Shown: one piece after another, positions 1 to 64,000 of the stretch
How positions within the stretch are numbered: the first letter of the stretch is position 1
Layout of the letters: the number at the start of each line of letters is the position of its first letter
Source: an uncultured Planctomycetaceae bacterium
GTDB lineage: Bacteria > Planctomycetota > PLA2
DNA length: 64,000 nt
Assembly (NCBI GenBank): GCA_964570285.1
Contig: CAZMXP010000028.1
Span: 74 to 64,073 of the forward strand
Direction of reading: 5' to 3'
Notes under the pieces: model-generated
Seen by the model: the letters and a program-made list of their open reading frames with translations, nothing else
What the model was told of the DNA's origin: nothing
Databases searched by the model: none
Program-made: the position numbers and the translations under genes

Positions 1-237
<237 letters not shown>

Positions 238-248
238 GAGAGAACATC

Positions 249-998
249 ATGCTCGAGATCAAAAACCTGAAGGCCCGCATCGAGGGCAAGGAGATCCTGA
301 AGGGGCTCACCCTCACCGTGAAGGCGGGCGAGGTCCACGCCATCATGGGGCCCAACGGCTCCGGCAAGAGCACGCTCGCGAGCGTGCTCGCCGGCCGCGA
401 CGCCTACGAGGTGACCGGAGGCAGCGTCACCTACCGCGGCGAGGACCTGCTCGACCTCGACCCCGAGGAGCGCGCGGCGAAGGGACTCTTCCTCGCCTTC
501 CAGTACCCGGTCGAGATCCCCGGCGTCAACAACGCCTACTTCCTCCGCACCGGCCTCAACGCGATCCGCAAGTCGCGCGGGGAGGAGGAGGTCGACGCGG
601 TGGACTTCCTCGCGATCGCCCGCACGAAGATGAAGCTTCTCGACATGGACGAGAGCCTCCTCAAGCGCGCCGTCAACGAGGGATTCAGCGGCGGCGAGAA
701 GAAGCGGAACGAGATCTTCCAGATGGCGGTCCTCGAGCCCACGCTGGCGCTCCTCGACGAGACCGACAGCGGCCTCGACATCGACGCGCTGCGGACCGTC
801 GCGCAGGGCGTCAACGCGCTGCGCGGCCCCGACCGCGCGATCGTCGTCGTGACCCACTACCAGCGGCTGCTCGAGCACATCGTGCCGGACTTCGTCCACG
901 TGCTGCACGACGGCCGGATCGTCCGGAGCGGCGACAAACGGCTCGCGCTGGAACTCGAGGAGAAGGGCTACTCCTGGGCGGAGGCCGCGGCCCGATGA
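249..998 (+). CDS. sufC: Fe-S cluster assembly ATPase SufC (ABC-type). An alternative ATG at 234 gives [10 protein letters not shown]...
   Basis: Walker A GPNGSGKST, ABC signature FSGGEKKR and Walker B LLDETDSGLD. Its stop overlaps the sufD start (ATGA). Confidence 0.9.
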   Translation: MLEIKNLKARIEGKEILKGLTLTVKAGEVHAIMGPNGSGKSTLASVLAGRDAYEVTGGSVTYRGEDLLDLDPEERAAKGLFLAFQYPVEIPGVNNAYFLRTGLNAIRKSRGEEEVDAVDFLAIARTKMKLLDMDESLLKRAVNEGFSGGEKKRNEIFQMAVLEPTLALLDETDSGLDIDALRTVAQGVNALRGPDRAIVVVTHYQRLLEHIVPDFVHVLHDGRIVRSGDKRLALELEEKGYSWAEAAAR

Positions 999-2260
999 CG
1001 ACATCGATGACGACGATGATGGAATCGCTCGCGACCGGCTTCCGCGCCCTCGAGCGCGAGCACGGCGAGGATCGCCTGCAGCAGATGCGCCGCCAGGCCT
1101 TCGCGCGCTTCCGCGAGCTGGGGCTGCCGACGAGCGGCGACGAGGCGTGGAGGTTCACCCCTCTGGGACCGATCACGAAGGCGGAGTACGCGCTCGCGCG
1201 CCCCGGCCAGCGGAGGGTCACGGCGCGCGATGTCGCGCGGGCGGGGCTCGGCGGACCGCGCTCGGCGCTGCTCGTCTTCGAGAACGGCCACTTCCGCGCC
1301 GACCTTTCGGAGCGCGGGGAGTTCGCGGCGTCGATCGCGGAGGCGCCGCCGCCGGGGCTCTTCGAGGAGATCGACGGCAGCGCCTTCGTCGCGCTGAACG
1401 CCGCCTTCCTCGAGGACGGCCCGAGGGTCCGCATCCCGAAGGGGGCGCGGCCCCCGCACCCCCTCCACATCCTCCATCTGGGATATGGCGCGCGCTCCTT
1501 CCCCCGCACCGTCATCGAGATCGAGGAGGGCGCCGAGGCGCGGATCGCGGAGGTCCACGCCTCGCTCGGCGAGGAGGGCCACTTCACGAACGCGGTCGCC
1601 GATGTCGCGGTCGGCCGCAACGCGAGCCTCGAATACGCGCGCCTGCAGGTCGAGAACGAGGCGGCGGTCCACGTCGGCGCGCTGCGCCTGCGCCAGGAGC
1701 GCGACAGCCGCTTCACGAACCACCAGATCACGCTCGGCGGCGCGCTCGTGCGCAACGACCTGACCGCCTCCCTCGACGGGGAGCACGTGCTCTGCACGCT
1801 GAACGGCCTCTACCTGACGCGCAACACGCAGCACGTGGACAACCACACGACGCTGCTGCACCGGATGCCGCACGGCGAGAGCCACGAGCTCTACAAGGGA
1901 ATCCTCGACGGCCGCTCGAGCGGCGTCTTCACCGGGAAGATCCACGTCTTCGAGGGGGCGCAGAAGACCGACGCGAAGCAGTCGAGCGGCAACCTGCTGC
2001 TGACGGACACCGCCGTCGTGGACGCGCAGCCGCAGCTCGAGATCTACGCCGACGACGTCAAGTGCACGCACGGCGCGACGGTGGGCCAACTCGACCGGAA
2101 CGCGCTCTTCTATCTCCGTTCGCGCGGGATCGCGGCGGATGCGGCGCGCGGCATGCTCGTCGCCGCGTTCGCCGCCGACGTGACCGGGCGGATCACGATC
2201 GAAGCCGCCCGCGAGAAGGTCGACGCGCTGCTCCGCGAGCGGCTGCCGGGGGGGGCCTAG
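995..2260 (+). CDS. sufD: Fe-S cluster assembly protein SufD
   Basis: 421-aa SufB/D-family protein between sufC and sufS. ATGA overlap with sufC. Confidence 0.85.
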   Translation: MTTSMTTMMESLATGFRALEREHGEDRLQQMRRQAFARFRELGLPTSGDEAWRFTPLGPITKAEYALARPGQRRVTARDVARAGLGGPRSALLVFENGHFRADLSERGEFAASIAEAPPPGLFEEIDGSAFVALNAAFLEDGPRVRIPKGARPPHPLHILHLGYGARSFPRTVIEIEEGAEARIAEVHASLGEEGHFTNAVADVAVGRNASLEYARLQVENEAAVHVGALRLRQERDSRFTNHQITLGGALVRNDLTASLDGEHVLCTLNGLYLTRNTQHVDNHTTLLHRMPHGESHELYKGILDGRSSGVFTGKIHVFEGAQKTDAKQSSGNLLLTDTAVVDAQPQLEIYADDVKCTHGATVGQLDRNALFYLRSRGIAADAARGMLVAAFAADVTGRITIEAAREKVDALLRERLPGGA

Positions 2261-2266
2261 GGGGCC

Positions 2267-3511
2267 ATGGGACGCACGGCGGCCGCGTTGGCCTTCGACG
2301 TCGAGCGGGTCCGCGCGGACTTCCCGATCCTTTCGCGGCAGATCCTCTGCAAGCGGCTCGTCTACCTCGACAACGCCGCGAGCGCGCAGAAGCCGCAGGC
2401 GGTCCTCGACGCGGTGCGCCACTTCTACGCCGAGGAGAGCAGCAACGTCCACCGCGGCGTGCACTACCTGAGCACGGTCGCGACGAAGGCGTACGAGGGG
2501 GCGCGCGACCGGATCCGGGACTGGATCGGCGCGCGCGACCGCGGCGAGGTGGTCTTCACGCGCGGCACGACCGAGTCGATCAATCTCGTCGCGCAGAGCT
2601 TCCTGCGCCCGCGCGTGCGCGAGGGGGACGAGGTCCTGATCACGCACATGGAGCACCACAGCAACATCGTGCCGTGGCAGATCCTCGCCGAGCAGACCGG
2701 CTGCCGGCTCGTCGTCGCGCCGATCGACGACCGCGGGGAATTGCAATTCGACGAGTTCGAGCGACGCATCACGGCGCGCACGCGGCTCGTCTCCGTCGTC
2801 CACGTCAGCAACGCGCTCGGCACCGTGAACCCGGTGCGCGAGATCTGCGCCGCGGCCCGGGCGCGCGGCATCCCCGTGCTGATCGACGGCGCGCAGGCGG
2901 TGCCGCACCAGCGCGTGGACGTCGGCGCGCTCGGCTGCGACTTCTACGCCTTCTCCGGCCACAAGCTCTACGGGCCCACCGGCATCGGCGTGCTCTACGG
3001 ACGCCGGGAGCTTCTCGACGCGATGCCCCCTTGGCAGGGCGGCGGCGACATGATCGCGAACGTGACCTTCGAGAAGACGACGTGGAACGAACTCCCCTAC
3101 AAGTTCGAGGCGGGCACGCCGCACGTCGCGGGGGCGATCGGCCTCGGCGCGGCGGTGGACTACGTGCGCGCCCTCGACCTCGGCGCCGCGGCGGAGCACG
3201 AGGCCGACGTGCTCGCCTACGCGACGGCGCGCCTCGCCGAGGTGAATGGGCTGCGGCTGATCGGCACCGCCCGCGAGAAGATCGGCGTCGTCAGCTTCGT
3301 GCTGGCCGGAGTCCACCCCCACGACATCGGCACGATCCTCGACCAGGAGGGGATTGCGATCCGCGTCGGCCACCACTGCGCGCAGCCGGTCATGCAGCGC
3401 TTCAAGGTGCCCGCGACCGCGCGCGCGAGCTTCGCCTTCTACAACACCCGCGAGGAGGTCGACGCACTCGTGCACGGCCTCGCCCGGGTCCGGGAGCTCT
3501 TCCCGCAATGA
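2267..3511 (+). CDS. sufS: Cysteine desulfurase SufS (class V aminotransferase, PLP-dependent)
   Basis: SufS-like motifs: YLDNAASAQKP, HRGVH, FSGHKLYGPTGIGVLYG and the C-terminal RVGHHCAQP active-site Cys. Confidence 0.9.
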   Translation: MGRTAAALAFDVERVRADFPILSRQILCKRLVYLDNAASAQKPQAVLDAVRHFYAEESSNVHRGVHYLSTVATKAYEGARDRIRDWIGARDRGEVVFTRGTTESINLVAQSFLRPRVREGDEVLITHMEHHSNIVPWQILAEQTGCRLVVAPIDDRGELQFDEFERRITARTRLVSVVHVSNALGTVNPVREICAAARARGIPVLIDGAQAVPHQRVDVGALGCDFYAFSGHKLYGPTGIGVLYGRRELLDAMPPWQGGGDMIANVTFEKTTWNELPYKFEAGTPHVAGAIGLGAAVDYVRALDLGAAAEHEADVLAYATARLAEVNGLRLIGTAREKIGVVSFVLAGVHPHDIGTILDQEGIAIRVGHHCAQPVMQRFKVPATARASFAFYNTREEVDALVHGLARVRELFPQ

Positions 3512-3927
3512 GCGACCTGCGCGAGCTCTACCAGCAGTTGATCCTCGACCATAACCGGAGCCCGAAGAACTTCCGGACGCTGGAGGAGCCGACCGGCCAC
3601 GCCGACGGCCACAACCCGCTCTGCGGCGACCGCGTGACCGTCTATGTCCGCCTCGAGGGAGATCTCGTCGCCGACGTGAGCTTCCTCGGCGAGGGGTGCG
3701 CGATCAGCAAGGCGAGCGCGAGCCTGATGACGCAGGCACTCAAGGGCAAGACGCTCGCGCAGGCGCAGGATCTGCTCGCGAAGTTCGTCGCGATGGTGAC
3801 GACGGACGCGGCGCCCGACGAGGCGCTCGGCAAGCTCGCCGTCTTCAAGGGGGTCTGCGAGTTCCCGATGCGCGTGAAGTGCGCCACGCTCGCGTGGCAT
3901 ACGCTGGAGGCCGCGTTGAAGCCATGA
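3508..3927 (+). CDS. sufU: SUF-system NifU-like scaffold/sulfur-transfer protein (SufU/IscU family)
   Basis: Three conserved Cys (NPLCGD, GEGCAISKAS, KCATLAW). ATGA overlap with sufS. Confidence 0.8.
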   Translation: MSDLRELYQQLILDHNRSPKNFRTLEEPTGHADGHNPLCGDRVTVYVRLEGDLVADVSFLGEGCAISKASASLMTQALKGKTLAQAQDLLAKFVAMVTTDAAPDEALGKLAVFKGVCEFPMRVKCATLAWHTLEAALKP

Positions 3928-4235
3928 ACACCGAAGAGACCAAGCAGAAGATCGTCGAGGCGATCCGCACGGTGTTCGACCCGGAGATCCCGGTCAACAT
4001 CTACGACATGGGCATGATCTACCAGATCGATGTGGAGGGGTCCGGGGAGGCGTACGTCAAGATGACGCTGACGAGCCCGATGTGCCCCGTCGCCGGCACG
4101 CTGCCCGGCGAGGTCGAGATGAAGGTCGCCTCGGTCGAGGGGGTCACCGCCGCGAAGGTGGAACTCGTCTGGGACCCGCCGTGGGGCATGGACAAGATGT
4201 CGGAGGCGGCGCGCCTTCAGCTCGGAATGATGTGA
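3924..4235 (+). CDS. sufT: DUF59 (MIP18/SufT-like) Fe-S assembly protein
   Basis: 103-aa protein with a conserved DUF59 Cys (TSPMCP). Last gene of the suf cluster, overlapping sufU. Confidence 0.7.
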   Translation: MNTEETKQKIVEAIRTVFDPEIPVNIYDMGMIYQIDVEGSGEAYVKMTLTSPMCPVAGTLPGEVEMKVASVEGVTAAKVELVWDPPWGMDKMSEAARLQLGMM

Positions 4236-5374
4236 GCCGGCAGGGCGCCCGCCCGGCGCAGGTTGCCCACCGCCGCCGTGAAGAGCCTCTCGTCGCGGGG
4301 GTTGCGAAGGCGCACGGAGGTGCTCCGGAGGCTGCCATCCTCGACCCTCCATGTGACCCGGAGCGACCGGAAGGGGCCTCCGAGCCGTCCCGCAGGCGTG
4401 CGCTCGATGACCGCGACCAGCACCAGCCACGCGGCGTAGAGGATGGCCCCGAATCCGAGCCACTTGGCCACTGTGCCCGAGAAGTCGCCGAAGATCCCCT
4501 TCACCAGGAGCGGCGCCACGATCAGCAGCAGGACGCCGGAGCAGCCGAGCAGCCCGCGGCGCTCGCGGACCTGCACGACCTCGACGATCGCGTCGAGCGG
4601 GATCCGCTGTGCGGCGACGAGGACGGCACCGCCCTGGATCGACAGTTCCACGGCGGAGCCGTTGTGAGTCTGCGCCGGCAGGACTCCCGTCTCGGTGATC
4701 CCTTCGGGCGCCGGGGGCACGAGGCGGTTCTTCAGGAGCACGAGGAGGCGCTCGATCCACTGGATCCTGACCGGCTGGAGCCCGGCGTCGCGGTCGAGGC
4801 GGAGCGAGTTCCAGTAGACGAAGAAGAAGCCCGTGAAGGTCAAGAACGCATCCAGCGCGTAGGCCGAAAGCGGCGCGCCATCCGGGTAGTGCTTCTCCAT
4901 GTGGAAGGAGACCCCGATGGCATGGAAGAGCATGGTGCCGAAGAAGAGCCGCCAGTAGTGGCGGAAGGCGCGGTAGAGGGGGCGCCTCCCGAGCCTCGCC
5001 TCCAGCCGGCGCGCGTACAGGTAGACGATGAGGCAGGGGAGCATCATCGCGAAGACGAGCCCGACGAAGTTCATCGTGCCGCCCGGGTCGAGAGTGGCCG
5101 ACCCGACGAGGAAGGCGATCAGCACCGCGAGGCCCGCGACGGGGTAGACGCAGAAGCTGACGACGAAGGCGCAGAAGGCGATGATCACGAGGATCGCCAC
5201 GAGCACGATCCCGGCGCCTCCGCCGGCCCCCCCGGCCCCCCCCGTTGCGCCTCCCCCGATGGGCCCCCGCGCGCGGCGCTCGCGCTCGCTCGCCCCCGCC
5301 TGGTAGTCGGGGGAGTAGACGTCGTAGCCGACCGTCTCGCCCCTGAGCCCGCCCTCGTAGTTGTCCGGCGCCAT
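4217..5374 (-). CDS. Integral membrane protein, hypothetical (Gly-rich N-terminus, several TM helices, possible C-terminal bacterial PH-like domain)
   Basis: ORF 4217..5929 trimmed to Met186 (MAPDNYEGG...). Long hydrophobic segments IVLVAILVIIAFCAFVVSF and LVAPLLVKGIFG. No family assigned with confidence. Confidence 0.5.
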   Translation of the reverse strand: MAPDNYEGGLRGETVGYDVYSPDYQAGASERERRARGPIGGGATGGAGGAGGGAGIVLVAILVIIAFCAFVVSFCVYPVAGLAVLIAFLVGSATLDPGGTMNFVGLVFAMMLPCLIVYLYARRLEARLGRRPLYRAFRHYWRLFFGTMLFHAIGVSFHMEKHYPDGAPLSAYALDAFLTFTGFFFVYWNSLRLDRDAGLQPVRIQWIERLLVLLKNRLVPPAPEGITETGVLPAQTHNGSAVELSIQGGAVLVAAQRIPLDAIVEVVQVRERRGLLGCSGVLLLIVAPLLVKGIFGDFSGTVAKWLGFGAILYAAWLVLVAVIERTPAGRLGGPFRSLRVTWRVEDGSLRSTSVRLRNPRDERLFTAAVGNLRRAGALPAHIIPS

Positions 5375-5505
5375 CGTGGTCCTGTCGCGTTGGCGCCAGA
5401 CACTACCCAAGCCGAACGGCGCTGCCAAGACCGTTCCGGCCGCGGCGGAGAGCGCATCGCCGGGGGGGTACGTTCTTCGCAGGGGGGCGCGGGGGGACGA
5501 TCGCG

Positions 5506-6090
5506 CTACGCGTAGTTGGACGGGAAGAGCCGACGCTCGACGCTCTCGATGACGATGTGGAGGATCTGGATGTGGACCTCCTGGATCCGGTCGGAGGTCT
5601 CGGCGCGGGGGACGACGATCGCGAGGTCGACCTGGTCGCGCAGCCGCCCGCCCCCTTTGCCCAGCAGCGCGACGGTGCCCACGCGGCGCTCCCGGGCGGC
5701 GGCGGCTGCGCGGAGGCAGTTCGGGGAGTTTCCGCTCGTCGACAGCAGCACGAGCAGGTCGCCCGCGCGACCGTGCGCCTCGACCTGGCGCGCGAAGACC
5801 TCGTCGTAGCCGAAGTCGTTGGCGATGCAGGTGAGCTGGCTCGGATCGGAAAAGGCGAGGGCGGGCAGCGCGCGGCGGTTGGCGCGGAAGCGGCCGGTCC
5901 ACTCCTCGGCGAAGTGCATCGCGTCGCACATGCTGCCGCCGTTGCCGCAGGCGAGCAGGCGCCCTCCGCCGGTGAGCGTCGCGTGGCTGAGGTCGGCGAA
6001 GCGGCGCACGAGGGCCACGCCGTCCGGCATCGCGAGAAACGCCTCCTGCGTCGCGCGCACCTCGTCGAACGCCGCCCGGATGGGGTCCAT
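5506..6090 (-). CDS. gmhA: SIS-domain sugar phosphate isomerase (GmhA/DiaA-like phosphoheptose isomerase)
   Basis: The 194-aa C-terminal part of ORF 5506..6957 starts MDPIRAAFDEV and has a SIS fold (GGRLLACGNGGSMCDAMHFAEE...LLVLLSTSGNSPN). Confidence 0.75.
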   Translation of the reverse strand: MDPIRAAFDEVRATQEAFLAMPDGVALVRRFADLSHATLTGGGRLLACGNGGSMCDAMHFAEEWTGRFRANRRALPALAFSDPSQLTCIANDFGYDEVFARQVEAHGRAGDLLVLLSTSGNSPNCLRAAAAARERRVGTVALLGKGGGRLRDQVDLAIVVPRAETSDRIQEVHIQILHIVIESVERRLFPSNYA

Positions 6091-6166
6091 GCGGCGGATT
6101 CTACAGCCCAAGGACGTCACCCGGAGGGCTCGCGCCGGTCGCCGCAACCGGTTACCGTGGTGCGCC

Positions 6167-7054
6167 GTGGAGTTGACCGACCATCTGGAGGCGCTTCTGC
6201 GCGGCGAGGAGTCGGCGGTCGATGCCCTTTGCGTGCTCGGACCGCAGGCGGCCCCCGCGGTGCCGACGCTGAAGGATCTCGTCGCGAAGGGGCCGCGGCC
6301 CGCCCGAGCCGCGGCGCTGCAAGTGCTCACGTCGATCGGCGCCGGGGCCCGCGCCGCCCTCCCGGAGCTGCTCGGGGCGCTCCGCGGCGGCGACGCCGAG
6401 CTTCGGACGCTGGCGGCGGACGCCCTCGCCGCCCTCGGAGGGGACGCCGTGGGCCCGCTTGTCGGCGAGCTCGCGCGCGCCGACGAGCGCGTGCGCCTCG
6501 CGGCGGCGCGCGCGCTCGGGTCGATGGCCGCCGCCGGCCGCGGGGCGGTCCCGGCGCTGCTGGAGCGGGCGCTCGACCCGTCCGAGGAGGAGGAGGTCGC
6601 ACTCCGCGCGATCTGGGCGCTCGGCGAGATCGGCGACCCGGCGATGCTCGCCCCGCTGGCGCACCTCTTCAGCGAGCGCGGGGGCACTGTGGGCGTCTGG
6701 ATCGCGGAGGCGTGCGCGAAGCTCGGCCGGGGGGCGCGCTCCGTCGCCGACACCCTCCGCGCCGAGCTCCACCGCGACGACCCGTGGCTCGCGCTCGCCG
6801 CCGCGCACGCGCTGGTGTGCATCGGCGAGCACACCGACGCCGCGATCTGGGCGCTCGTCGCCTGCCTGCAGCAGGGCGAGGCCGACGTCCGCCTCGAGGC
6901 GGCGATGAGCCTCGGCGAGATCGGGCCGGCGGCCGCGGCGGCCCTGCCCGCGCTCAAGGCCGCCGAGCGCGACGACGACGAGGAGATCCGCGCGCAGGCG
7001 ACGCTCGCGCTCGCGAAGATCCGCCCCGAGGCGCTGCTGCGCCCCCGCTCCTGA
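6167..7054 (+). CDS. HEAT/PBS-lyase repeat protein
   Basis: Repeated ~30-aa units (AL..LG/ IG D..A...L) through the C-terminal 290 aa of ORF 5819..7054. The GTG start at 6167 is chosen because the upstream part overlaps gmhA on the other strand; the start is uncertain. Confidence 0.5.
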   Translation: MELTDHLEALLRGEESAVDALCVLGPQAAPAVPTLKDLVAKGPRPARAAALQVLTSIGAGARAALPELLGALRGGDAELRTLAADALAALGGDAVGPLVGELARADERVRLAAARALGSMAAAGRGAVPALLERALDPSEEEEVALRAIWALGEIGDPAMLAPLAHLFSERGGTVGVWIAEACAKLGRGARSVADTLRAELHRDDPWLALAAAHALVCIGEHTDAAIWALVACLQQGEADVRLEAAMSLGEIGPAAAAALPALKAAERDDDEEIRAQATLALAKIRPEALLRPRS

Positions 7055-7077
7055 CCCGTGCCACGAGGGGGTCTTGA

Positions 7078-7262
7078 CCTCGAAGGGTGTTCGGGCTTCT
7101 GGGGCGAACGCGCGTTGAAGGATCAGATGAGGAACCCAGGAACTTAGGAAGCGCGGAAAGGGCGCCTTCGATCCATCCGAGTCCCGGGACGCTCCCCTCT
7201 CCTCTCATGGGTTCCTCTCTTCCTGGGTTCCTTATCAAATCCGATACCCTCGTCCCTGATCG
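7078..7262. repeat. Intergenic repeat family, copy 1 (diverged and shorter). Contains the nested inverted-repeat core GGAACCCAGGAA...TTCCTGGGTTCC
   Basis: Direct sequence similarity to 7505..7855 and 55210..55565, including the shared blocks ctcgaagggtgttcggg, gaggaacccaggaac and ccttcgatccatccgagtcccgggacgctcccctct. Confidence 0.7.
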
Positions 7263-7415
7263 CTCGTCCTACATGCCCGCAGACTCCGCGCCGCTTGCGC
7301 GGATCCCGGCGAGTCACTGAATTCGAGCGGGGAGAACGAGAACCACGGAGGCACGAAGACACGAAGGAGCCCCCGCCACCCGGTGCGCGCGCTGCGCGCA
7401 GGCTCGTCGCGTCCC

Positions 7416-7452
7416 ATCCTCCGTGCCTTCGTGCCTTCGTGGTCATCGCTCA
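7416..7452. repeat. Satellite motif B (ccttcgtgccttcgtggtcatcgct) of the repeat family
   Basis: The same motif recurs at 44728..44768 and, as a variant (cctccgtgcctccgtgacttcgtgg), at 7905..7947. Its reverse complement yields the spurious MTTKARRH ORFs. Confidence 0.65.
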
Positions 7453-7504
7453 GGATGACCCGCGCAGCGGCCTGCGCTCATTTGGTTGCGGCGTCGAGCC
7501 GCGC

Positions 7505-7855
7505 TGTACGACGAGTGGGACCGAATCTCGAAGGGTGTTCGGGTCTCAGGGACGAACGCGCTCGGAGGCGCGCGCCCTTCTGGGTGCAGTGGACCACAGC
7601 CTTCGTCGTGAGGTTGGAAGAAGGAACCCAGGAACCTAGGAACCGAGGAAGGGGCGCCTTCGATCCATCCGAGTCCCGGGACGCTCCCCTCTCCTCTCAT
7701 GGGTTCCTCCCTTCCTGGCTTCCTCATCAGAGAACCGCTACGCACGATCCGGATCGGCCGAAGGCCGTCACGAAGGTGCCCAGCGCCCGAGGCCTGTACT
7801 ACCAACTCCCGGAGTTCGCGCTCTCTGAGCACACTTCGGCGCTGCGTTCATGCGG
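7505..7855. repeat. Intergenic repeat family, copy 2 (full length, about 350 bp)
   Basis: About 90% identical to 55210..55565 over its full length, with nested inverted repeats in the core. Confidence 0.8.
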
Positions 7856-7948
7856 CGGCCCGGAGACGGATCCGGCCGCTCGACTCCGCGGTACGCGACC
7901 GGGGTCGCGACAGCACCTCCGTGCCTCCGTGACTTCGTGGTAGTCGTC

Positions 7949-9205
7949 TCAGAAGTTGAACTGGAACCGCGTGAGGAAGGTCGTCAGGTCGCCGCCCGTC
8001 GCGGCATCCACGTCGGTGAAGAGGATGTGGAACATCACGCGCGTGTTCGGGTTGAGGTACCAGTTGAGCCCGAACGCCGCGGTCTCCTGCTCGCCGCCGG
8101 TGATCGCGCCGTCGTCGAGGTCGATGCGGTCGAGGCGGGCGACGAGTTCGAAGGCGCCCCATCCGCCGGACTCCCCGCGGAAGTTGCGCTTCGGCTTCGG
8201 GCTGCCGAAGACGCCCGTCTTCGCCTTGTACTCCCTCGGCTCGCCGGTCAGCGTGTAGGCGACCTGCACATACCACCCGCCGAAGGAGAGGCCCGGCGAT
8301 CCGGCCGTCCCGTCCACCTCGACCACGATGAACTCCCCCTGGAAGCTCAGCGCGTTCCACGCGACCGCGAGTTCCGCGTTCAGCAGCAGCACGCCGTCGG
8401 CCGTCTTGATGTCGCCGGTGTCCACGAGCCGCGGGCCGGTCCCGACGCCCGGCCTCGCCTGGTAGCGGACCGTCTCGTCGTCGGGATCGCGCAGGCTGGC
8501 GCCTCCTCCCACGTGCACGAGCAGGCCGCGCTCGCGGTCGTGCACCGGCAGCCCCGTGACGCGCAGCGTCACGCTGTAGCCGCCGTCCTCGCGCGTCTGC
8601 CCCTGGTCGTCGGTGTTGCGGAAGAGGCCGATCGACCATGTGAGCCGATCCTCCAGCGCCGCGTTCGAGAGCGCGATGCCGACGTTCCGGAAGGGCGCGA
8701 ACGCCTCCACCGCGGCGGCGCGCTCGGGGACGCTGATGTCGTTGGAACTCTCCATCACCTCGAGCGTGAAGGGCTCGCGCATGTGGCCGACGCGCAACGT
8801 CCCCAGCGCCCCGAGCCCCCGGAGGCCGACGAAGACATCGGTGAGCACGGGCGTCGACTTCGCGAAGTCGAGTTCGATCTTGAACTCGACGTTCTTGTAC
8901 ACGGTGCCCTGCGCGCCGAGCCGCACGCGCCGGAAGAAGGTGCCGTCCTCCGTGACCGCCGCATCGAACTCGTCGGAGGAGATCCAGAAGCTGTCCGCGT
9001 GGAGCCGTCCGACCAGCGCGACGGCGAAGTTCCCGTCCGCCGAGGTCCAGCGCGGACCGTCCTTCCACACCCCCTTCAGCTCCGGAGGCCCCGACTCCGC
9101 GGCGGGCGACGCCGTCGCGAGGTAGTGCTCGACCTCCTTCTCGAGCGAGAGGTCCTTCGTCTCGGCCGCCGCGACGGCGCATGCCAACGCCAGAGACCAT
9201 GCCAT
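7949..9205 (-). CDS. Outer-membrane porin, OprO/OprP (phosphate-selective porin O/P) family
   Basis: Signal peptide MAWSLALACAVAAA, beta-barrel alternation and a C-terminal ...FQFNF. ORF 7949..9274 trimmed to Met24. Confidence 0.75.
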   Translation of the reverse strand: MAWSLALACAVAAAETKDLSLEKEVEHYLATASPAAESGPPELKGVWKDGPRWTSADGNFAVALVGRLHADSFWISSDEFDAAVTEDGTFFRRVRLGAQGTVYKNVEFKIELDFAKSTPVLTDVFVGLRGLGALGTLRVGHMREPFTLEVMESSNDISVPERAAAVEAFAPFRNVGIALSNAALEDRLTWSIGLFRNTDDQGQTREDGGYSVTLRVTGLPVHDRERGLLVHVGGGASLRDPDDETVRYQARPGVGTGPRLVDTGDIKTADGVLLLNAELAVAWNALSFQGEFIVVEVDGTAGSPGLSFGGWYVQVAYTLTGEPREYKAKTGVFGSPKPKRNFRGESGGWGAFELVARLDRIDLDDGAITGGEQETAAFGLNWYLNPNTRVMFHILFTDVDAATGGDLTTFLTRFQFNF

Positions 9206-9566
9206 CCTTCCGAGGTGTCTGCTCACCGATCGTCCTCCTCCGCCGCGCGCCCAGGGCCTGTCCGAGAACCCCACCTGGAGTCCGCCGGCTGCGGCTGCGC
9301 CGGGACTGCGTCGCGCCGGCTCCCCGCCTTTCTCCGTGAATGCGGGTCGCCGGCGCTCCTTGCCCGGCTGTTTGCCTTGCCAAAGCTCCGCAGGAGCTTT
9401 GGCATCCTGGCGGGGCCAAGCCCCGCCAGACCGGCAAACAAGCTCGCTCGGCCTTGGTCCGACGGCGGGGTTTTCAGACAGGCCCCAATGCCGCTACGAT
9501 ACGGTCTTCGCAAAGTGCGCGCCAGAGTGTGCGGCGCCGCGTCCGTATCGCCGGGGCTACGCGTCG

Positions 9567-10316
9567 CTACCTCCCGTTCCTGTCGGACGCCGGCCGGTCC
9601 GACTCCCCTGTCATCGGGACGAAACGCACCGGCAGGTCGCGCCGCACGAGGAAGCCCTCCTGCGTACGGGTCACGACGATCAGATCCTGCTCCTCGTCCC
9701 CCACCGGCGCGACCAGCACGCCACCGACGCGCAACTGCTCCTTCAGCGGCTCGGGCACCTGCGGCGGCGCCGCCGTCAGGATGATCGCGTCGAACGGCGC
9801 CGCCTCGGCCCAACCGCGGTAGCCGTCGCCGCAGCGCACGTGCACGCGCCCGTACCCGGTTCGCGCCAGATCCTCCTGCGCGCGGTGCGCCAGCGGTTCG
9901 AGGATCTCGATCGTGTAGACCTCCGCGGCGATCTCCGCGAGCACGGCGGCGCCGTACCCCGACCCGGTCCCGATCTCGAGCACGCGTCCCTCCCGCGGGA
10001 TGCAGGCAAGTTCCGCCATGTAGGCGACGATGTAGGGCTGGCTGATCGTCTGCCCCTCGCCGATCGGCAGCGGACGGTCCTCGTAGGCGCGCGCGCGGAG
10101 CGCCTGGGGCACGAATTCGTGGCGCGGCACCTTGCGCATCGCGGCCAGCACGCGGGGATCGGCTACGCCGCGGATCGCGATCTGCGAACGCACCATCCGC
10201 TCCCGGGCGGATCGAAGGGGGTCGGGGGGATCGGGCTGCCGGCGCTCCTTGTTGCACGCGAAGGCGAGCAGCGCCGCGACGCACAGGGACCGGACCGCCG
10301 CCCCCGCGCCCCCCAT
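9567..10316 (-). CDS. pcm: Protein-L-isoaspartate O-methyltransferase (with N-terminal lipoprotein-type signal)
   Basis: Motifs RHEFVP, GQTISQPYIVAYM and VLEIGTGSGYGAAVLA (SAM-binding). Confidence 0.85.
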   Translation of the reverse strand: MGGAGAAVRSLCVAALLAFACNKERRQPDPPDPLRSARERMVRSQIAIRGVADPRVLAAMRKVPRHEFVPQALRARAYEDRPLPIGEGQTISQPYIVAYMAELACIPREGRVLEIGTGSGYGAAVLAEIAAEVYTIEILEPLAHRAQEDLARTGYGRVHVRCGDGYRGWAEAAPFDAIILTAAPPQVPEPLKEQLRVGGVLVAPVGDEEQDLIVVTRTQEGFLVRRDLPVRFVPMTGESDRPASDRNGR

Positions 10317-10792
10317 CAGTGTTTTTTCGCAGGCGGCGCGGCCGGCTTCTTCGGCGGCGCCGGGGGAGGAGGCGGCTTGCCGATCTCGGCGAGGGCCGCC
10401 GCGTGGCCGCGCTTCTGCGCCAGCACGGACTTGAGCAGCGCATGGACCCGGGCGTCGTCCCGCACCAGGTCGAGTTCGCGCTCGATCTCGGCGGCGGCCC
10501 TCCCGGTCTGCTCGGCGGCGAGGCGCGCGAGATAGCGGACGTCGAGGTAGTTGAGGTCGACGTTCCAGTAGGGGAAGACGCCGACGGTCGGCACGCCGTC
10601 GAGGGCGGCGATCAGGTCGGTGAGACGGTGCGAGGTCGCCGTCTCCTCGTCGCGCATCGTCCGGAGCGCCGACATCTGCGCGTCGAACCCCGCGGGGACG
10701 TAGGGCACCGCGATCTCGATGTACTGCAGGACCGAGTTGACCGTCTCGTGCAGCACGCGGTTCAGCACGTCCACCTTCGCGGCCGCGTCCAT
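10316..10792 (-). CDS. Hypothetical protein, last gene of the nuo operon, with a Pro/Lys-rich C-terminal tail
   Basis: In-frame ATG (MDAAAKVDVL...) 2 nt after the nuoN stop. Coding-like codon usage. Its stop overlaps the pcm start (TGATG). Tail is PPPPAPPKKPAAPPAKKH. Confidence 0.5.
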   Translation of the reverse strand: MDAAAKVDVLNRVLHETVNSVLQYIEIAVPYVPAGFDAQMSALRTMRDEETATSHRLTDLIAALDGVPTVGVFPYWNVDLNYLDVRYLARLAAEQTGRAAAEIERELDLVRDDARVHALLKSVLAQKRGHAAALAEIGKPPPPPAPPKKPAAPPAKKH

Positions 10793-10794
10793 GG

Positions 10795-12327
10795 CTAGAA
10801 GACCCCCCGCGTGAGCCCCTCGGCGAGCCCCCAGAGGCCGCCGAAGGCGAGGCCGAGCACGAGCACCGGCACCGTCACGGCGAGCGTCAGGCCCCGGTCC
10901 ACGCCGGCGAAGGCCACCGTGACGGGCGGGACGCGCTCGGCGTCGAAGAGGTACATCACCTTCAGGAACCGCGCGTAGTAGTAGAGCGAGACGACGCCGT
11001 TCAGCAGGCCGATGACGCCCCCCCAGAAGAAGAGCATCGAGCCGTGGGCGCCGCTGTAGTTGAAGACCTCGCGGAAGAGGAAGAGCTTGCCGACGAACCC
11101 TCCGGTGGGCGGCAGGCCCGTGAGGCCGATCAGGCAGGTGGCCATGCAGACGCCGAGCAGCGGGGCGCGGAATCCGAGCCCCTCGAACGCGTCGATGTCG
11201 GTGCGGCCGGTCGCGCGCTCGACGATGCCGACGATCGTGAAGGCGCCGAGCGTCATGAAGAGGTAGACGACCATGTAGAAGACGACCGCCGCGGCGCCGC
11301 TGTGCGTCGTCACGCAGACGCCGAGCAGCAGGTAGCCCGCGTGGGCGATCGCGCTGTAGGCGAGAAGCCGCTTGCTGTTGTGCTGCCGCAGCGCGGCGAC
11401 GTTGCCGACCGTCATGGTGACGAGCGCCATCAGCAGCAGCACGGTGCGCACCGTCTCGTTGTTGGCCGCGAGCGCGTCGGTAAGACCCTGGCCGCCGCCG
11501 GTGACGGCGCCGACGACGCGGAGCACCGCCGCGAACCCCGCCCCCTTCGCCGCGACGGCGAGGAACGCGGCGACCGAGGTCGGCGCGCCCTGGTAGACGT
11601 CGGGGCACCAGAACTGGAAGGGGGCCGCCGCGATCTTGTAGGCGAGCCCCGCGAAGACCATCACGATCGCGACGAGGAACGCGGGCGACGCGCTCGCCGC
11701 GCCCGCGACCGACTGCAGCGAGCGGAACGACTGCCCGTCGGGCGTGGAGATCGTGGCGGTGCCGGCGAACCCGTAGAGCAGGGTCATGCCGTAGAGCATC
11801 AGACCCGACGAGATCGCCCCGAAGATCACGTACTTCAGCGCGGCCTCGCTGCCCTGCACGTCCGACTTGCGGAAGCCGGCGAGCAGGTACCCCGCGATCG
11901 AGAGCAGCTCGATCGACACGAAGAGCATCGCGAGGTCGTTGCTCGCGGCGGTGAAGCAGGCGCCGAGGACCGCACCGAGCAGCACGACGAAGAACTCCGT
12001 GCGGGAGCGCCGGACGTCGCCGCGGATCGCCGCGACGGCGGCGATCATCCCGGTGCCGAGCACGAGCACGCGGAACGCCTTCGCGAGGCCGTCGGCGCGC
12101 AGGAGCTTCGTCGTGATCGCGCCCTCCGACCAGGGCTGGCCGAGCGCGACGAAGAAGGCGAGCACGAGGGAACCCAGCGCCAGCGCGCTCGCCACGCCCT
12201 CGCGCCGCCCGCGGCCCGCCAGCAGGTCGGCGAGCAGGATCAGCGGCACCGCGGCGCAGAGCAGCGTCTCCGGCAGGAAGTGCCGGAGGAGGCCGGAGAG
12301 GTCGGGGATGAGCTGGCTCGCGAGCAT
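10795..12327 (-). CDS. nuoN: NADH-quinone oxidoreductase subunit N
   Basis: 510-aa polytopic antiporter-like subunit, last of the nuoL, nuoM, nuoN run. Confidence 0.9.
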   Translation of the reverse strand: MLASQLIPDLSGLLRHFLPETLLCAAVPLILLADLLAGRGRREGVASALALGSLVLAFFVALGQPWSEGAITTKLLRADGLAKAFRVLVLGTGMIAAVAAIRGDVRRSRTEFFVVLLGAVLGACFTAASNDLAMLFVSIELLSIAGYLLAGFRKSDVQGSEAALKYVIFGAISSGLMLYGMTLLYGFAGTATISTPDGQSFRSLQSVAGAASASPAFLVAIVMVFAGLAYKIAAAPFQFWCPDVYQGAPTSVAAFLAVAAKGAGFAAVLRVVGAVTGGGQGLTDALAANNETVRTVLLLMALVTMTVGNVAALRQHNSKRLLAYSAIAHAGYLLLGVCVTTHSGAAAVVFYMVVYLFMTLGAFTIVGIVERATGRTDIDAFEGLGFRAPLLGVCMATCLIGLTGLPPTGGFVGKLFLFREVFNYSGAHGSMLFFWGGVIGLLNGVVSLYYYARFLKVMYLFDAERVPPVTVAFAGVDRGLTLAVTVPVLVLGLAFGGLWGLAEGLTRGVF

Positions 12328-12333
12328 CCGTCC

Positions 12334-13875
<1,542 letters not shown>

Positions 13876-13884
13876 GCGTCCTGC

Positions 13885-15882
13885 CTACATCCAGAGGAGC
13901 ACGAGGAGGACGAGGGCCGTGGCCCCGACCGCCATCGCGACATAGTTTCGGATCTTTCCGGTCTGCGCGGACGCCACGACGGCGCCCGCGCCCTGCGCCG
14001 AGTCGGCGGTGAGATGCACGAGGCCGTCCACGACCACCTTGTCGGTGTCGCCGCTGACGTCCCCCAGCAGCAGCCCGCCTCGCCCGGAGACGTTCACGAG
14101 GCCGTCCACGATGTTCGCGTCCGCCCACGCGCACGCGGCGGCGGCGCGGTGCGAGGGCGCCACCCATCCGTCGAGGTACATCTCGTCCATGTAGAACTTC
14201 CCCGCGGAGAGATCGTGGAGGGGCCCGGGGAGGAGGACGGACTTCTCGTCGCGGCGGCCGGAGGCGAAGAGCGCGAGGCCGACGCCGATGCCGACGCCGC
14301 CGAGGCACATCGCGAGCGCGGTGAACCAGCCCGGATGGGCGTGGTGCTCCAGGTGGGCGCCGGGCGCGACGTAGGCGTGCGCGTTCGAGGCCGTCGCGGG
14401 GAAGTCGCGGTAGTGCGCGGGCGTGCGGAAGAACTTCTCCGCGAACCCCGTGCTCTGGAAGGTGATGCCGAAGGAGAGCACCGCGAGGATCACGAGAGGC
14501 ACGGTCATCGCCGCCGGCGACTCGTGGGCGTGGTCGTACTTGTGCTCGTTCTTGGGCTTGCCGCAGAAGCAGAGCCAGACGAGGCGCGTCATGTAGAAGG
14601 CCGTCAGGAAGGCCGCGAACACGCCGGTCCAGAAGAGCACGGAATGGCCGCCCTCGAGCGCGGAGAGCAGGATCGCGTCCTTGCTGTAGAAGCCGCTCAT
14701 CAGCGGCAGGCCCGCGAGCGCGAGCGTCGCGATCGCGAACGTGACGAAGGTGACCGGCATCTTCTTCCGCAGCCCGCCCATGTCCTTCAGGTCCTGGGCG
14801 TGGTGCATCGCGTGGATCACCGAGCCCGACCCGAGGAAGAGGCACGCCTTGAAGAAGGCGTGCGTCGTCAGGTGGAACATCGCCGCCCAGGGGGCCCCGC
14901 ACCCCACCCCCATCATCATGAACCCGAGCTGGCTGATCGTGCTGTAGGCCAGCACCTTCTTGATGTCGGTCTGCGTGACCGCGATCAGCGCCGCGAGCAG
15001 CGCCGTGACGCCGCCGGTCCACGCGATGAAGCCGAGCGCGTCCGGCGTGAAGATCGGGAACATGCGCGCGGCGAGGTAGACGCCCGCCGCGACCATCGTC
15101 GCCGCGTGGATCAGCGCGCTCACCGGCGTGGGGCCCGCCATCGCGTCCGGCAGCCAGACCTGCAGCGGGAACTGCGCCGACTTGCCGACGGCGCCGAAGA
15201 AGAGGCCGATGCCCGCCCACGTGAGCAGCGAGCCGCCCAGGCTGCCCGCCTTGACCGCGGCGAAGATGCCCTCGAACGAGAGCGTGCCGCAGCTCGCGTA
15301 GAGCACGAGGATGCCGAGCAGCATGCCGACGTCGCCGACGCGCGTCGTGATGAAGGCCTTCTTGGCCGCCTCCGCGTTGGCGAGGTCCTCGCTCCAGAAG
15401 CCGATCAGCTTGTAGGAGCAGAGGCCGACGAGCTCCCATCCGATGAAGAGCAGCAGCAGGTTGTCCGCGAGCGTCAGGATCAGCATCGCGACCGCGAAGA
15501 AGGAGAGCCAGAAGAAGAAGCGGTCGTACTTCTTGTCGCCCTTCATGTAGGCGGTCGAGAAGATGAAGACGAGCGCGGCGACGAGCGTGACGACGCAGAG
15601 CAGCGCCGCGGTGAGGCCGTCGACGAGAAGGCCGATCTCGAACTTCGCGCCGCCGGCCAGCTCGAACCAGGTCCACGTGGAGCGGAAGTAGCCGCCCGCG
15701 GGGAGGCCCGCCCAGGCCCCGAGCGTCACGAGGCTGAGCAGCAGCGAGACGAGGATCCCGCCGACGACGACGAGGTCGCCCTTGCGCGGCAGCGACTTGC
15801 CGAAGAAGTTCTGCACGAGCCCGGCGAGCGCGGGGGCGAGGATGATCCAGGGAACGTAGCCGGGAGTGGGTTGCACCGTCAT
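13885..15882 (-). CDS. nuoL: NADH-quinone oxidoreductase subunit L
   Basis: 665 aa; WLPDAMAGPTPVSALIHAATMV motif and a long C-terminal helix region. Confidence 0.9.
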   Translation of the reverse strand: MTVQPTPGYVPWIILAPALAGLVQNFFGKSLPRKGDLVVVGGILVSLLLSLVTLGAWAGLPAGGYFRSTWTWFELAGGAKFEIGLLVDGLTAALLCVVTLVAALVFIFSTAYMKGDKKYDRFFFWLSFFAVAMLILTLADNLLLLFIGWELVGLCSYKLIGFWSEDLANAEAAKKAFITTRVGDVGMLLGILVLYASCGTLSFEGIFAAVKAGSLGGSLLTWAGIGLFFGAVGKSAQFPLQVWLPDAMAGPTPVSALIHAATMVAAGVYLAARMFPIFTPDALGFIAWTGGVTALLAALIAVTQTDIKKVLAYSTISQLGFMMMGVGCGAPWAAMFHLTTHAFFKACLFLGSGSVIHAMHHAQDLKDMGGLRKKMPVTFVTFAIATLALAGLPLMSGFYSKDAILLSALEGGHSVLFWTGVFAAFLTAFYMTRLVWLCFCGKPKNEHKYDHAHESPAAMTVPLVILAVLSFGITFQSTGFAEKFFRTPAHYRDFPATASNAHAYVAPGAHLEHHAHPGWFTALAMCLGGVGIGVGLALFASGRRDEKSVLLPGPLHDLSAGKFYMDEMYLDGWVAPSHRAAAACAWADANIVDGLVNVSGRGGLLLGDVSGDTDKVVVDGLVHLTADSAQGAGAVVASAQTGKIRNYVAMAVGATALVLLVLLWM

Positions 15883-16178
15883 CCCCTGAGCGAGTTGGCG
15901 CGGTCGACGTCCACGTCCCGCCGCTTGTCGAAGAGTTGGAGGATGATCGCGAGGCCGACGGCGGCTTCCGCCGCGGCCAGCACGATCACGAAGATCGCGA
16001 AGACCTGCGCATCGAGGCCTCCCCCGAATCGGCTGAACCCGACGAGGTTGACGTTTGCCGCGTTCAGCATCAGCTCGACGCCGATCAGGAGTCCGATCGC
16101 GTGGCGCCGCGTGACGACGGTGAGCACGCCGGTCGCGAGCAGCGCCGCCCCGAGGCCGAGGAAGTGGTAGAGGTTCAC
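15879..16178 (-). CDS. nuoK: NADH-quinone oxidoreductase subunit K
   Basis: 99-aa three-TM subunit. ATGA overlap with nuoL. Confidence 0.9.
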   Translation of the reverse strand: MNLYHFLGLGAALLATGVLTVVTRRHAIGLLIGVELMLNAANVNLVGFSRFGGGLDAQVFAIFVIVLAAAEAAVGLAIILQLFDKRRDVDVDRANSLRG

Positions 16179-16675
16179 GCCTCCGCCCTCCGCACGAGGT
16201 AGGCGGCGCCGACCAGCGCGACGAGCAGCACGATCGACGCGAACTCGAACGCGAGGATGTAGTCGCCGAGCAGCAGCGTCCCGATCTCCTCGGTCGAGTC
16301 CGCCGCGGCGGGCGTCTCGCCCGGGTGGAACTGCGAGGTCGCGGCGATCGCCTTCATGAGCCCGAGGAAGAGGATCGCGGCGATCGCGAGGCCCGCCTTG
16401 CGGTTCTTCACCTCGGCGGCACCCAGGGTGAGCGCGGTCCGGCCGGTGAGCAGCACGCCGAACGCGATCAGCACGAGCACGCCGCCGACGTAGACGACGA
16501 TCTGCGTGATCGCGAGGAAGGTCGCCCCGGCCATCGCGTAGATCGCCGCCACGCCGACGAACGAGAGCATCAGGCTGAAGACGGCGTGGACGATGCGGGG
16601 CAGGAGCGCCGCCATGAGGCCCCCGGCGACCGCCATGCCCGCGAAGATCCAGAAGAGCAGCGTCTCGATCCCCAT
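16175..16675 (-). CDS. nuoJ: NADH-quinone oxidoreductase subunit J
   Basis: 166-aa membrane subunit (MGIETLLFWIFAGMAVAGG...) taken from ORF 16175..16978 at an internal Met. Confidence 0.85.
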   Translation of the reverse strand: MGIETLLFWIFAGMAVAGGLMAALLPRIVHAVFSLMLSFVGVAAIYAMAGATFLAITQIVVYVGGVLVLIAFGVLLTGRTALTLGAAEVKNRKAGLAIAAILFLGLMKAIAATSQFHPGETPAAADSTEEIGTLLLGDYILAFEFASIVLLVALVGAAYLVRRAEA

Positions 16676-16677
16676 GC

Positions 16678-17154
16678 CTATTTCCTCGCGTACGTAGCCA
16701 GCGGGTAGGGGATCTTCTCCTCGCCGCTGAAGGTGCGCGGATTCTCGCGGTCGGCGTAGTCGATGATGCACTCGTCGCGGGTGTAGCCGACGAGGTTGAA
16801 GGTCGGGCCCATGTGGATGCATTCGGTGGGGCAGGGCTCGCAGCAGAGCGCGCAGAAGAGGCACTTCGTGTAGTCGATCTCGAACTTGAGCAGGCGGGCG
16901 TGCTTGCCCTTCGCCTCCGCCTCGATCAGGATGCAGTCCACGGGACAGATCTTCGCGCACTGGTCGCAGGCGATGCACTTGTCGATCTCGAAGTTGTGCA
17001 GGCCGCGCTCGGTCGGCGGCAACTCCTGGACCTCCTCGGGGTACTGGAGCGTGTAGGGCCGCCTGAAGATGTAGGGGACGGTGATCGTCAGCCCGATCCA
17101 GGTCGTCTTGAGCCCTTGGAGGACCCCTTGGGCCCAGCGGCGGAGGTGGCTCAT
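16678..17154 (-). CDS. nuoI: NADH-quinone oxidoreductase subunit I (2x[4Fe-4S] ferredoxin)
   Basis: Two CxxCxxCxxxCP motifs (CIACDQCAKICP and CLFCALCCEPCP). Confidence 0.9.
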   Translation of the reverse strand: MSHLRRWAQGVLQGLKTTWIGLTITVPYIFRRPYTLQYPEEVQELPPTERGLHNFEIDKCIACDQCAKICPVDCILIEAEAKGKHARLLKFEIDYTKCLFCALCCEPCPTECIHMGPTFNLVGYTRDECIIDYADRENPRTFSGEEKIPYPLATYARK

Positions 17155-18197
17155 CCGATCAACCTCAGCGCGGCCGTCAGCACGAGGCAGGCCATCGCGA
17201 TGGGGAGCAGGACTTTGTAGCAGAGGTACATGACCTGGTCGATGCGCAGCCGCGGGAGCGTCCAGCGCAGCACGATCTGCGACAGGAAGAGGAAGGTCGC
17301 CTTCAGGAAGAACCAGAGCAGGCCCCACCAGAGCACCCCGTCGAAGACGGCGCCGGGGGCGGAGAGCCCCATCGGGTCGTGGTAGCCGCCGAGGAAGAGA
17401 GCCGCCGAGACGCCCGAGAGGGAGAGCATCAGCGCGTACTCCGGCAGGAAGAACATCCCGAAGCGCATGCCGGAATACTCGGTGTGGAAGCCCGCCGTGA
17501 GCTCCGACTCCGCCTCGGGGAGGTCGAAAGGCGCGCGCTTGGCCGCCGCGAGTCCCGCCACATAGAAGAGGAGGAAGGCGGGCACCATCGCGAGCGCGTA
17601 GTAGCCGTTCCGGATGATCATCCAGTTCCAGATCGGCCCCGCCTGCGCCTCGGTGATCGTCACGAGGGAGAGGCTGCCGACCGCGAGCACCGGGCACATC
17701 GCCGCGATGCCGAGGGGCAACTCGTAGCTGACGACCTGCGCGACCTCGCGCATCGAGCCGAGCAGGCTCCACTTGTTGTTCGACGACCAGCCCGCCATCA
17801 CGATGCCGATCGTCTCGAGGGCGATCAGGCTCAGGAAGAAGAAGATGCCCACGTCGAGGTCGGCGGGCACGAGCCCGGGCGCGAAGGGCAGCACGACGAA
17901 CCCCGCGAACGCGGCGAGGAAGACGACGTAGGGGGCGAAGCGGAAGATCGCCCCGTCGGCGCCGCGATGGACGATGTCCTCCTTCGCGAGCAGCTTCACG
18001 CCGTCCGCGAGGCTCTGCAGGAGCCCGTAGGGGCCGACGCGGTTGGGCCCGCGCCGGTGCTGCATGCGGCCGCAGATCTTGCGCTCGAGGTAGACGCCGC
18101 CGAGGCCGACCGGCGTCACGACCAGCAGCAGCACCCCGCTCGCGACGACGAGCATGCCGATCGCGTGGAAGAGCCAGTTCGACTCGAGGCCCGTCAT
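17151..18197 (-). CDS. nuoH: NADH-quinone oxidoreductase subunit H. An alternative GTG start at 18251 would overlap the nuoD stop (GTGA).
   Basis: RRGPNRVGPYGLLQ, WSSNNKWSLLG and PFDLPEAESEL motifs. Confidence 0.85.
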   Translation of the reverse strand: MTGLESNWLFHAIGMLVVASGVLLLVVTPVGLGGVYLERKICGRMQHRRGPNRVGPYGLLQSLADGVKLLAKEDIVHRGADGAIFRFAPYVVFLAAFAGFVVLPFAPGLVPADLDVGIFFFLSLIALETIGIVMAGWSSNNKWSLLGSMREVAQVVSYELPLGIAAMCPVLAVGSLSLVTITEAQAGPIWNWMIIRNGYYALAMVPAFLLFYVAGLAAAKRAPFDLPEAESELTAGFHTEYSGMRFGMFFLPEYALMLSLSGVSAALFLGGYHDPMGLSAPGAVFDGVLWWGLLWFFLKATFLFLSQIVLRWTLPRLRIDQVMYLCYKVLLPIAMACLVLTAALRLIG

Positions 18198-18247
18198 GTC
18201 CGCGAGCAGGTTCGCGATCGAGGTCGAGAGCGGGGCCGCCTTCGCGA

Positions 18248-19429
18248 TCACCGGTCCACCTCGCCGAGCGTGATGTCGATCGAGCCGATCAGCGCGATCA
18301 GGTCCCCGATCAGGAGGCCGCGCGCCGTCTCCGTGATCACCGCGATGTTGTAGAACGACGGCCCCCGCATGCGCACGCGATAGGGGTTCTTGCCGCCGTC
18401 CGACACGAAGTAGCAGGAGATCTCGCCGCGCGGCGCCTCGGAGGCGACATAGGCCTCGCCCGGCGGCGCCTTCCACCCGCGCGAGACCTTCGCGTTGCTG
18501 ACCTCGCCCGCGGGCAGGCGCTCGACCCCCTGCCGGATGATCTTGATGCTCTCCTCGAGCTCGAGCAGGCGCTGCCGGTGGCGGTTCCACGCGTCGCCGA
18601 CGACGCCGTGCTCGAACGGCCCGACCGGAACCTTGAACTCGAAGTCCTCGTAGGACGAGTAGGGCAGGTCGCGCCGCGTGTCGCGCGGCACGCCGGCGGC
18701 GCGCAGCACCGGTCCGGTGACGCCGTAGCGCAGGCAGATCTCGCGGTCGAGCAGCGCGACCCCGCAGGTGCGGTTCAGGAAGATCTGGTTGTAGGTGAGC
18801 AGGTTGTTGTACTCGTCCATGTGCGCATCGACGCGGTCGCACCAGGCGATCACGCGCTTGCGCCAGTCATCCGAGACGTCGCGCGTGACGCCGCCGTACC
18901 GGATGTAGTGGTAGAGCAGCCGCCCGCCGGTCACCTCGTTCAGCAGCGTGATCCCCTCCTCGCGCTCGCGGAACATGTAGAGGAAGGGGGTGAAGGCCCC
19001 CATGTCGAGGCCGAACTGCCCCGCGCAGAAGAGGTGGCTGATCGCGCGGTTGATCTCGCAGAGGATCACGCGCAGGTACTGCGCGCGCTTCGGCACCTCG
19101 ATCTGGCCCGCCTTCTCGACCGAGAGCACGAGCCCCATCTCCATGTTGAGCGCGCCGAGGTAGTCCATCCGGTCGACGTAGGGCAGCCCCTGCACGTACG
19201 TGAGGTTCTCGAGGATCTTCTCGCAGCAGCGGTGCAGGTTGCCGATCAGCGGCTGGCAGGCCAGCACGACCTCGCCGTCGGTGCGCAGCACGACGCGCAG
19301 CACGCCGTGGGTGCTCGGGTGCTGCGGCCCCATGTTGAAGACCAGCTCGTCGGTCTGGATGTCGCGCGGCAGGAGCGGCGCGCTGCGCTCCCCCTCGTCG
19401 AGCTTGACGCCCTGGATCAGCGTGCTCAT
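18248..19429 (-). CDS. nuoD: NADH-quinone oxidoreductase subunit D
   Basis: 393 aa ([13 protein letters not shown]...) with a NuoD / NiFe-hydrogenase large-subunit-like fold. It is followed directly by nuoH, with no nuoE, F or G in between. Confidence 0.9.
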   Translation of the reverse strand: MSTLIQGVKLDEGERSAPLLPRDIQTDELVFNMGPQHPSTHGVLRVVLRTDGEVVLACQPLIGNLHRCCEKILENLTYVQGLPYVDRMDYLGALNMEMGLVLSVEKAGQIEVPKRAQYLRVILCEINRAISHLFCAGQFGLDMGAFTPFLYMFREREEGITLLNEVTGGRLLYHYIRYGGVTRDVSDDWRKRVIAWCDRVDAHMDEYNNLLTYNQIFLNRTCGVALLDREICLRYGVTGPVLRAAGVPRDTRRDLPYSSYEDFEFKVPVGPFEHGVVGDAWNRHRQRLLELEESIKIIRQGVERLPAGEVSNAKVSRGWKAPPGEAYVASEAPRGEISCYFVSDGGKNPYRVRMRGPSFYNIAVITETARGLLIGDLIALIGSIDITLGEVDR

Positions 19430-19887
19430 TGCGTGCAGTCCACCCCGTGGTACTCGGTCGGGAACACGTAGTCCTTCCGCAGGGGGTGCCCCTCCCAGTC
19501 CTCGGGAAGCAGGATGCGGTAGAGGTGCGGATGGCCGGCGAAGCGGATGCCGAGCAGATCCCACGTCTCGCGCTCGCCCCAGTTGGCGCTGGCCCACTCG
19601 TGCGCGAGCGTCGGCACCTCGGGATTCTCCCGCGGCACCGAGACCTTCACGCAGACAAAACCCGGCTCCTCCGAGATGCGCGCGAAGTGGTAGACGACCT
19701 CCATCCGGTCGGCGAAGTCCACCCCGCTGATCTGGTGCAGCATCTCGACGCCGCACTTCTCCCTCAGCACGCGCGACGCCGCGACGATCGCCTCCGCCTT
19801 CACGCGCACGAACGGGTGCGTCCCCTCGTCGACGACCTCCGTCACGGAGTCGCCGAGCGCTTCGCGCAGGATCTCCGCCTCCCTCAT
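19426..19887 (-). CDS. nuoC: NADH-quinone oxidoreductase subunit C
   Basis: 153 aa; motifs EVVYHF and WREREVYDLFGI-like. ATGA overlap with nuoD. Confidence 0.85.
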
Positions 19888-20654
19888 GTCGCCTTCTCCG
19901 CGGGAGGTTCATTCTGAGGGGGCTCGGGGGCCTTCTTGGCGGCGGCGGCCTTCGCCGCCGCAGCCTCGGCCTTGGCCTTCTTCTCGGCCTCCTCGGCGGC
20001 GCGCTTCGGATCGTCGTGGTGCAGCGCCTTCTCGGTCTTCCAAGGCTCCGCGGGCGAGAGGCCGTCGAGGACCGCCTGCCGCGAGCCCTTCTCCGGCGGT
20101 GTGAAGCCCGGGTCCTTGTTGTTGAGCCGCTTCCCGCGCGACATCACCAGTTCCTGCAGCCGCATCACGGCCTCGAGGAGCGCCTCGGGCCGCGGCGGGC
20201 AGCCGGGCAGGTAGATGTCCACGGGCACGATCTTGTCCACGCCCTTGACGACGTGGTAGCCGAACTTGAAGTAGGGCCCCCCGCCGACGGTGCAGGCACC
20301 CATCGCGATGACCCACTTCGGGTTCGACATCTGGTCCCAGAGGCGGCGCACCCGCGGCGCCATCTTGTGCGTCACCGTGCCGGCCACGATCATCACGTCC
20401 GCCTGCCGCGGCGTCGCGCGGAAGACCTCGGCGCCGAAGCGAGAGATGTCGAACTTGACCATCGCCGTCGAGATCATCTCGATCGCGCAGCAGGCGAGCC
20501 CAAACCCGAGGGGCCAGAGGGCCGACTTCCTGCCCCAGTCGATGAGCCACTCCGCCTTCGTCAGCAGGATGGTCTGCTCGAGTTCGGGGTCGAACCGCTC
20601 CGGGGGCGGCATGTAGGCCGGCCGACCCGGTCGCGCCGCCTTGGCTTCGCTCAC
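19884..20654 (-). CDS. nuoB: NADH-quinone oxidoreductase subunit B, with a Lys/Ala-rich C-terminal extension
   Basis: [13 protein letters not shown] and PGCPPRPE N2-cluster motifs. A GTG start overlaps the nuoA stop (GTGA), with an alternative ATG at 20612. The C-terminal 60 aa are a low-complexity K/A/E/P tail. Confidence 0.85.
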
Positions 20655-21160
20655 GCGCCCTCCTTGCCGCTTCCCACGGGTTCCGGCTCCTGGACGACCC
20701 CGCCCTCGAGCATCGCGTCGGTGAGCGCGGGCCCCGGCTTCGTGCTCGTCCAATCGAGGTCGCGCCGCTGCCAGACGTAGGCGAGGCCGATGCCGAGCAC
20801 GACGAGGAAGAGGAGCGCCTCGACGAAGGCCGCCCCCCCGGCCCCCCCCGCGATGAACTTGTCGTACGCCGCCGCCCACGGGAAGAGGAGCGCCACCTCG
20901 ATGTCGAAGATCAGGAAGATGAGGCTCAGCGTGTAGAAGCGGATGTCGAAGCGGATCCACGCGTCGCCCATCGTCGGCTCGCCGCACTCGTAGGTCTCGC
21001 CCTTCGCCCCCTGGTCGGGCTTGTGCGGGCGCCGGAGGAGCAGCTTGCCGATGACAAAGAGGTTGAGCCAAACGAAGATGGCTCCGAAAACGGCAAAGAC
21101 AAGTACGTTTCCGAAGCCCTCGAGGTGATCGGAGGCCGACACGAGCATGGGATGGTCCAC
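20651..21160 (-). CDS. nuoA: NADH-quinone oxidoreductase subunit A
   Basis: Three-TM small subunit with the conserved YECG motif. First gene of the operon. Confidence 0.8.
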
Positions 21161-21282
21161 CGCGACTTGCGCGGCGGATTATGCCACCCACGCCGCGGGG
21201 GGGCCAGATATCCGCAAGTGTCGCGCCTACAACCGCTTGAGCGATTTCCGGCGCGGCCGACAAGAGGTATACTGGGGTACCG

Positions 21283-21816
21283 ATGAAGAGCAGCGCAACG
21301 ATCGACCTCCACGTCCCCGAGCAGCAGACCGAGGGGGGCTTTTTCGTCTCCCGCCTCGACGCGCTGATCAACTGGAGCCGCAAGAACTCCCTCTGGCCGC
21401 TGCCGATGGGGCTCTCCTGCTGCGCGATCGAGTTCATGGCCGTCGCCTGCTCGCGGTACGACCTTGCCCGCTTCGGAGCCGAGGTCGCGCGGTTCAGCCC
21501 GCGCCAGGCCGACGTGATGGTCGTCGCGGGGACGCTCACCTACAAGATGGCGGACATCGTCCGCCGCGTCTACGAGCAGATGGCCGAGCCGCGCTGGGTC
21601 ATCGCGATGGGCGCCTGTGCGAGCAGCGGCGGCATGTTCCGCTCCTACCCGGTCGTGCAGGGCATCGACGAGATCGTGCCCGTGGACCTCTACATCAGCG
21701 GCTGCCCGCCGCGGCCGGAGGCCGTCCTCAAGGGGCTCATGACGCTGCAGGACAAGATCGGCCGCGAGAAGCCGGGGCAGGCCGTCATCGACCAGGTCAA
21801 GGAAGTACTCGCGTAG
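21283..21816 (+). CDS. NuoB paralog (NADH-quinone oxidoreductase subunit B / NiFe-hydrogenase small-subunit-like), stand-alone
   Basis: 177 aa with all four N2-cluster Cys motifs ([21 protein letters not shown]). Divergently transcribed from nuoA; no partner nuo genes are adjacent. Confidence 0.8.
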
Positions 21817-21864
21817 GGCGGCCCACCGAGGGAGCCGCCCCGCGGCCGCGGGAGGGGGGATCGC

Positions 21865-22422
21865 ATGCGTGCATGGCTCGCCGGTGCGTTGTTGTTTGGA
21901 TTCGCGGGGGCAGCGGGGGCCGAGGGAGGCCCGGACGCGCCGTCCACCGAGGACCTGCCTTTCGAGTCGCTGGACGCCGATGGCGACGGGGCCTTCCGCC
22001 CCGCGGACATCGTCAAGCTGAGGACGAAGCCCTACGTGGATGCGATCGACAAGGAGGACTTCGAGGTCTTGCAGGCCTGGGCGCGCAGCTCCGCGGCGGT
22101 GAGCGTGCCCAAGGGGTGGTTCAAGGACCACTTCGAGCACGCGGCGATCTGGACCTTTCTCTCCCCGCTCGACCTCCCCGTCGGCTGCTTCCACGGCGCG
22201 ATGGACGTGAACACGCCGATCGGGGCGGTGCGGAAGCTCGAGGCGCAGGCGAAAGAGGCCGGCAAGTCCAGGATGGAGTTCCACTACTTCGACGACCTCG
22301 ACCACTCGCTGAACATCGGCGAGTACTTCGTCCACGGCCGGATGCCCGCGGGCCATCAGGCGATCTTCGACTTCCTCCGCCGTCAGACCGCGCCGAGGCC
22401 GGGCGCCGCAGTCGATCGCTGA
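21865..22422 (+). CDS. Secreted hypothetical protein (signal peptide, EF-hand-like DADGDG, alpha/beta-hydrolase C-terminal-like segment)
   Basis: N-terminal signal [19 protein letters not shown]. Motifs DADGDGAF and HGAMDVNTP...DHSL. Confidence 0.45.
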
Positions 22423-22457
22423 GCGGGCCGCGGTTCCATGGCGGCTCCGGAGGACGA

Positions 22458-23024
22458 ATGGCGGAGATCTACGTAAGCACAGACGTCGAGGCGGACGGCC
22501 CCATCCCGGGGCCCAACTCGATGCTCAGCTTCGCGTCGGTCGCGTTCACGGCGGCGAAGGAGCTCGTCGGCACCTTCGAGGTCAACATCGCCACGCTTCC
22601 GGGCGCCGTCGGAGACCCGAAGACGATGGAGTGGTGGCGCAGCCAGCCCGAGGCGTGGGCCGCCTGCCGCGCCAACCTGCGTGAGCCCGCCGAGGCGATG
22701 CGCGAGTACGTAGGGTGGCTGAAGTCGCTGCCGGGGAGGGCCGTCTTCGTCGGCTATCCCGCCGCCTACGACTTCAAGTTCGTCTACTGGTACCTGATCC
22801 GGTTCGCCGGCGAGAGCCCCTTCGCCCACTCGGCCCTCGACATCAAGACCTACGCGATGGCGCTGCTCGGCCGCGAGTACCGCGAGGCGGTCAAGCGCAA
22901 CATGCCCAAGAAGTGGTTCGACAAGCTCCCCCACACCCACGTCGCCCTCGACGACGCGAAGGGGCAGGGGGCGCTGTTCTGCAACATGCTCGCGGAGCGG
23001 ATGCGACGGGGGGGACACCCCTGA
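22458..23024 (+). CDS. DnaQ-like (DEDDh) 3'-5' exonuclease domain protein
   Basis: STDVEADGP (Exo I), YPAAYDFKF and the C-terminal HVALDDA (Exo III, H..D) motifs. Confidence 0.7.
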
Positions 23025-23048
23025 CCGCTTGCCCTCCTTGGGAGTGAT

Positions 23049-23594
23049 CTACGCCGGAAAGATCTCCGCCACGCGGATCTCGAACCCGGGAACGACATCC
23101 TCGCCGCCGAGCACATCCTGCCCGGTCAGCAGTCGCGCGCCCCCACGGCGGTGCGCTGTCACGCTCAACTTCTTGGGGTCTACAACCCAGACCAGCGCGC
23201 ACCCCGCATCGAGCCAGTCGCGAACCTTGCTCTTGACCGCGCCCGCCCGGTCGTCGGGCGAAAGCACCTCCACGGCAAGATCGGGAGCACCGATGACGTA
23301 GCCATCATCCGGGGGCGCGCCGGAACGCTCCTTGCGGATAAACGCGATGTCCGGGGCACGGACGGTGTCGGGGTCGCGCGAGAGCAGGAAGCCGGTCTCG
23401 GCGGCGACGAGTACGCCCAGTCCAGCTTTCTTCACATGATTGCCGAGCAGCAGAGTGAGTTCGACGGTGATCCGGCCATGGCGGTTGCCCGCCAGCGTCA
23501 TCATGATCAACCCTCCCCTCACGAGCTCGCACCGGCCGATATCGCCGGCTGCCATGAGCTGCTCCGCGGAGGTAATGTTGCGCGTCGATACCAT
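23049..23594 (-). CDS. Uma2-family (DUF820) PD-(D/E)xK endonuclease
   Basis: APDLAVEVLSP plus downstream K match the Uma2 restriction-endonuclease-like core. Confidence 0.75.
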   Translation of the reverse strand: MVSTRNITSAEQLMAAGDIGRCELVRGGLIMMTLAGNRHGRITVELTLLLGNHVKKAGLGVLVAAETGFLLSRDPDTVRAPDIAFIRKERSGAPPDDGYVIGAPDLAVEVLSPDDRAGAVKSKVRDWLDAGCALVWVVDPKKLSVTAHRRGGARLLTGQDVLGGEDVVPGFEIRVAEIFPA

Positions 23595-23599
23595 CGCAC

Positions 23600-23932
23600 C
23601 TACACCGAGAACGACTCCCCGCAGCCGCAGGTCCCCTTCGCGTTCGGATTCACGAACTTGAATCCGGCGCCGGTCAGCGCGTCGGCGTAGTCGAGTTCGC
23701 TGCCGTTCAGGAAGAAGAGCGACTTCTTGTCGATGTAGACGCGGAAGCCGTCCCGCTCGAAGGTCTCGTCCCCCTCCCCGGGCCCCTCCCCGATCTCCAT
23801 CTTGTACATGAGGCCGGAGCAGCCGCCGCCGGCGACCTTCACGCGGAGCCCGGGGGCCATGAGCCCCGCCTGCGCCGCGACGAGATCCTTGCCGCGCTTG
23901 GCGGCGCGTTCGCTGATCGTGAGACTCGGCAT
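23600..23932 (-). CDS. A-type Fe-S carrier (IscA/ErpA/HesB family)
   Basis: 110 aa with a conserved Cys in GGGCSG and a C-terminal CGCGESF. Confidence 0.8.
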   Translation of the reverse strand: MPSLTISERAAKRGKDLVAAQAGLMAPGLRVKVAGGGCSGLMYKMEIGEGPGEGDETFERDGFRVYIDKKSLFFLNGSELDYADALTGAGFKFVNPNAKGTCGCGESFSV

Positions 23933-23939
23933 AAAGTCA

Positions 23940-25103
23940 ATGATAGCATCGGTTTCCAGCTTGGCGATCTACCTCGACCACCACGCGACGACGCCGCTCG
24001 ACCCGCGCGTGCTCGACGCGATGATGCCCTACCTGCAAGGGAAGTTCGGCAACGCGAGCAGCCGCAGCCACAGGCACGGCTGGGAGGCGGAAGAGGGTGT
24101 GGAGGGGGCGCGGGGGCAGGTGGCGCGGCTGCTCGGGGCCGATCCGCGCGAGATCATCTTCACGAGCGGCGCGACGGAATCGAACAACCTCGCGATGCTC
24201 GGCCTCGCGGCGTTGGGGCGCTCCCGCGGCGACCGCATCCTCATCAGTCCGATCGAGCACCCCTCGGTAACCGACGCGGCGGAGCATCTCGCGACGCGCG
24301 GCTTCCGCGTCGATCGCCTGCCCGTCGACCGGCTCGGCCGCGTCCAACCGTTCGACGCCGGCGAGGGAACCATCCTCGTCTCGGTGATGCTCGCGAACAA
24401 CGAGGTCGGCACGATCCAGCCGGTCGCGGACCTGGTCGCCGCGGCGCGCGGCGCCTTCTTCCACACCGACGCCACGCAGGGCGTCGGCAAGATCGAGTGG
24501 AGCGTGAAGGGGTCCGGCGTCCACACCGCCTCGCTGACCGGGCACAAGATGGGCGGGCCGAAGGGGTGCGGCGCCCTCTACGTCCGGAAGGACTTGCAGC
24601 TGCCGCGACTGTTGCATGGCGGAGGTCAGGAGCGGGGCATGCGGCCGGGCACGCTGAACGTCCCGGGCATCGTCGGCCTCGGCGCCGCGTGCGGACTCTG
24701 CCTGCGCGAGCGAGAGGAGGAGAGCGCGCGGGTCGCGCGGCTTCGCGACCTGCTCCGCGAGAGGCTCATGGCGACGATCCCGGGGCTGCGGCGCAACGGC
24801 GATCCGGAGCGCTGCCTGCCGGGTAATCTCCACCTGACGTTCGACGGCGTCGACAACCAGTCGCTGATCGCGGCGCTGCCCGAGGTCGCCTTCTCGACCG
24901 GCTCCGCCTGCGCCTCCGGCGCGCTGGAGCCCTCCCATGTGCTGAAGGCGATGGGCGTGCCGCCCGCCTCCGCGCGCTCGTCGGTCCGGTTCGGCCTCGG
25001 GCGCTCGACGACGCAGGAGGAGATCGAGAGGGTCGCCGCGCTGGTGGGCGCCGCGGTCCGTCGCCTCCGGGAGGGAACCGCCCCCCGAGGACGGGCTTCC
25101 TAG
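23940..25103 (+). CDS. Cysteine desulfurase, NifS/IscS family (class V aminotransferase). Start uncertain; an alternative TTG lies at 23961.
   Basis: IYLDHHATTP, SGATESNNLA, SLTGHKMGGPKG (PLP Lys) and STGSACASG (active-site Cys). Confidence 0.8.
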   Translation: MIASVSSLAIYLDHHATTPLDPRVLDAMMPYLQGKFGNASSRSHRHGWEAEEGVEGARGQVARLLGADPREIIFTSGATESNNLAMLGLAALGRSRGDRILISPIEHPSVTDAAEHLATRGFRVDRLPVDRLGRVQPFDAGEGTILVSVMLANNEVGTIQPVADLVAAARGAFFHTDATQGVGKIEWSVKGSGVHTASLTGHKMGGPKGCGALYVRKDLQLPRLLHGGGQERGMRPGTLNVPGIVGLGAACGLCLREREEESARVARLRDLLRERLMATIPGLRRNGDPERCLPGNLHLTFDGVDNQSLIAALPEVAFSTGSACASGALEPSHVLKAMGVPPASARSSVRFGLGRSTTQEEIERVAALVGAAVRRLREGTAPRGRAS

Positions 25104-25173
25104 TCCTTCGGAATCCCGCGTGCCTCTGCCTCCGCGCGGCGGTGCTCGAGGCCCCGCGGATCGACCGCCGCGC

Positions 25174-25212
25174 GGACTGGAGCCGGCACCCGTGCGGGCG
25201 GCCGGCTCCAGT
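25174..25212. terminator. Bidirectional intrinsic-terminator-like hairpin between convergent genes
   Basis: GGACTGGAGCCGGC - 11 nt - GCCGGCTCCAGTC, a 14-bp perfect stem. It sits between the 3' ends of the desulfurase (+) and the PEP-CTERM gene (-). Confidence 0.6.
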
Positions 25213-25233
25213 CTCGCTCGCGGGCCCGCAAGC

Positions 25234-25791
25234 TCAGGCCGCCCGGCGCCGGCGGCGCCAGTAGCAGTAGCCGCCGAGCATCGTGAGGCAGAGGGCGAGC
25301 GTGCCGGGTTCGGGGGAGGGGGCGGGCGTGAGGCGGAAGTAGGCGTCACCGCCCCGGCCCTGGCCCGAGATCACGTAGATCGAGATCTGCTGCGTGCCGT
25401 AGCCGAGCAGGAAGCTCGCGCGACCGTAGCGACCGTCGAGCAGCGTCTGGTCCGGGTCGCTCGTGTCCACGGCAGGGATGCCGCCCGCTCCCGGCGCGCT
25501 GGTCACGCCGAGGGAGACGCCCCAGTTGAACACCTCGAACTGGTCCCCGGGTTCGAAGGCGTCGACGATCGTCAGGACGTAGCGACCGGCGAAGGTCCAT
25601 GCGGGATTGCCGAGGGCGACGGAGTTCCCGCCGCCGCTGGGGATCGCGAAGGTCCCCGCCGTCGCCTCGGTGCCGTTGGCACCAAAGCTGAATTCCTTCC
25701 AAGGACCGTCCTCCGGGACGATCGGATCGGCGAGCGCGAACTGGGTTGACACCAGCAGCGCCAAGGTGATTCCAAGCAGTCGCATTGTCAC
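25234..25791 (-). CDS. PEP-CTERM sorting-domain secreted protein (exosortase substrate). The probable ATG start is at 25785.
   Basis: Signal peptide, then a C-terminal PEP motif (PSPEPGT), a hydrophobic helix and RRRRR. Confidence 0.7.
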   Translation of the reverse strand: MTMRLLGITLALLVSTQFALADPIVPEDGPWKEFSFGANGTEATAGTFAIPSGGGNSVALGNPAWTFAGRYVLTIVDAFEPGDQFEVFNWGVSLGVTSAPGAGGIPAVDTSDPDQTLLDGRYGRASFLLGYGTQQISIYVISGQGRGGDAYFRLTPAPSPEPGTLALCLTMLGGYCYWRRRRRAA

Positions 25792-26121
25792 GTTGTGTCT
25801 CCTGTTGAGGTTGGCTTGCCAGGAGGCCGAGACTAAGTCAGGGTTTTTGGAGAGGCAACCGCGACCTGCCCCGGCGGATGCAAGTAGTCTCGAAACCGGA
25901 CTCAGACTGATACGAGCGTCCCGGAATGAGACGGTCGCAGCCGCGCACGGCGCGGACCCCGCGTCGGCGGAGAGCTCGCGGGCCTGCCGCCCGGCGTCGG
26001 CCTAGACCTGCTTCACCTCCGACGCCCGGCATGTCCGCCCACGCGTGCCAACCACGCCCGGGCACCGACAGCGAGGATCCTTCGAGTCGAGGGTCTGCCC
26101 GACGATTCGTCGGCCCCACCC

Positions 26122-26385
26122 CTAGAACTCGTTGCGCGGCCGCGCCTGGTCGATGTAGGCCTGCCGCGCGGCGGCGTACTCGGCGGCGGTCAGCGCCTCG
26201 ACGGGGAAGCCGTCGGGATCCTCCCAGATCCTCTTCAGGAAGGGGATGCACCAGCCGCAGCCGGTACCCGCGCCGAGGCACTGGCTCATCTGCGAGGCGA
26301 GCCTGGGACGTTCGCGACGCGCGTAGTGGACGAGCTTGCGCAGCGGGACGCGGTAGCAGTAGCAGATCAGCTCGTCGGGCTTCAC
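26122..26385 (-). CDS. BFD-like [2Fe-2S]-binding domain protein (GTG start)
   Basis: ICYCYRV...CLGAGTGCGWC matches the CxC...Cx2C BFD signature. Only the C-terminal 87 aa of ORF 26122..26655 look coding. Confidence 0.55.
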   Translation of the reverse strand: MKPDELICYCYRVPLRKLVHYARRERPRLASQMSQCLGAGTGCGWCIPFLKRIWEDPDGFPVEALTAAEYAAARQAYIDQARPRNEF

Positions 26386-26435
26386 GGGGGCAGGGGGCGC
26401 CCGCACGCGGCGGACGCCCCCGGGACTCCGGAGGG

Positions 26436-27341
26436 CTAGGAGCCCGCCTTCAGCTCGGCGAGCCGGGTCTCCTTCGACTTGAAGAAGCCCGCCGCCTGGG
26501 GATTGCCCCCGTAGACCGCCTTCGCGCCCTCGAGGGCCTGCTCGTAGAGCGTGGCGTCGTTGCGGAAGTCGGCATACTCCATGATCTGGAGCCAGAAGCT
26601 GCCGCGCTTCTGCTCGTCGGCGGGGATCTGCCCCTGCGCGAGCATGCCCGCGCACTTCTCGCCGACGGCGGTCTTCTGGATCTCGTCGAACCTGGCGTTC
26701 GCGAGAACTCCGCCGAGCGCCTTCTCCTGGGCCGGCGACAGCTTGCCGAGCGCGGACAGCTCCCCGTGCAGTTCCGCCACGGTCAGCCTGCCCATCTCGG
26801 CCCGCAGGATCGCGTAGTCGATCTTGGCCGTCTTGTCGCCGGACTCCGCCTTCTTGCGCAGATCGACGAACTCCATCGCCTTCCCGGCGGTCTTCGCGAA
26901 GCCTTCGGCCGAACGGTCGCCGCCATGCGTCGCGAGCACGCCGCCGTCCGCATCGAGCACGCAGACGTGCGGGAACCCGCGCCCGCCGACCTTGCCGAGC
27001 AGGTCGTCGTTGGCGCGCCCGGGGATCTGCGTCGTGACGTGCAGGAACATCACGTAGTCCTTCGAGAACTCCGCGAACTCAGGGGTGAGGAGGGCACCGC
27101 CCTCCAACGCGTTGCAGGGGGGTCATGGCGCATAGGAGCGGGTGAAGTAGGCGAAGATCACCTTCCCCGTCTCCTTCGCCTTCGCCTTCGCGGCGTCGAA
27201 GTCGGTCGTCCACGCCGCGTTGCCGACAAAGTCCTTCTTGAGCTTCTCGTCGAGCTTGTCCTCGAGATCCCCCGCCCGGGCCGCGGCCGCGAGCAGAAGC
27301 ACCGAGAGACCGGCCCCGAGCAGGGGCATCGTCCGTTTCAT
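26436..27341 (-). CDS. Secreted thioredoxin-fold protein with an in-frame TGA (putative selenocysteine, motif YAP-U-PPC), paralog 1. The track splits it into two ORFs.
   Basis: Signal peptide MKRTMPLLGAGLSVLLLAAAARA. Frame reads ...VIFAYFTRSYAP-TGA-PPCNALEGGALLTPEF... and is continuous with ORF 26436..27107. The amino acids on both sides of the TGA are conserved in paralog 2. Confidence 0.6.
27089..27105 (-). promoter_or_regulatory. Candidate bacterial SECIS hairpin, +18..+34 nt after the TGA of paralog 1
   Basis: mRNA GGAGGGC-GGU-GCCCUCC, a 7-bp stem immediately downstream of UGA. Confidence 0.5.
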
Positions 27342-28246
27342 TGGTCCTTCTCTCCTTTCTCGTCCTTGGCCGGAAGAGCGGCCAGTTGTTTCTCGAACGC
27401 CGCGGCCATCTCCGAGAGGCCGGGGGTCTTCTTCAGATCCTCGATCGCCGCCGCGAGCGTCCCGCGGTCGCCCTCCTTCACCGCCTTCTGCCCCAGTACC
27501 TGCCAGAAGAAGTACTTGAGCTCCGGCGTCGAGGGCACGCTCCCCTCGTCGTGCATCGCGGCGAGGTCGCGCAGCAGCACCGCGGCCTTCTCCGGCGTCT
27601 GCGCCCTGCCGAAGCTCTCCTGCAGCGAGGCGACGTCGCTGTCGACCATCAGCTGTCCGTACCACCGGCGCTGCGATTCGCTGAGGGTCTCCTCGTCGAT
27701 CTCAAGCTCGTCAAACGGCACCTGCCCGAGCTCGCAGCCGAGCAGCGCGGCATCGATCCTCGCCGCGTCGTCGGTGGAGGCCGCGAGCGCCTGCCAGCGC
27801 TTCACCGCCTCCACGGTCGCCGCGAGCCCCTGCGGGTCGAAGGGCCAGAGCGGCTTGCCGAGCACCTTGCCCTCGGCATCCATGATCGCGAGATAGGGCG
27901 TCCCCCGCCCCCCCTTCTCGATCAGCAGATCCTCGTGCTTGCGCTCGCTGATCCGCGTCGTGATGTGCAGGAAGGGCACGACGCCCTTCGCGAACTCGAC
28001 AAAGGCCTCGGAGCTGAGGGGCCCGCCCTCAACGCGCTCGCAGGGGGGTCATGGCGCGTACGAGCGCGTGAAGTAGGCGAAGACGAGCTTCTTCTCCTCG
28101 CCCGCGCGCGCAAGCGCCTTGTCGAAGTCCAACTCCCACGCGACCTTCTTCACGAAGGGCTTCTGCAGTTCCTTCGCGAGCTTCTCCTCGAGGGACTGCG
28201 CGGCCGCGAGGGCGGCGAGCGCGAGCAGCGCGATGAGCGGTCTCAT
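27338..28246 (-). CDS. Secreted thioredoxin-fold protein with an in-frame TGA (putative selenocysteine, UxxC), paralog 2
   Basis: Signal peptide MRPLIALLALAALAAA. Frame reads ...LVFAYFTRSYAP-TGA-PPCERVEGGPLSSEAFVEFAKGVVPFLHITT... and is in frame with ORF 27338..27979. Its stop overlaps the paralog 1 start. Confidence 0.6.
28015..28031 (-). promoter_or_regulatory. Candidate bacterial SECIS hairpin, +18..+34 nt after the TGA of paralog 2
   Basis: mRNA UGAGGG-CGGGC-CCCUCA. Same offset as in paralog 1, with compensatory base changes in the stem. Confidence 0.5.
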
Positions 28247-28257
28247 GGGCGTGGATT

Positions 28258-28596
28258 CTAGCTCTTGGCGAAGGTTACCGAGACCTTCGCGACGAGAATC
28301 CCGCCGGCGAAGACCTCGCCCTCCGCCGCACAGAGGCGGCGACCCTGCCGGAGCAGGCGCCCCTGCGCCTGGAGAAGTCCGGGGGGTGCGGGGGCGAGAA
28401 ACTGCGCGGAGAGGGAGACCGGCACGACCGCCTCCCCCACCGCCCGGGCCGCCGCGACCTCTCCCAGGGTCGTCAGCACCGCCATGTGGACGATGCCCGG
28501 GGCGGCCTCGTGGGCGGGTGCCAGCGCCTCCATCTCGATCGCGCCGGTCTCGCCGACGGCGCGCAACCCCAGCCCGCGGTTGAAGTCCTTCTCCAT
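28258..28596 (-). CDS. PaaI/4HBT-family hotdog thioesterase
   Basis: 112-aa C-terminal portion of ORF 28258..29034 with a hotdog-fold pattern (GIVHMAVLTTLGEVAAARA...). Confidence 0.65.
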   Translation of the reverse strand: MEKDFNRGLGLRAVGETGAIEMEALAPAHEAAPGIVHMAVLTTLGEVAAARAVGEAVVPVSLSAQFLAPAPPGLLQAQGRLLRQGRRLCAAEGEVFAGGILVAKVSVTFAKS

Positions 28597-28597
28597 G

Positions 28598-29683
28598 TCA
28601 GCCTCCAGGCGTGAGCAGGTAGTCCCTCGAGATCTCCCGGTACCACGCGGCGATGACCTCGAAGGTGGCGGCCACCTCCGCCTCCGACGCTCGCCCCTCG
28701 CGCACGGCGGCGAGCGACTCCCGGAGCGCATCGCGCACGCGCTCGCTGCCCCGCGGCCCGTCGGCGATCGACGCCGGCAGCGCGAGGCTCCGGTCGCCCT
28801 CCACCTGCGACGAGATCGACAGCACCGCGCGGTGCACCTCCGCGGCGTAGAGTTCCACGTCGCGCCGGTCGAAACTGCGCAGCACCGACGGCACCTGGAA
28901 CGCGGCGAACGCGACGACGACGAGCGCGAGGAGCGAGCGCGAAGCCCAGATCCACGCCCGGTCCACGGCCCCCCCCCACGCGCGCACCCCCGCCGCCCCC
29001 CAGCCGAGCAGGAGCCCGACACCGAAGCCGACACCGTGCGCGACGTTGTCGACTCCCGGGCGCAGGTAGCCGTAGCCGAGGATGAAGAGCGCCCAGAAGA
29101 GCATGCGGCGGCTCAGGTCGTTGTCCCATCGGCCGCTGCGGCGATACCCCCAGGCGGCGAGCGCCGTGATCAGGCCGCAGATGGCGCCCGACGCCCCCGC
29201 GCCCCCGTTGCCGGCGAGGTGGCTCCCGAGCGCGGCGAGAATCCCGGCGGCAAGGTAGATCGTCACGGTCCGGTGGCGGCCGAAGGTCGTCGCGGCGAGC
29301 GGCAGCAGCACGTAGAGCGAGACGCAGTTGAAGAGCAGGTGCATCAGGTCGAGGTGGAGGAAGACCGCCGTCACGAGCCGCCAGTACTGCCCTGCGGTGC
29401 CGATCAGCCACGGATGCGTCGCGCCCCAGAAGCTGACGGCGAGGTGCGAGGGGGCGAGCGCCTCCTGTTCCGGCTCCCCCCGGGCCGGGTCGAGCATGAC
29501 CATCAGCAGGTAGAGGATCGCGTGGAAGGCGATCACCCCGAGGCCGAGGCGGGAGGTCGCCTCCGCATCGGCGGCGGGGCTCGGCGCCGCGAGGTGGCGC
29601 GCATCGGTGCCGCAATAGGGGCACTCCCGCGCCGAGGGCTCGAGAAGTGCCCTGCACTTCGGGCAGACATGGACCGCGGCCAA
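28598..29683 (-). CDS. Rhomboid-family intramembrane serine protease with an N-terminal zinc ribbon (probable TTG start)
   Basis: CPKCRALLEPSARECPYCG ribbon; six or more TM helices; GASGAI catalytic Ser motif; NVAHGVGFGVG catalytic His motif. Confidence 0.75.
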   Translation of the reverse strand: MAAVHVCPKCRALLEPSARECPYCGTDARHLAAPSPAADAEATSRLGLGVIAFHAILYLLMVMLDPARGEPEQEALAPSHLAVSFWGATHPWLIGTAGQYWRLVTAVFLHLDLMHLLFNCVSLYVLLPLAATTFGRHRTVTIYLAAGILAALGSHLAGNGGAGASGAICGLITALAAWGYRRSGRWDNDLSRRMLFWALFILGYGYLRPGVDNVAHGVGFGVGLLLGWGAAGVRAWGGAVDRAWIWASRSLLALVVVAFAAFQVPSVLRSFDRRDVELYAAEVHRAVLSISSQVEGDRSLALPASIADGPRGSERVRDALRESLAAVREGRASEAEVAATFEVIAAWYREISRDYLLTPGG

Positions 29684-29740
29684 GGTCCCTACCCTATACT
29701 CGCGGGCGAATTGCTGCGGACTCCGCTTGCGCTGCTGCTG

Positions 29741-30526
29741 ATGCTGCTGCCGCTCCTCGGCGGCCAGCAGGAGTTCTGGGAGAGGCTCCCGCCGCCCAAG
29801 CAGGGCGAGTGGCTCGATCTCTTCCCGGAAAGGGGCGAGACCTTCGAGGAGTACCGGGCCGCGGGCCCGACGCGCCCCACGCCGGCGCGCCGGACCCTCT
29901 ATCTTCTCCCCGCCCTGACCCGCCCTCCCGCCGACCGCGAGATCCTCGCGGCGGTGGCGCGCCAGATGTCGGCCCACTTCGGCCGGGAGACGCGCCTGCT
30001 GCCCCCGAGCCCCCTTCCCGTCGCCGCCTATGACCGCGAGGCGCGCCAGTACTCGGTGCCGCTTCTCGTCCCCGCACTGCTGAAACTCCTTCCCGACGAC
30101 GGCCTCTTCCTGCTCGCCCTCACCGACCGGGACCTCAAGCTGCCGAAGATGACGCATGTCTTCGGGTGGGGCTCCTTCCGGCTGCGGGTGGGGGTGATGA
30201 GCCTCGCCCGCATCCCCGACGACGCGGCGCGGCACCGGCGTCGCGTGCTCGGCCTCGCAACCCACGAGGCGGGCCACCTGCTCTCGATGGCGCACTGCAC
30301 GGCCTACCGCTGCCTGATGAACGGCGCCCGGACGGTCGAGGAGGGGGACCGCCGGCCGATGCTGCTCTGCCCGGTCTGCTCGGAAAAGCTCTGCTGGAAC
30401 CTCGGGTGGGAGGCCAAGGCCCACTATCGCTCGGTGGCGGGCTCGTTCGAGGAGGTGGGGCTCGGGGAGGAGGGGGAGCTTGCTCGTCGTGCTTGCGACA
30501 TAACCGCAAGCAGCACAACAGGTTAA
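29741..30526 (+). CDS. Archaemetzincin-like zinc metallopeptidase (peptidase M54). Start uncertain (TTG at 29711 or ATG at 29741).
   Basis: HEAGHLLSMAHCTAYRCLMNG ... CPVCSEKLC matches the HExxHxxGx3Cx4C...CxxC archaemetzincin signature. Confidence 0.7.
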   Translation: MLLPLLGGQQEFWERLPPPKQGEWLDLFPERGETFEEYRAAGPTRPTPARRTLYLLPALTRPPADREILAAVARQMSAHFGRETRLLPPSPLPVAAYDREARQYSVPLLVPALLKLLPDDGLFLLALTDRDLKLPKMTHVFGWGSFRLRVGVMSLARIPDDAARHRRRVLGLATHEAGHLLSMAHCTAYRCLMNGARTVEEGDRRPMLLCPVCSEKLCWNLGWEAKAHYRSVAGSFEEVGLGEEGELARRACDITASSTTG

Positions 30527-30532
30527 GTGCGT

Positions 30533-30561
30533 TTGATTCGAGCGCCCGGTTTTGCTAGAAT
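30533..30561 (+). promoter_or_regulatory. Near-consensus sigma70-type promoter (TTGATT - 17 nt - TAGAAT)
   Basis: -35 TTGATT at 30533..30538, a 17-nt spacer, -10 TAGAAT at 30556..30561; a GGAGG RBS and an ATG at 30579 follow. Confidence 0.55.
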
Positions 30562-30578
30562 CAGGGGCTCGGAGGCTG

Positions 30579-30827
30579 ATGGACGAGCTCAACTACCGCC
30601 GCATCCTGAACTGTCCCAAGCGCCGCTGCGAGGCGTGCGGGGCGACGACCTACCTCGATCCCGGCGAGGTCTATCGCTGCGTGGTCTGCGACCACGACCG
30701 GTTCGAGACCTGCCTCGACTGCGGCCACCTCGTGGGCTGGTGCGAGTGCGAGCCGGTCGCCATCGTCCCCACGCCCCGGACGCGGGCCAAGCGCGGCCGG
30801 CCCAGCGTCGCGAAGTCCAAGAGCTAG
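30579..30827 (+). CDS. Small Cys-rich zinc-ribbon protein (82 aa)
   Basis: CPKRRCEACG...CVVCDHDRFETCLDCGHLVGWCEC, ten Cys in 82 aa. Good promoter and RBS. Confidence 0.6.
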   Translation: MDELNYRRILNCPKRRCEACGATTYLDPGEVYRCVVCDHDRFETCLDCGHLVGWCECEPVAIVPTPRTRAKRGRPSVAKSKS

Positions 30828-33800
30828 CCTCCTCCGAAGAGTCGCCCGAAGGCGGGGTCGGCCCTCAGCGGCGCCAGATCCCCGTCGTGGGTGCGGGCGT
30901 GGGCCAGGTGGTCGACGGCGTCCCTCCGCATCGCCTCGAGCTCGAGCCGGCGCTCGGCGGGCGGGTCCGCCGCCAGGTCCCGCTCCACCTGCTCCAGCAG
31001 GGCTCGCCGGATGCGGGTGTCTTCCTCCAGCCATGCGAGCGCCTGCACCCTCAGGCGGCCGGCCTCTTCCCCCGTCGCCGCCGCGGAGGCCAGCGACGCG
31101 GCGCAGGCGGCGTTGTAGCGGTGGCCGCGATCGAGGTCGCCGCCGATCGCCTCGTCCTTGAGCGCCTCCGCGTAGTGGCGCGCCGCGAGGACGTACGCGC
31201 CGTGCTCCTGGTGCCAGAGCGCAAGATCGAGGTGGTCGCGGGAGGTCTCGGGAGGGGCGGTCCCCGCGAGGGCGGCAGAGCGCCGCGCGCGCCGCGCGTA
31301 CAGCTCCACCTGCCGGCTCAGGCCGGGCCCGAGCCCCTCCGCGACCGAGCGGGCCTGCTGCCAGTGGAGGACCGCCTCCCCGTGGCGCCCGCTCTCCGCG
31401 AGCGCCATCGCGAGGCGATCGCGGACCACACAGAGTCCGCGCCTCCACGCTGGGTGCTGCGGCTGCTGGGCCAGCGCCCGCTCGATCGCCGCGAGCGCCT
31501 GGGTCGAGTCGTCGACGGCTCCCTCGACGTCCCCCGCGGCCCTCTTCACGCCAGCCATCGCGTGCAACGTCGTGGAGAGGCAGTCCCACCAGAAGCCGCT
31601 CCGCGGCTGCTCGCGCAGCACCGCTTCCTCGATCTCCCGGCAACGGCCGTAGCTCGCCAGCGCCTTCGCCGGCGCGCCTTCGCGCTCGAACTGCACGCCG
31701 AGCCTCTCGTGGGCCACCATCAACAGGTGCTGCCAGTCGAGGTCCTTCGGATCCTTCGCGACGAGGTCCTCGCAGAGGGACCGGCAGCGCTCGAACGCGG
31801 CCCGGCTCTCGTCGAGGAGCCCCGAGCGGAGGCAGGCGAGGCCGAGCCGGTCGCCCGAGACGACGAGGTCGCGCAGCCAGCGGTGGTTGCCGGTGTCCTG
31901 CGCGACCAGCGCCTCCATGATGCGGTGCGACTCCCGCTGCATCTCGATCGCCTCCGTGGGGCGCCCCGCATCCTCGAGCGCGATCCCCAGGTTCCCGCGC
32001 GTCGCGGCGAGGGTGTGGCGTGCGGTGGCATTGCGCGGATCCTCGCCGTAGAGCTCCTCCCGGATCGAGAGCGCCTCGCGGTAGAAGGCGATCGCCTGCT
32101 CGTGGCGGGAGCCGCTGTTCGCGAGGATCCCGAGATCCTCCAGCGTGTCGGCAAGATCGGAACGGGAGCGCCGGTCCTTCGCCACGAGGCGCCGGCGCAG
32201 TTCGAGCGCCCGGCGATGGTTCGCCTCCGCCCCGTCGAGGTCGTCCGCGCTGCGCAGCGCCGTGCCGAGCTTCGAGTGCCCCGCCGCGAGGTCCTGCTGT
32301 GCCGTCCGGGAGGTCGGATCCCTCGCCGCGAGCGACTGGCGGATCTCGAGGGAGCGTCGCACCATCGCCTCGGCCTCGTCCTTCTCTCCCCGGAGGCGCA
32401 GCAGGTCGGCGATGCGGGCGAGTTGGATCGCCGTGTGCCGCTGGTGCGTCGGCACCTCCGGCTCCAGCCAGACGAGATCCTCGAAGATCGCGAGCGCCTC
32501 GCGGTGAAGCCGCAGCGCCTCCTCGCGGTCGCCGCGGTCGCGCCTGACGTCGCCCAGGATCTCCAGCGCCGAACCGAGGCGGTTGCGGCGCGCAGGCGTC
32601 AGGTCTCTTGCAGGCAGCCCGCGGTAGAAGTCGCGCACGCGCTCGGCGGCGGCACCGATCGCGTCGAGCTGGCCCATCGACTTGAAACGGTCGTAGGACT
32701 CCCCGAGGACAAAGCCGGTCAGCTCCTCCGCGCGGATCAGGTGGCCCTCCGCCTCGTCACGGGCGGAGCGCAGGCCGACCACGTAGTAGACCGTGAGACC
32801 GAGCAGCAGCAGGAGCCCGCCCAGCGCCGCGATGCTCTCCGCGCGGTGGCGGCGCACCCAGAGGCGCGTCACGTCGAGAAGCGTCGGGGGGCGCGCCGTG
32901 ACCGGCTCGCCGCGCACGAAGCGGCCGAGATCCTCGCCGAAGGCCGCCGCGCTCGGATACCGCCCGACCGGAGCGACCGACATCGCCTTCGCGAGCACGG
33001 CATCAAGCTGCCTCGGAACCGACGGGTCGCACTCCCGCGCGGGGCGCGGCTCGTCGAGGATCTCCGACGCGGTCTCGCGCGGCGGGCGGCCCGTCGCGAG
33101 ATGGAAGAGAGTCGCCGCGAGCGCGAAGGTGTCGGCGCTCGGCGCGACATGCGCCTCCGTAAGCTGCTCCGGCGCCATGTAGAGCATCGTGCCGACGGTC
33201 TCGCCTCCCGGCGTCAGCGAGGTCTCCCCTTCGAGGCGCGCGAGACCGAGGTCCATCACGACGGCGCGCCCGTCGATGCTCGTGACCATGATGTTCGCGG
33301 GCTTGACGTCGCGATGGACGGCGCCGCGCTCGTGCAGGTGATGCAGCCCCTGCGCGGCGTCGCGGCCGATCTCGGCGACGCGCGCGAAATAGCTCTTGCG
33401 CTCCGCCGCGACCGGCGCCGCCGCGCGCGGAAGCGCCTCGACCTCGGGGAACGCCTCGGGGTGCTGCTGCCGCCGCTTCGACGAGGCCGACGAGACCGCG
33501 GCCTGCAAGTCCTGCCCCGAGAGCGCGCCGCGGCTCGACGCCGCGGGCAGCAGGTTGCCGAGTTCTTTCAGGTCGCTTCCGTCCACGTACTCCATCGCGT
33601 ACCAGGACTTCCCCGCCGTGTGGCCCGACTGGAGGATCCGGACCACGTTAGGGTGGTCGGCGCGCGCCAGCACGCGCACCTCGCGCTGGAATCGCGCGTG
33701 CATCACGTCGTCGCCGGGCGCCATCATCTTCAGCGCGACGAGCCTGTGCAGGCTGCGCTGCCGCGCGAGGTAGACCGTCCCCATCGCGCCGACGCCGAGT

Positions 33801-34795
33801 TGGGCGAGCAGGTCGAAATCCCCGAATCGCGGCGCGCCGTCGGGGGCGGGAGGGTGGGGGCGATCGGGGACCCCCTCCCCGCGCCCCTCCCCGATCCGCC
33901 GGCGCAGTTCCGGCCAGCGCGCGGCGACCAGCGACGTCGCCCCGGTCACGTAGTCGAGGTACTCGGCGGTGTCGCCCTCGCGGGAGCGGTTCAGGAAGAG
34001 AAGGCCCGCCTCGGGCGGCGGCGGTTCGCAGACGACGAGCGGATGCAGATCGAGGAAGCGCGTGCGATCGGTCACGTAGATGCGGCCGGCGCGAAGCTCG
34101 CCCGGCCAGCCCTCCTCGCTCGCGAGCAGCGCCTCGGGGCCGGTCAGGTCCCACGCCTCGACCGAGCGGCGACCGCCGGGCGCCTCGCGCACCTCGGCGA
34201 CGTAGATCAGCGTGGCCCCCCCGAGCGGGTCGAAGCGAAGGAGCAGCTCGACGGCCGCCGCCAGCAGTCGCGCCCCCATCTCGCGGTAGAACGCCTCGTC
34301 GCGCAGCGATGCGTGGTCGAGCACGAGATCGCGGTAGCGGGGAAGACTCTCGAACAGGTCGGCGGGGGCGACCGCGCCCCGGCGCGGGTCAGGCAGGCCC
34401 GGAACGCGCGCGTGCATCTCGGCGAGGGCGTCGGCAATCGCCGGCAGATCCCCGGACCCCTGCTCCAGCGCGGCGCCCACCCTCCCGAGGGCGGGCAGCG
34501 GAAGCGGCGACTCCCCCGCCGGACGCCGGGCGAGGTCGCGCAGCAGCCCGGTCCAGTCCCCGAGGGCGGGGAGCGCGAGCGCGGCGAGGCGATCGTCGAG
34601 CCCGGGCTCGCGGTCGGCGCGCTCGAGGTAGGCGGCGATCTGGGCGGAACAGGCGAGCTTGACCGCCGCCTCGAGCAGGTAGAACGCGCCGTGGTGGCGC
34701 TCGAGGTGGGACTTCGCGTTGTGCGCCCGGCGGTAGAGCCGCGCCAGCGGGAGCGGGAGGCGATCCCTCAGGTCAGTCCGGAACGGCGCGGACAT
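30824..34795 (-). CDS. Ser/Thr protein kinase with an unknown N-terminal domain, one TM helix and a long C-terminal TPR-repeat region (1323 aa)
   Basis: Hanks kinase motifs (GVGAMGTVYLA, VALK, HRDVKPANIM, DLGLA, MAPEQ), then LLLLLGLTVYYVVGL, then about 700 aa of TPR-like repeats. Confidence 0.85.
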   Translation of the reverse strand: MSAPFRTDLRDRLPLPLARLYRRAHNAKSHLERHHGAFYLLEAAVKLACSAQIAAYLERADREPGLDDRLAALALPALGDWTGLLRDLARRPAGESPLPLPALGRVGAALEQGSGDLPAIADALAEMHARVPGLPDPRRGAVAPADLFESLPRYRDLVLDHASLRDEAFYREMGARLLAAAVELLLRFDPLGGATLIYVAEVREAPGGRRSVEAWDLTGPEALLASEEGWPGELRAGRIYVTDRTRFLDLHPLVVCEPPPPEAGLLFLNRSREGDTAEYLDYVTGATSLVAARWPELRRRIGEGRGEGVPDRPHPPAPDGAPRFGDFDLLAQLGVGAMGTVYLARQRSLHRLVALKMMAPGDDVMHARFQREVRVLARADHPNVVRILQSGHTAGKSWYAMEYVDGSDLKELGNLLPAASSRGALSGQDLQAAVSSASSKRRQQHPEAFPEVEALPRAAAPVAAERKSYFARVAEIGRDAAQGLHHLHERGAVHRDVKPANIMVTSIDGRAVVMDLGLARLEGETSLTPGGETVGTMLYMAPEQLTEAHVAPSADTFALAATLFHLATGRPPRETASEILDEPRPARECDPSVPRQLDAVLAKAMSVAPVGRYPSAAAFGEDLGRFVRGEPVTARPPTLLDVTRLWVRRHRAESIAALGGLLLLLGLTVYYVVGLRSARDEAEGHLIRAEELTGFVLGESYDRFKSMGQLDAIGAAAERVRDFYRGLPARDLTPARRNRLGSALEILGDVRRDRGDREEALRLHREALAIFEDLVWLEPEVPTHQRHTAIQLARIADLLRLRGEKDEAEAMVRRSLEIRQSLAARDPTSRTAQQDLAAGHSKLGTALRSADDLDGAEANHRRALELRRRLVAKDRRSRSDLADTLEDLGILANSGSRHEQAIAFYREALSIREELYGEDPRNATARHTLAATRGNLGIALEDAGRPTEAIEMQRESHRIMEALVAQDTGNHRWLRDLVVSGDRLGLACLRSGLLDESRAAFERCRSLCEDLVAKDPKDLDWQHLLMVAHERLGVQFEREGAPAKALASYGRCREIEEAVLREQPRSGFWWDCLSTTLHAMAGVKRAAGDVEGAVDDSTQALAAIERALAQQPQHPAWRRGLCVVRDRLAMALAESGRHGEAVLHWQQARSVAEGLGPGLSRQVELYARRARRSAALAGTAPPETSRDHLDLALWHQEHGAYVLAARHYAEALKDEAIGGDLDRGHRYNAACAASLASAAATGEEAGRLRVQALAWLEEDTRIRRALLEQVERDLAADPPAERRLELEAMRRDAVDHLAHARTHDGDLAPLRADPAFGRLFGGG

Positions 34796-34901
34796 GCGCC
34801 GGGGAAGGTATCAGAATCGGTACCGGGGGCGCACCGCCCCGGGCGACCTGCCCTAGGCAACTGCCCGCCCAAGACCCGGGACGCTTCCCGGCGTCGGGCC
34901 C

Positions 34902-36986
34902 CTACCAGCGTGCGGTGGCGCGCAGGGCATCGAGGACCTTCTCGGGGGTGAGCTGCATCGCGGCCTCGAGGGCGCGGTTGAAGGGCGTCGGCAGGTAGCT
35001 CTGGCCGACGCGGGCGACGGGCGCGTCGAGGTCGGCGAAGCAATGCTGCGCGATCTGCGCCGCGATCTCGCCGCCGAGGCCGCCGAAGAGTTTGTCCTCG
35101 TGGGCGACGAGGACGCGATGCGTCTTGCGCACGGTCGCCCCGATCGCGTCGAAGTCGAGGGGGTTCAGCGACCGCAGGTCGAGCACCTCGACGGAGACCC
35201 CCTCGGCCTCGAGGACCTCGGCCGCCTTCAGCGCGTGGTGCACGGCGGTGCCGTAGCAGACCACCGAGACGTGCGTGCCCTCGCGGCGCACGCGCGCCTT
35301 CCCGAAGGGCACGACGAAGTCCTCGGGCACCGGGCAGCGGGTCGCGGGCAGGTTGTAGAGGTACTTCGGCTCGAGGTAGAGCGTCACGCCCTGGCTGCGC
35401 ATCGCCGTGCGCATCAGTCCCGCGGCGTCGTCGGCGAAGGCCGGCTGCACGATGCGCAGCCCGGGCAGGTTCGCGAGGATGCCCTCGATGTTCTGGCTGT
35501 GGTAGAGGCCGCCGCCGATGTTGCCGCCGCTCGCGAGGCGGATCACGACATTCGGCGAGAACTGCCCGTTCGTGCGCCAGTACTCGTGGCTCAGCTCGAC
35601 GATCTGGTCGAAGGCGGGCCAGATGTAGTCGGCGAACTCCGCCCCCTCGATGACAACGCGGATCTTCGGATCGAAGCGCGAGAAGCCGTTCGCCGTCCCG
35701 ACGATGTAGTTCTCGGCGATCGGCGCGTTGAACACCCGCGCGGGCCCGAACTCCTTCTGCATGCCGTCGCTGACCTTGAAGATCCCCTCCTTCTCCCCGT
35801 TGGCCATGTCCTGCCCCCAGAGATAGGTGTCGGGATTGCGCCGGAACTCCGTCTTGAGCGCCTGGTTGATGCCCTGCCGCAGCGTGCAGACGGGCCCCTC
35901 CCCCGGCGCCCCCTCCAGAGCCTCGAAGGCCGGCGGCACGAGGAACTCCTCGATCTTCAGGGGGTCCGGGGGCGGCGCCGCGATCGCCTCCTTCATCGCG
36001 GCGTCGAACTGCGCCCGCGCCTTCGCCTCGACCTGCTCGAGCGCCGCCGCGGAGAGGTGGCCCTCCTCCTGCAGGGTGCGCCGGAAGATCGGCAGCGGGT
36101 CGCGCGCGCGGGCGGCGGCGAGTTCCTCGGGGCTGCGGTAGAGCTCGTGGTTGTCGCTGTTGCTGTGCGAGCCGATGCGCACGCAATCGGCGTAGACGAT
36201 CGCGCAGCCCTTCCCGCTCTCCGCGAACGCGACCGCCTCCGCCATCGCCCGGAAGCAGTCCGCGACATCGGTGCCGTCCGCGTAGGCGATGTGCACGTTC
36301 GCGATGCCGCGGTAGTTCTCCGCGATGCGCGCGTTGGCGCTCTGCTCGCGCTTGGGCACGCCGATCCCGTAGCCGTTGTCCTGCACGACGAAGACGACCG
36401 GGAGCCTCTCGCGCGACGCGCCGTTGATCGCCTCGAAGACATACCCCTCGGAGCAGGAGGACTCCCCGAAGCTCGCGAAGACGACCGCCTTCGAGTCGTA
36501 CGTCCGGACGGCGCGGCCGAGGCCCGCCGCGTGCTGCGCGTGGTTCGAGACGCAGCTGCTCACGTTCTGCACGTGGATCGCGGGCTTCGCGAAGTGGTTG
36601 GACATGTGCCGGCCGCCGCCGGCCACGTCGTCGCGGCGCGAGAGCCCGTTGAGGATGAGTTCCGTCGCCGTGATCCCCGCGGCGAGGCAGGTCGCGAGGT
36701 CGCGGTAGTAGGGGAAGAGGTAGTCGAAGGAGGGGCGGAAGGTGCAGCCGAGCGCGATCTGGATCGCCTCGTGGCCGGCACAGGGGGCGTGGTAGGACCA
36801 GCCGAGGTTCTTGCGCAGGAAGTTGGGCGCCTCGTCGTCGATCAGACGGGCAAGGAAGAGAAGCCGGTAGGCCTCCGCGTGGCCGGGGTAGCGCGTCACG
36901 GCGACCCTCGACTCCTCATCCGGGGTCTGCCGCGAGGCGGCGCGGGGGGGGGCGGTCCGGGCGCCGGATCCCTTGTCCTGGGGCAT
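34902..36986 (-). CDS. TPP-dependent 2-oxoacid dehydrogenase E1 component, fused alpha and beta subunits
   Basis: N-terminal E1-alpha (TPP-binding GDG...N region) and C-terminal E1-beta/transketolase-like halves in a single 694-aa ORF. No E2/E3 genes nearby. Confidence 0.8.
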   Translation of the reverse strand: MPQDKGSGARTAPPRAASRQTPDEESRVAVTRYPGHAEAYRLLFLARLIDDEAPNFLRKNLGWSYHAPCAGHEAIQIALGCTFRPSFDYLFPYYRDLATCLAAGITATELILNGLSRRDDVAGGGRHMSNHFAKPAIHVQNVSSCVSNHAQHAAGLGRAVRTYDSKAVVFASFGESSCSEGYVFEAINGASRERLPVVFVVQDNGYGIGVPKREQSANARIAENYRGIANVHIAYADGTDVADCFRAMAEAVAFAESGKGCAIVYADCVRIGSHSNSDNHELYRSPEELAAARARDPLPIFRRTLQEEGHLSAAALEQVEAKARAQFDAAMKEAIAAPPPDPLKIEEFLVPPAFEALEGAPGEGPVCTLRQGINQALKTEFRRNPDTYLWGQDMANGEKEGIFKVSDGMQKEFGPARVFNAPIAENYIVGTANGFSRFDPKIRVVIEGAEFADYIWPAFDQIVELSHEYWRTNGQFSPNVVIRLASGGNIGGGLYHSQNIEGILANLPGLRIVQPAFADDAAGLMRTAMRSQGVTLYLEPKYLYNLPATRCPVPEDFVVPFGKARVRREGTHVSVVCYGTAVHHALKAAEVLEAEGVSVEVLDLRSLNPLDFDAIGATVRKTHRVLVAHEDKLFGGLGGEIAAQIAQHCFADLDAPVARVGQSYLPTPFNRALEAAMQLTPEKVLDALRATARW

Positions 36987-37092
36987 TCGTGGAAACCTCT
37001 CGATTGCAGGTACAGCCCAGCATTGTAGCCGCTGGACGGGGCGCGGCCTAACCCGGGCGCCCCGTCGGCGCCGGCCGAGGGCCGCACCGCGC

Positions 37093-38745
37093 CTAGAGGA
37101 TTTTCACGGCCACGAGGGTGGCGTCGTCGGGCAGGGCCTCGTGCTTCACATGCGCGTCGGCCGCGGCGCAGACGGCCTCGACGATGGCCTTCGCGCTCCC
37201 CCCGACATGCTCCGAGAGCACGGAGCGCAGCCGCCCGTAGCCGAAGGGGTCGCCGGTTTCGACGCCCGCCTCGAGGATGCCGTCGGTGCTGAAGAGCAGG
37301 ACATCGCCCCGCGCGATCGGCAGCGTCGTGCCCGCGCGGAACTGGAGCCCCGGCAGGATGCCGAGCGGCGGCCCGGCGCTGGAGATCAGGTGGGTCGTCT
37401 TGTCCCTCGCGCGGTACCAGACCGGCGGCGTGTGGCCCGCGCCGACGTGGGCGAAGGAGCCTCCCTTCGGATCGAGCATCGCCATGAAGAGCGTGATGAA
37501 TCGACCGTCCCGCACGTCCTCCCGGACGAGGTTGTTGAGGCGGTAGACGAGGCGCTCCAGCGACGGCTCGGCGGGCACGAGCACCCGCAGCGCCGCGCGC
37601 GCGGTGGCCATCAGCAGCGCCGGGCCGATGCCGTGGCCGGTGACGTCGGCGATCGTGACGGCCAGCTTGCCGCCGTCGAGGGGGAAGTAGTCGAAGTAGT
37701 CGCCGCCGGTCTCGTCGCACGAGTCCGACCGCCCCCAGACCTCGAGGCCGGGCACCTCCGGCGGCGTCAGCGGCAGGAAGTGGCGCTGGATCGACCGGGC
37801 GATCGCGAGCGCCTGCTCGATCTTCCGCTTCGCCTCCGCCTCCCGCAGCAGCCGGATCTTCTCGACCGCGACGGCGGCGACGCTCGCGAGCGCGTTCAGG
37901 ATCGCGAGGTGGTCCTTGACGAGGCTGCCGGGGCGCTCGCGGTTGTCGCCGTAGAGCACGCCGAGGACCCTCTCCTCCGCGACGAGCGGCACGCAGATGG
38001 CCGCCTTGATGCGCAGCCGGTGGATCGACCGGGCGGCGGAGAAGTCCGCATCCGCCTCCGCGTCCGACGTGAGCACCGCCTTGCCCGTCGAGAGCACCTT
38101 TCCGACGAGCGTCCGGCTCACCTCGATCTTCTCGTTCGCGGCGGCACCCGCCTCCCGGCTGCGGAAGGCCCGGACCGCCAACTCCCCCTGGCCGTCGATG
38201 ATGCCGATGAAGCCGCGACGCACCGGCACCGACGCGAAGAGCGTATCGAGCACCGATTCGAAGATGTTCTCGCCGCTCCCGATCGAGTTGATCAGCCGGC
38301 GCACCTGGTTCAGCAGCGCGAAGCGCTGATCCTCGGCGGGCGGCTTCACCCCCGGCAGCGGCACCACGACCGGCGCCGGCGCGGGCGCGGGCGCCGCCAC
38401 CGGCAACTCCTCGCGCACCGTCGAGACCCGCTCGGTGAAGGCCACGCCCGCCGCCGCCTCCGCCGCGAGCCGGAGCACGGTGCCGCCGATCCAGATCTCG
38501 TCCCCGCTCTTCAGGGCCGCATGCCCGGCGGGCCGCCCGTTGACGAGCACGCCGCCGCTCTCGCCGATGTCGAAGAGTTCGACGACCCCCTGCCGCTCGA
38601 CGAGGATGGCCTGCTCCCGGTCCACGCCCGGGTCGGCTACAGTGATGTCGCAGAGCGCGTCGGCCCCGATCGTGACCTTCGAGCGGTCGAAGTCGAGGCG
38701 CTTCTCGTCGCCCCCGGGCCCCCTGACAATGAGCGAAATCGGCAC
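37093..38745 (-). CDS. FHA-GAF-PP2C protein phosphatase (SpoIIE/PPM family)
   Basis: N-terminal FHA (GR...S.NG...I), a central GAF domain, and a C-terminal PPM domain with GDYFDY...DVTGHG and STDGILE motifs. Confidence 0.8.
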   Translation of the reverse strand: MPISLIVRGPGGDEKRLDFDRSKVTIGADALCDITVADPGVDREQAILVERQGVVELFDIGESGGVLVNGRPAGHAALKSGDEIWIGGTVLRLAAEAAAGVAFTERVSTVREELPVAAPAPAPAPVVVPLPGVKPPAEDQRFALLNQVRRLINSIGSGENIFESVLDTLFASVPVRRGFIGIIDGQGELAVRAFRSREAGAAANEKIEVSRTLVGKVLSTGKAVLTSDAEADADFSAARSIHRLRIKAAICVPLVAEERVLGVLYGDNRERPGSLVKDHLAILNALASVAAVAVEKIRLLREAEAKRKIEQALAIARSIQRHFLPLTPPEVPGLEVWGRSDSCDETGGDYFDYFPLDGGKLAVTIADVTGHGIGPALLMATARAALRVLVPAEPSLERLVYRLNNLVREDVRDGRFITLFMAMLDPKGGSFAHVGAGHTPPVWYRARDKTTHLISSAGPPLGILPGLQFRAGTTLPIARGDVLLFSTDGILEAGVETGDPFGYGRLRSVLSEHVGGSAKAIVEAVCAAADAHVKHEALPDDATLVAVKIL

Positions 38746-38802
38746 CCGCGGAGTCTAACAACCCGCGCCACCCCCTTCATCGTAGAAAGGGAGGAGGAAC
38801 CC

Positions 38803-39510
38803 ATGCGCACGACGATTCCCCTGCTTCTGTTGGCCTTTGTCGGCGCCGCTCGCGCCGAGGAGCGTCCCTTCCTCGGCGTCAGCCTCGCGCCGATCGACGC
38901 CGAGACCCGCGAGGCGTTCGAGATCTCGGCCGACGTCACGGCCGGCGTGCTCCTCACCGAGATCACCGAGGGGAGCGCCGCCGCCGGCGCCGGCTTCCGC
39001 AAGGGGGACGTGCTGATCGCGTTCGACGGCAAGGAGATCGAGGGTCCCGACCATGTCGTCGAACTCGTGCGAGGCAAGAAGCCCGGCGACCGGGTCACCT
39101 ACGTGCTGCGCCGCGGCACAGGACGCATCGAGGGGACGCTCGTGCTGGGGCTCCGGCGGGAAGTCGAGGTCGAGGTCGCGGAGGAGCCGCCGGCGCACGC
39201 GGACGAACTCGAGGGCCGGATCGAGGCGGCGCGAAAGCGCGTGCAGGAGATGCGGCGCCGCCTCGACGCGCTCGCGAAGTCGAGGGCCAAGGCGAAGAGC
39301 GCCGCGGCACCGCGCGGGCTCCAGGGCTACCTCCACCGCGAGGAGCTCGCCCGGGAGAAGGCCGCCGCCGAGGGCAAGCCCGCGACGGTCGCCTACCACG
39401 AGGCGCGCATCGACCTTCTCCGGGAGCTGATCCGCGACCGGGGCGACAGCGCCCAGCTCGACCGGATCGAAGCGGGCATCCAGAAGCTGCTCGCCGCGCG
39501 GGAGAAGTAG
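38803..39510 (+). CDS. Secreted PDZ-domain protein with a coiled-coil C-terminus
   Basis: Signal peptide MRTTIPLLLLAFVGAARA and a PDZ motif (GAGFRKGDVLIAFDGKEI). Strong RBS GGGAGGAGG. Confidence 0.7.
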   Translation: MRTTIPLLLLAFVGAARAEERPFLGVSLAPIDAETREAFEISADVTAGVLLTEITEGSAAAGAGFRKGDVLIAFDGKEIEGPDHVVELVRGKKPGDRVTYVLRRGTGRIEGTLVLGLRREVEVEVAEEPPAHADELEGRIEAARKRVQEMRRRLDALAKSRAKAKSAAAPRGLQGYLHREELAREKAAAEGKPATVAYHEARIDLLRELIRDRGDSAQLDRIEAGIQKLLAAREK

Positions 39511-39519
39511 ACTCTAGGG

Positions 39520-40734
39520 GTGCTGCCCGACCTCTGCCCGCCCCTGCGAAGCGACGTCGAGGTGCTCCTCGTCGAGGAGGGCGAGGAGGAGGCGCTGCTG
39601 CTCCAGGACCCGGAGCACTATGCGCCGGAGGTCGCGCGGCTCTCGCCGGCGGCCATCGCCCTGCTGCGCTACTTCGACGGCCGGCACACCTTCGAGCGGA
39701 TGCGCGAGCGGCTGCACGCGCAGGGCGCCGAGGACATCCGCGCCGAGGACCTGCGCGCCTTCGCCGACGCGCTCGACCGGCACTTCCTGCTCGACAGCGC
39801 CCGCTTCGCCGCCGAGCGCGGCCGCCGCGAGGCCTACCGCTCGTCCGGCGTGCGCCGCGCGGCCCACGCCGGAGGGGCCTATCCGGCCGAGGCCGAACGC
39901 GCGCGCGCGTTCCTCGAGGGGATGTTGGGGATGGCGCCGGAAGGGGAGAAGGGGCGGCTCCGGCGGCTCATCGCGCCGCACATCGACCTGCGCCTCGGCG
40001 CGGAGACCTACGCCTACGCGCACCGGCGCCTCGCGGCCGCGGGGCGGCCCGACCTCGTCGTCGTGCTCGGCGTCTGCCACGCGTACTGCGAGGAGGACTT
40101 CGTCGCCTGCCGCAAGGACTTCGCGACGCCGCTGGGCGTCGTCCGGCACGATGGCGCCTTCCTCGACGCGCTCGAGGCGCGGCTCGGCCGGTCGCTGACC
40201 CGGGGCGACCTCGTGCACAGGGACGAGCACAGCGTCGAGTTCCAGACGCTCTGGCTCGCGCACCTCTGGCCCGGGGATCCGCCGCCGATCGTGCCCTTCC
40301 TCGTGCGCGGCTTCCACGCGCACATCGAGCGCGGCACGACCCCGGCGGAGGACGAGGCGACCGAGGCGTTCCTCGGAGCGCTGCGCGCGACGATCGAGGC
40401 CGATCCGCGCGACATCCTCGTGCTCGCGAGCGTCGATCTCGCGCACATGGGCCCGATGTACGGCCACGAGGCGGGGCTCGACGCCGACGGCGAGCGGCAA
40501 CTCGCGCGCGACGACGAGAGCCTGCTTGCGCCCGTCGCGCGCGGGGACGCCGAGGGGTTCTTCCGCGCGGTGGCCGCGGGCTGCAACGGTCGCAACATCT
40601 GCGGCACGGGCCCGATCTATGTCGCGCTGCGCCTCGGCGAGGGCCCGGGACGGCTGCTGCGCTACGGCCAGGGGCGCATCCACCCCGAATCGGGCTCCGT
40701 CGTGTCGTTCGCGGCGCTCGCCTTCCCCGATTGA
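39520..40734 (+). CDS. MEMO1-family (AmmeMemoRadiSam system protein B-like) protein with a roughly 110-aa N-terminal extension
   Basis: RAAHAGGAYP, IAPHIDLRLGAETYAYAH, VVLGVCH and DEHSVEFQTLWL motifs. Confidence 0.7.
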   Translation: MLPDLCPPLRSDVEVLLVEEGEEEALLLQDPEHYAPEVARLSPAAIALLRYFDGRHTFERMRERLHAQGAEDIRAEDLRAFADALDRHFLLDSARFAAERGRREAYRSSGVRRAAHAGGAYPAEAERARAFLEGMLGMAPEGEKGRLRRLIAPHIDLRLGAETYAYAHRRLAAAGRPDLVVVLGVCHAYCEEDFVACRKDFATPLGVVRHDGAFLDALEARLGRSLTRGDLVHRDEHSVEFQTLWLAHLWPGDPPPIVPFLVRGFHAHIERGTTPAEDEATEAFLGALRATIEADPRDILVLASVDLAHMGPMYGHEAGLDADGERQLARDDESLLAPVARGDAEGFFRAVAAGCNGRNICGTGPIYVALRLGEGPGRLLRYGQGRIHPESGSVVSFAALAFPD

Positions 40735-40807
40735 ACGGCCGGGGCGCGCGAAGGTTCGAACACGAACCGCGCGCGGACCGCCGCGTTGCATGGAGCAGGA
40801 GGCTTCC

Positions 40808-42319
40808 ATGCGACAGACTTCGGAACACGGCTTCGACGAGAGCGTGCGCGCGCTCGTCCGCAACTCGCCTTGGTGGATGACATCGCTCGCGTTCCACCTG
40901 CTCGTGCTGATGATCCTGTGGGGCATCACGATGCCCGCGCGCGTCGACCACGGCACGAAGGTCTTCCACGCCGAGCAACCCGAGGACGTGATCGATCCCG
41001 AGGAGGTTCCGCCCCCCCCGCCCCCCGACATCGAATTGGAGAAGGAGATCGAACAGCCGCTGCTCGTCTACGAAGAGGACGAGACGATCGAGGATCCGAC
41101 CGACGATCCGGAGTTGAAGGCCGCGGGCGAGGAGGGCCTCGCCGAGGGGCCGTTCACCGGCCCGAGCGACAGCGGCGCGATCGGCATCGGCAACAGGGCC
41201 GGCGGCGGGCCCGGCGGACCGGGCGGCAGGAACCGCAGGCGGCCTCCGGGAGGGCGCCTGCCGACGGAGGACCACGTCGAACTCGGGCTGCGTTGGCTCG
41301 CCGAGCACCAGGACGTCACGACCGACGGCAAGTGGGACTGCGACGACTTCGGCAAGCACGACCCGCCGCACGACCGCTGCGACGGCCCCGGCGGCCCGCT
41401 CTACGACGTCGGCGTCACCGGCCTCTCGCTGCTCGCGTTCCTGGGCGCGGGCTACACCGACCGCGGCGACGGCGCGTTCGTCGCGAACGTGCGCGCGGGC
41501 CTGCGCTACCTGATGACGATGCAGGACGACGAGGGCTGCTTCGGAAGCCGGTCGAGCCAGCACTTCATGTACAACCACGCGATCGCGACGCTGGCGATGA
41601 CCGAGGCCTACTGGATGACGCGCAACCCGCGCTACAGGAAGCCCGCGCAGGACGGTCTCGATTTCATCTCGCGCGCGCGCAACCCCTATCTCGCGTGGCG
41701 CTACGAGCCGCGCGGGGGCGAGAACGACACCTCCGTGACCGGGTGGATGGTGATGGCGCTCAAGTCGGGCATGTTCGCGGGCCTCGCGATCGACCCCGAC
41801 GCGTTCGACGGCGCGCGCCAGTGGATCGACAAGATGACCGACCCCGAGTTCGGGCAGGTGGGCTACAACATGCCCGGCGGCAGCGTCGCGCGGCCCGAGG
41901 GGTTGCAGGACCGCTTCCCGCCGGAGAAGTCGCAGGCGATGACCGCCGCCGGCATCCTGACGCGCATCTTCCTCGGCGAGGATCCGCGCACGAGCGAGAT
42001 GATCCGCAAGGGGGCCAACCTCTGCCTCGAGCGGCTGCCGACGTGGAATCCGGACGACGGCTCGATCGACATCTACTACTGGTACTACGCCACGCTCGCG
42101 CTCTTCCAGGTGGGCGGCCCGACGTGGAAGAAGTGGAACGAATCGATGGTGCCGGCCATCGTCAAGAGCCAGCACCCGCGCGGGCAGGGGTCGCGGGCAG
42201 GCTCCTGGGACCCGATCGACCCGTGGGGAGGCGACGGCGGGCGCGTCTATGCGACGGCGTGCATGGTGATGTGCCTCGAGGTCTACTACCGCTACGACCG
42301 CGTGGTCGGGATCCGGTGA
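40808..42319 (+). CDS. Membrane-anchored prenyltransferase/squalene-oxidase-repeat (terpenoid cyclase-like alpha/alpha-toroid) protein
   Basis: N-terminal TM (WWMTSLAFHLLVLMILWGI), a Pro/acidic linker, and repeated aromatic motifs (QDDEGCFGS, GGENDTSVTGWMVMAL, WYYATLALFQ). RBS AGGAGG. Confidence 0.65.
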   Translation: MRQTSEHGFDESVRALVRNSPWWMTSLAFHLLVLMILWGITMPARVDHGTKVFHAEQPEDVIDPEEVPPPPPPDIELEKEIEQPLLVYEEDETIEDPTDDPELKAAGEEGLAEGPFTGPSDSGAIGIGNRAGGGPGGPGGRNRRRPPGGRLPTEDHVELGLRWLAEHQDVTTDGKWDCDDFGKHDPPHDRCDGPGGPLYDVGVTGLSLLAFLGAGYTDRGDGAFVANVRAGLRYLMTMQDDEGCFGSRSSQHFMYNHAIATLAMTEAYWMTRNPRYRKPAQDGLDFISRARNPYLAWRYEPRGGENDTSVTGWMVMALKSGMFAGLAIDPDAFDGARQWIDKMTDPEFGQVGYNMPGGSVARPEGLQDRFPPEKSQAMTAAGILTRIFLGEDPRTSEMIRKGANLCLERLPTWNPDDGSIDIYYWYYATLALFQVGGPTWKKWNESMVPAIVKSQHPRGQGSRAGSWDPIDPWGGDGGRVYATACMVMCLEVYYRYDRVVGIR

Positions 42320-42383
42320 GGGGGCCGCCTGTCGCGATTCCTGAACAGAGTGGCGTGGTACGCCCTGTGCTCTCCTCTACGGC

Positions 42384-42674
42384 GTGAACCAGGACACCAC
42401 GAGGGACGCCGACAAGATGCTCGCCCGGCTGGAAATGCGCTACGGGGGCGACCAGAAGCTGCGCGGTCGCCTCCGGCCGATCATCGTCCGGATTCTCGAA
42501 TCGGGGCCCCCCTCCCCGAAGCGGACCGGCATGCTTCGCCTCGTCGTCAACGCCTACGCGCACCACATCAAGGTGCGCGAGGTGCTCGACGACCTCCGCG
42601 GCCGCCTCCGGCTGCGCATGAACGAGGTCTACGGTGAGATGCTCGGCATCGAGCCGCCCGGGCTCGCCGCGTAG
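42384..42674 (+). CDS. Small hypothetical protein
   Basis: Coding-like GC3 and position directly after the previous gene. No family recognised. Confidence 0.35.
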   Translation: MNQDTTRDADKMLARLEMRYGGDQKLRGRLRPIIVRILESGPPSPKRTGMLRLVVNAYAHHIKVREVLDDLRGRLRLRMNEVYGEMLGIEPPGLAA

Positions 42675-42679
42675 CCGGG

Positions 42680-43318
42680 CTACTCGAGCCCGAGCCGCTC
42701 CATGTCCTCCTCGTCGAAGCCGAGGTGGTGAGCGAGCTCGTGCTCGAGGGTGATCCGCAGCTCCTCGATCGCCTCCTCCCGGTCCGCGGCGACGCGCTCG
42801 ATGTTCTTCCTGAAGACCTCGATGCGCGCCGGCATGCGGACCGCCTCATCGACGCTGCGGTGGAGGTGGTCGCTGCCGGTGTAGAGGCCGAGCGCCAGGG
42901 GATCGACATCGGGATGGGCCGCGGGAAGGGGGGCGACCGAGATCACCGCATCGGATGCGGCCTCCGCGATCTCCGCGGGCAACGCCGCGAGCGCCTCCTC
43001 GACGACGGCGTCGATCTCGCCATCCGTGAGGCGGACGGGCTCGGGATACCGCTCGGGGCAGAGGCGCACCGCGCGGCGGAAGTGGCGCCCCGGGTCCCTC
43101 TCGCGGAACTCGGCGAGCAGCCCCAGGTACCACTCGCGGTCGGCCTCGTCGTCGTCGTTGTCGGGTTCGAAGCGCGCGAGCGCCCGCTCCGCCTCGTCGA
43201 AGCGCCACAGGTGGAAGAGCGCCATCCCCTCGAGCAGGTCGTGCCCCTCCTCCCGGGCGGCCTCGACCAACTCCTCGTAGGCACCCTCGTCCCAGAGATC
43301 GTCGAGCGTTTCACTCAT
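42680..43318 (-). CDS. Zincin-like metallopeptidase-family protein (HExxH)
   Basis: HELAHHLG motif near the C-terminus; acidic protein; directly downstream of lpxA. Confidence 0.55.
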   Translation of the reverse strand: MSETLDDLWDEGAYEELVEAAREEGHDLLEGMALFHLWRFDEAERALARFEPDNDDDEADREWYLGLLAEFRERDPGRHFRRAVRLCPERYPEPVRLTDGEIDAVVEEALAALPAEIAEAASDAVISVAPLPAAHPDVDPLALGLYTGSDHLHRSVDEAVRMPARIEVFRKNIERVAADREEAIEELRITLEHELAHHLGFDEEDMERLGLE

Positions 43319-44105
43319 CGCCGGACTCGACCGACCCGCCGAGCCCGATGACCGGCCGGGTCGCCTCTTGGATGAACTGCACGAGTCGCCGCACCTCGGG
43401 CGCGGGCGAGGTCACGGCGGCGAGCCTCGCCGCGAGCGGTCCCTCCCCGCGGAAGATCGTCTTGTAGGCCGCCTTGAGCGCAAGCCGCGTCTCGCTGCCG
43501 ACGCCGGCGCGCCTGAGCCCGATCGCGTTGATCCCCTCGATGCGGTTGGGCCTCTCGCCGACCACGATCGCGAACGGAGGCACGTCGCGATCCACCGACG
43601 TGAGCCCCCCCACCATCGCGAGCTCCCCCACGCGGCGGAACTGCCCCACCATGCTCCCGCCGCCGAGGTTGACCCGGTCCTGCACGAGCACATGTCCCGC
43701 GAGCGCGACATTCGTGCAGAAGATCACGTGCGAGCCGACGACGCAGTCGTGCGCGACATGGCTGTTCGTCATCATGTAGTTGTCGTCGCCGAGCACCGTC
43801 TCGGCACCCGGCGACATCGACCGGTGCACCTGCGCGTACTCCCGGAAGACGTTCCGCGCCCCGATGCGCAAACCCCCGAACGGCCCCGCCTTCCCCTTCA
43901 CTTGCGGGTCGTGCCCGAGCGAGCAGGCGAACGAGACGACATTCTCCTCCCCCATCAGGAGCGGCCCGCGCAGGCAGGCGTGCGGCCCGATCTTTGTCCG
44001 CGCGCCTATGCGGACGCCCGCGCCGATGATCGCGTAGGGCCCCACCTCGACCCCCGCGGCGAGTTCGACATCCGCTTCGATGATGGCCGTGGCGTGGACG
44101 CTCAA
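43311..44105 (-). CDS. lpxA: UDP-N-acetylglucosamine O-acyltransferase LpxA (probable TTG start)
   Basis: Left-handed beta-helix hexapeptide repeats and the LpxA C-terminal helical domain. It is stand-alone, with no adjacent lpxD/fabZ/lpxB. Confidence 0.8.
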   Translation of the reverse strand: MSVHATAIIEADVELAAGVEVGPYAIIGAGVRIGARTKIGPHACLRGPLLMGEENVVSFACSLGHDPQVKGKAGPFGGLRIGARNVFREYAQVHRSMSPGAETVLGDDNYMMTNSHVAHDCVVGSHVIFCTNVALAGHVLVQDRVNLGGGSMVGQFRRVGELAMVGGLTSVDRDVPPFAIVVGERPNRIEGINAIGLRRAGVGSETRLALKAAYKTIFRGEGPLAARLAAVTSPAPEVRRLVQFIQEATRPVIGLGGSVESGDE

Positions 44106-44242
44106 GCGCCGCGGATTGTACGGGGCCAAGTAATTTTGCTGCAGTACAGGAGCACGGAGCAACGTGTGGGGGCGCCGGACGGGGACCCGCAGCTCAGCTC
44201 AATCCAGACGGACGGTGCGGAATCGGGATTTCGCACCGTACC

Positions 44243-44608
44243 TCAGTCCAGCTGACCCAACGTGCCAAATGCTCGAAGCGTCAACCAGACGACCGTTCCG
44301 ACAGAAGAGGTGACCGCCCCGAAGACGGTGCGTCGCCACAAGTGTGTGCTCATGATGGCGAATCCGACCAACGTGATGAGGCAGAATCCTGCGAGACTAT
44401 ACAATTCGCCAAACAGCCTGCTACAAGTTTCGGGCTCGGTAAGCACGACGAGTGGGCCCAAGTGTGAAATGAGCGTGCATTCCGCCGCGAACGTGAGCCC
44501 CGGAATAGTGTGCAGCCCGCCTGAGCCCCCATAGAAGAACGCAAACATCGCGAGGGCGTAGAGAAGGTACACAGTGATCCAGATTCTCCAGCCGTGGTGC
44601 GGTGCCAT
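44243..44608 (-). CDS. Small hypothetical membrane protein (about 121 aa, 3-4 TM) in a locally lower-GC segment
   Basis: Hydrophobic segments ITVYLLYALAMFAFFY and FCLITLVGFAIM. The segment 44243..44640 is visibly less GC-rich than its surroundings. Confidence 0.4.
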   Translation of the reverse strand: MAPHHGWRIWITVYLLYALAMFAFFYGGSGGLHTIPGLTFAAECTLISHLGPLVVLTEPETCSRLFGELYSLAGFCLITLVGFAIMSTHLWRRTVFGAVTSSVGTVVWLTLRAFGTLGQLD

Positions 44609-44727
44609 GTGACATTGCTGCGCTCCCACAGCAAAGGATAGCAACGCGAGGCGTGGATGTCCTCCGCCTCGCAATCCACCCTAACAGCTCGAAGACGCTT
44701 GCCAGCGCCGTGCGTCCCCCGGATCGC

Positions 44728-44768
44728 GCACGCACCTTCGTGCCTTCGCGCCTTCGTGGTCATCGCTC
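44728..44768. repeat. Satellite motif B copy (ccttcgtgccttcgcgccttcgtggtcatcgct)
   Basis: Matches 7416..7452. Lies about 100 nt upstream of the HEAT-AAA+ gene start. Confidence 0.6.
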
Positions 44769-44860
44769 ATGCCGCTCCGACGAGGACGTTCACCCCGTCC
44801 CCGCTATCCCGTCCCCGACACGGCCAGCAACGGCATTGGCACCCCCCGCGCAGCCCCGGA

Positions 44861-47800
44861 ATGCGTTACGCTCATGCCGTGGACGAGGACCTGAAACGGC
44901 GCATCGCGGCGCTCGTCGCCGAAGAGGAGGGGTCGTTCGACCGCCTCGTCGAGGCGCTGCGGCGGGCGACGCTGGACGCGGTGGCGGCGTGCGCGGCGCA
45001 CGACGATACCGACGTGCGCCACGCGACGGCGGAGGCGCTCGCGCTGGACGCGCGCGCCGACGCCGTCGCGATCGCGGCGAAGCTCGCGACGGACTCCTCC
45101 GGCCGGGTCCGCCTCGCGATCGCAGCCGGCCTGCGCCGCGCCCCGTCTTGGGCCCTCCCCCACGCCGCCCGCTCCTCCCTCCTCAAGGACGACGACAGCG
45201 ACATCCGCTCCGCCGCGGCGGCGGGTTGCTCCGGCCTCGCCGCGTTCACCGCGTCTCTGGTCGAACTCGTCGCCGACGATTTCGCCTGGGACGTCCGCCT
45301 GGCCGCGGGCGAGGCGCTCGAGGAGGCGCCCAACGGCAAGATCGCGCTCGCGACGCTCGTGACGGCGCTCGGCACCGACAGCGACCGCGACGTCTCGCGC
45401 GCCTGCGCGCGGTCGGCCGAGGCGATCCTTGAGCGCTGCCGCGGCTGGCCCGCCGACGCCCCCCTCCCGCGGCCCTCCCCCATCGGCGCTGCGCGAGAGC
45501 GCCTCGACGAACTCGACCCCGCCCGCCACCCGCGGCTCGCCGCGTGGCTCAAGGAACGCACGATGCACGACATCGACCGCGAGAAGCTCGCCTCGTTCGG
45601 CACCGACCTGACGACGGAGGCCGAGGCGGGCCGGTTGCCGCGCGCGTTCGGCGTCGAGGCGCCGGTCGCGGCGGTGCTGCGCTGCGTGCGCGGCGCGGGC
45701 TCGCGCTCGGCGGTGCTGCTCGGGCCCGCGGGCGTCGGCAAGAGCGCGATCATCCACGAGGTCGTGCACGCGCTGCGCGCCGACGGCTGGCGCGTGGTGC
45801 GCCTCACGCCCGGCGATTTCCTCGCGGGCACCGTCTACCTCGGCGAGTGGGAGACCAAGCTCAAGAACCTCGTCCAGGCGATCCGCGCGCCCAAGCGCGT
45901 GCTGCTCGTCGTGCCCGACATCGCCGACCTCGCGACGGCAGGCTCGACCTCGAAGAGCGACCGCAACGTCGCGTCGATGCTCGCGCCGCACATCGAGCGC
46001 GGCGAGATCGCGCTGCTCGGCGAGACCACGCCGGAGGCGTTCCGCGGCGCGCATGCCCTGCAGCGCCTCTTCACGACGATCGAGGTGGCGCCGGCGACGC
46101 ACGCGGAGACGCGCGCGCTGCTGACGCAGGTCGCCGGGGATGCGCGCGCGAAGGTCGAGAGCGAGACGCTCGACCGGCTGATGGACCTCACCGATTTCTA
46201 CATGCCGGGGGTCGCCCTGCCGGGGCGCGCCGTCGGCCTGCTGCGCCGCGTGCTCGAGGGCCACGGCGGCGGCGCGCTGACGCCGCGCGACATCCTCGCG
46301 ACGATCACCGAATCGACCGGCGTGCCCGCCGAGTTCCTCGACGACGAGGTCCCGCTCGACCTCGCGCGCACGCGCGAGTTCTTCGAGGCGCGCGTGATGG
46401 GCCAGCCCGACGCGATCACGGCCGTGCTCGACCTCGTCACGCTGATCAAGGCCGGCCTCACCGACCCCGAGCGCCCCTGCGGCGTGCTGCTCTTCGTCGG
46501 CCCGACCGGCGTCGGCAAGACCGAACTCGCGCGCGCGCTCGCCGAGCTGCTCTTCGGCGACCCGGCGCGGCTGCACCGCTTCGACATGAGCGAGTACGCG
46601 AACTACGCCGCGTACGAGCGTCTCAACGGCAGCGAGGGGCGCCCGGGCACGCTGACGCGCGCCGTGCAGCAGCAGCCCTTCTCGGTGATCCTGCTCGACG
46701 AGATCGAGAAGGCGCACGGCAACGTCTTCGATCTGTGCTTGCAAGTGTTCGACGCGGGCCGCCTCACCGACGGCCAGGGGCGCACCGCCGACTTCCGCCG
46801 CAGCATCGTCATATTGACAAGCAACATCGGCAGCGCGGTGCGCACCGAGGCGGGCGTCGGCTTCCTCGGCGCGCCCCCGCCGCCGCCGGACCGCGAGACG
46901 ATCCTGCGCGAACTCGCGCGCAGCTTCCGCCCCGAGTTCCTGAACCGCATCGACAAAATCCTCACCTTCCGCCCGCTCGCCCTCGAGACCGCCGAGAAGA
47001 TCGCGCGCCGCGAACTCGCGAAGGTGATCGAGCGCGGCGGCCTCGCGCGCCGCCGCATCGAGGTCGATCTCGACCCGAAGCTGCTTTCCTTGCTGCTTCG
47101 CCACGGTTACAGCCCGGCGTTCGGCGCGCGCCCGCTCAAGCGCACCGTCGAGAGCCTCGTGCTGCTGCCGCTCGCGCGCGTGCTCGCCTCGGGCGACGCG
47201 AAGCCCGGTTCGGTGCTGCGGCTCGGCGTCAGGGGAGACGGCGTCGCCGTCGAGATCGTCTCCCCGGAGGAAGAGGGGGAGGGGCCCGGGGAGGGGGAGA
47301 GCGCCGATCTCGCCAGCGTGCGCGCGCGCGTCGCCGCGCTGCACGGCAAGGCGGCGATCGCCGAGGCGCGCAAGAGCCATCTGCTCGCCCGCGCGAACGC
47401 GCCGGGCTTCTGGGACGACCGGACCGCGGCGACGCGGGACCTCGACGAGGTCCACCGCCTGGATGCCCTGCTCGAGGCGTTGCGCGACCTCGAGGACGGT
47501 GTCGCGCTGACCGCGGGCAACCCCGATGCGAAGCGCGCCGCCGAGTTCCTCGCCCGCCACGACGCCGAGGCGCGCCGCCTCGACTTCCTGTTCTCGTGCG
47601 GCGACCTCGACGACGCGATCGTCACCGTCACGCTGGTGAAGGCGCAGGGCAGGTCGATCGACGGCGTCGCGCAACTCGCGGCGATGTACAAGGGGCTCGC
47701 CGAGCGGCGCGGCCTCGACTGCACCGTGCTCGACGACCGGCGCGGTAACGAGGACACGATCACGCTCTCGATCGAGGGCGCCGGCGCCCACGCGCTGCTG

Positions 47801-48268
47801 CGCACCGAGGCGGGGCTGCACCAGATCTCCCGCCCGCTAGGCACGGACCGCAAGATGACCGACCGCTCGACCCTTCGCGTCGAGGTGCTGCGCGCGCCGC
47901 ACGACGAGGGCCCCTTCCCGAAGACGGAGGTCCGCGTCGAGAGCAAGCCGCTGCGCGACGCGAAGGGACGCATGCTCTTGCGCCCGCGCACCGAACTCTC
48001 GCTGCTGCACCTGCCGACGCTGATCTCCGTACACGCGTGGAGCGAGGCCCCCGCCGACGAAGCCGTCCGCCTGCTGCACCCGCTGCTGCGCGCCCGCGTG
48101 CTCGCCCGCGCCGACCTCCCCCCCGCGCCCCCCCACATCATCCGCCGCTACCGCTTGGGCCCCTCCCCGGTCGTCCGCGACCGCAGAACCGGCCTCTCCA
48201 CCGGTCGCGCGGACCAGGTGCTCAAGGGCGAGATCGACCTGTTTCTAGGCCCGAGCCAGGCTCGTTAG
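44861..48268 (+). CDS. Fusion protein: N-terminal HEAT repeats, a ClpA/ClpB-like double AAA+ ATPase with no M-domain, and a C-terminal release-factor-2-like domain lacking GGQ and SPF
   Basis: D1 Walker A LLGPAGVGKSA, but Walker B reads LLVVPDIA in place of hhhhDE. D2 Walker A LFVGPTGVGKTELARALA, Walker B SVILLDEIEKAH, and sensor GARPLKR, nearly ClpB-identical. C-terminus: ANAPGFWDD...LLRTEAGLHQISRP...RSTLRVEVL aligns with RF2 domains 2-4. RF2 SGAGGQH is replaced by RDAKGRM, and SPF by RPL. Confidence 0.8.
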   Translation: MRYAHAVDEDLKRRIAALVAEEEGSFDRLVEALRRATLDAVAACAAHDDTDVRHATAEALALDARADAVAIAAKLATDSSGRVRLAIAAGLRRAPSWALPHAARSSLLKDDDSDIRSAAAAGCSGLAAFTASLVELVADDFAWDVRLAAGEALEEAPNGKIALATLVTALGTDSDRDVSRACARSAEAILERCRGWPADAPLPRPSPIGAARERLDELDPARHPRLAAWLKERTMHDIDREKLASFGTDLTTEAEAGRLPRAFGVEAPVAAVLRCVRGAGSRSAVLLGPAGVGKSAIIHEVVHALRADGWRVVRLTPGDFLAGTVYLGEWETKLKNLVQAIRAPKRVLLVVPDIADLATAGSTSKSDRNVASMLAPHIERGEIALLGETTPEAFRGAHALQRLFTTIEVAPATHAETRALLTQVAGDARAKVESETLDRLMDLTDFYMPGVALPGRAVGLLRRVLEGHGGGALTPRDILATITESTGVPAEFLDDEVPLDLARTREFFEARVMGQPDAITAVLDLVTLIKAGLTDPERPCGVLLFVGPTGVGKTELARALAELLFGDPARLHRFDMSEYANYAAYERLNGSEGRPGTLTRAVQQQPFSVILLDEIEKAHGNVFDLCLQVFDAGRLTDGQGRTADFRRSIVILTSNIGSAVRTEAGVGFLGAPPPPPDRETILRELARSFRPEFLNRIDKILTFRPLALETAEKIARRELAKVIERGGLARRRIEVDLDPKLLSLLLRHGYSPAFGARPLKRTVESLVLLPLARVLASGDAKPGSVLRLGVRGDGVAVEIVSPEEEGEGPGEGESADLASVRARVAALHGKAAIAEARKSHLLARANAPGFWDDRTAATRDLDEVHRLDALLEALRDLEDGVALTAGNPDAKRAAEFLARHDAEARRLDFLFSCGDLDDAIVTVTLVKAQGRSIDGVAQLAAMYKGLAERRGLDCTVLDDRRGNEDTITLSIEGAGAHALLRTEAGLHQISRPLGTDRKMTDRSTLRVEVLRAPHDEGPFPKTEVRVESKPLRDAKGRMLLRPRTELSLLHLPTLISVHAWSEAPADEAVRLLHPLLRARVLARADLPPAPPHIIRRYRLGPSPVVRDRRTGLSTGRADQVLKGEIDLFLGPSQAR

Positions 48269-48318
48269 TACCGCTCTGATTCCTGCTCCCACTCCAAATT
48301 GTTCGAGTATATATTGGA

Positions 48319-49536
48319 GTGGTGTCCAAACTGCGACGCCCATTGCAGGACGTCACGCGACGCGCGGAGGCGCCCGTCCTCGACGATCTGGACTCCAAGA
48401 TGGTCCTCCTCGCTGGCCCCCGCCAGTGCGGGAAGACGACGCTCGCGCGCCGCCTCCTGCATCGACTGGGCGGCGAGTACTTCAGTTGGGATGTGGCGGC
48501 CCACCGCAAGTCGCTTCGCCAGCATGCGTTGCCCGAGGACAAGCGACTCTGGGTCTTCGACGAGATCCACAAGTTCCGCGGATGGCGCAACTGGCTCAAG
48601 GGGGTCTACGACACGCATGGCGAGCGGCACGCGATGCTCGTGACGGGAAGCGCCCGCCTCGCCGCGTACAGCCGCGGCGGGGACTCGCTCCAGGGCCGGT
48701 ACTTCATGCACCGTCTGCATCCGTTCACGCTCTCCGAATTTCAGGGGATCGACGTCGCGGGCGTCCCGGAGGAGATCCCGGCGCTGCCGGTCGAGGCGCC
48801 GACGGGCGCCGCTTCGGCGTTGGAGGCACTCGACCGCCTCGGCGGCTTTCCCGAGCCCCTCCTGTCCGGTTCCGAGCGGACGGCGGCCCGCTGGCGGCTC
48901 GGCTATGGGGAGCGCCTTGTGCGCGAGGAGATCCGCGATCTCGAGGACTTCCGCGACCTCGACCGGATCGAGGCGCTCTACGACGCGCTGCCCTCGACCG
49001 TCGGCTCGCTCCTCTCGATCAACTCCCTGCGGGAGGACCTGGAGGTCGCGTTCCGCACCGCGGCGTCGTGGCTCGCCGCGCTGGAACGCCTCTACGCCGT
49101 GTTTCGCGTGGCGCCCTTCGGCGCGCGGAGGCTGCGCGCGCTGAGGAAGTCGCAGAAGCTCTACTTCTGGGATTGGGCGCGCGTGGAGGACGAGGGGGCG
49201 CGGGCGGAGAATCTCGTGGTGCTCCACCTGCTGCGCCTCGTGCACTGGCTCGCGGACGTGCACGGCGAGAAGGCCGAACTCCGCTTCTTCCGTGACGCCG
49301 CGGGGCACGAGGTGGACGCGATCGTCCTGCGGCGCGGCAAGCCGTGGATGGCGGTGGAGGTGAAACTCTCCGACGGGCCCCTCGACCGCGGCATCCGCTA
49401 TCTGGTGGAGCGCGTGCCGATCCCCTGGGCCTTCCAGGTCGCGCTCCGCGGCACCGTCGACCGGCGCGTCCCGGCGGGCAAGGGGATGGGCGTGCGCCTC
49501 GTGCCCGCGGCGCGTTTCCTCGCGAACCTCCCGTAG
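48319..49536 (+). CDS. AAA-family ATPase with a C-terminal DUF4143-like domain
   Basis: Walker A GPRQCGKTT, Walker B LWVFDEIH, and the C-terminal domain typical of this uncharacterised ATPase family. Confidence 0.7.
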   Translation: MVSKLRRPLQDVTRRAEAPVLDDLDSKMVLLAGPRQCGKTTLARRLLHRLGGEYFSWDVAAHRKSLRQHALPEDKRLWVFDEIHKFRGWRNWLKGVYDTHGERHAMLVTGSARLAAYSRGGDSLQGRYFMHRLHPFTLSEFQGIDVAGVPEEIPALPVEAPTGAASALEALDRLGGFPEPLLSGSERTAARWRLGYGERLVREEIRDLEDFRDLDRIEALYDALPSTVGSLLSINSLREDLEVAFRTAASWLAALERLYAVFRVAPFGARRLRALRKSQKLYFWDWARVEDEGARAENLVVLHLLRLVHWLADVHGEKAELRFFRDAAGHEVDAIVLRRGKPWMAVEVKLSDGPLDRGIRYLVERVPIPWAFQVALRGTVDRRVPAGKGMGVRLVPAARFLANLP

Positions 49537-49585
49537 GCCGCGGGGAACCTGCGTCGGTCTTGCAACAGTCTCACGCGGCACCGTA

Positions 49586-51517
49586 CTACCGCGGGAACGC
49601 CTCCTTGACGCCGCCGTCCACGGGCAGGCAGGCGCCGGTGATGCGGCTGCTGCGGTCGCTCGCGAAGAAGAGGGCGGCCTCGGCGACGTCCTCGGGGCGG
49701 ACCGCGACCTTGAGCAGGTTGCGCTTGGCGTAGAACTCCTCGAGCTTCTCGGGGGCGACGCCGTGGGCCTTCGCGCGCTCGCGGCGCATCTCGTCCGACC
49801 AGAGGCGCGTGCCCTGGAAGACCGCGTCGGGGTGCAGCGTGTTGACGCGCACGCCGATGTCGGCGCCTTCCAGCGCGAGCACCTTCGCGAGCTGCGCCTC
49901 GGCGGCCTTCGACGCGCTGTAGGCGGCAAACCCCTTGCCGGGCGCCATCACGTTCTTGCTCGCGTTGAAGACGATCGAGCCGCCGAGCCCCTGCACGCGG
50001 AAGTGGCGCAGCGCGGCGCGGCCGACGAGGAAGTGCGAGCGCGCGTTGACGGCGAAGGAGCGCTCCCACTCCTCGAGCGTCAGGTCCTCGACGTTCGCCG
50101 GCTTCGCGATGCCGGCGTTGCTGACGACGATGTCGATGCCGCCGTACTCGCGCACGCCGCGCTCGAACGAGGCCGCGACCTGCGCCTCCGACGTCACGTC
50201 GCAGTGCACCGCGACCGCGCGCCGCCCGATGCGCTGCGCCGTCCCCCGCACCCCCTCCAGATCGATGTCCGAGAGAAGGACGTGCGCGCCCTCCGCGGCG
50301 AACCGCTCCGCGATCGCCTTGCCGATGCCGCTCGCGGCCCCGCTGATCCACGCGACGCGCGACTCGAGTTCGCCCTCGCGCCGCGGCCCCTCGACCTTGC
50401 GATGCTGCAGCGCCCAGTACTGCGCATGGAACAGGTCGTCGCCCCCGATCGGCGCCCACCCGGGCCCGGCGCGCCGCACCATGCGCAGCGTGTGGCGCGC
50501 GATGTCGAGCGCCGCGTCCGCCTCCTCCCGGTTCCTGCCCGCCCCGAACACCCCGACACCCGGGGCAAGCAGCACCCGCGGCGTGGCATCCCCTTCCGGC
50601 AGCCCCTCCCGGTCGCCGCCCCGCGCGTGCAGGCGGAACCGCTCGCGCCAGCGCGCGATCCCGTCGGCGACGCAGAACCATGGCCCGGTGCGCAGCACAT
50701 GGTCGCCCGTCGCGGGGCCGCGCAGCGAGGCCGCCAGCAGAGCCTCGTCGGCGAGGATCGCGCGCAGTTCCTCGCTGCCGTCGAGGGTGAGGACGTAGCC
50801 CTTCCCGAGCACGCCGCGCAGCAACGGGGGCGATTGGGGGGGGCCCGGGGGGGGAAGGTCCCGCGGCGGCGAGGCCTCTTCGCAGCGCGTGACGATGTCG
50901 ATGTGGCGCTCGTACGCCTCGCGCGCGTCCGCGCCGAAGGTCAACAGGCCGTGTTGCATCAGGACGATGGCATCGAGGCCCGGACGGCTGCGGTAGGCGG
51001 CCGCGACGTCCGCGGAGAGGCGGAAGCCGGGACGCCGGTAGGGGACGAGCGCGACGCGGGTGCCGAGGAGGTCCGCGAGGCGCGACGCCCCGTCGGGCCG
51101 GTTGCCGATCGCGAGGAGCGCGTCGGCGTGGCTGTGCAGGATCCAGCGGTCGGGCAGGAAGGCGTGCAGGAGCGTCTCGAGCGACGGCCGCCGCTGCCGC
51201 GGATCGACCATCGCGCGCAGCACGAAATCTTCGAGTTGCGCGTCGTCGAGCTCGCCGCGCTCGGCGAGCGGCTCGAGGTCCGCAAGCCGAAGCGTCGTGA
51301 AGTCGGTCGCGCGGATGCCGGCCAGGTCCACCCCGCTCGGCTTGATCTGGAGGAGGTTCCGCCGGCGACCCAGGTGGTCGGTCTCGACGGTCTTGACCGA
51401 GGTGTTGCCGCCGCCGGGAAGGACGAGGTCGGGCTCGCGTCCGATCAGGCCGCTCACGTATGCGAGCAGTCCGAGCGGGTCCTCCCCGGTCGGCGCTCCG
51501 GTCCAGCGGCTCTCCAT
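49586..51517 (-). CDS. Bifunctional class II aldolase/adducin-domain plus short-chain dehydrogenase (rhamnulose-1-phosphate aldolase/SDR-like)
   Basis: N-terminal aldolase-II half (GGGNTS..., HSHAD) and C-terminal SDR half (ISGAASGIGKA, NAG, YSASKAA). Start set at MESRW, Met31 of the ORF. Confidence 0.8.
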   Translation of the reverse strand: MESRWTGAPTGEDPLGLLAYVSGLIGREPDLVLPGGGNTSVKTVETDHLGRRRNLLQIKPSGVDLAGIRATDFTTLRLADLEPLAERGELDDAQLEDFVLRAMVDPRQRRPSLETLLHAFLPDRWILHSHADALLAIGNRPDGASRLADLLGTRVALVPYRRPGFRLSADVAAAYRSRPGLDAIVLMQHGLLTFGADAREAYERHIDIVTRCEEASPPRDLPPPGPPQSPPLLRGVLGKGYVLTLDGSEELRAILADEALLAASLRGPATGDHVLRTGPWFCVADGIARWRERFRLHARGGDREGLPEGDATPRVLLAPGVGVFGAGRNREEADAALDIARHTLRMVRRAGPGWAPIGGDDLFHAQYWALQHRKVEGPRREGELESRVAWISGAASGIGKAIAERFAAEGAHVLLSDIDLEGVRGTAQRIGRRAVAVHCDVTSEAQVAASFERGVREYGGIDIVVSNAGIAKPANVEDLTLEEWERSFAVNARSHFLVGRAALRHFRVQGLGGSIVFNASKNVMAPGKGFAAYSASKAAEAQLAKVLALEGADIGVRVNTLHPDAVFQGTRLWSDEMRRERAKAHGVAPEKLEEFYAKRNLLKVAVRPEDVAEAALFFASDRSSRITGACLPVDGGVKEAFPR

Positions 51518-51768
51518 CGACCGCATTATTCCCCACCACACGGGTGCAGCGCGAAGAATCCTGCCCCCGACCGCGGCGAAGCCCCCCCCGCCCCCCCTCA
51601 CGCCCACCGCGTTAGGGCCAGGAGCTTGTCCGGGTAATGGCCTTCAGCCACGCTTCGGGGCCAACCGGACCCGGACAAGCTCCTGATTCGACGCGACGCG
51701 AGTCGTGGGTCTCCACGAGCCAGCGCCGCGATCGAGGGGGGCTCTTGCGCGAGGTGCGGCGCTCCGCG

Positions 51769-52381
51769 TCACGCCTTCGCGGCTGCCAGCTTCAGGAGGT
51801 TGTGTCCGGTGCTCGAGACGTGCGCAGCCACGATCACGCGGCTTGCGGCGTCGACCGCCACTTGGCAGTTGTACGCCTGCACGAAGCCGTCGGGTCCCTT
51901 CATGATCCCGCTCTCCGGGTCCGTGAAGTTGCGCTGCGCCTCGTCGCGGGGCGTGGTCCTCGGCGGACGGCCCGGCCCGGGCGGCTCCTCGTCGCGGTCC
52001 GATGGCCGCTTCCGGAAGTCGCTGATCGTCGGTGGTCCGGCGCCTGTCGGCCGGTCACCGCCATGAAGTCCACCCGCTCCTCGCATGCCGTCTCGATCTT
52101 GCGGGAGCTGCGCACTCCCCGGCTGTAGCCGTACAGCAGCAAGGCCGTCATCATCGCGGGGGGATAGGGCGGATCGCCACGCTCCTCCCCGTAGCACGCG
52201 AGGAGGCCGAGAGATCGAGGTCGTGCCGCACGGTGTCCCGTACGAAGTGCGCTAGGTGGCCCTCGGGCACCAGATCCAGCACGGTCGCCGGGAGCATCCA
52301 GACCTGCTCCACCTCCCACGCCCGCTGTCTTGGCAATGCGCGCAACCTACGGCCGGGCACCGACAGCGAACCCCCTTTCAC
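51769..52381 (-). pseudogene. IS5/IS1182-type DDE transposase remnant (frameshifted and truncated; DUF772 N-terminal region plus part of the DDE domain)
   Basis: Three adjacent frames give LDLVPEGHLAHFVRDTV..., then YPPAMMTALLLYGYSRGVRSSRKIETACEERVDFMAVTG (DUF772), then NFTDPESGIMKGPDGFVQAYNCQVAVDAASRVIVAAHV. Only about 0.8 kb remains. Confidence 0.6.
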
Positions 52382-52416
52382 TTAAGAGTTTGTCCGACGA
52401 ATAGTCGGACAAACTC

Positions 52417-53949
52417 CTAGCCCTCAAGGTTAGCGGAGACGAAGTTGAGAATCACGCGTTGCATGCCCGCGACGCCCTCGAGCGTCCCCCGCTCCTGGAA
52501 GAAGTGGCCGAGCACGTGGGCGACCCGCCCCTTCCCGATCCCCTTCGTGAACGCGACCACCTCGCTGCCGAACCGCCGCTTCATCTCCGCGCTCGCGACG
52601 AGCACCTCCGCGCCGCCCGTCAGCCGGAAGAAGACGCTCTCGTCCTCGAGCCACCAGAGCAGCTTCTTCTTGCTGTCGAGCGCGCCCTGCAGGAGCCGGT
52701 GGCCGGGGACGGCCCCGGCGATCTCGACGACGACGTCGCGCTGGCGCGGGACGCCCTGCATCACGCGGACGAGATCGGGGAACGCGTCGGTGACGTAGGG
52801 CTCCAGCGCCCAGTCCGACGTCATCAGCCAGCCGCCCTCGCGCACGAACGCCGCGAGGCGCTCCGGCTCGAAGCCGAGCGGCGCGCGCCCGCAGTTCACG
52901 AAGAGGATCTGGTCGGGCCGCAGCGTGCGTCCCCGCAGCCCCTCGACGACGGTGTGCGGCACGCCGAACACGTCGAGCACGACCTCGATGCGGTCGAACA
53001 AGCCCTTCACGACGAGGACGCGGTCCTTGGCGATCGCGCGGATCTTCTGCAGGCCGTCGCCGAAGCCCTGCGTCGCGAGCTTCGCCGCGGCGCGTTGGGC
53101 CGTATCCGCGTCGGCCGGGAGAGGCGTGCCGATCTTGCCCAGCCCGAGGATCGGCGCGGTCAGGTCGGGGCGCTCCTGCTCCGGCGGCGGCTCGTCGACC
53201 GGGTCGGGCTCCTCGGGCGGCGTGTCCTCCGCGAGGGCGCGTTCGATCAGCGAATCCTCGGGGGGCAGGTCGGGCAGGTCGGGCTCCTTCTCCTCGAAGA
53301 GCACCGGCGGCGGCAGCGCGAGATCCACGGTCGCGTGGAGGAGGGGAGGGTCCGGGAGGGGGGCGGCGGCGCCCGTGACCAGATCGAGCAGGAGCAGCAG
53401 GATCGCGTGGACGACGAGCGACACGGCGTACCACGGCGCGCTGCGGACCAGCGTTCTCAGTTCCGTCGCGAAGTCGGGGTCGACGGGCTCGCGCACGCGC
53501 AGCGCGAGGCGGTGGCGGAGGCGGTCGAGCGCGCCGTCGGGCAGCGTCATCGCGCGCAGCGACGCGACGTCGTCGAGGAAGGGGACGAGCGCGGCCGTCC
53601 CCCGGTCGAGCAGCAGGCGGGCCGTGCCGAGATCCGCGCCGAGCATCGACGCGACCTCGTCGAGGGGCACGCCGTCGAGGTCGTGCAGGACGAACGCGAT
53701 CGCGGGCGGGTCGGGCAGGCGCGCGAGCTCCTTGCGGAACGGCAGGATCCTGCCGCCGCGCTCCCGCAGGGACTGGAGCGCCCGGGCCGCCACGGCGCGT
53801 TGCGGCACCGGCGCCGCCGCCCTGTCGCGCGCGACCAAGCGGTGGAGATCGGCGACGATCCCCTCCGCCTCGGCGGCCGACCCGGTGATCCGGAGGGCCA
53901 GCAGCAGGAGCGCGTCGGATCGCGGGAGCATGGCGTGGTCGGGGGTCAT
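52417..53949 (-). CDS. Membrane protein with an N-terminal sigma-70 region-4-like HTH, one TM helix and a C-terminal ThuA/class-I glutamine-amidotransferase-like domain (anti-sigma/regulator-like)
   Basis: HTH LPDPPAIAFVLHDLDGVPLDEVASMLGADLGTARLLLDRG; TM AVSLVVHAILLLLLDLV; a Pro/Glu-rich linker. Start uncertain (Met at 53949 or 53931). Confidence 0.5.
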   Translation of the reverse strand: MTPDHAMLPRSDALLLLALRITGSAAEAEGIVADLHRLVARDRAAAPVPQRAVAARALQSLRERGGRILPFRKELARLPDPPAIAFVLHDLDGVPLDEVASMLGADLGTARLLLDRGTAALVPFLDDVASLRAMTLPDGALDRLRHRLALRVREPVDPDFATELRTLVRSAPWYAVSLVVHAILLLLLDLVTGAAAPLPDPPLLHATVDLALPPPVLFEEKEPDLPDLPPEDSLIERALAEDTPPEEPDPVDEPPPEQERPDLTAPILGLGKIGTPLPADADTAQRAAAKLATQGFGDGLQKIRAIAKDRVLVVKGLFDRIEVVLDVFGVPHTVVEGLRGRTLRPDQILFVNCGRAPLGFEPERLAAFVREGGWLMTSDWALEPYVTDAFPDLVRVMQGVPRQRDVVVEIAGAVPGHRLLQGALDSKKKLLWWLEDESVFFRLTGGAEVLVASAEMKRRFGSEVVAFTKGIGKGRVAHVLGHFFQERGTLEGVAGMQRVILNFVSANLEG

Positions 53950-53982
53950 CAAGCGCCTAGACAGGCTATACTCGAAAGCGGG

Positions 53983-54738
53983 ATGCGCCGCCTCGCACCG
54001 CTGCTCGCCCTGCTCCTCGGGGCGGTTGGGCTCCTGCCCGCCCCGCCGGCGGCGCATGCGCGTCCGGAGTTCGCCCGGCGCGAGGTGAAGGCGTGCGGCT
54101 ATTGCCACATCAACCCGCGCGGCGGGGGCCCGCGCAACGACAACGGGCTCCTCTACGCGAGGAGCGAATTCTCGTTTCCCGTCGTCGCGGGCAACCTGGG
54201 CAGCTTCCGCAAGGATGCCGACCGCGAGCGCATGGTCTACGCGCGCAAGATGATCGACCTCGACCACATCCCGGCGGCCATCGACGGCCTCGCCCGCCTG
54301 TCGAAGGTCGTCAAGGACGAGGGGGCGAAGAAGCTCGTCGAGGAGGAGATCCACGGGATCGAGGTGCGCGGCAGCAAGATCCTCGGTCAGGCGCGGCTGC
54401 TGCTGCGCGGCAAGCCGCAGGAGATCGACGAGGGGGTCGAACTGGTCGTGCTGCTGGTCACCGAATACAAGGGGCTCGCGATCCACGAGGAGGCGCTTGC
54501 CGACCTCAGGGAACTGCGGGCCGACAAGGAGCTTCGCGACCGCGTGCGGAAGGAGGAGGCGGAGGCGAAGGCGCGCCTGCTGCTGCTCGACGCGACGCGG
54601 CAGGACTCCGACGGGAGCCGCGACAAGGCGAAGGCGACCCTCGACAAGCTGATCAAGTCCTCTCCCGCCTCCCGCGCCGCGGAGGAGGCGAAGAAGCTTC
54701 TCGAGGAGTGGGCGAAGCCCGCCCCCTCGGGAGGATGA
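53983..54738 (+). CDS. Secreted protein with an N-terminal CxxCH heme-binding motif and a coiled-coil C-terminus
   Basis: Signal peptide MRRLAPLLALLLGAVGLLPAPPAAHA and motif EVKACGYCHINPRGGGP. Confidence 0.5.
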   Translation: MRRLAPLLALLLGAVGLLPAPPAAHARPEFARREVKACGYCHINPRGGGPRNDNGLLYARSEFSFPVVAGNLGSFRKDADRERMVYARKMIDLDHIPAAIDGLARLSKVVKDEGAKKLVEEEIHGIEVRGSKILGQARLLLRGKPQEIDEGVELVVLLVTEYKGLAIHEEALADLRELRADKELRDRVRKEEAEAKARLLLLDATRQDSDGSRDKAKATLDKLIKSSPASRAAEEAKKLLEEWAKPAPSGG

Positions 54739-55209
54739 GCGGGCGCCCGGCGACCGTCCTCGGTTCGGCCGCCACGCCCATGATCAGCCTCGCGTCCGCC
54801 GCGGCGCATGCCGGCGCACGCGGCCGCCGGGCGATCTAGTGCGCGGTGATCGGGTTCGTCCCGTTGTGCCTGCTGACCATCGCGGAACTCCGGGGACTGG
54901 CCGTGATCGGACTCGGCCTCGCTGCACTCGCCGGGCTGCTCGCGCACCACGACCGGAGGTACGCAGCGCAGAACGGGCGCGCGGTCTCCCGCTCGGCGGC
55001 GCGCGCCGCCGAGCGCCGACGGCGCAGCGGCCTGCCGCCGGAGTGGGTCAGCGTCTACGAACCCAACAACCGCCCGACGCCTCCCGCGATGCGGGCTGCG
55101 CAGTCCCCCCTTGCCGAGGATCGCGCGCGGGATCGGCCGGACGGGTGAACGAGTGCCACCAAAACCGAGAGACGCAAGGGCGCCTTCGTGCCGCGCGGCC
55201 CGCACTCTG

Positions 55210-55565
55210 TTCGACGAGTGGGACCGAGTCTCGAAGGGTGTTCGGGTCTCGGGGACGAACGCGTTCGGAGGCGCGCGAGGATGTTGCCGCGCGCGCCCTT
55301 CTGGGTGCAGTGGACCACAGCCTTCGTCTTGAGCCGGGAAGAAGGAACCCAGGAACCTAGGAGCCGAGGAAGAGGCGGACTCGATCCATCCGAGTCCCGG
55401 GATGCTCCCCTCTGCTCTCATGGGTTCCTCCCTTCCTGGCTCCCTCATCAAGAGAGCCGCTACGCACGATCCGGAACGGCCGAAGGCCGTCGCGAGGGCG
55501 CGCAGCGCCCGAGGCTTGTACTACGAGCCCGCAGACTCCGCGCTGCCTGCGCACATTCGGGTGCT
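55210..55565. repeat. Intergenic repeat family, copy 3 (full length)
   Basis: About 90% identical to 7505..7855. Lies immediately upstream of the large HEAT-repeat gene. Confidence 0.8.
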
Positions 55566-55660
55566 GCCCTCGGGCGAGGCTGCGCGGCCTGCGGAGCCGA
55601 CGGATGCCGACCGCGACCGGCAGGGCCCAGCCGGCGCGCTACCGCTGCTAGGATGGGTCG

Positions 55661-57940
55661 ATGCGTCGGGCCGTCGTGCTGCTGCTCGTTTCCGTGGCCG
55701 CGGCGGACACGGACCCCTCCGCCCTGGCGATGGCCTACCTCGCGGATCCGAGGCCGTCGCACGTCGCGTTGAGCGAGGAACTTCGGTCGTCGGCCCCCGA
55801 GGCGGCTCCGCGCATCGTCGAAGGGTGGGCCACCGACGACCCGAAGCGCCTCGAGCGCATCGAGTACTTCTTCAAGCGGACCTACATGACAAGGATGCGC
55901 GACGCGATCGTCGCGGGGATGAGGCATGCCGACCGCCGCGTCAGGATTCGCGCCGCCCTGTTCCTGGTGCGCGAGGCCGACGCGGGCGCGCCCGCTCCCG
56001 ATGCGTTGGCGGTCTCGATCCTGCACGCCGCCGTCGGGGAGAGCGAGGCTGCGCTGCGCGACGCCGCGATCGAGGCGCTCAGCGCGCTCGGGCTTGCCGC
56101 GGACCGCGTCGTTCCGGTCCTCCTCGAACTGCTGCTGGCCAGCACGGGCGAGGTGCGGTTGCGCGCGATCGAGGCCTTTCGCGCATACGGACCCAAGGCG
56201 GCGGCCGCGATCCCGGCCCTTGCCGAGCGCGCCGCGCGGGAGCGGGAGGTCTTCGCGATCGAGGCGGTGCGCTCGCTCGCCTACCTCGGTCCGGACGGAT
56301 TCGCGCCCATCCGGCAGTGCCTGGATCGGCCTGAGCCGGAGCTGCAGTACTGGGCCGTCCGCGCGCTCGGGGACAGCGGAACCAACGGCCGGGGCGCCGT
56401 CGATCGTCTCGTCGAGATGGCGCAGCGTCATGGGACGAAGGCCGAGGTGGCAGCGCTCGACGCCCTGGTCCGGATCGCGCCGGAGGAGGGGCGGGTGCAA
56501 GCCCTCGTCGCAGCCGACCTCGCGAGCGGCGACGCGGTCCGCGTCCGGCGCGCCGAAGGGATCGTCACGCACGAGAAGATCGGCCGCCACTTCGTGGAGC
56601 CGAACCGGGCCCTCCTGCGGGCCCCGCGCGCTGCGACCCGCGTCCGCTCGGCGCGGATCCTCGCCGGGGCGGGGCTCGCGCGCGCCGAAGTCCTCGCGGC
56701 GATGACGGAGGTGGCTCGGGGCGAGGAACTCGCCGACCAGGCGCTCGAGCTCATCGGCGAGTTGGGACCGATGGCGGCGGACGCGTTGCCGCAGCTCTGT
56801 GCCAGAGTCGGCACCCAGCGTCAACTCCACGGGCCGCTCGGCCGTTGCGCGGCCGGCATCGGAACGGCTGGCCTCGACGCCCTGGCGGGTGCCCTGCGCC
56901 ACAAGGACAAGGAGACCCGCTTCGCGGCGCTCGTCTGCCTTCATGGTTTCGGTCCCCTCGCGAAGCCCGCCCGCGCGGGCGTCGCCAAGCTTGCCCAGGA
57001 TCCCGATCTCGCGGGGGCCGCGAACGCGGTGTTGCGGTCGATCGACGGCGACGCGATCCCCGAGCCGAGCGAACAGCTCTCCCTCGACTCGCTCGCCCAC
57101 GACGATCCTCGCCTCCGTCGACTCGGCGTCGACCGACTCCGCGGCAAGGGCTATTCGCCGCTCAGGCCCCAGATCCTCGCGAGCCTCGAACAAGCCGCGA
57201 AAGAGGACGCCGACGAGGTGACGCGTGCGGGAGCGCTTCGTGCGTTGACCGACATGGTGGACGCGGACCGGCTGATCCCGATGGTGCGGCACGCGCTCGA
57301 AGCGGGACGGTCGAACGAGGCCCTCGAGATCCTCGTGTATGCCGCGCGCGACCTCGGCCCCGCAGGGAGGGTGCTGCAGCCGGACCTCGAACGTCTCCTC
57401 TCCCGCCAGGAGCCCCCCGTCTTTCCGATCATGCTGGTTCTTGCCCTCTATCCGGACGCCGCCGACCGCTTGCTGGCCCGACTCAAGGCGGCGCCGGAAC
57501 ATGAGCGCCAGGTCATCGTGGTCGGGCTCGGCCACTCTTCGATGAGTCACACCGACCCCGTCCGGCGCGCGCTCTTCGACCAACTCTTCGACGATCCCTC
57601 CGAGATCGTGCGCGGCGCCGCCTTCGATGCGCTCTGGCGGGTCGGCTCCCCGCCCGAGGGACTGCCGAGGGTGCTCGCCGCACTCGAGAAGAAGTCGGAA
57701 CCCCGGTTCACGAGCGCGCTGATGGCCGCGGGAGGCTACCCGCAGGCGTACGGCCAGATCGCCCCCCACCTTCTGCCGCTGCTCGACAAGCCTGCGCGGC
57801 AGCAGTTGGTGCTTGTCACCCTTGGGCGGTGGGGAAGTGCGGCGAAGCCTGCCCTTCCGCGCTTGCGCAAGATGAGGAAGGCCGCGACCGGCGAACTCAA
57901 GGGCCTCCTCGACGAGGTCATCGCGGAGATCGAGGGCTAG
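55661..57940 (+). CDS. Large secreted HEAT/PBS-lyase repeat protein (759 aa)
   Basis: Signal peptide MRRAVVLLLVSVAAA, then more than 15 HEAT-like repeats. Confidence 0.7.
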   Translation: MRRAVVLLLVSVAAADTDPSALAMAYLADPRPSHVALSEELRSSAPEAAPRIVEGWATDDPKRLERIEYFFKRTYMTRMRDAIVAGMRHADRRVRIRAALFLVREADAGAPAPDALAVSILHAAVGESEAALRDAAIEALSALGLAADRVVPVLLELLLASTGEVRLRAIEAFRAYGPKAAAAIPALAERAAREREVFAIEAVRSLAYLGPDGFAPIRQCLDRPEPELQYWAVRALGDSGTNGRGAVDRLVEMAQRHGTKAEVAALDALVRIAPEEGRVQALVAADLASGDAVRVRRAEGIVTHEKIGRHFVEPNRALLRAPRAATRVRSARILAGAGLARAEVLAAMTEVARGEELADQALELIGELGPMAADALPQLCARVGTQRQLHGPLGRCAAGIGTAGLDALAGALRHKDKETRFAALVCLHGFGPLAKPARAGVAKLAQDPDLAGAANAVLRSIDGDAIPEPSEQLSLDSLAHDDPRLRRLGVDRLRGKGYSPLRPQILASLEQAAKEDADEVTRAGALRALTDMVDADRLIPMVRHALEAGRSNEALEILVYAARDLGPAGRVLQPDLERLLSRQEPPVFPIMLVLALYPDAADRLLARLKAAPEHERQVIVVGLGHSSMSHTDPVRRALFDQLFDDPSEIVRGAAFDALWRVGSPPEGLPRVLAALEKKSEPRFTSALMAAGGYPQAYGQIAPHLLPLLDKPARQQLVLVTLGRWGSAAKPALPRLRKMRKAATGELKGLLDEVIAEIEG

Positions 57941-58174
57941 CGGTCCCGGTTGATCGTTGTGATCGTCGCGCAATGCAACGCGGGCATCGGGTTCCGGGGG
58001 TGTCGACTCGCGCCGCGCTACCGCCGCAGGCGCTCGAGCTTCTCGACCGTGCCCTTCGCCGCGGGGCACTCCTTCTCGCCGCAGCAGTTGCCGGAGGCGC
58101 GACGGCGGCGCGCACGGAGGACGAGGTAGCCGAACGCGAGCGCAACCACGACGGCGACGGCGGCCTCCTGCACG

Positions 58175-60313
58175 CTACGCCCCCCACCCCAGCGCGAGGC
58201 CGCCCTGGTAGACGAGGAGGCTCCCGACATAGGCGAGCACGGTCATGTATCCGAACATGAAGAGCGGCCAGCGCCAACTGTTGGTTTCGCGCTTGACGAC
58301 GGCGAGGGTGGACATGCACTGGCAGGCGAGCACGAAGAAGACCATCAGCGAGACCGCGTTGAGCCAGGAGAAGCGCGGCCGGCCGTCCGGCCCCCGCGCC
58401 CCCCTGAGCTTCTCCCGCAGGGCGGGCGACTCCTCGTCGGCGTCGCCCACGCTGTAGACGATGCCGAGCGTCGAGACGAGCACCTCGCGGGCGGCGAAGC
58501 TCGCGATGACGCCGACGCCGAGCTTCCAGTCGAAGCCGAGCGGCTCGATGGCCGGCTCGATGAAGCGGCCGAGCCGCCCCGCGAAGCTCTGCGCGATCTG
58601 CTCGCCCGCCTGCCAGTGTTCGACCTCCTCCGCCGCCTCGCCGGCCGCGACCCGCCGCTGCGCCTCGGACGCGATCGCGCCGCTGCGCGGGAAGTAGGCG
58701 AGCACCCAGAGCACCACCGAGATCGCGAGGATGATCGTGCCCGCCTGCGTGACGAAGACGCGCGCCCGCTGGAAGACCGTCGCGAGCACGTGGCGCCACG
58801 CGGGCAGCTTGTAGGAGGGCAGTTCGAGGATGAAGGTGCTCGCCTCGCCCCGGAAGAGCGTGCGCCGAAGCACCCACGCCGCGAGCAGCGCCACCGAGAC
58901 CGACAGCGCGTACATCGCCAGCAGCGTCGTGCCCTGCCACGCCTCGGGGATGAACGCCGCGATCATCAGCGCGTAGACCGGCAGCCGCGCGCTGCACGAC
59001 ATCAGCGGCGCGACGAGGATCGTCACGAACCGGTCGCGCCGGCTCTCGATCGTGCGCGTCGCCATGATGCCCGGGATCGCGCACGCGAACGACGACATCA
59101 GCGGGATGAAGGCCTTGCCGTGCAGCCCGACGCCGCGCATCAGGCGGTCGACGAGGAACGCCGCGCGCGCGAGGTAGCCGACGTCGTCGAGCAGCGTCAG
59201 GAAGAGGAAGAGCAGGCAGATCTGCGGCAGGAAGATGACGACGTTCCCGACGCCCGCGATCACGCCGTCGACAAGCAGGTCCGCCAGCATGCCGTCGCCG
59301 AGCAGCCCTCGCACCTGCGCGCCCACCCAGCCGGTGGCCGCCTCGATCGCGTCCATGAAGGGCGTCGCCCACGCGTAGACCGCCTGGAAGAGGACGCCCA
59401 TGACGATCAGGTAGAGCAGCGGGCCGAGCACGCGGTGGGTCATCACGCGGTCGATGCGCTCGGAGGGGGAGGGGCCCGGGGAGGGGGAGAGTTCGCGCGC
59501 GCCGCGGGAGATGTCGTTGCAGAGCGCGTAGCGGCACTCCGCCTCGAGCGCGGTGCGGTCGATGCCGGCGAGGCGGAGCGCCTCGCGCGCCCGGTCGAGG
59601 GCCCGCCGCAGCGGTTCGCCCCCGCGGTTCAGGAAGGGGTCGTCGTCGCGGCCGTTGGAGATGAGCCTGAGCGCCTCGCCCTCGTCCGCCTCGCGCGGCA
59701 CGATCGCCGCGGTGGAGACGGCTTCGCGCAGGCCCTTCAGCGCGTCCTCGCCCGCCGCGGGCATGCACCAGATGCGCCCGGGCGCCCGGGCGCGGCCGAT
59801 CGCCTCGCGCAGCGCCGCGACATTGCGGCCCGTCCGGGCGACGACCGGCACCACCGGCACGCCGAGCGCGCGCTCCAGCGCCTCGGCCGAGACCGGCACG
59901 CGCGAGCGCTCCGCGACATCGACCATGTTCAGCGCGACGACGAGCGGCAACCCGGTCTCCATCAACTGCGTCGCGAAGTAGAGGTTGCGCTCGAGGTTGG
60001 TCGCGTCCACGACGGCGAGCACGACATCGGGGCGCGCGCTGCCGGGCACGAGGCCGAGCAGCACGTTGCGCGCGATGCGCTCGTCCTCGGAGCGGGCGTA
60101 GAGGCTGTAGCAGCCCGGCAGGTCGACGAGGATCGCCTCGCGCCCCCCCGGCAGCGCCATCCGGCCCTCGACGCGTTCGACGGTGACGCCGGGGTAGTTG
60201 CCGACGCGGCGGCGCAGTCCCGTCAGCGCGTTGAAGAGCGTCGTCTTGCCGCTGTTCGGGTTGCCCGCGAGCGCGACCGTGAGCGACCCGCGAGCCGTCT
60301 CAGGCGGGCTCGA
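58175..60313 (-). CDS. feoB: Ferrous iron transporter FeoB (probable TTG start overlapping the feoA end)
   Basis: N-terminal G-domain (VALAGNPNSGKTTLFN, DLPG, NMVD) and a C-terminal polytopic membrane domain with FeoB gate motifs. Confidence 0.85.
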   Translation of the reverse strand, partial: SSPPETARGSLTVALAGNPNSGKTTLFNALTGLRRRVGNYPGVTVERVEGRMALPGGREAILVDLPGCYSLYARSEDERIARNVLLGLVPGSARPDVVLAVVDATNLERNLYFATQLMETGLPLVVALNMVDVAERSRVPVSAEALERALGVPVVPVVARTGRNVAALREAIGRARAPGRIWCMPAAGEDALKGLREAVSTAAIVPREADEGEALRLISNGRDDDPFLNRGGEPLRRALDRAREALRLAGIDRTALEAECRYALCNDISRGARELSPSPGPSPSERIDRVMTHRVLGPLLYLIVMGVLFQAVYAWATPFMDAIEAATGWVGAQVRGLLGDGMLADLLVDGVIAGVGNVVIFLPQICLLFLFLTLLDDVGYLARAAFLVDRLMRGVGLHGKAFIPLMSSFACAIPGIMATRTIESRRDRFVTILVAPLMSCSARLPVYALMIAAFIPEAWQGTTLLAMYALSVSVALLAAWVLRRTLFRGEASTFILELPSYKLPAWRHVLATVFQRARVFVTQAGTIILAISVVLWVLAYFPRSGAIASEAQRRVAAGEAAEEVEHWQAGEQIAQSFAGRLGRFIEPAIEPLGFDWKLGVGVIASFAAREVLVSTLGIVYSVGDADEESPALREKLRGARGPDGRPRFSWLNAVSLMVFFVLACQCMSTLAVVKRETNSWRWPLFMFGYMTVLAYVGSLLVYQGGLALGWGA

Positions 60314-60581
60314 CAAGGATCGTGCGCGCCTCGGATCGCCGCAGGGAGACGTGGTAGCCGTGCAGTTCCACCTGCATCGGATCCCCGAAGGGTGCGAGGC
60401 GGACGACGCGCACGACGGTGCCGGAGACAAAGCCCATCTCGAGCAGGCGACCCCGGACCGGCCCCTCGCCGGCAATGGCCTTCACGCGCGCACAGGCTCC
60501 CGGCAGCGTGCGGTCGAGCGTGCCGACGGCGACCGCCCCATCCCGGATGAGGGCCCCCTCGGGGAGTCGGATCTGGATCAT
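60300..60581 (-). CDS. feoA: Ferrous iron transport protein FeoA
   Basis: 93-aa SH3-like FeoA (LLEMGFVSGTVVRVVR...). Confidence 0.8.
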   Translation of the reverse strand: MIQIRLPEGALIRDGAVAVGTLDRTLPGACARVKAIAGEGPVRGRLLEMGFVSGTVVRVVRLAPFGDPMQVELHGYHVSLRRSEARTILVEPA

Positions 60582-60614
60582 CGCCGTCCTCTGCTCTCGA
60601 CCGCCGTCTTGAGA

Positions 60615-60631
60615 TTGAGACTGAGTCTCAA
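60615..60631. promoter_or_regulatory. 17-bp perfect palindrome TTGAGACTGAGTCTCAA, a candidate operator upstream of feoAB
   Basis: Perfect dyad 34 nt upstream of the feoA start. A near-identical dyad lies at 62256..62270. Confidence 0.55.
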
Positions 60632-60690
60632 GAAAGCATAGGCCACACCGCGCGCCGGCGCAAGAGGCGGCCTTGTCGGCGCCGCCGCCG

Positions 60691-60951
60691 TCATCGGCGC
60701 GCCCTCGCGGTGAGGTAGTCCTCGACCAGGGCCTGCTCGGAAGCCGAGAGGCGCGCGCGACGCCCGTACTTGCGCACGTAGAAGGGCCACTCCTCCGCGT
60801 CGTACGAGGAGGGCATGAAGAGAGCGTGGCAGCGCTGGCAGGAGGTCTCGTAGAGCGCGCGGCCGTCGCGCGGGCCCGCGTCGCCCTCCGGGGCGCCGCC
60901 GGTCGTGGCGCACGCGGCCGCGAGCAGGAGGATCAGAAGAAGCTTGCCCAC
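60691..60951 (-). CDS. Small lipoprotein monoheme c-type cytochrome (GTG start overlapping the upstream OMP gene by 19 nt)
   Basis: Lipobox LLLAAAC and a CxxCH motif (SCQRCH), 86 aa. Confidence 0.5.
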   Translation of the reverse strand: MGKLLLILLLAAACATTGGAPEGDAGPRDGRALYETSCQRCHALFMPSSYDAEEWPFYVRKYGRRARLSASEQALVEDYLTARARR

Positions 60952-62231
60952 GAGATCGTGAAGATGTCGGCCGCGCCGCCGCCAAAGCCGGCCTGCTTGC
61001 TGTCGACGAAGGTGTAGTCGATCTTGAAGACCGTGCGCTCGACGGGGCGGAAGTTGAAGCCGATCGAGATGGAGTCGAGGTCGTCCCGGAACGTGCTTCC
61101 CGACGTCAGGTGGTTGAGGTCGATCCCCTCGATGCGCACGACGAAGGTGAAGGTGCTCTCGTCGGTGAAGAGGCTGTGGGAGCCGCGCCAGGCGTCGGGG
61201 AAAAGGTGGTAGGCGAGTTCCACGTACCAGCCGTCCATGCGCCGGGGCTCCGACGCCGCCGCAACGGAGGGCTGCTCGATGCGGAGGTTCATGTACTCCC
61301 CGCGGAACTCGAACTTCCCCTCCTTGAGGAAGAGATCGAGCCCGTAGCCGTAGTTCGCGAACATGCCCGCGTCGTCGTGCTTGCCGTGCGTGAGGGAGAC
61401 GCCGACTTCGAGCGCGTCGAGCGCGCGCAGCGGCACGGCGAGGACGAACCGCCCGAAGACCTGCTTGTTGTTGTTGTTGTCCGAGCGGAAACTCTGCCGG
61501 CTGTCGCGCACGCCGCCGTTGGTCGAGAAGCCGTCGTCGAACCCCTGCACCAGCGCGAGGTCGTAGTCGAGGAACCAGCCGGCCACCGGTTCGAGCGTGC
61601 CGTCGATGGCGACGCCGGGCTGGTCGAACGCGACGGCGCCGACGCGCTGCGACACGAGCGGCCGGTCGGTCAGGTCGTTCAGCGGATCGTCGTGGACCGA
61701 GTTGAACCGGCCCCACGGCACGAGGATCAGCCCCGCGCGGAAGTTGAGCTTGCCTTCGACGATCTCGAAGCTGAGCTCGGCGTACTCGACGAGCACCTCG
61801 TTCCCGTCGAGGAAGTCCACGTCCGCCCCGCCCCCCTCGATCTCGATCTCGGTCTCGAAGGTGATGCCCGGCGCGACGTCGGCCTGGATCTTCGGCACGA
61901 GACGGTGCTGGTCGAACTCCATCGTCGAGGCGTCGCCGTCGTCGCGGAACTCGAGCGAGAAGTAGCCGCCCACGCGCACGCGGCCTCCGAAGAGCGCGCC
62001 GGCGCCCTTCGAGGTGGGCCGCTCCGGCTCGGCCTCCGTCGCGTCAAGGTAGGCCTGGATCTCGCTTTCGAGCGCCGCACGGTTCTGTCCCCGGAGCCCC
62101 TGGACCTCGCCCCGGAGCTGCTCGATCAGTTCGCCCTGCTTCCGCACCGTCTCCTTGAGCCCTTCGAGCGACTCTCCTGCGACGGCGAAGGCGGCCAGCG
62201 CCATGACCATAGTGATCGTTCGTTCCATCAT
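60933..62231 (-). CDS. Outer-membrane beta-barrel porin-like protein with an N-terminal coiled coil (OprO/P-like)
   Basis: Signal peptide, a coiled-coil segment (LEGLKETVRKQGELIEQLRGEVQGLRG), beta-strand alternation and a C-terminal ...SWASFF. Confidence 0.7.
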   Translation of the reverse strand: MMERTITMVMALAAFAVAGESLEGLKETVRKQGELIEQLRGEVQGLRGQNRAALESEIQAYLDATEAEPERPTSKGAGALFGGRVRVGGYFSLEFRDDGDASTMEFDQHRLVPKIQADVAPGITFETEIEIEGGGADVDFLDGNEVLVEYAELSFEIVEGKLNFRAGLILVPWGRFNSVHDDPLNDLTDRPLVSQRVGAVAFDQPGVAIDGTLEPVAGWFLDYDLALVQGFDDGFSTNGGVRDSRQSFRSDNNNNKQVFGRFVLAVPLRALDALEVGVSLTHGKHDDAGMFANYGYGLDLFLKEGKFEFRGEYMNLRIEQPSVAAASEPRRMDGWYVELAYHLFPDAWRGSHSLFTDESTFTFVVRIEGIDLNHLTSGSTFRDDLDSISIGFNFRPVERTVFKIDYTFVDSKQAGFGGGAADIFTISWASFF

Positions 62232-62255
62232 CGTCGGCAGGGGTTATACTGAAAC

Positions 62256-62270
62256 TGAGACTCAGTCTCA
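62256..62270. promoter_or_regulatory. 15-bp palindrome TGAGACTCAGTCTCA followed by AGAAA, a candidate operator upstream of the OMP/cytochrome operon
   Basis: Same half-sites as 60615..60631. Lies 25-40 nt upstream of the OMP start and about 100 nt upstream of the divergent ferritin-like gene. Confidence 0.55.
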
Positions 62271-62366
62271 AGAAAAAGAGCCGGACGGGGGGCGGGGGGG
62301 CCGACGCGCACCGGGTGCCGTCCTTGACACCCCCCCCCAAACCCCTAGTTTGTGGGTTTCGCGGCC

Positions 62367-63101
62367 ATGACCCAGAGCAAATCGATCCGGACCCGGGGGG
62401 AGATGACCCCGGAGTACCGCGCCCTGCTCGCGGCGATGATCCGCAGCCAGGCCTACCGCGAGCTTGCGGCGGCCACGGTCTTCGCGGAGGCGCTCGTGCT
62501 GGTGCCGACCGTCGCCTTCAAGAAGAAGGTCGTCCACCACGTCGAGGAGGAGATGGAGCACTTCGAGGACTGCTGCCGGGTCTACGGGCTGCTCGACGAG
62601 GGCGATCTCGACGCGATCTGCACGACGCGGCTGCGCGAGGAGCGCCCCATCCCCCGGATCGACTCCTTCCTCGACCTCGGCGTCGCGCAGTTCCTCTACG
62701 ACCGGGCGTCGGGGTATCAGCTCCGCGAGTACGAGAACAGCTCCTTCGACCCCTACTGCCGCATCATCGGGAAGATCCTCGAGGAGGAGGAGGGGCACGA
62801 GAGCTTCGGCGCCGAGGTGATGATCGAGCACTGCCGCGACCCGAAGCGGCGGCCGGAGGCGCAGCGTTCGTTCGAGAAGTGGCTTGCGGTCTCGCTCAAG
62901 TCCTTCGGGCGCCCGTCGAGCGCGAAGAACCGCGACGCGATCTCGGCGGGGCTGAAGACCCGCGGCTCCGCGGCCGTCGCGCAGGACTATCTCGACTCGC
63001 TGAAGACGGTGATGCGGCTCTGCGGCCTCGTGTTCCCGAGCCGGGAGCGGCTCGGCGAGGCCGGCGTCGAGACCGCGCCCGACGTGGACCTCTCGTTGTG
63101 A
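62367..63101 (+). CDS. Ferritin-like diiron-carboxylate protein (PaaA/PaaC-like four-helix bundle)
   Basis: Two ExxH pairs (EEEMEH and EEEEGH) plus additional E residues spaced as in diiron oxygenases. Confidence 0.55.
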   Translation: MTQSKSIRTRGEMTPEYRALLAAMIRSQAYRELAAATVFAEALVLVPTVAFKKKVVHHVEEEMEHFEDCCRVYGLLDEGDLDAICTTRLREERPIPRIDSFLDLGVAQFLYDRASGYQLREYENSSFDPYCRIIGKILEEEEGHESFGAEVMIEHCRDPKRRPEAQRSFEKWLAVSLKSFGRPSSAKNRDAISAGLKTRGSAAVAQDYLDSLKTVMRLCGLVFPSRERLGEAGVETAPDVDLSL

Positions 63102-64000
63102 AGACCGCGGCGGCGCCTTCGCTGCTCTTCACGCCCCTCCGCATCGGCCGCCTCGAACTCCCCAACCGGATCGTGCTCCCCGCGATGGTGACGCGCCTCT
63201 CCGGCGAGGACGGGTTCGTCAACCGCGCGATCCGCGACCGGTACGTGCGGCACGCCCGGGGCGAGCCCGGCCTGATGGTGCTCGAGGCGATGGGCGTGCA
63301 TGCGGCGAAGAGCGGTCCGCTGCTGCGCGCGAGTGGCGACGAGTACGTGCCGGCGCTGTCCGACCTGCTCGCGGCCTGCCGCGCCGTCTCCCCCACGCGC
63401 CTCGCCGCGCAGATCATCCACTTCCTGAAGATCAGCCGCAGCGGCTGGCGCCAGACCGTGATGGACCTCGATCGCGAGGCGATCGCGAGGATCGTCGAGG
63501 ACTATGGCGATGCCGCCGCGCGCATCCGCGACGCGGGATTCGACGCGGTCGAACTGCACATGGCGCACGCCTACACGCTCTCGTCCTTCCTTTCGCGCAG
63601 GAACCTCCGCCGCGACGAGTTCGGCGGTCGCGCGCTGGAGAACCGGCTGCGCGTCCCCTCGATGGCGCTCGAGCGCGTGCGCGAGCGCGTCGGCGCGGAC
63701 TTCCCGGTCGGCATCCGCTACGACGGCGAGGAGGCCATCAAGGACGGCTACAGCGTCGCCGACGCGACCTCGATCGCGGTGCGCTTCGCGCGGCTCGGCG
63801 CCGACTACCTGTCGATCTCCGCCGGCGGGAAGTTCGAGGACGCGATCCACGTGAAGGGGGAGCCGCTCTACCCCTACACCGGCTACAGCGGCGACCGCTG
63901 CATGCCGAGCGCGAACTACCCCGACGGCCTCAACGTCTACCTCGCCGAGGGCATCCGCGCCGGGCTCCGCGCGCGCGGCCTCGCGACCCCGGTCGTCACG
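63098..64000 (+). CDS. Old-Yellow-Enzyme-family NADH:flavin oxidoreductase (partial, runs off the right edge)
   Basis: GTG start overlapping the previous stop (GTGA). Translation FTPLRIGRLELPNRIVLPAMVTR...HMAHAYTLSSFLS... matches the OYE TIM-barrel. No stop before the window end. Confidence 0.7.
   Translation, partial: MKTAAAPSLLFTPLRIGRLELPNRIVLPAMVTRLSGEDGFVNRAIRDRYVRHARGEPGLMVLEAMGVHAAKSGPLLRASGDEYVPALSDLLAACRAVSPTRLAAQIIHFLKISRSGWRQTVMDLDREAIARIVEDYGDAAARIRDAGFDAVELHMAHAYTLSSFLSRRNLRRDEFGGRALENRLRVPSMALERVRERVGADFPVGIRYDGEEAIKDGYSVADATSIAVRFARLGADYLSISAGGKFEDAIHVKGEPLYPYTGYSGDRCMPSANYPDGLNVYLAEGIRAGLRARGLATPVVT

Follow-up and report, generated by a model that had tools for sequence, protein, structure and literature searches.

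Two adjacent genes on the minus strand of a 64 kb stretch of DNA (the window, meaning the whole stretch analysed) each carry a stem-loop shortly downstream of an in-frame UGA, and each of these hairpins is very probably a bacterial SECIS element (bSECIS) lying inside the coding region of a thioredoxin-fold UxxC selenoprotein gene. The genes, P1 (26436..27341, 301 codons and a stop) and P2 (27338..28246, 302 codons and a stop), are tandem paralogs with 36% identity (E = 7e-50), and in the ATGA at 27338-27341 the TGA stop of P2 overlaps the start of P1. In translation, a single TGA is the sole interruption of the P1 reading frame. This triplet (27123..27125, minus strand, codon 73) is a predicted selenocysteine (Sec) codon, as is codon 66 of P2 (28049..28051, minus strand), and each codon would supply the first residue of a UPPC motif. 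P1 begins with a signal-peptide-like N-terminus, a call made by eye only, continues with a Thioredoxin_7 domain containing FTRSYAP-U-PPC and ends with a helical C-terminal domain. It scores 39.5 bits against Pfam PF13899 (Thioredoxin_7; gathering cut-off 27), and P2, at 24.4 bits, falls slightly under the same cut-off. The products are probably exported, periplasmic thiol:disulfide oxidoreductases of the DsbD-gamma/DsbH type with a UPPC redox centre.

When the minus strand is read, the initial annotation's claim that the hairpins stand at an identical offset after each TGA holds to the base for both genes. In P1 the UGA (27125..27123) is followed by a 17-nt spacer, CCCCCCUGCAACGCGUU, and then by the hairpin GGAGGGC-GGU-GCCCUCC (27105..27089), with a 7-bp stem and a 3-nt loop. 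In P2 the UGA (28051..28049) is followed by a 17-nt spacer, CCCCCCUGCGAGCGCGU, and then by the core hairpin UGAGGG-CGGGC-CCCUCA (28031..28015), whose 6-bp stem is lengthened to 8 bp by a U.G and a G-C pair (28033..28013), the loop being CGGGC. The encoded peptides are (L)EGGAL(L) in P1 and (V)EGGPLS in P2. It had also been claimed that the two stems differ by compensatory changes. The outermost pair does change from G-C to U-A, but this is merely one pair and the claim was overstated; the innermost C-G pair of P1 is simply lost in P2, where a C.C opposition results in the larger loop.

The published bSECIS consensus model, as summarised in the legend to Fig. 2 of PMC13188914, describes a stem-loop immediately downstream of the in-frame UGA and inside the coding region, with an apical loop of 3-9 nt, an upper stem of 4-16 bp, one or more G residues among the first two of the loop (in most cases G[G|U]), a UGA-to-apical-loop distance of 16-37 nt and a minimum free energy of -7.5 kcal/mol or lower (PMC13188914). 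Both hairpins start 17 nt past the in-frame UGA; the loops are 3 nt (GGU, P1) and 5 nt (CGGGC, P2), the stems 7 bp and 6-8 bp, the UGA-to-loop distances 24 and 23 nt, and the bare hairpins have energies of -12.4 and -11.3 kcal/mol, respectively. Among 126 distinct relatives that retain the TGA, all 126 have loop and stem sizes within the model, 123 carry a G at loop position 1 or 2 (G[G|U] in 117), and the distance is 22-25 nt in 120 and within 16-37 nt in 123. All four published criteria are passed by 111 of the 126 relatives and by both hairpins in the window, which bears out the proposal that their placement is that of bacterial SECIS elements. No Rfam family matched at gathering thresholds, and around the genes there were only chance-level matches (E of at least 5).

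At the 70% GC of the window, the hairpins taken alone are only weakly exceptional. Single-sequence folding of 61-nt and 96-nt segments gave z-scores of +0.28, +0.78, -0.24 and -0.54 against dinucleotide shuffles, so that neither hairpin region folds better than its shuffles, a comparison that is uninformative at such a GC content. Of the window's 1010 TGA trinucleotides, only 2.4% are followed at the same offset by a stem scoring at least 7, and only 1.0% by such a stem with a G at loop position 1 or 2. When the peptides of the two genes were resampled with synonymous codons, the resampled sequences still formed mean stems of 5.3-5.5 bp (P1 p = 0.03, P2 p = 0.11). Given these z-scores, background rates and p values, the window alone is suggestive rather than decisive, and it is the comparative data that decide. 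The same results lend some plausibility to a simple alternative, namely that the hairpins are a by-product of coding, in which the peptide (L/V)-E-G-G-(A/P)-L, written in GC-rich codons (GAG GGC GGN GCC CTC), is accidentally palindromic and the RNA has no function: the folding z-scores are not significant, the preferred codons largely reproduce the hairpins, and the E and the second G of the hairpin peptide are invariant in the protein alignment even among homologs with Cys in place of Sec. Sequence conservation here is therefore partly at the protein level.

The relatives speak against this alternative. They were gathered blind to the hairpin, since the DNA scan motif ended at the UxxC cysteine codon, upstream of it; those that are named are Planctomycetota MAGs, and the 126 are not independent samples. 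The median flank divergence among them is 0.41. A separate profile search of genome contigs with a 7-sequence alignment returned a single locus. The best hairpin begins 14-18 nt past the UGA in 121 of the 126, and the stem score in a fixed window exceeds 5 (about 6 bp or more) in 119. The related locus L004 has the same 17 nt as the P1 hairpin, identical throughout, though its protein is only 51% identical to P1. The hairpins fall into two pairing registers, A and B, with centres one position apart. Paired cells make up 79.6% of register A (70 sequences), against 68.2% after shuffling, and 86.3% of register B (40 sequences), figures that are inflated because sequences were sorted into registers by their best hairpin. 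The covariation score is 0.369 in register A, compared with 0.154 for shuffled data and at most 0.172 for slid controls, and 0.274 in register B, compared with 0.180; in each register none of the 500 shuffles reached the observed value. RNAalifold, run independently, returned the same helix, so that the covariance and folding check proposed for the hairpin came out in its favour. In a neighbour-joining tree for which only the flanks were used, each pair state has switched 3-19 times with pairing kept.

Several of these observations separate RNA pairing from peptide conservation. Some covarying pairs are synonymous on both sides, as in GAG/CTC to GAA/CTT (Fisher p = 4e-4) and NNC/NCG to NNT/NCA (Fisher p = 4e-7). 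Family-wide, the natural stems have means of 7.5 bp and -13.0 kcal/mol against 4.5 bp and -9.5 kcal/mol after synonymous resampling, that is, 3 bp above the coding expectation. Rare codons with a final T have become fixed at the loop: all 39 register-B sequences have a loop codon ending in U, compared with 8-43% in flanking codons, and this ending yields the G[G|U] loop that the bSECIS model describes. Moreover, peptides as different as ESGSLS, EDGVL, ERGAL and EHGVL all form the hairpin in this position, in two registers. The suggestion in the initial annotation that the RNA structure is conserved beyond coding constraint is thus upheld by the covariation, the stem lengths and the pairs that are synonymous on both sides, and neither of the outcomes it had named as refuting, orthologs without the hairpin or stems fully explained by conserved amino acids, was found among the 126 relatives.

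The Cys-form homologs provide a negative control, albeit a small one of six sequences. None of the six has the hairpin, their stems reaching just 3-5 bp, whereas it is present in 119 of the 126 Sec forms (Fisher p = 2.6e-7). The peptide itself does not account for the difference: the Cys form L010 encodes an identical LEGGALL with other synonymous codons and has no hairpin, and the Cys form L134 has VEDGVL, as does the Sec form L006, yet it too uses other synonymous codons and lacks the hairpin. Covariation, structure beyond coding need and loss of the structure when UGA is exchanged for a Cys codon are together what a functional bSECIS is expected to display, and all three are found here. The by-product explanation is already largely refuted by these data, and we regard it as very unlikely.

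Equally improbable, in our estimate, is that the hairpin is a functional structure with a role outside SelB and Sec, such as promoting read-through of the UGA with a near-cognate Trp or Cys, or pausing the ribosome for co-translational export. Stop-codon read-through can be stimulated by downstream structures in other systems, and neither SelB nor tRNA-Sec was seen in the 64 kb window. More broadly, tRNA-Sec, selA, selB and selD were not found there by ARAGORN or by Pfam searches of about 30 ORFs, which is uninformative as it covers the window only; ARAGORN reported no tRNA at all in the window, and none of the fetched loci yielded a tRNA-Sec. Sec decoding and its machinery are documented in some Planctomycetes (PMC4807772). 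Against a role outside Sec stands the position of the UGA, which takes the place of the nucleophilic Cys in a CxxC thiol oxidoreductase, where Sec and Cys classically replace each other (PMC13188914), together with a hairpin geometry and a G[G|U] loop that fit the bSECIS model. An export pause in particular is unlikely because the Cys forms are also exported and have no hairpin, which is present with UGA and absent with UGY.

The identity of the UGA as a Sec codon is further supported by the coding sequence around it. The P1 TGA aligns with the first Cys of CPPC or CVPC in four homologs (P0006, P0007, P0009 and P0014), Cys-form homologs of 303-328 aa are colinear with P1 over its whole length, and the in-frame TGA is kept in all fetched orthologs, including the P2-type orthologs L002 and L006. 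SECIS-independent selenoprotein searches rely on such Sec/Cys pairs (PMC13188914), and here the TGA indeed stands opposite a conserved Cys with the coding sequence conserved on both sides. Elsewhere in the window TGA is an ordinary stop, with the Complex1_49kDa and Aminotran_5 genes ending at it exactly at the ends of their Pfam domains; an alternative genetic code with UGA as a sense codon throughout was rejected because TGA terminates these genes as well as P2 itself. A window scan for other in-frame stops flanked by coding signal found only normal gene junctions and therefore no further selenoprotein candidate there. That the two TGAs are real stops, in a split or decaying gene or between two small genes with an irrelevant or relic hairpin, agrees with public gene calls of 65-72-aa ORFs followed by 204-232-aa ORFs and with the many window genes that normally stop at TGA, but is scarcely credible. 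Across 126 distinct sequences, at a flank p-distance of about 0.41, the TGA keeps its frame and its place at the catalytic Cys, with coding signal intact on either side of it. The C-terminal fragments would have neither the redox motif nor the signal peptide, and the N-terminal beta-strand of the fold would be missing from them as well; nor is one specific stop at one codon expected to persist in pseudogenes.

We therefore favor the reading of the hairpins as bSECIS elements, and from established knowledge of the bacterial Sec pathway we infer SelB binding, actual Sec insertion, export and the enzymatic role of the products. The UGA at codon 73 of P1 or 66 of P2 would enter the ribosomal A site while the stem-loop remains folded just outside the mRNA entry channel, as would be expected from its start about 17 nt downstream. 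SelB would bring Sec-tRNA(Sec) to the UGA, where release factor 2 competes with it; the ribosome would then melt the hairpin and translate it as (L/V)-E-G-G-(A/P)-L, and the product would be an exported protein that combines a U-P-P-C redox centre with a helical C-terminal domain. Reading the UGA as Sec would restore a complete exported redox enzyme in each gene, and the pair would flag the host organism as a selenium user.

The SECIS of E. coli fdhF/fdnG is an experimentally defined SelB-binding hairpin. It is cited as the best-characterised bSECIS (PMC13188914), and the hairpins of P1 and P2 share with it a stem-loop immediately 3' of the UGA in the ORF that is translated after use, and a small apical loop with G followed by U or G. 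They have no sequence similarity to the E. coli element, however, lack the bulged U in the upper stem and start about 17 nt after the UGA rather than about 11 nt as in the minimal E. coli element; a conserved lower stem that takes in the UGA, such as the E. coli element has, was looked for with RNAalifold on the relatives and did not appear. The closer comparison is with the bacterial SECIS elements of other thioredoxin-fold UxxC selenoproteins, with which P1 and P2 share a Trx fold with an in-frame UGA in place of the first Cys of CxxC, a coding-region stem-loop downstream that fits the bSECIS consensus, the existence of Cys-form homologs and the PF13899/PF13098 Pfam signatures. The P1/P2 family differs by the helical C-terminal domain of about 170 residues added after the Trx fold.

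Structural comparison places the proteins near known periplasmic disulfide reductases without making them members of a described family. For the Trx domain of the Cys-form homolog P0006, which was used for Foldseek, the best matches were DsbH and DsbD gamma (PDB 2ju5, 1uc7, 2fwg; TM-to-target 0.61-0.66), which share export and a CxxC-type centre; in P1 and P2, Sec replaces the first Cys and a helical domain is added. Similarity to the DsbH NCBIfam model (NF043050) is weak (E = 2e-6, 26-28 bits), and with scores so far below the cut-off of 190 P1 and P2 are not DsbH orthologs. The top whole-chain match was YbbN/CnoX (PDB 3qou, 3qdn; E = 7e-6), in which a Trx fold is likewise joined to a second, all-helical domain at its C-terminal side, TPR-like in YbbN/CnoX; with a TM of just 0.27 and 13-16% identity, the likeness is in architecture only, and CnoX is cytoplasmic and has no CxxC centre. 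Two curated Thioredoxin_7-like selenoprotein families in NCBIfam, NF041199 (Trx7/PDZ (seleno)protein) and NF041383 (VPGUxxT), gave weak matches of 18 and 19 bits against cut-offs of 300 and 275; their motifs, CxxU and VPGU, differ from UxxC, and P1 and P2 have no PDZ domain. The mechanism, a bSECIS signal, is already known; no curated selenoprotein model recognises the P1/P2 family. It is plausible, though less likely than not, that P1 and P2 are members of a large selenoprotein family not yet catalogued separately, the literature families 'Trx-like 2', 'Trx-like 3' and 'thiol:disulfide interchange protein' having been compared by description.

The family SECIS is written into an invariant E-x-G peptide, with two interconvertible hairpin registers and a loop of GGN or GUN, and the RNA pairing visibly constrains opposing amino acids (G/A, D/V, S/S, R/A and H/V). 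The family is an unusually clean natural experiment on dual coding, with more than 100 diverged sequences in one frame and two registers, and could help in studying how an RNA signal shapes a peptide. The Cys-form controls that lose the structure make it a matched set on which bSECIS predictors could be benchmarked. The apparent excess of Sec over Cys members hints at a genuine catalytic benefit of selenium in these periplasmic oxidoreductases.

The family profile matches 1,070 clusters (50% identity) at E <= 0.001, and among the best 150 of these 1,070 representatives about 120 (~80%) are cut at the Sec site and are apparently Sec forms. Gene callers routinely split members of the family: in public data, both genes and these roughly 120 of the 150 best representatives appear either as a pair of fragments or as a 'hypothetical protein' that has lost its N-terminus, and the record of the window retains just a 204-aa piece (P0001). 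The apparent predominance of the Sec form in the P1/P2 family differs from the GOS 'Trx-like 2' group, with its 22 Sec against 2,098 Cys forms, and a mostly-Sec family is uncommon among Trx-like proteins.

The hairpins that follow the in-frame TGA codons of the tandem thioredoxin-like paralogs P1 and P2 are very probably working bacterial selenocysteine (Sec) insertion (bSECIS) elements, which is the best-supported reading of the data. The P1 gene (27341 to 26436, minus strand) and the P2 gene (28246 to 27338, minus strand) are each a single open frame save for one in-frame TGA, at codon 73 in P1 (27125..27123, minus) and at codon 66 in P2 (28051..28049, minus). Their proteins are 36% identical (E = 7e-50), share the motif FTRSYAP-[TGA]-PPC and have N-termini that by eye resemble signal peptides; against the 27-bit cut-off of Pfam Thioredoxin_7, P1 scores 39.5 bits and P2 24.4 bits, the latter under the cut-off. 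The ATGA at 27338-27341 (minus) overlaps the TGA stop of P2 with the start codon of P1, an arrangement that suggests translational coupling of both paralogs. On a single P2-P1 mRNA, TGA would be a predicted Sec codon at P2 codon 66 and a true stop about 700 nt further on. In the public record P1 appears only as a 204-aa protein (P0001) called from an internal Met (MFLHVTT...).

The P1 hairpin, GGAGGGC-GGU-GCCCUCC (27105..27089, minus), and the P2 hairpin, UGAGGG-CGGGC-CCCUCA (28031..28015, minus; extendable to 8 bp if one G-U pair is counted), both lie 17 nt after the UGA, exactly as the initial annotation had described their sequences and offsets. Its bSECIS-like reading was also right. Both hairpins agree with the published bacterial consensus (PMC13188914, Fig. 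2 legend): a loop of 3-9 nt (3 nt, GGU, in P1; 5 nt, CGGGC, in P2), a stem of 4-16 bp (7 bp; 6-8 bp), a G in the first two loop positions, mostly G[G|U] (both), a UGA-to-loop distance of 16-37 nt (24 nt; 23 nt) and an MFE of at most -7.5 kcal/mol (-12.4; -11.3). No Rfam family matched. The compensatory stem changes claimed between the paralogs hold in part: the outer G-C versus U-A pair is truly compensatory and is the only one, and P2 has lost the inner C-G pair seen in P1. By themselves, the window hairpins stand out only mildly in such GC-rich DNA. Their folding energy shows no gain over dinucleotide shuffles (z = +0.28 and +0.78), an equally good stem stands at the same offset after 2.4% of the window's 1010 TGA trinucleotides (1.0% if an early loop G is also demanded), and synonymous-codon resampling of their own peptides gives p = 0.03 for P1 and p = 0.11 for P2. 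From the window alone, a coding accident and an RNA signal could not be told apart.

Metagenome contigs were scanned with TAYTTYACNCGNTCNTAY-N6-TGA-N6-TGY, coding for YFTRSY-xx-U-xx-C, a motif that stops upstream of the hairpin, so that the sampling is blind to it. The scan yielded at least 120 stretches, and with other loci the matches listed include 126 distinct TGA-containing sequences; the named relatives are Planctomycetota MAGs. The sole relative from genome contigs (L001, uncultured Planctomycetota MAG) carries a masked N run at about 3440-3560 inside the selenoprotein gene, leaving only the N-terminal two thirds usable, TGA and hairpin included. Among the 126 listed sequences, the best perfect hairpin begins 14-18 nt after the UGA in 121, and a fixed search window finds at least 6 bp in 120 and at least 7 bp in 109; 111 pass all four bSECIS criteria with a detector that accepts perfect stems only. 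The helix takes two registers: register A (70 listed sequences) has the second base of codon +9 as its centre and the codon GGN as loop, and the centre of register B (40) lies one base further on, with the loop G-U-N, while most sequences outside both have a 4-nt loop or a single internal mismatch. Distinct arm pairs number 33 in register A and 21 in register B, and the different heptapeptides encoded 40 and 16, respectively, in the listed sequences.

Covariation was scored on ungapped alignments. Paired cells make up 79.6% in register A, against 68.2% when shuffled, and 86.3% in register B, percentages somewhat inflated because the register sets were picked by best hairpin. The covariation score is 0.369 against 0.154 shuffled in register A, where all slid controls stay at or below 0.172, and 0.274 against 0.180 in register B; with 0/500 shuffles reaching the observed score in either register, the covariance across relatives that the initial annotation had proposed to look for is present. 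Without a supplied structure, RNAalifold predicts the same 7-8-bp helix as its sole structure in the register alignments, with no lower stem reaching the UGA. Single pairs change over cleanly: columns 21-37 hold G-C 30, U-A 24-25 and C-G 5 times, and columns 26-32 G-C 62-63 and A-U 5 times. Two pairs in register B link third positions that are synonymous on either side, GAG/CTC changing to GAA/CTT (Fisher p = 4e-4) and NNC/NCG to NNT/NCA (p = 4e-7), and these doubly synonymous pairs cannot be explained by protein-level selection. Nor is the covariation one inherited change, since on a flank-only neighbour-joining tree, noisy at ~216 nt of flank and a median p-distance of 0.41, each pair changed state at least 3-19 times and is still paired.

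Across the family, the stems go beyond what coding needs. Under synonymous resampling with GC3-matched codon usage taken from the flanks of the same genes, the listed sequences show a best stem of 7.5 bp versus 4.5 bp expected and an MFE of -13.0 versus -9.5 kcal/mol, and 53% of them individually reach p <= 0.05. Codon +9 in register B is T-ending in 39/39 listed sequences (GGT, CGT, AGT), against 8%, 14% and 43% for these codon families in the flanks, and register A uses GGT in 30% versus 7%, which shows that the loop is under selection too. That the peptide might account for the hairpin, an outcome that the initial annotation had named as refuting its reading, is contradicted by Cys-form genes, which lack the hairpin, two of them with a peptide identical to that of a Sec form. 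In the six recovered (L010-L013, L134, L135) the stem at this position never exceeds 3-5 bp: L010 has the LEGGALL of P1 written CTG GAA GGC GGG GCG CTG CTG, and L134 has VEDGVL as in the Sec-form L006, but with GTG/CTG replacing GTC/CTC. A stem score above 5 is found in 119/126 listed Sec forms versus 0/6 Cys forms (Fisher p = 2.6e-7).

The Sec/Cys pair is conserved, as is a covarying structure beyond coding needs. A protein search returned 15 relatives, 11 of which are C-terminal fragments of 204-247 aa starting at or after the hairpin-encoded peptide and four of which run the full length (303-328 aa) and have CPPC or CVPC aligned exactly to the window's TGA-PPC. At the DNA level, every fragment has upstream of it an ORF of 59-70 aa that ends at an in-frame TGA, and both paralogs were found in L002/L003 and in L006/L007. 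The window TGA occupies the nucleophilic position of the homologs' CxxC motif; a homolog Cys opposite an in-frame TGA is the standard selenoprotein signature (PMC13188914). One Planctomycetota MAG (L012) carries a Cys-form paralog (3001-3987; CPPC, hairpin weak or absent) directly upstream of a Sec-form paralog (4122-5090; TGA at 4347, perfect 9-bp hairpin), a naturally occurring tandem of the two forms.

UGA as a general sense codon is ruled out by the TGA stops of P2 itself, of a Complex1_49kDa gene whose domain matches through the last residue and of a SufS-like Aminotran_5 gene. Because UGA is not generally sense in the window, the recoding is local and needs a local signal. No further candidate came from a window-wide search for in-frame stops with coding signal on either side. 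No tRNA-Sec, selA, selB or selD lies within the 64 kb, which is uninformative for a piece of such size; several Planctomycetes are reported to have the complete Sec machinery (PMC4807772).

For P1 and P2 we infer SelB binding, Sec incorporation, export and enzymology as follows. The hairpin would recruit SelB with Sec-tRNA(Sec) to the UGA ~17 nt upstream, Sec would be the attacking residue of the U-P-P-C centre of an exported thiol:disulfide oxidoreductase, and the hairpin would afterwards be translated as (L/V)EGG(A/P)L. The kind of system is already known, since selenoproteins with a Trx fold, a UxxC motif and a SECIS hairpin inside the coding region form the most common class of bacterial selenoprotein (PMC2398784, PMC13188914). 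None of the curated NCBIfam selenoprotein models was matched by the family at cut-off (DsbH and two curated Trx-like selenoprotein families scored weakly, all far under theirs), and equivalence to a catalogued selenoprotein family could not be shown. The gain lies in putting right a widespread mis-annotation and in a clean set of data on dual coding.

In the Cys homolog P0006, as modelled by AlphaFold2 (mean pLDDT 91), a Trx fold at residues ~40-135 precedes an all-helical domain; DsbH, DsbD-gamma and AGR2-type domains are nearest to the former, and YbbN/CnoX has the closest layout to the whole chain, in architecture only (TM 0.27). Among 1.84 billion representatives, a profile search found 1,070 clusters at E <= 0.001 and 449 at <= 1e-30. 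About 120 of the best 150 representatives begin with the hairpin-encoded peptide or just past it and so are presumably Sec forms that gene callers have cut. In at least 17 representatives the N-terminal domain is intact and Cys stands in place of Sec (16 C-x-x-C, one CGPS), and P0153 has the intact motif with Ser there (SLPC). Some representatives of 312-509 aa (P0016, P0017, P0023, P0025, P0026, P0049, P0059, P0074, P0076, P0083, P0087 and P0097) match the profile in two stretches and may be gene calls spanning tandem paralogs, from one C-terminal part into the next N-terminal part, or true fusions. A subgroup (L016, L032, L034, L050, L053, L079, L085, L128, L129) has the sequence U-xPC-x-[YF]-MEGGPLLSDWW(V/K)xxS from the Sec codon onwards and departs from the window proteins some 60 nt past the TGA. 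Although its hairpin and N-terminal Trx motif are the same, the C-terminal domain of this subgroup may be another one.

The order Peptidase_M54 (archaemetzincin-like), Rhomboid (with a zinc ribbon), thioesterase-like, P2, P1, Fer2_BFD-like, Aminotran_5 is kept between the window (about 23739-30600) and several relatives (L002/L003, L006/L007 and the P0008 contig), some of which also have a HEAT-repeat protein gene there. The thioesterase-like copy of the window (28261-28597) had no Pfam match, and its counterpart in relatives matches 4HBT; the small Fer2_BFD-like protein lies at 26125-26655. Class-V aminotransferase-type enzymes include cysteine desulfurases and selenocysteine lyases, and the window has two such genes, SufS/CsdB-like at 2261-3508 (plus strand, 505 bits) and NifS-like Aminotran_5 at 23739-25100 (plus, 235 bits). 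An NADH:quinone oxidoreductase cluster (10795-16353, minus, and 18248-22422) holds 49-kDa, chain 3 and 20-kDa subunits and three Proton_antipo_M subunits back to back in one reading frame, and looks like an ordinary nuo operon divided between both strands.

Follow-up and report, generated by a model that had tools for sequence, protein, structure and literature searches.

The locus analyzed here raises the question of why two almost identical palindromes stand upstream of two neighboring operons, one comprising feoA and feoB and the other encoding an outer-membrane porin and a small cytochrome c, and which regulator would bind them. Both lie in a 64-kb stretch of DNA from an uncultured Planctomycetaceae bacterium, which was analyzed as a whole and is referred to below as the window. 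Judging from their sequence, the two dyads are very probably Fur boxes of a GC-richer form, predicted operators of the iron-sensing repressor Fur. The features of the locus are collected in Table 1.

Table 1. Positions of the two boxes and of the surrounding genes and signals (window coordinates)
Feature	Position	Strand	Description
Box 1, perfect 17-bp dyad	60615..60631	.	TTGAGACTGAGTCTCAA = TTGAGACT-G-AGTCTCAA; in feoAB promoter
Box 1, 19-bp three-hexamer form	60611..60629	+	GAGATT-GAGACT-G-AGTCTC; two overlapping 7-1-7 sites, 6-bp offset
Box 2, perfect 15-bp dyad	62256..62270	.	TGAGACTCAGTCTCA (TGAGACT-C-AGTCTCA); in porin/cytochrome c promoter
Box 2, 19-bp three-hexamer form	62251..62269	+	GAAACT-GAGACT-C-AGTCTC
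feoB	58175..60316	-	FeoB_N, Gate, and FeoB_C domains (Pfam)
feoA	60300..60581	-	PF04023, E = 7.9e-21
Inferred feoAB promoter	60635..60663	-	-35 TTGCGC (60663-60658), 17-nt spacer, -10 TATGCT (60640-60635)
Terminator-like G+C hairpin	60643..60663	-	After cytochrome c gene; overlaps feoAB -35 and spacer
Cytochrome c	60691..60951	-	Small lipoprotein monoheme cytochrome c; one CXXCH, lipoprotein signal; weak DHC and Cytochrome_CBB3 matches
Outer-membrane porin	60933..62231	-	N-terminal coiled coil; Porin_O_P-like family of Planctomycetota
Inferred porin promoter	62243..62271	-	-35 TTGAGA (62271-62266), 17-nt spacer, -10 TATAAC (62248-62243)
Divergent PaaA/PaaC-like di-iron gene	62367-63101 (with promoter, 62324..63101)	+	PaaA_PaaC PF05138; ferritin-like di-iron family

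Box 1 lies 33 nt upstream of the feoA ATG (60581, minus strand). Box 2 is located 24 nt upstream of the porin ATG (62231, minus strand); on its other side, the ATG with which the divergent PaaA/PaaC-like gene begins (62367) is 96 nt away. AGAAA directly follows each dyad on the plus strand. An initial annotation of this DNA had placed the dyads and their AGAAA flanks correctly, and Pfam confirmed its identification of feoA and feoB. The 15-mer of the dyad has exactly two copies in the window, both in promoters, compared to an expectation of 2.4e-4 copies per window under uniform composition and 2.8e-5 after adjustment for 70% GC. Further matches with up to three mismatches were 6-nt-shifted self-overlaps of the dyads (60610-60624 at box 1, three mismatches; 62250-62264 at box 2, two mismatches) and a single site at 55219 (TGGGACCGAGTCTCG, three mismatches), which we treated as a chance match. 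The shifted overlaps reveal a third hexamer at both sites; that of box 2, GTTTCA, is retained in the orthologous locus L001.

Each dyad is thus a 7-1-7 inverted repeat that has TGA...TCA ends and is accompanied by a third hexamer. Aligned in register with the Escherichia coli Fur consensus GATAATGATAATCATTATC, the boxes have the same hexamer layout and are identical to it at 12 of 19 (box 1) and 13 of 19 (box 2) positions, compared to at most 6 of 19 out of register. The classical box of E. coli and Pseudomonas aeruginosa can be described as hexamers in the arrangement F-F-x-R or as two overlapping 7-1-7 repeats, TGATAATnATTATCA. The window boxes share its length, 7-1-7 dyad, TGA...TCA ends, and third hexamer offset by 6 bp, and feoAB, whose promoter holds box 1, is a classic Fur target. 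They differ from it at two positions of each half-site, with G for T at position 4 and C for A at position 6; with GAGACT in place of GATAAT they are consequently GC-richer. The TTGAGA...TCTCAA arms of the dyads are also those of the published Xanthomonas campestris Fur box, AATGAgAATcATTctCATT (PMC1790865), and of the alpha-proteobacterial 9-1-9 box ATTGAGAACCATTCTCAAA, which along with TTTGAGAATGGTTCTCAAT is an electrophoretic mobility shift assay (EMSA)-validated Fur site of Caulobacter crescentus (PMC2724300). Given the in-register identities and the shared arms, the initial annotation was wrong to set the dyad apart from the canonical Fur box.

Exact Xanthomonas-type cores occur among the orthologous planctomycete sites (TGAGAATCATTCTCA in L003 and TTGAGAATGATTCTCAA in L248), and many of the genome-scan matches listed have the 9-1-9 form taTTGAGACTnAGTCTCAAta, as in the alpha-proteobacterial box. 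Unlike in the boxes of high-GC Proteobacteria, C occupies position 6 in roughly half of the 26 half-sites compared here (14 C, 11 A, and 1 T), and the all-C form is concentrated, among the matches listed, in Planctomycetota, Verrucomicrobiota, and Acidobacteriota, not in Proteobacteria. Departure from the GATAAT consensus has a structural precedent in Magnetospirillum gryphiswaldense, where the Fur dimer was solved on the feoAB1 operator (PDB 4RB1 series), although that operator has TTGCAAAT-type half-sites, unlike the window dyads (PMC4506495). A text search of the literature for the exact motif returned unrelated eukaryotic primer and sequence matches only, and no paper on a Fur box or Fur regulon in Planctomycetota and allied phyla was found in the literature searched.

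The position of the boxes within promoters is also consistent with operator function. At its thresholds, a consensus promoter scanner called no promoter, so the promoter assignments rest on alignments; the porin promoter was missed because its -10 ends in C. The porin -35 TTGAGA is itself the left arm of box 2, and the same promoter geometry is found in L003 (TTGAAA-17-TATGTT). The feoAB -35 is invariant in the alignment, with a TAnnnT -10 located 17 nt downstream in L001 (TACACT) and L004 (TAGAAT). Box 2 overlaps the putative porin -35 and spacer, while box 1 starts 3 nt (TTC) downstream of the putative feoAB -10 and covers the predicted transcription start; both of these core promoters are conserved. 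The terminator-like hairpin separates the porin/cytochrome c and feoAB transcription units. Within the former, the end of the porin gene and the start of the cytochrome c gene share 19 nt, and the cytochrome c lipobox and single CxxCH are kept in 7/7 loci. A Pfam search of the window porin itself gave no match; many of its 139 homologues carry Porin_O_P (PF07396), which is also matched by a distant homologue in L215. The feoB start appears to be the TTG at 60316, giving a 17-nt overlap with feoA as in L001.

The divergent PaaA/PaaC-like gene, the ferritin-like gene whose distance from box 2 the initial annotation had noted, is probably not controlled by the box, since it has a promoter of its own (TTGACA [62324-62329], 16 nt, TAGTTT [62346-62351]) about 55 bp away, in a block conserved in orthologous loci.

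Because box 1 probably falls within the transcribed leader and a stem of 6 to 10 bp can be drawn, we considered whether the palindromes act as RNA (a 5' leader hairpin or terminator) or represent a REP-like repeated genomic element. Neither site folds strongly, however (z = -1.9 and -1.5, with an equally good fold in 12 of 200 shuffles), the two structures are not alike, and an Rfam search gave no match, on which grounds an RNA hairpin or known RNA family was rejected. Variants at orthologous sites (TGAGACTGATTCTCA, TGAAACTGAGTCTCA, and TGAGAAGCAGTCTCA) mostly alter one arm without compensation, and a repeated element is at odds with a count of just two in 64 kb, each within a promoter. We regard this explanation as highly improbable.

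Conservation in relatives is a further argument for a Fur box. The box is present upstream of the porin in 7/7 orthologous loci (44 to 100% protein identity; L001, L003, L004, L246, L247, and L248 in addition to the window) and, in each of the four loci with feoA, upstream of that gene as well, occupying the same place in L001, L004, and L246. It is kept at these promoters although the flanking intergenic DNA diverges, and the clade consensus is TGAGA(C/A)T-n-A(G/T)TCTCA. The AGAAA flank, by comparison, is kept only in the closest relative (85% identity); we therefore rejected it as part of the operator, against its earlier description as a shared operator feature. The same data bear on the possibility that two matching palindromes arose by coincidence, for which the small copy number in the window speaks, and nothing beyond it. 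With approximately 3e-5 to 2e-4 exact copies expected per window, the box kept at both positions in relatives, and strong taxonomic and functional enrichment among the matches listed (see below), the likelihood of a coincidence is negligible, and conservation in relatives already refutes it.

A scan of 185,579 species genomes for the box gave at least 120 matches, of which those listed are a sample in no known order. By phylum, the matches listed fell into Planctomycetota (62), Verrucomicrobiota (18), Acidobacteriota (15), Gemmatimonadota (3), Omnitrophota (3), others (15), and unnamed (4), a spread that contradicts the initial view of a small, lineage-specific regulon. The genes most often found beside the box in these loci were feoA, fur, TonB-dependent receptors, feoB, and heme oxygenase. 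Counted by Pfam family, the flanking open reading frames (ORFs) gave FeoA 14, FUR 12, Plug 12, FeoB_N 10, heme oxygenase 5, Phosphonate-bd 5, FTR1 2, and BFD 2, and in at least 21 of the loci listed feoB lay within ~1 kb and was transcribed away from the box. In L230 the box is followed by a ferric-type ABC transporter. Among the matches listed, the box also stood 12 to 80 nt upstream of fur in at least 11 loci, spanning five phylum-level groups and one metagenome-assembled genome (MAG), a placement that would be the signature of autoregulation. The pattern search and neighbor tally that had been suggested as a check were thus strongly iron themed among the matches listed, with fur itself among the apparent targets, which upholds the proposal of a shared operator of an iron regulon with a Fur-family protein as the best candidate. 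A 15-mer scan of viral contigs showed that 14 specified bases make a pattern too unspecific for scanning such collections. Weak sites (up to three mismatches) were no more frequent in 856 kb of fetched genome loci than in shuffles (21 versus 20.8), and so no regulon or regulon size was derived from them.

In some lineages, iron control has moved from Fur to DtxR/IdeR or Rrf2 regulators, and the dyad could be the site of such a non-Fur iron regulator (DtxR/IdeR, or Rrf2 of the RirA or IscR type), a reading to which the absence of an encoded regulator from the window lends some room. Yet tblastn of the window with DtxR and IscR found nothing, and the dyad sequence matches known Fur boxes. Among the matches listed, the 25 families most often met on each side of the box include neither DtxR nor Rrf2, while FUR ranks second on one side and within the first five on the other. 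A regulator of this kind is very unlikely here.

No fur gene was found in the 64-kb window, and the regulator is for this reason deduced from other members of the phylum. In the 11 box-adjacent Fur proteins, two of them from Planctomycetota, both regulatory metal sites and the Cys4 zinc site are intact, as are Tyr56 and Arg57, the residues that read bases in the Magnetospirillum Fur-DNA structure (PMC4506495). All 11 also carry Arg where E. coli Fur has Leu52, the position at which the recognition helix starts. The best solved relatives of these proteins are Fur and Mur, the best PDB match being Rhizobium leguminosarum Mur (5FD6/5FD5), so that specificity for Fe versus Mn is not legible from the sequence.

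This relationship, together with the use of 7-1-7-type sites by all Fur-family proteins and the occurrence of one ZnuA and one AhpC among the neighbors, would fit binding by another Fur-family paralogue (Zur, Mur, PerR, Nur, or Irr-like) sensing zinc, manganese, peroxide, or heme. However, ZnuA and AhpC are the only zinc and peroxide genes among the 272 flanking ORFs of the matches listed, compared to dozens of iron genes (feoAB, TonB-dependent receptors, heme oxygenase, FTR1, BFD, and the ferric-type ABC transporter), and the adjacent regulators keep both Fur regulatory metal sites and score higher against E. coli Fur than against Bacillus subtilis PerR in 12/12 cases. The suggestion of a Zur, Mur, or other metal-regulator site made in the initial annotation is accordingly unlikely to be right, and Fur itself is the preferred candidate.

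Fur binding in this organism and the direction of regulation are what we infer from these comparisons, and they suggest the following mechanism. When iron is sufficient, a metal-loaded Fur dimer would bind each TGAGACT-n-AGTCTCA dyad (predicted target sequence, TTGAGACTNAGTCTCAA), probably with a second dimer on the overlapping site made with the third hexamer. The bound box would cover the -35 hexamer and spacer of the porin/cytochrome c promoter and the transcription start of the feoAB promoter, and RNA polymerase would thereby be excluded from both. When iron is scarce, Fur would leave the DNA and both operons would be expressed. Two boxes would be needed because the terminator-like hairpin divides the cluster into separate porin/cytochrome c and feoAB transcription units.

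A wider, and rather speculative, joint reading is that the GAGACT half-site marks a distinct Fur specificity class and that the clade box exposes an undescribed Fur-controlled outer-membrane iron entry module. Such a class could go beyond consensus drift, could be common to Planctomycetota, Verrucomicrobiota, Acidobacteriota, Gemmatimonadota, and Omnitrophota, and could be linked to the Arg found in place of Leu52. In the proposed module, the coiled-coil porin, translationally coupled to the lipoprotein monoheme cytochrome c, may feed FeoAB or an imelysin/di-haem-oxidoreductase pair. In Francisella, outer-membrane FupA is functionally paired with FeoB in iron entry under iron limitation (PMC4905997), a logic that resembles the one proposed here of a Fur-controlled porin adjoining feoAB. 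The comparison is one of function only; FupA is unrelated to the window porin, and Francisella is without such a coupled cytochrome.

Repression by Fur from a dyad that overlaps the promoter is textbook regulation, and the finding thus extends known biology and does not change it: the mechanism would be an ordinary one, newly seen in a poorly studied phylum. Considering that the regulation of iron in Planctomycetota and allied phyla is almost entirely uncharted, the motif TGAGA(C/A)T-n-A(G/T)TCTCA, with its ends extended by T and A, may be put to practical use in predicting the iron regulons of thousands of uncultured genomes, and it flags the conserved porin/cytochrome c pair as a candidate for iron uptake.

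Palindromes were found exactly where the initial annotation had placed them, one in the feoAB promoter (box 1) and one in the porin/cytochrome c promoter (box 2). Exact copies of the shared 15-mer number two in the window (70% G+C), against 3e-5 to 2e-4 expected; chance coincidence of the palindromes is excluded. The proteins encoded in the window assign it to Planctomycetota. Pfam matches confirmed the identity of feoA and feoB. The gene first called an outer membrane protein belongs to a Planctomycetota-wide porin family (Porin_O_P in many members), and the small open reading frame (ORF) overlapping its stop codon encodes a lipoprotein containing one CxxCH motif. The divergent gene, whose ATG is 96 nt from box 2, encodes a PaaA/PaaC-type ferritin-like di-iron protein (Pfam). 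A 3-mismatch match to the dyad elsewhere in the window, upstream of a HEAT-repeat gene, is no more than chance would produce across the window.

Features of the window, with promoters predicted from alignments of intergenic regions
Feature	Position	Strand	Detail
Box 1	60615-60631		TTGAGACTGAGTCTCAA; 33 nt 5' of feoA start codon (60581, minus strand)
Box 2	62256-62270		TGAGACTCAGTCTCA; 24 nt 5' of porin start codon (62231, minus strand)
Predicted feoA promoter	60663-60658, 60640-60635	minus	invariant TTGCGC, 17-nt spacer, -10 TATGCT
Predicted porin promoter	62271-62266, 62248-62243	minus	-35 TTGAGA, 17-nt spacer, TATAAC
Predicted PaaA-like gene promoter (conserved)	62324-62329		TTGACA, 16 nt, TAGTTT; ~55 bp from box 2
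Terminator-like hairpin	60663-60643		between cytochrome c gene and feoA
Porin/lipoprotein pair	60691-62231	minus	19-nt overlap
PaaA-like block	62367-64000	plus	Oxidored_FMN start near 63098
Porin/PaaA-like intergenic region	62272-62366		G-rich stretch, ~62288-62301; nine-C run, 62330-62338
3-mismatch dyad match	55219-55233		TGGGACCGAGTCTCG; 5' of HEAT-repeat gene (55661-57940)
Overlapping ORF pair	52405-54783	both	minus-strand ORF, Sigma70_r4_2 match

Overlapping matches with at most three mismatches revealed at each dyad a third hexamer, on the side nearer the gene, giving GAGATT-GAGACT-G-AGTCTC at box 1 and GAAACT-GAGACT-C-AGTCTC at box 2. The classical 19-bp Fur box, GATAAT-GATAAT-C-ATTATC, has the same arrangement of hexamers, which is equivalent to a pair of 7-1-7 repeats shifted by 6 bp from each other. 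In register, the sites match the classical box at 12 and 13 of 19 positions (other registers, ≤6/19), while each half-site, TGAGACT, differs at two positions from the classical TGATAAT. The earlier claim that the dyad is unlike a Fur box therefore falls on both hexamer layout and in-register matches. Judged by sequence, the TTGAGA...TCTCAA arms are those of a Fur-box type known from high-GC lineages, since published sites include the Xanthomonas campestris Fur box AATGAgAATcATTctCATT (PMC1790865) and the EMSA-validated Caulobacter sites ATTGAGAACCATTCTCAAA and TTTGAGAATGGTTCTCAAT (PMC2724300).

The arrangement is conserved at seven independent porin loci with 44 to 100% identity (the window and comparison loci L001/L002, L003, L004/L005, L246, L247, and L248). 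A box lies just upstream of porin in all seven, and a second box is present at all four loci with feoA downstream. Variants among the orthologous sites include TGAGACTGATTCTCA, TGAGAATGAGTCTCA, TGAGAATCATTCTCA, TGAAACTGAGTCTCA, TGAGAATGGTTCTCA, and TTGAGAATGATTCTCAA, and the synteny-defined sites give the clade consensus TGAGA(C/A)T-n-A(G/T)TCTCA, with half-site position 6 being C in 14, A in 11, and T in 1 of 26. The AGAAA flank is retained solely in the 85%-identity relative. Most variants are altered in one arm alone, a pattern consistent with a pair of half-sites contacted by protein and inconsistent with an RNA stem. Action of the palindromes at the RNA level is likewise unsupported by their folds, which are weak and different at the two sites, by the absence of any Rfam match, and by the uncompensated variation.

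The pattern search and neighbor-gene tally proposed in the initial annotation were run with TTGAGACTNAGTCTCAA on one genome per species (185,579 species), and feoB, TonB receptors, heme oxygenase, and fur recurred beside the box. The scan returned at least 120 loci; by our own arithmetic, ~140 chance matches are expected, spread over all taxa. Assigned by record title, the 120 matches listed comprise 62 from Planctomycetota, 18 from Verrucomicrobiota, 15 from Acidobacteriota, 3 each from Gemmatimonadota and Omnitrophota, 15 from other groups, and 4 without a group. Planctomycetota, Verrucomicrobiota, and Acidobacteriota each account for only a few per cent of species. Among the matches listed, tblastn searches using reference sequences and the proteins of the window placed feoB no more than ~1 kb from the box, reading away from it, at 21 loci and a Fur-family gene starting 12 to 80 nt from the box at 11 (Acidobacteriota, 3; Omnitrophota, 3; Planctomycetota, 2; Latescibacterota, a spirochaete, and a further MAG, 1 each). 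At five of these 11 (L141, L169, L197, L212, and L229), fur and then feoB follow the box, and regulator and main target look like one autoregulated unit in several phyla. Among the matches listed, an unbiased count of Pfam families over 272 ORFs flanking the box gave FeoA (14), FUR (12), TonB-receptor Plug (12), FeoB_N (10), heme oxygenase (5), Phosphonate-bd (5), FTR1 (2), BFD (2), and Ferritin, ZnuA, and AhpC (1 each). Binding by a non-Fur regulator is unlikely, as the regulator family that neighbors the box among the matches listed is FUR. One high-GC planctomycete locus (L230) carries three boxes, one of them 5' of a ferric-type ABC transporter, and distant porin homologues (33 to 38% identity) also lie behind a box in L132 and L215.

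Two other sets of matches stood out. DUF1559 (SBP_bac_10) and N-terminal-methylation-motif proteins were among the commonest neighbors (9 DUF1559 and 10 N_methyl ORF matches, L126 to L245 among the matches listed), which may reflect mere abundance of a paralogue family in Planctomycetota or iron regulation of some members. The same 15-mer is clustered on some contigs classed as viral (L030, 8181-8243; L104, 165, 1267, and 1289; L011, 1178, 3571, and 3645), with three boxes within 63 bp in L030 and extra hexamers as in the window (GAGATTGAGACTCAGTCTCAG). Possible explanations are misclassification of bacterial DNA, the edges of prophages, or control of phage genes by the host's Fur.

Crystal structures of Fur on DNA assign recognition of a conserved G to Arg57, of thymines to Tyr56, and of minor-groove shape to Lys15 (PMC4506495). 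Arg57 is invariant in an alignment of the 11 box-adjacent Fur proteins (L131, L135, L141, L169, L173, L195, L197, L205, L212, L229, and L236; E. coli numbering), and these proteins also retain Tyr56, the two regulatory metal sites (H33/E81/H90/E101 and H87/D89/E108/H125), and the four zinc cysteines. Among solved structures, their closest relatives are Fur and Mur, including DNA-bound Magnetospirillum Fur, and E. coli Fur gives them higher scores than PerR does. Binding by another Fur-family paralogue is unlikely because of the iron theme of the neighbors and these conserved metal sites. All 11 have Arg at the E. coli Leu52 position, where the recognition helix makes its first turn (motif SRATVYRT); this residue may be related to the G/C-richer half-site, and a distinct Fur specificity class may be tied to it. 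No fur gene lies within the 64-kb window.

Alignments place a conserved core promoter at each box, and a consensus promoter scanner called none of the assigned promoters. The porin -35 element would coincide with the left arm of box 2. Box 1 starts 3 nt past the feoA -10 (TACACT in L001, TAGAAT in L004), so that it would cover the predicted transcription start. The terminator-like hairpin between the two operons would account for the presence of a separate box at each. The PaaA-like gene is probably not repressed through box 2, since it has its own conserved promoter. The nine-C run falls inside the spacer of that promoter; several relatives retain intergenic C/G runs, and variation in run length could shift promoter spacing.

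Translational coupling links the porin, which carries a coiled coil at its N terminus, to the small lipoprotein, whose conserved core is GRALYExSCxRCHALxMP...EWxxxVRKYGRRARL. The pair is kept at 7/7 loci (window, L001, L003, L004, L246, L247, and L248) with varying downstream partners: feoAB, Peptidase_M75 plus DHOR (L003), or nothing (L247 and L248). The pair has the look of a previously undescribed outer-membrane module for iron entry, and may be a new one under Fur control. Always divergent from porin, the PaaA-like gene heads a conserved operon-like block (4169-9873 in L001), continuing with Oxidored_FMN, a short-chain dehydrogenase, and then enoyl-CoA hydratase and acyl-CoA dehydrogenase. 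Elsewhere in the window, two near full-length ORFs, both with high GC3, occupy the same 2.3 kb on opposite strands.

The two dyads are very probably a Fur operator pair, of a mechanism and a box type both already known. Open-access papers and preprints yielded no published description of Fur operators in Planctomycetota, and finding the known Fur mechanism in this phylum is a modest extension of it.
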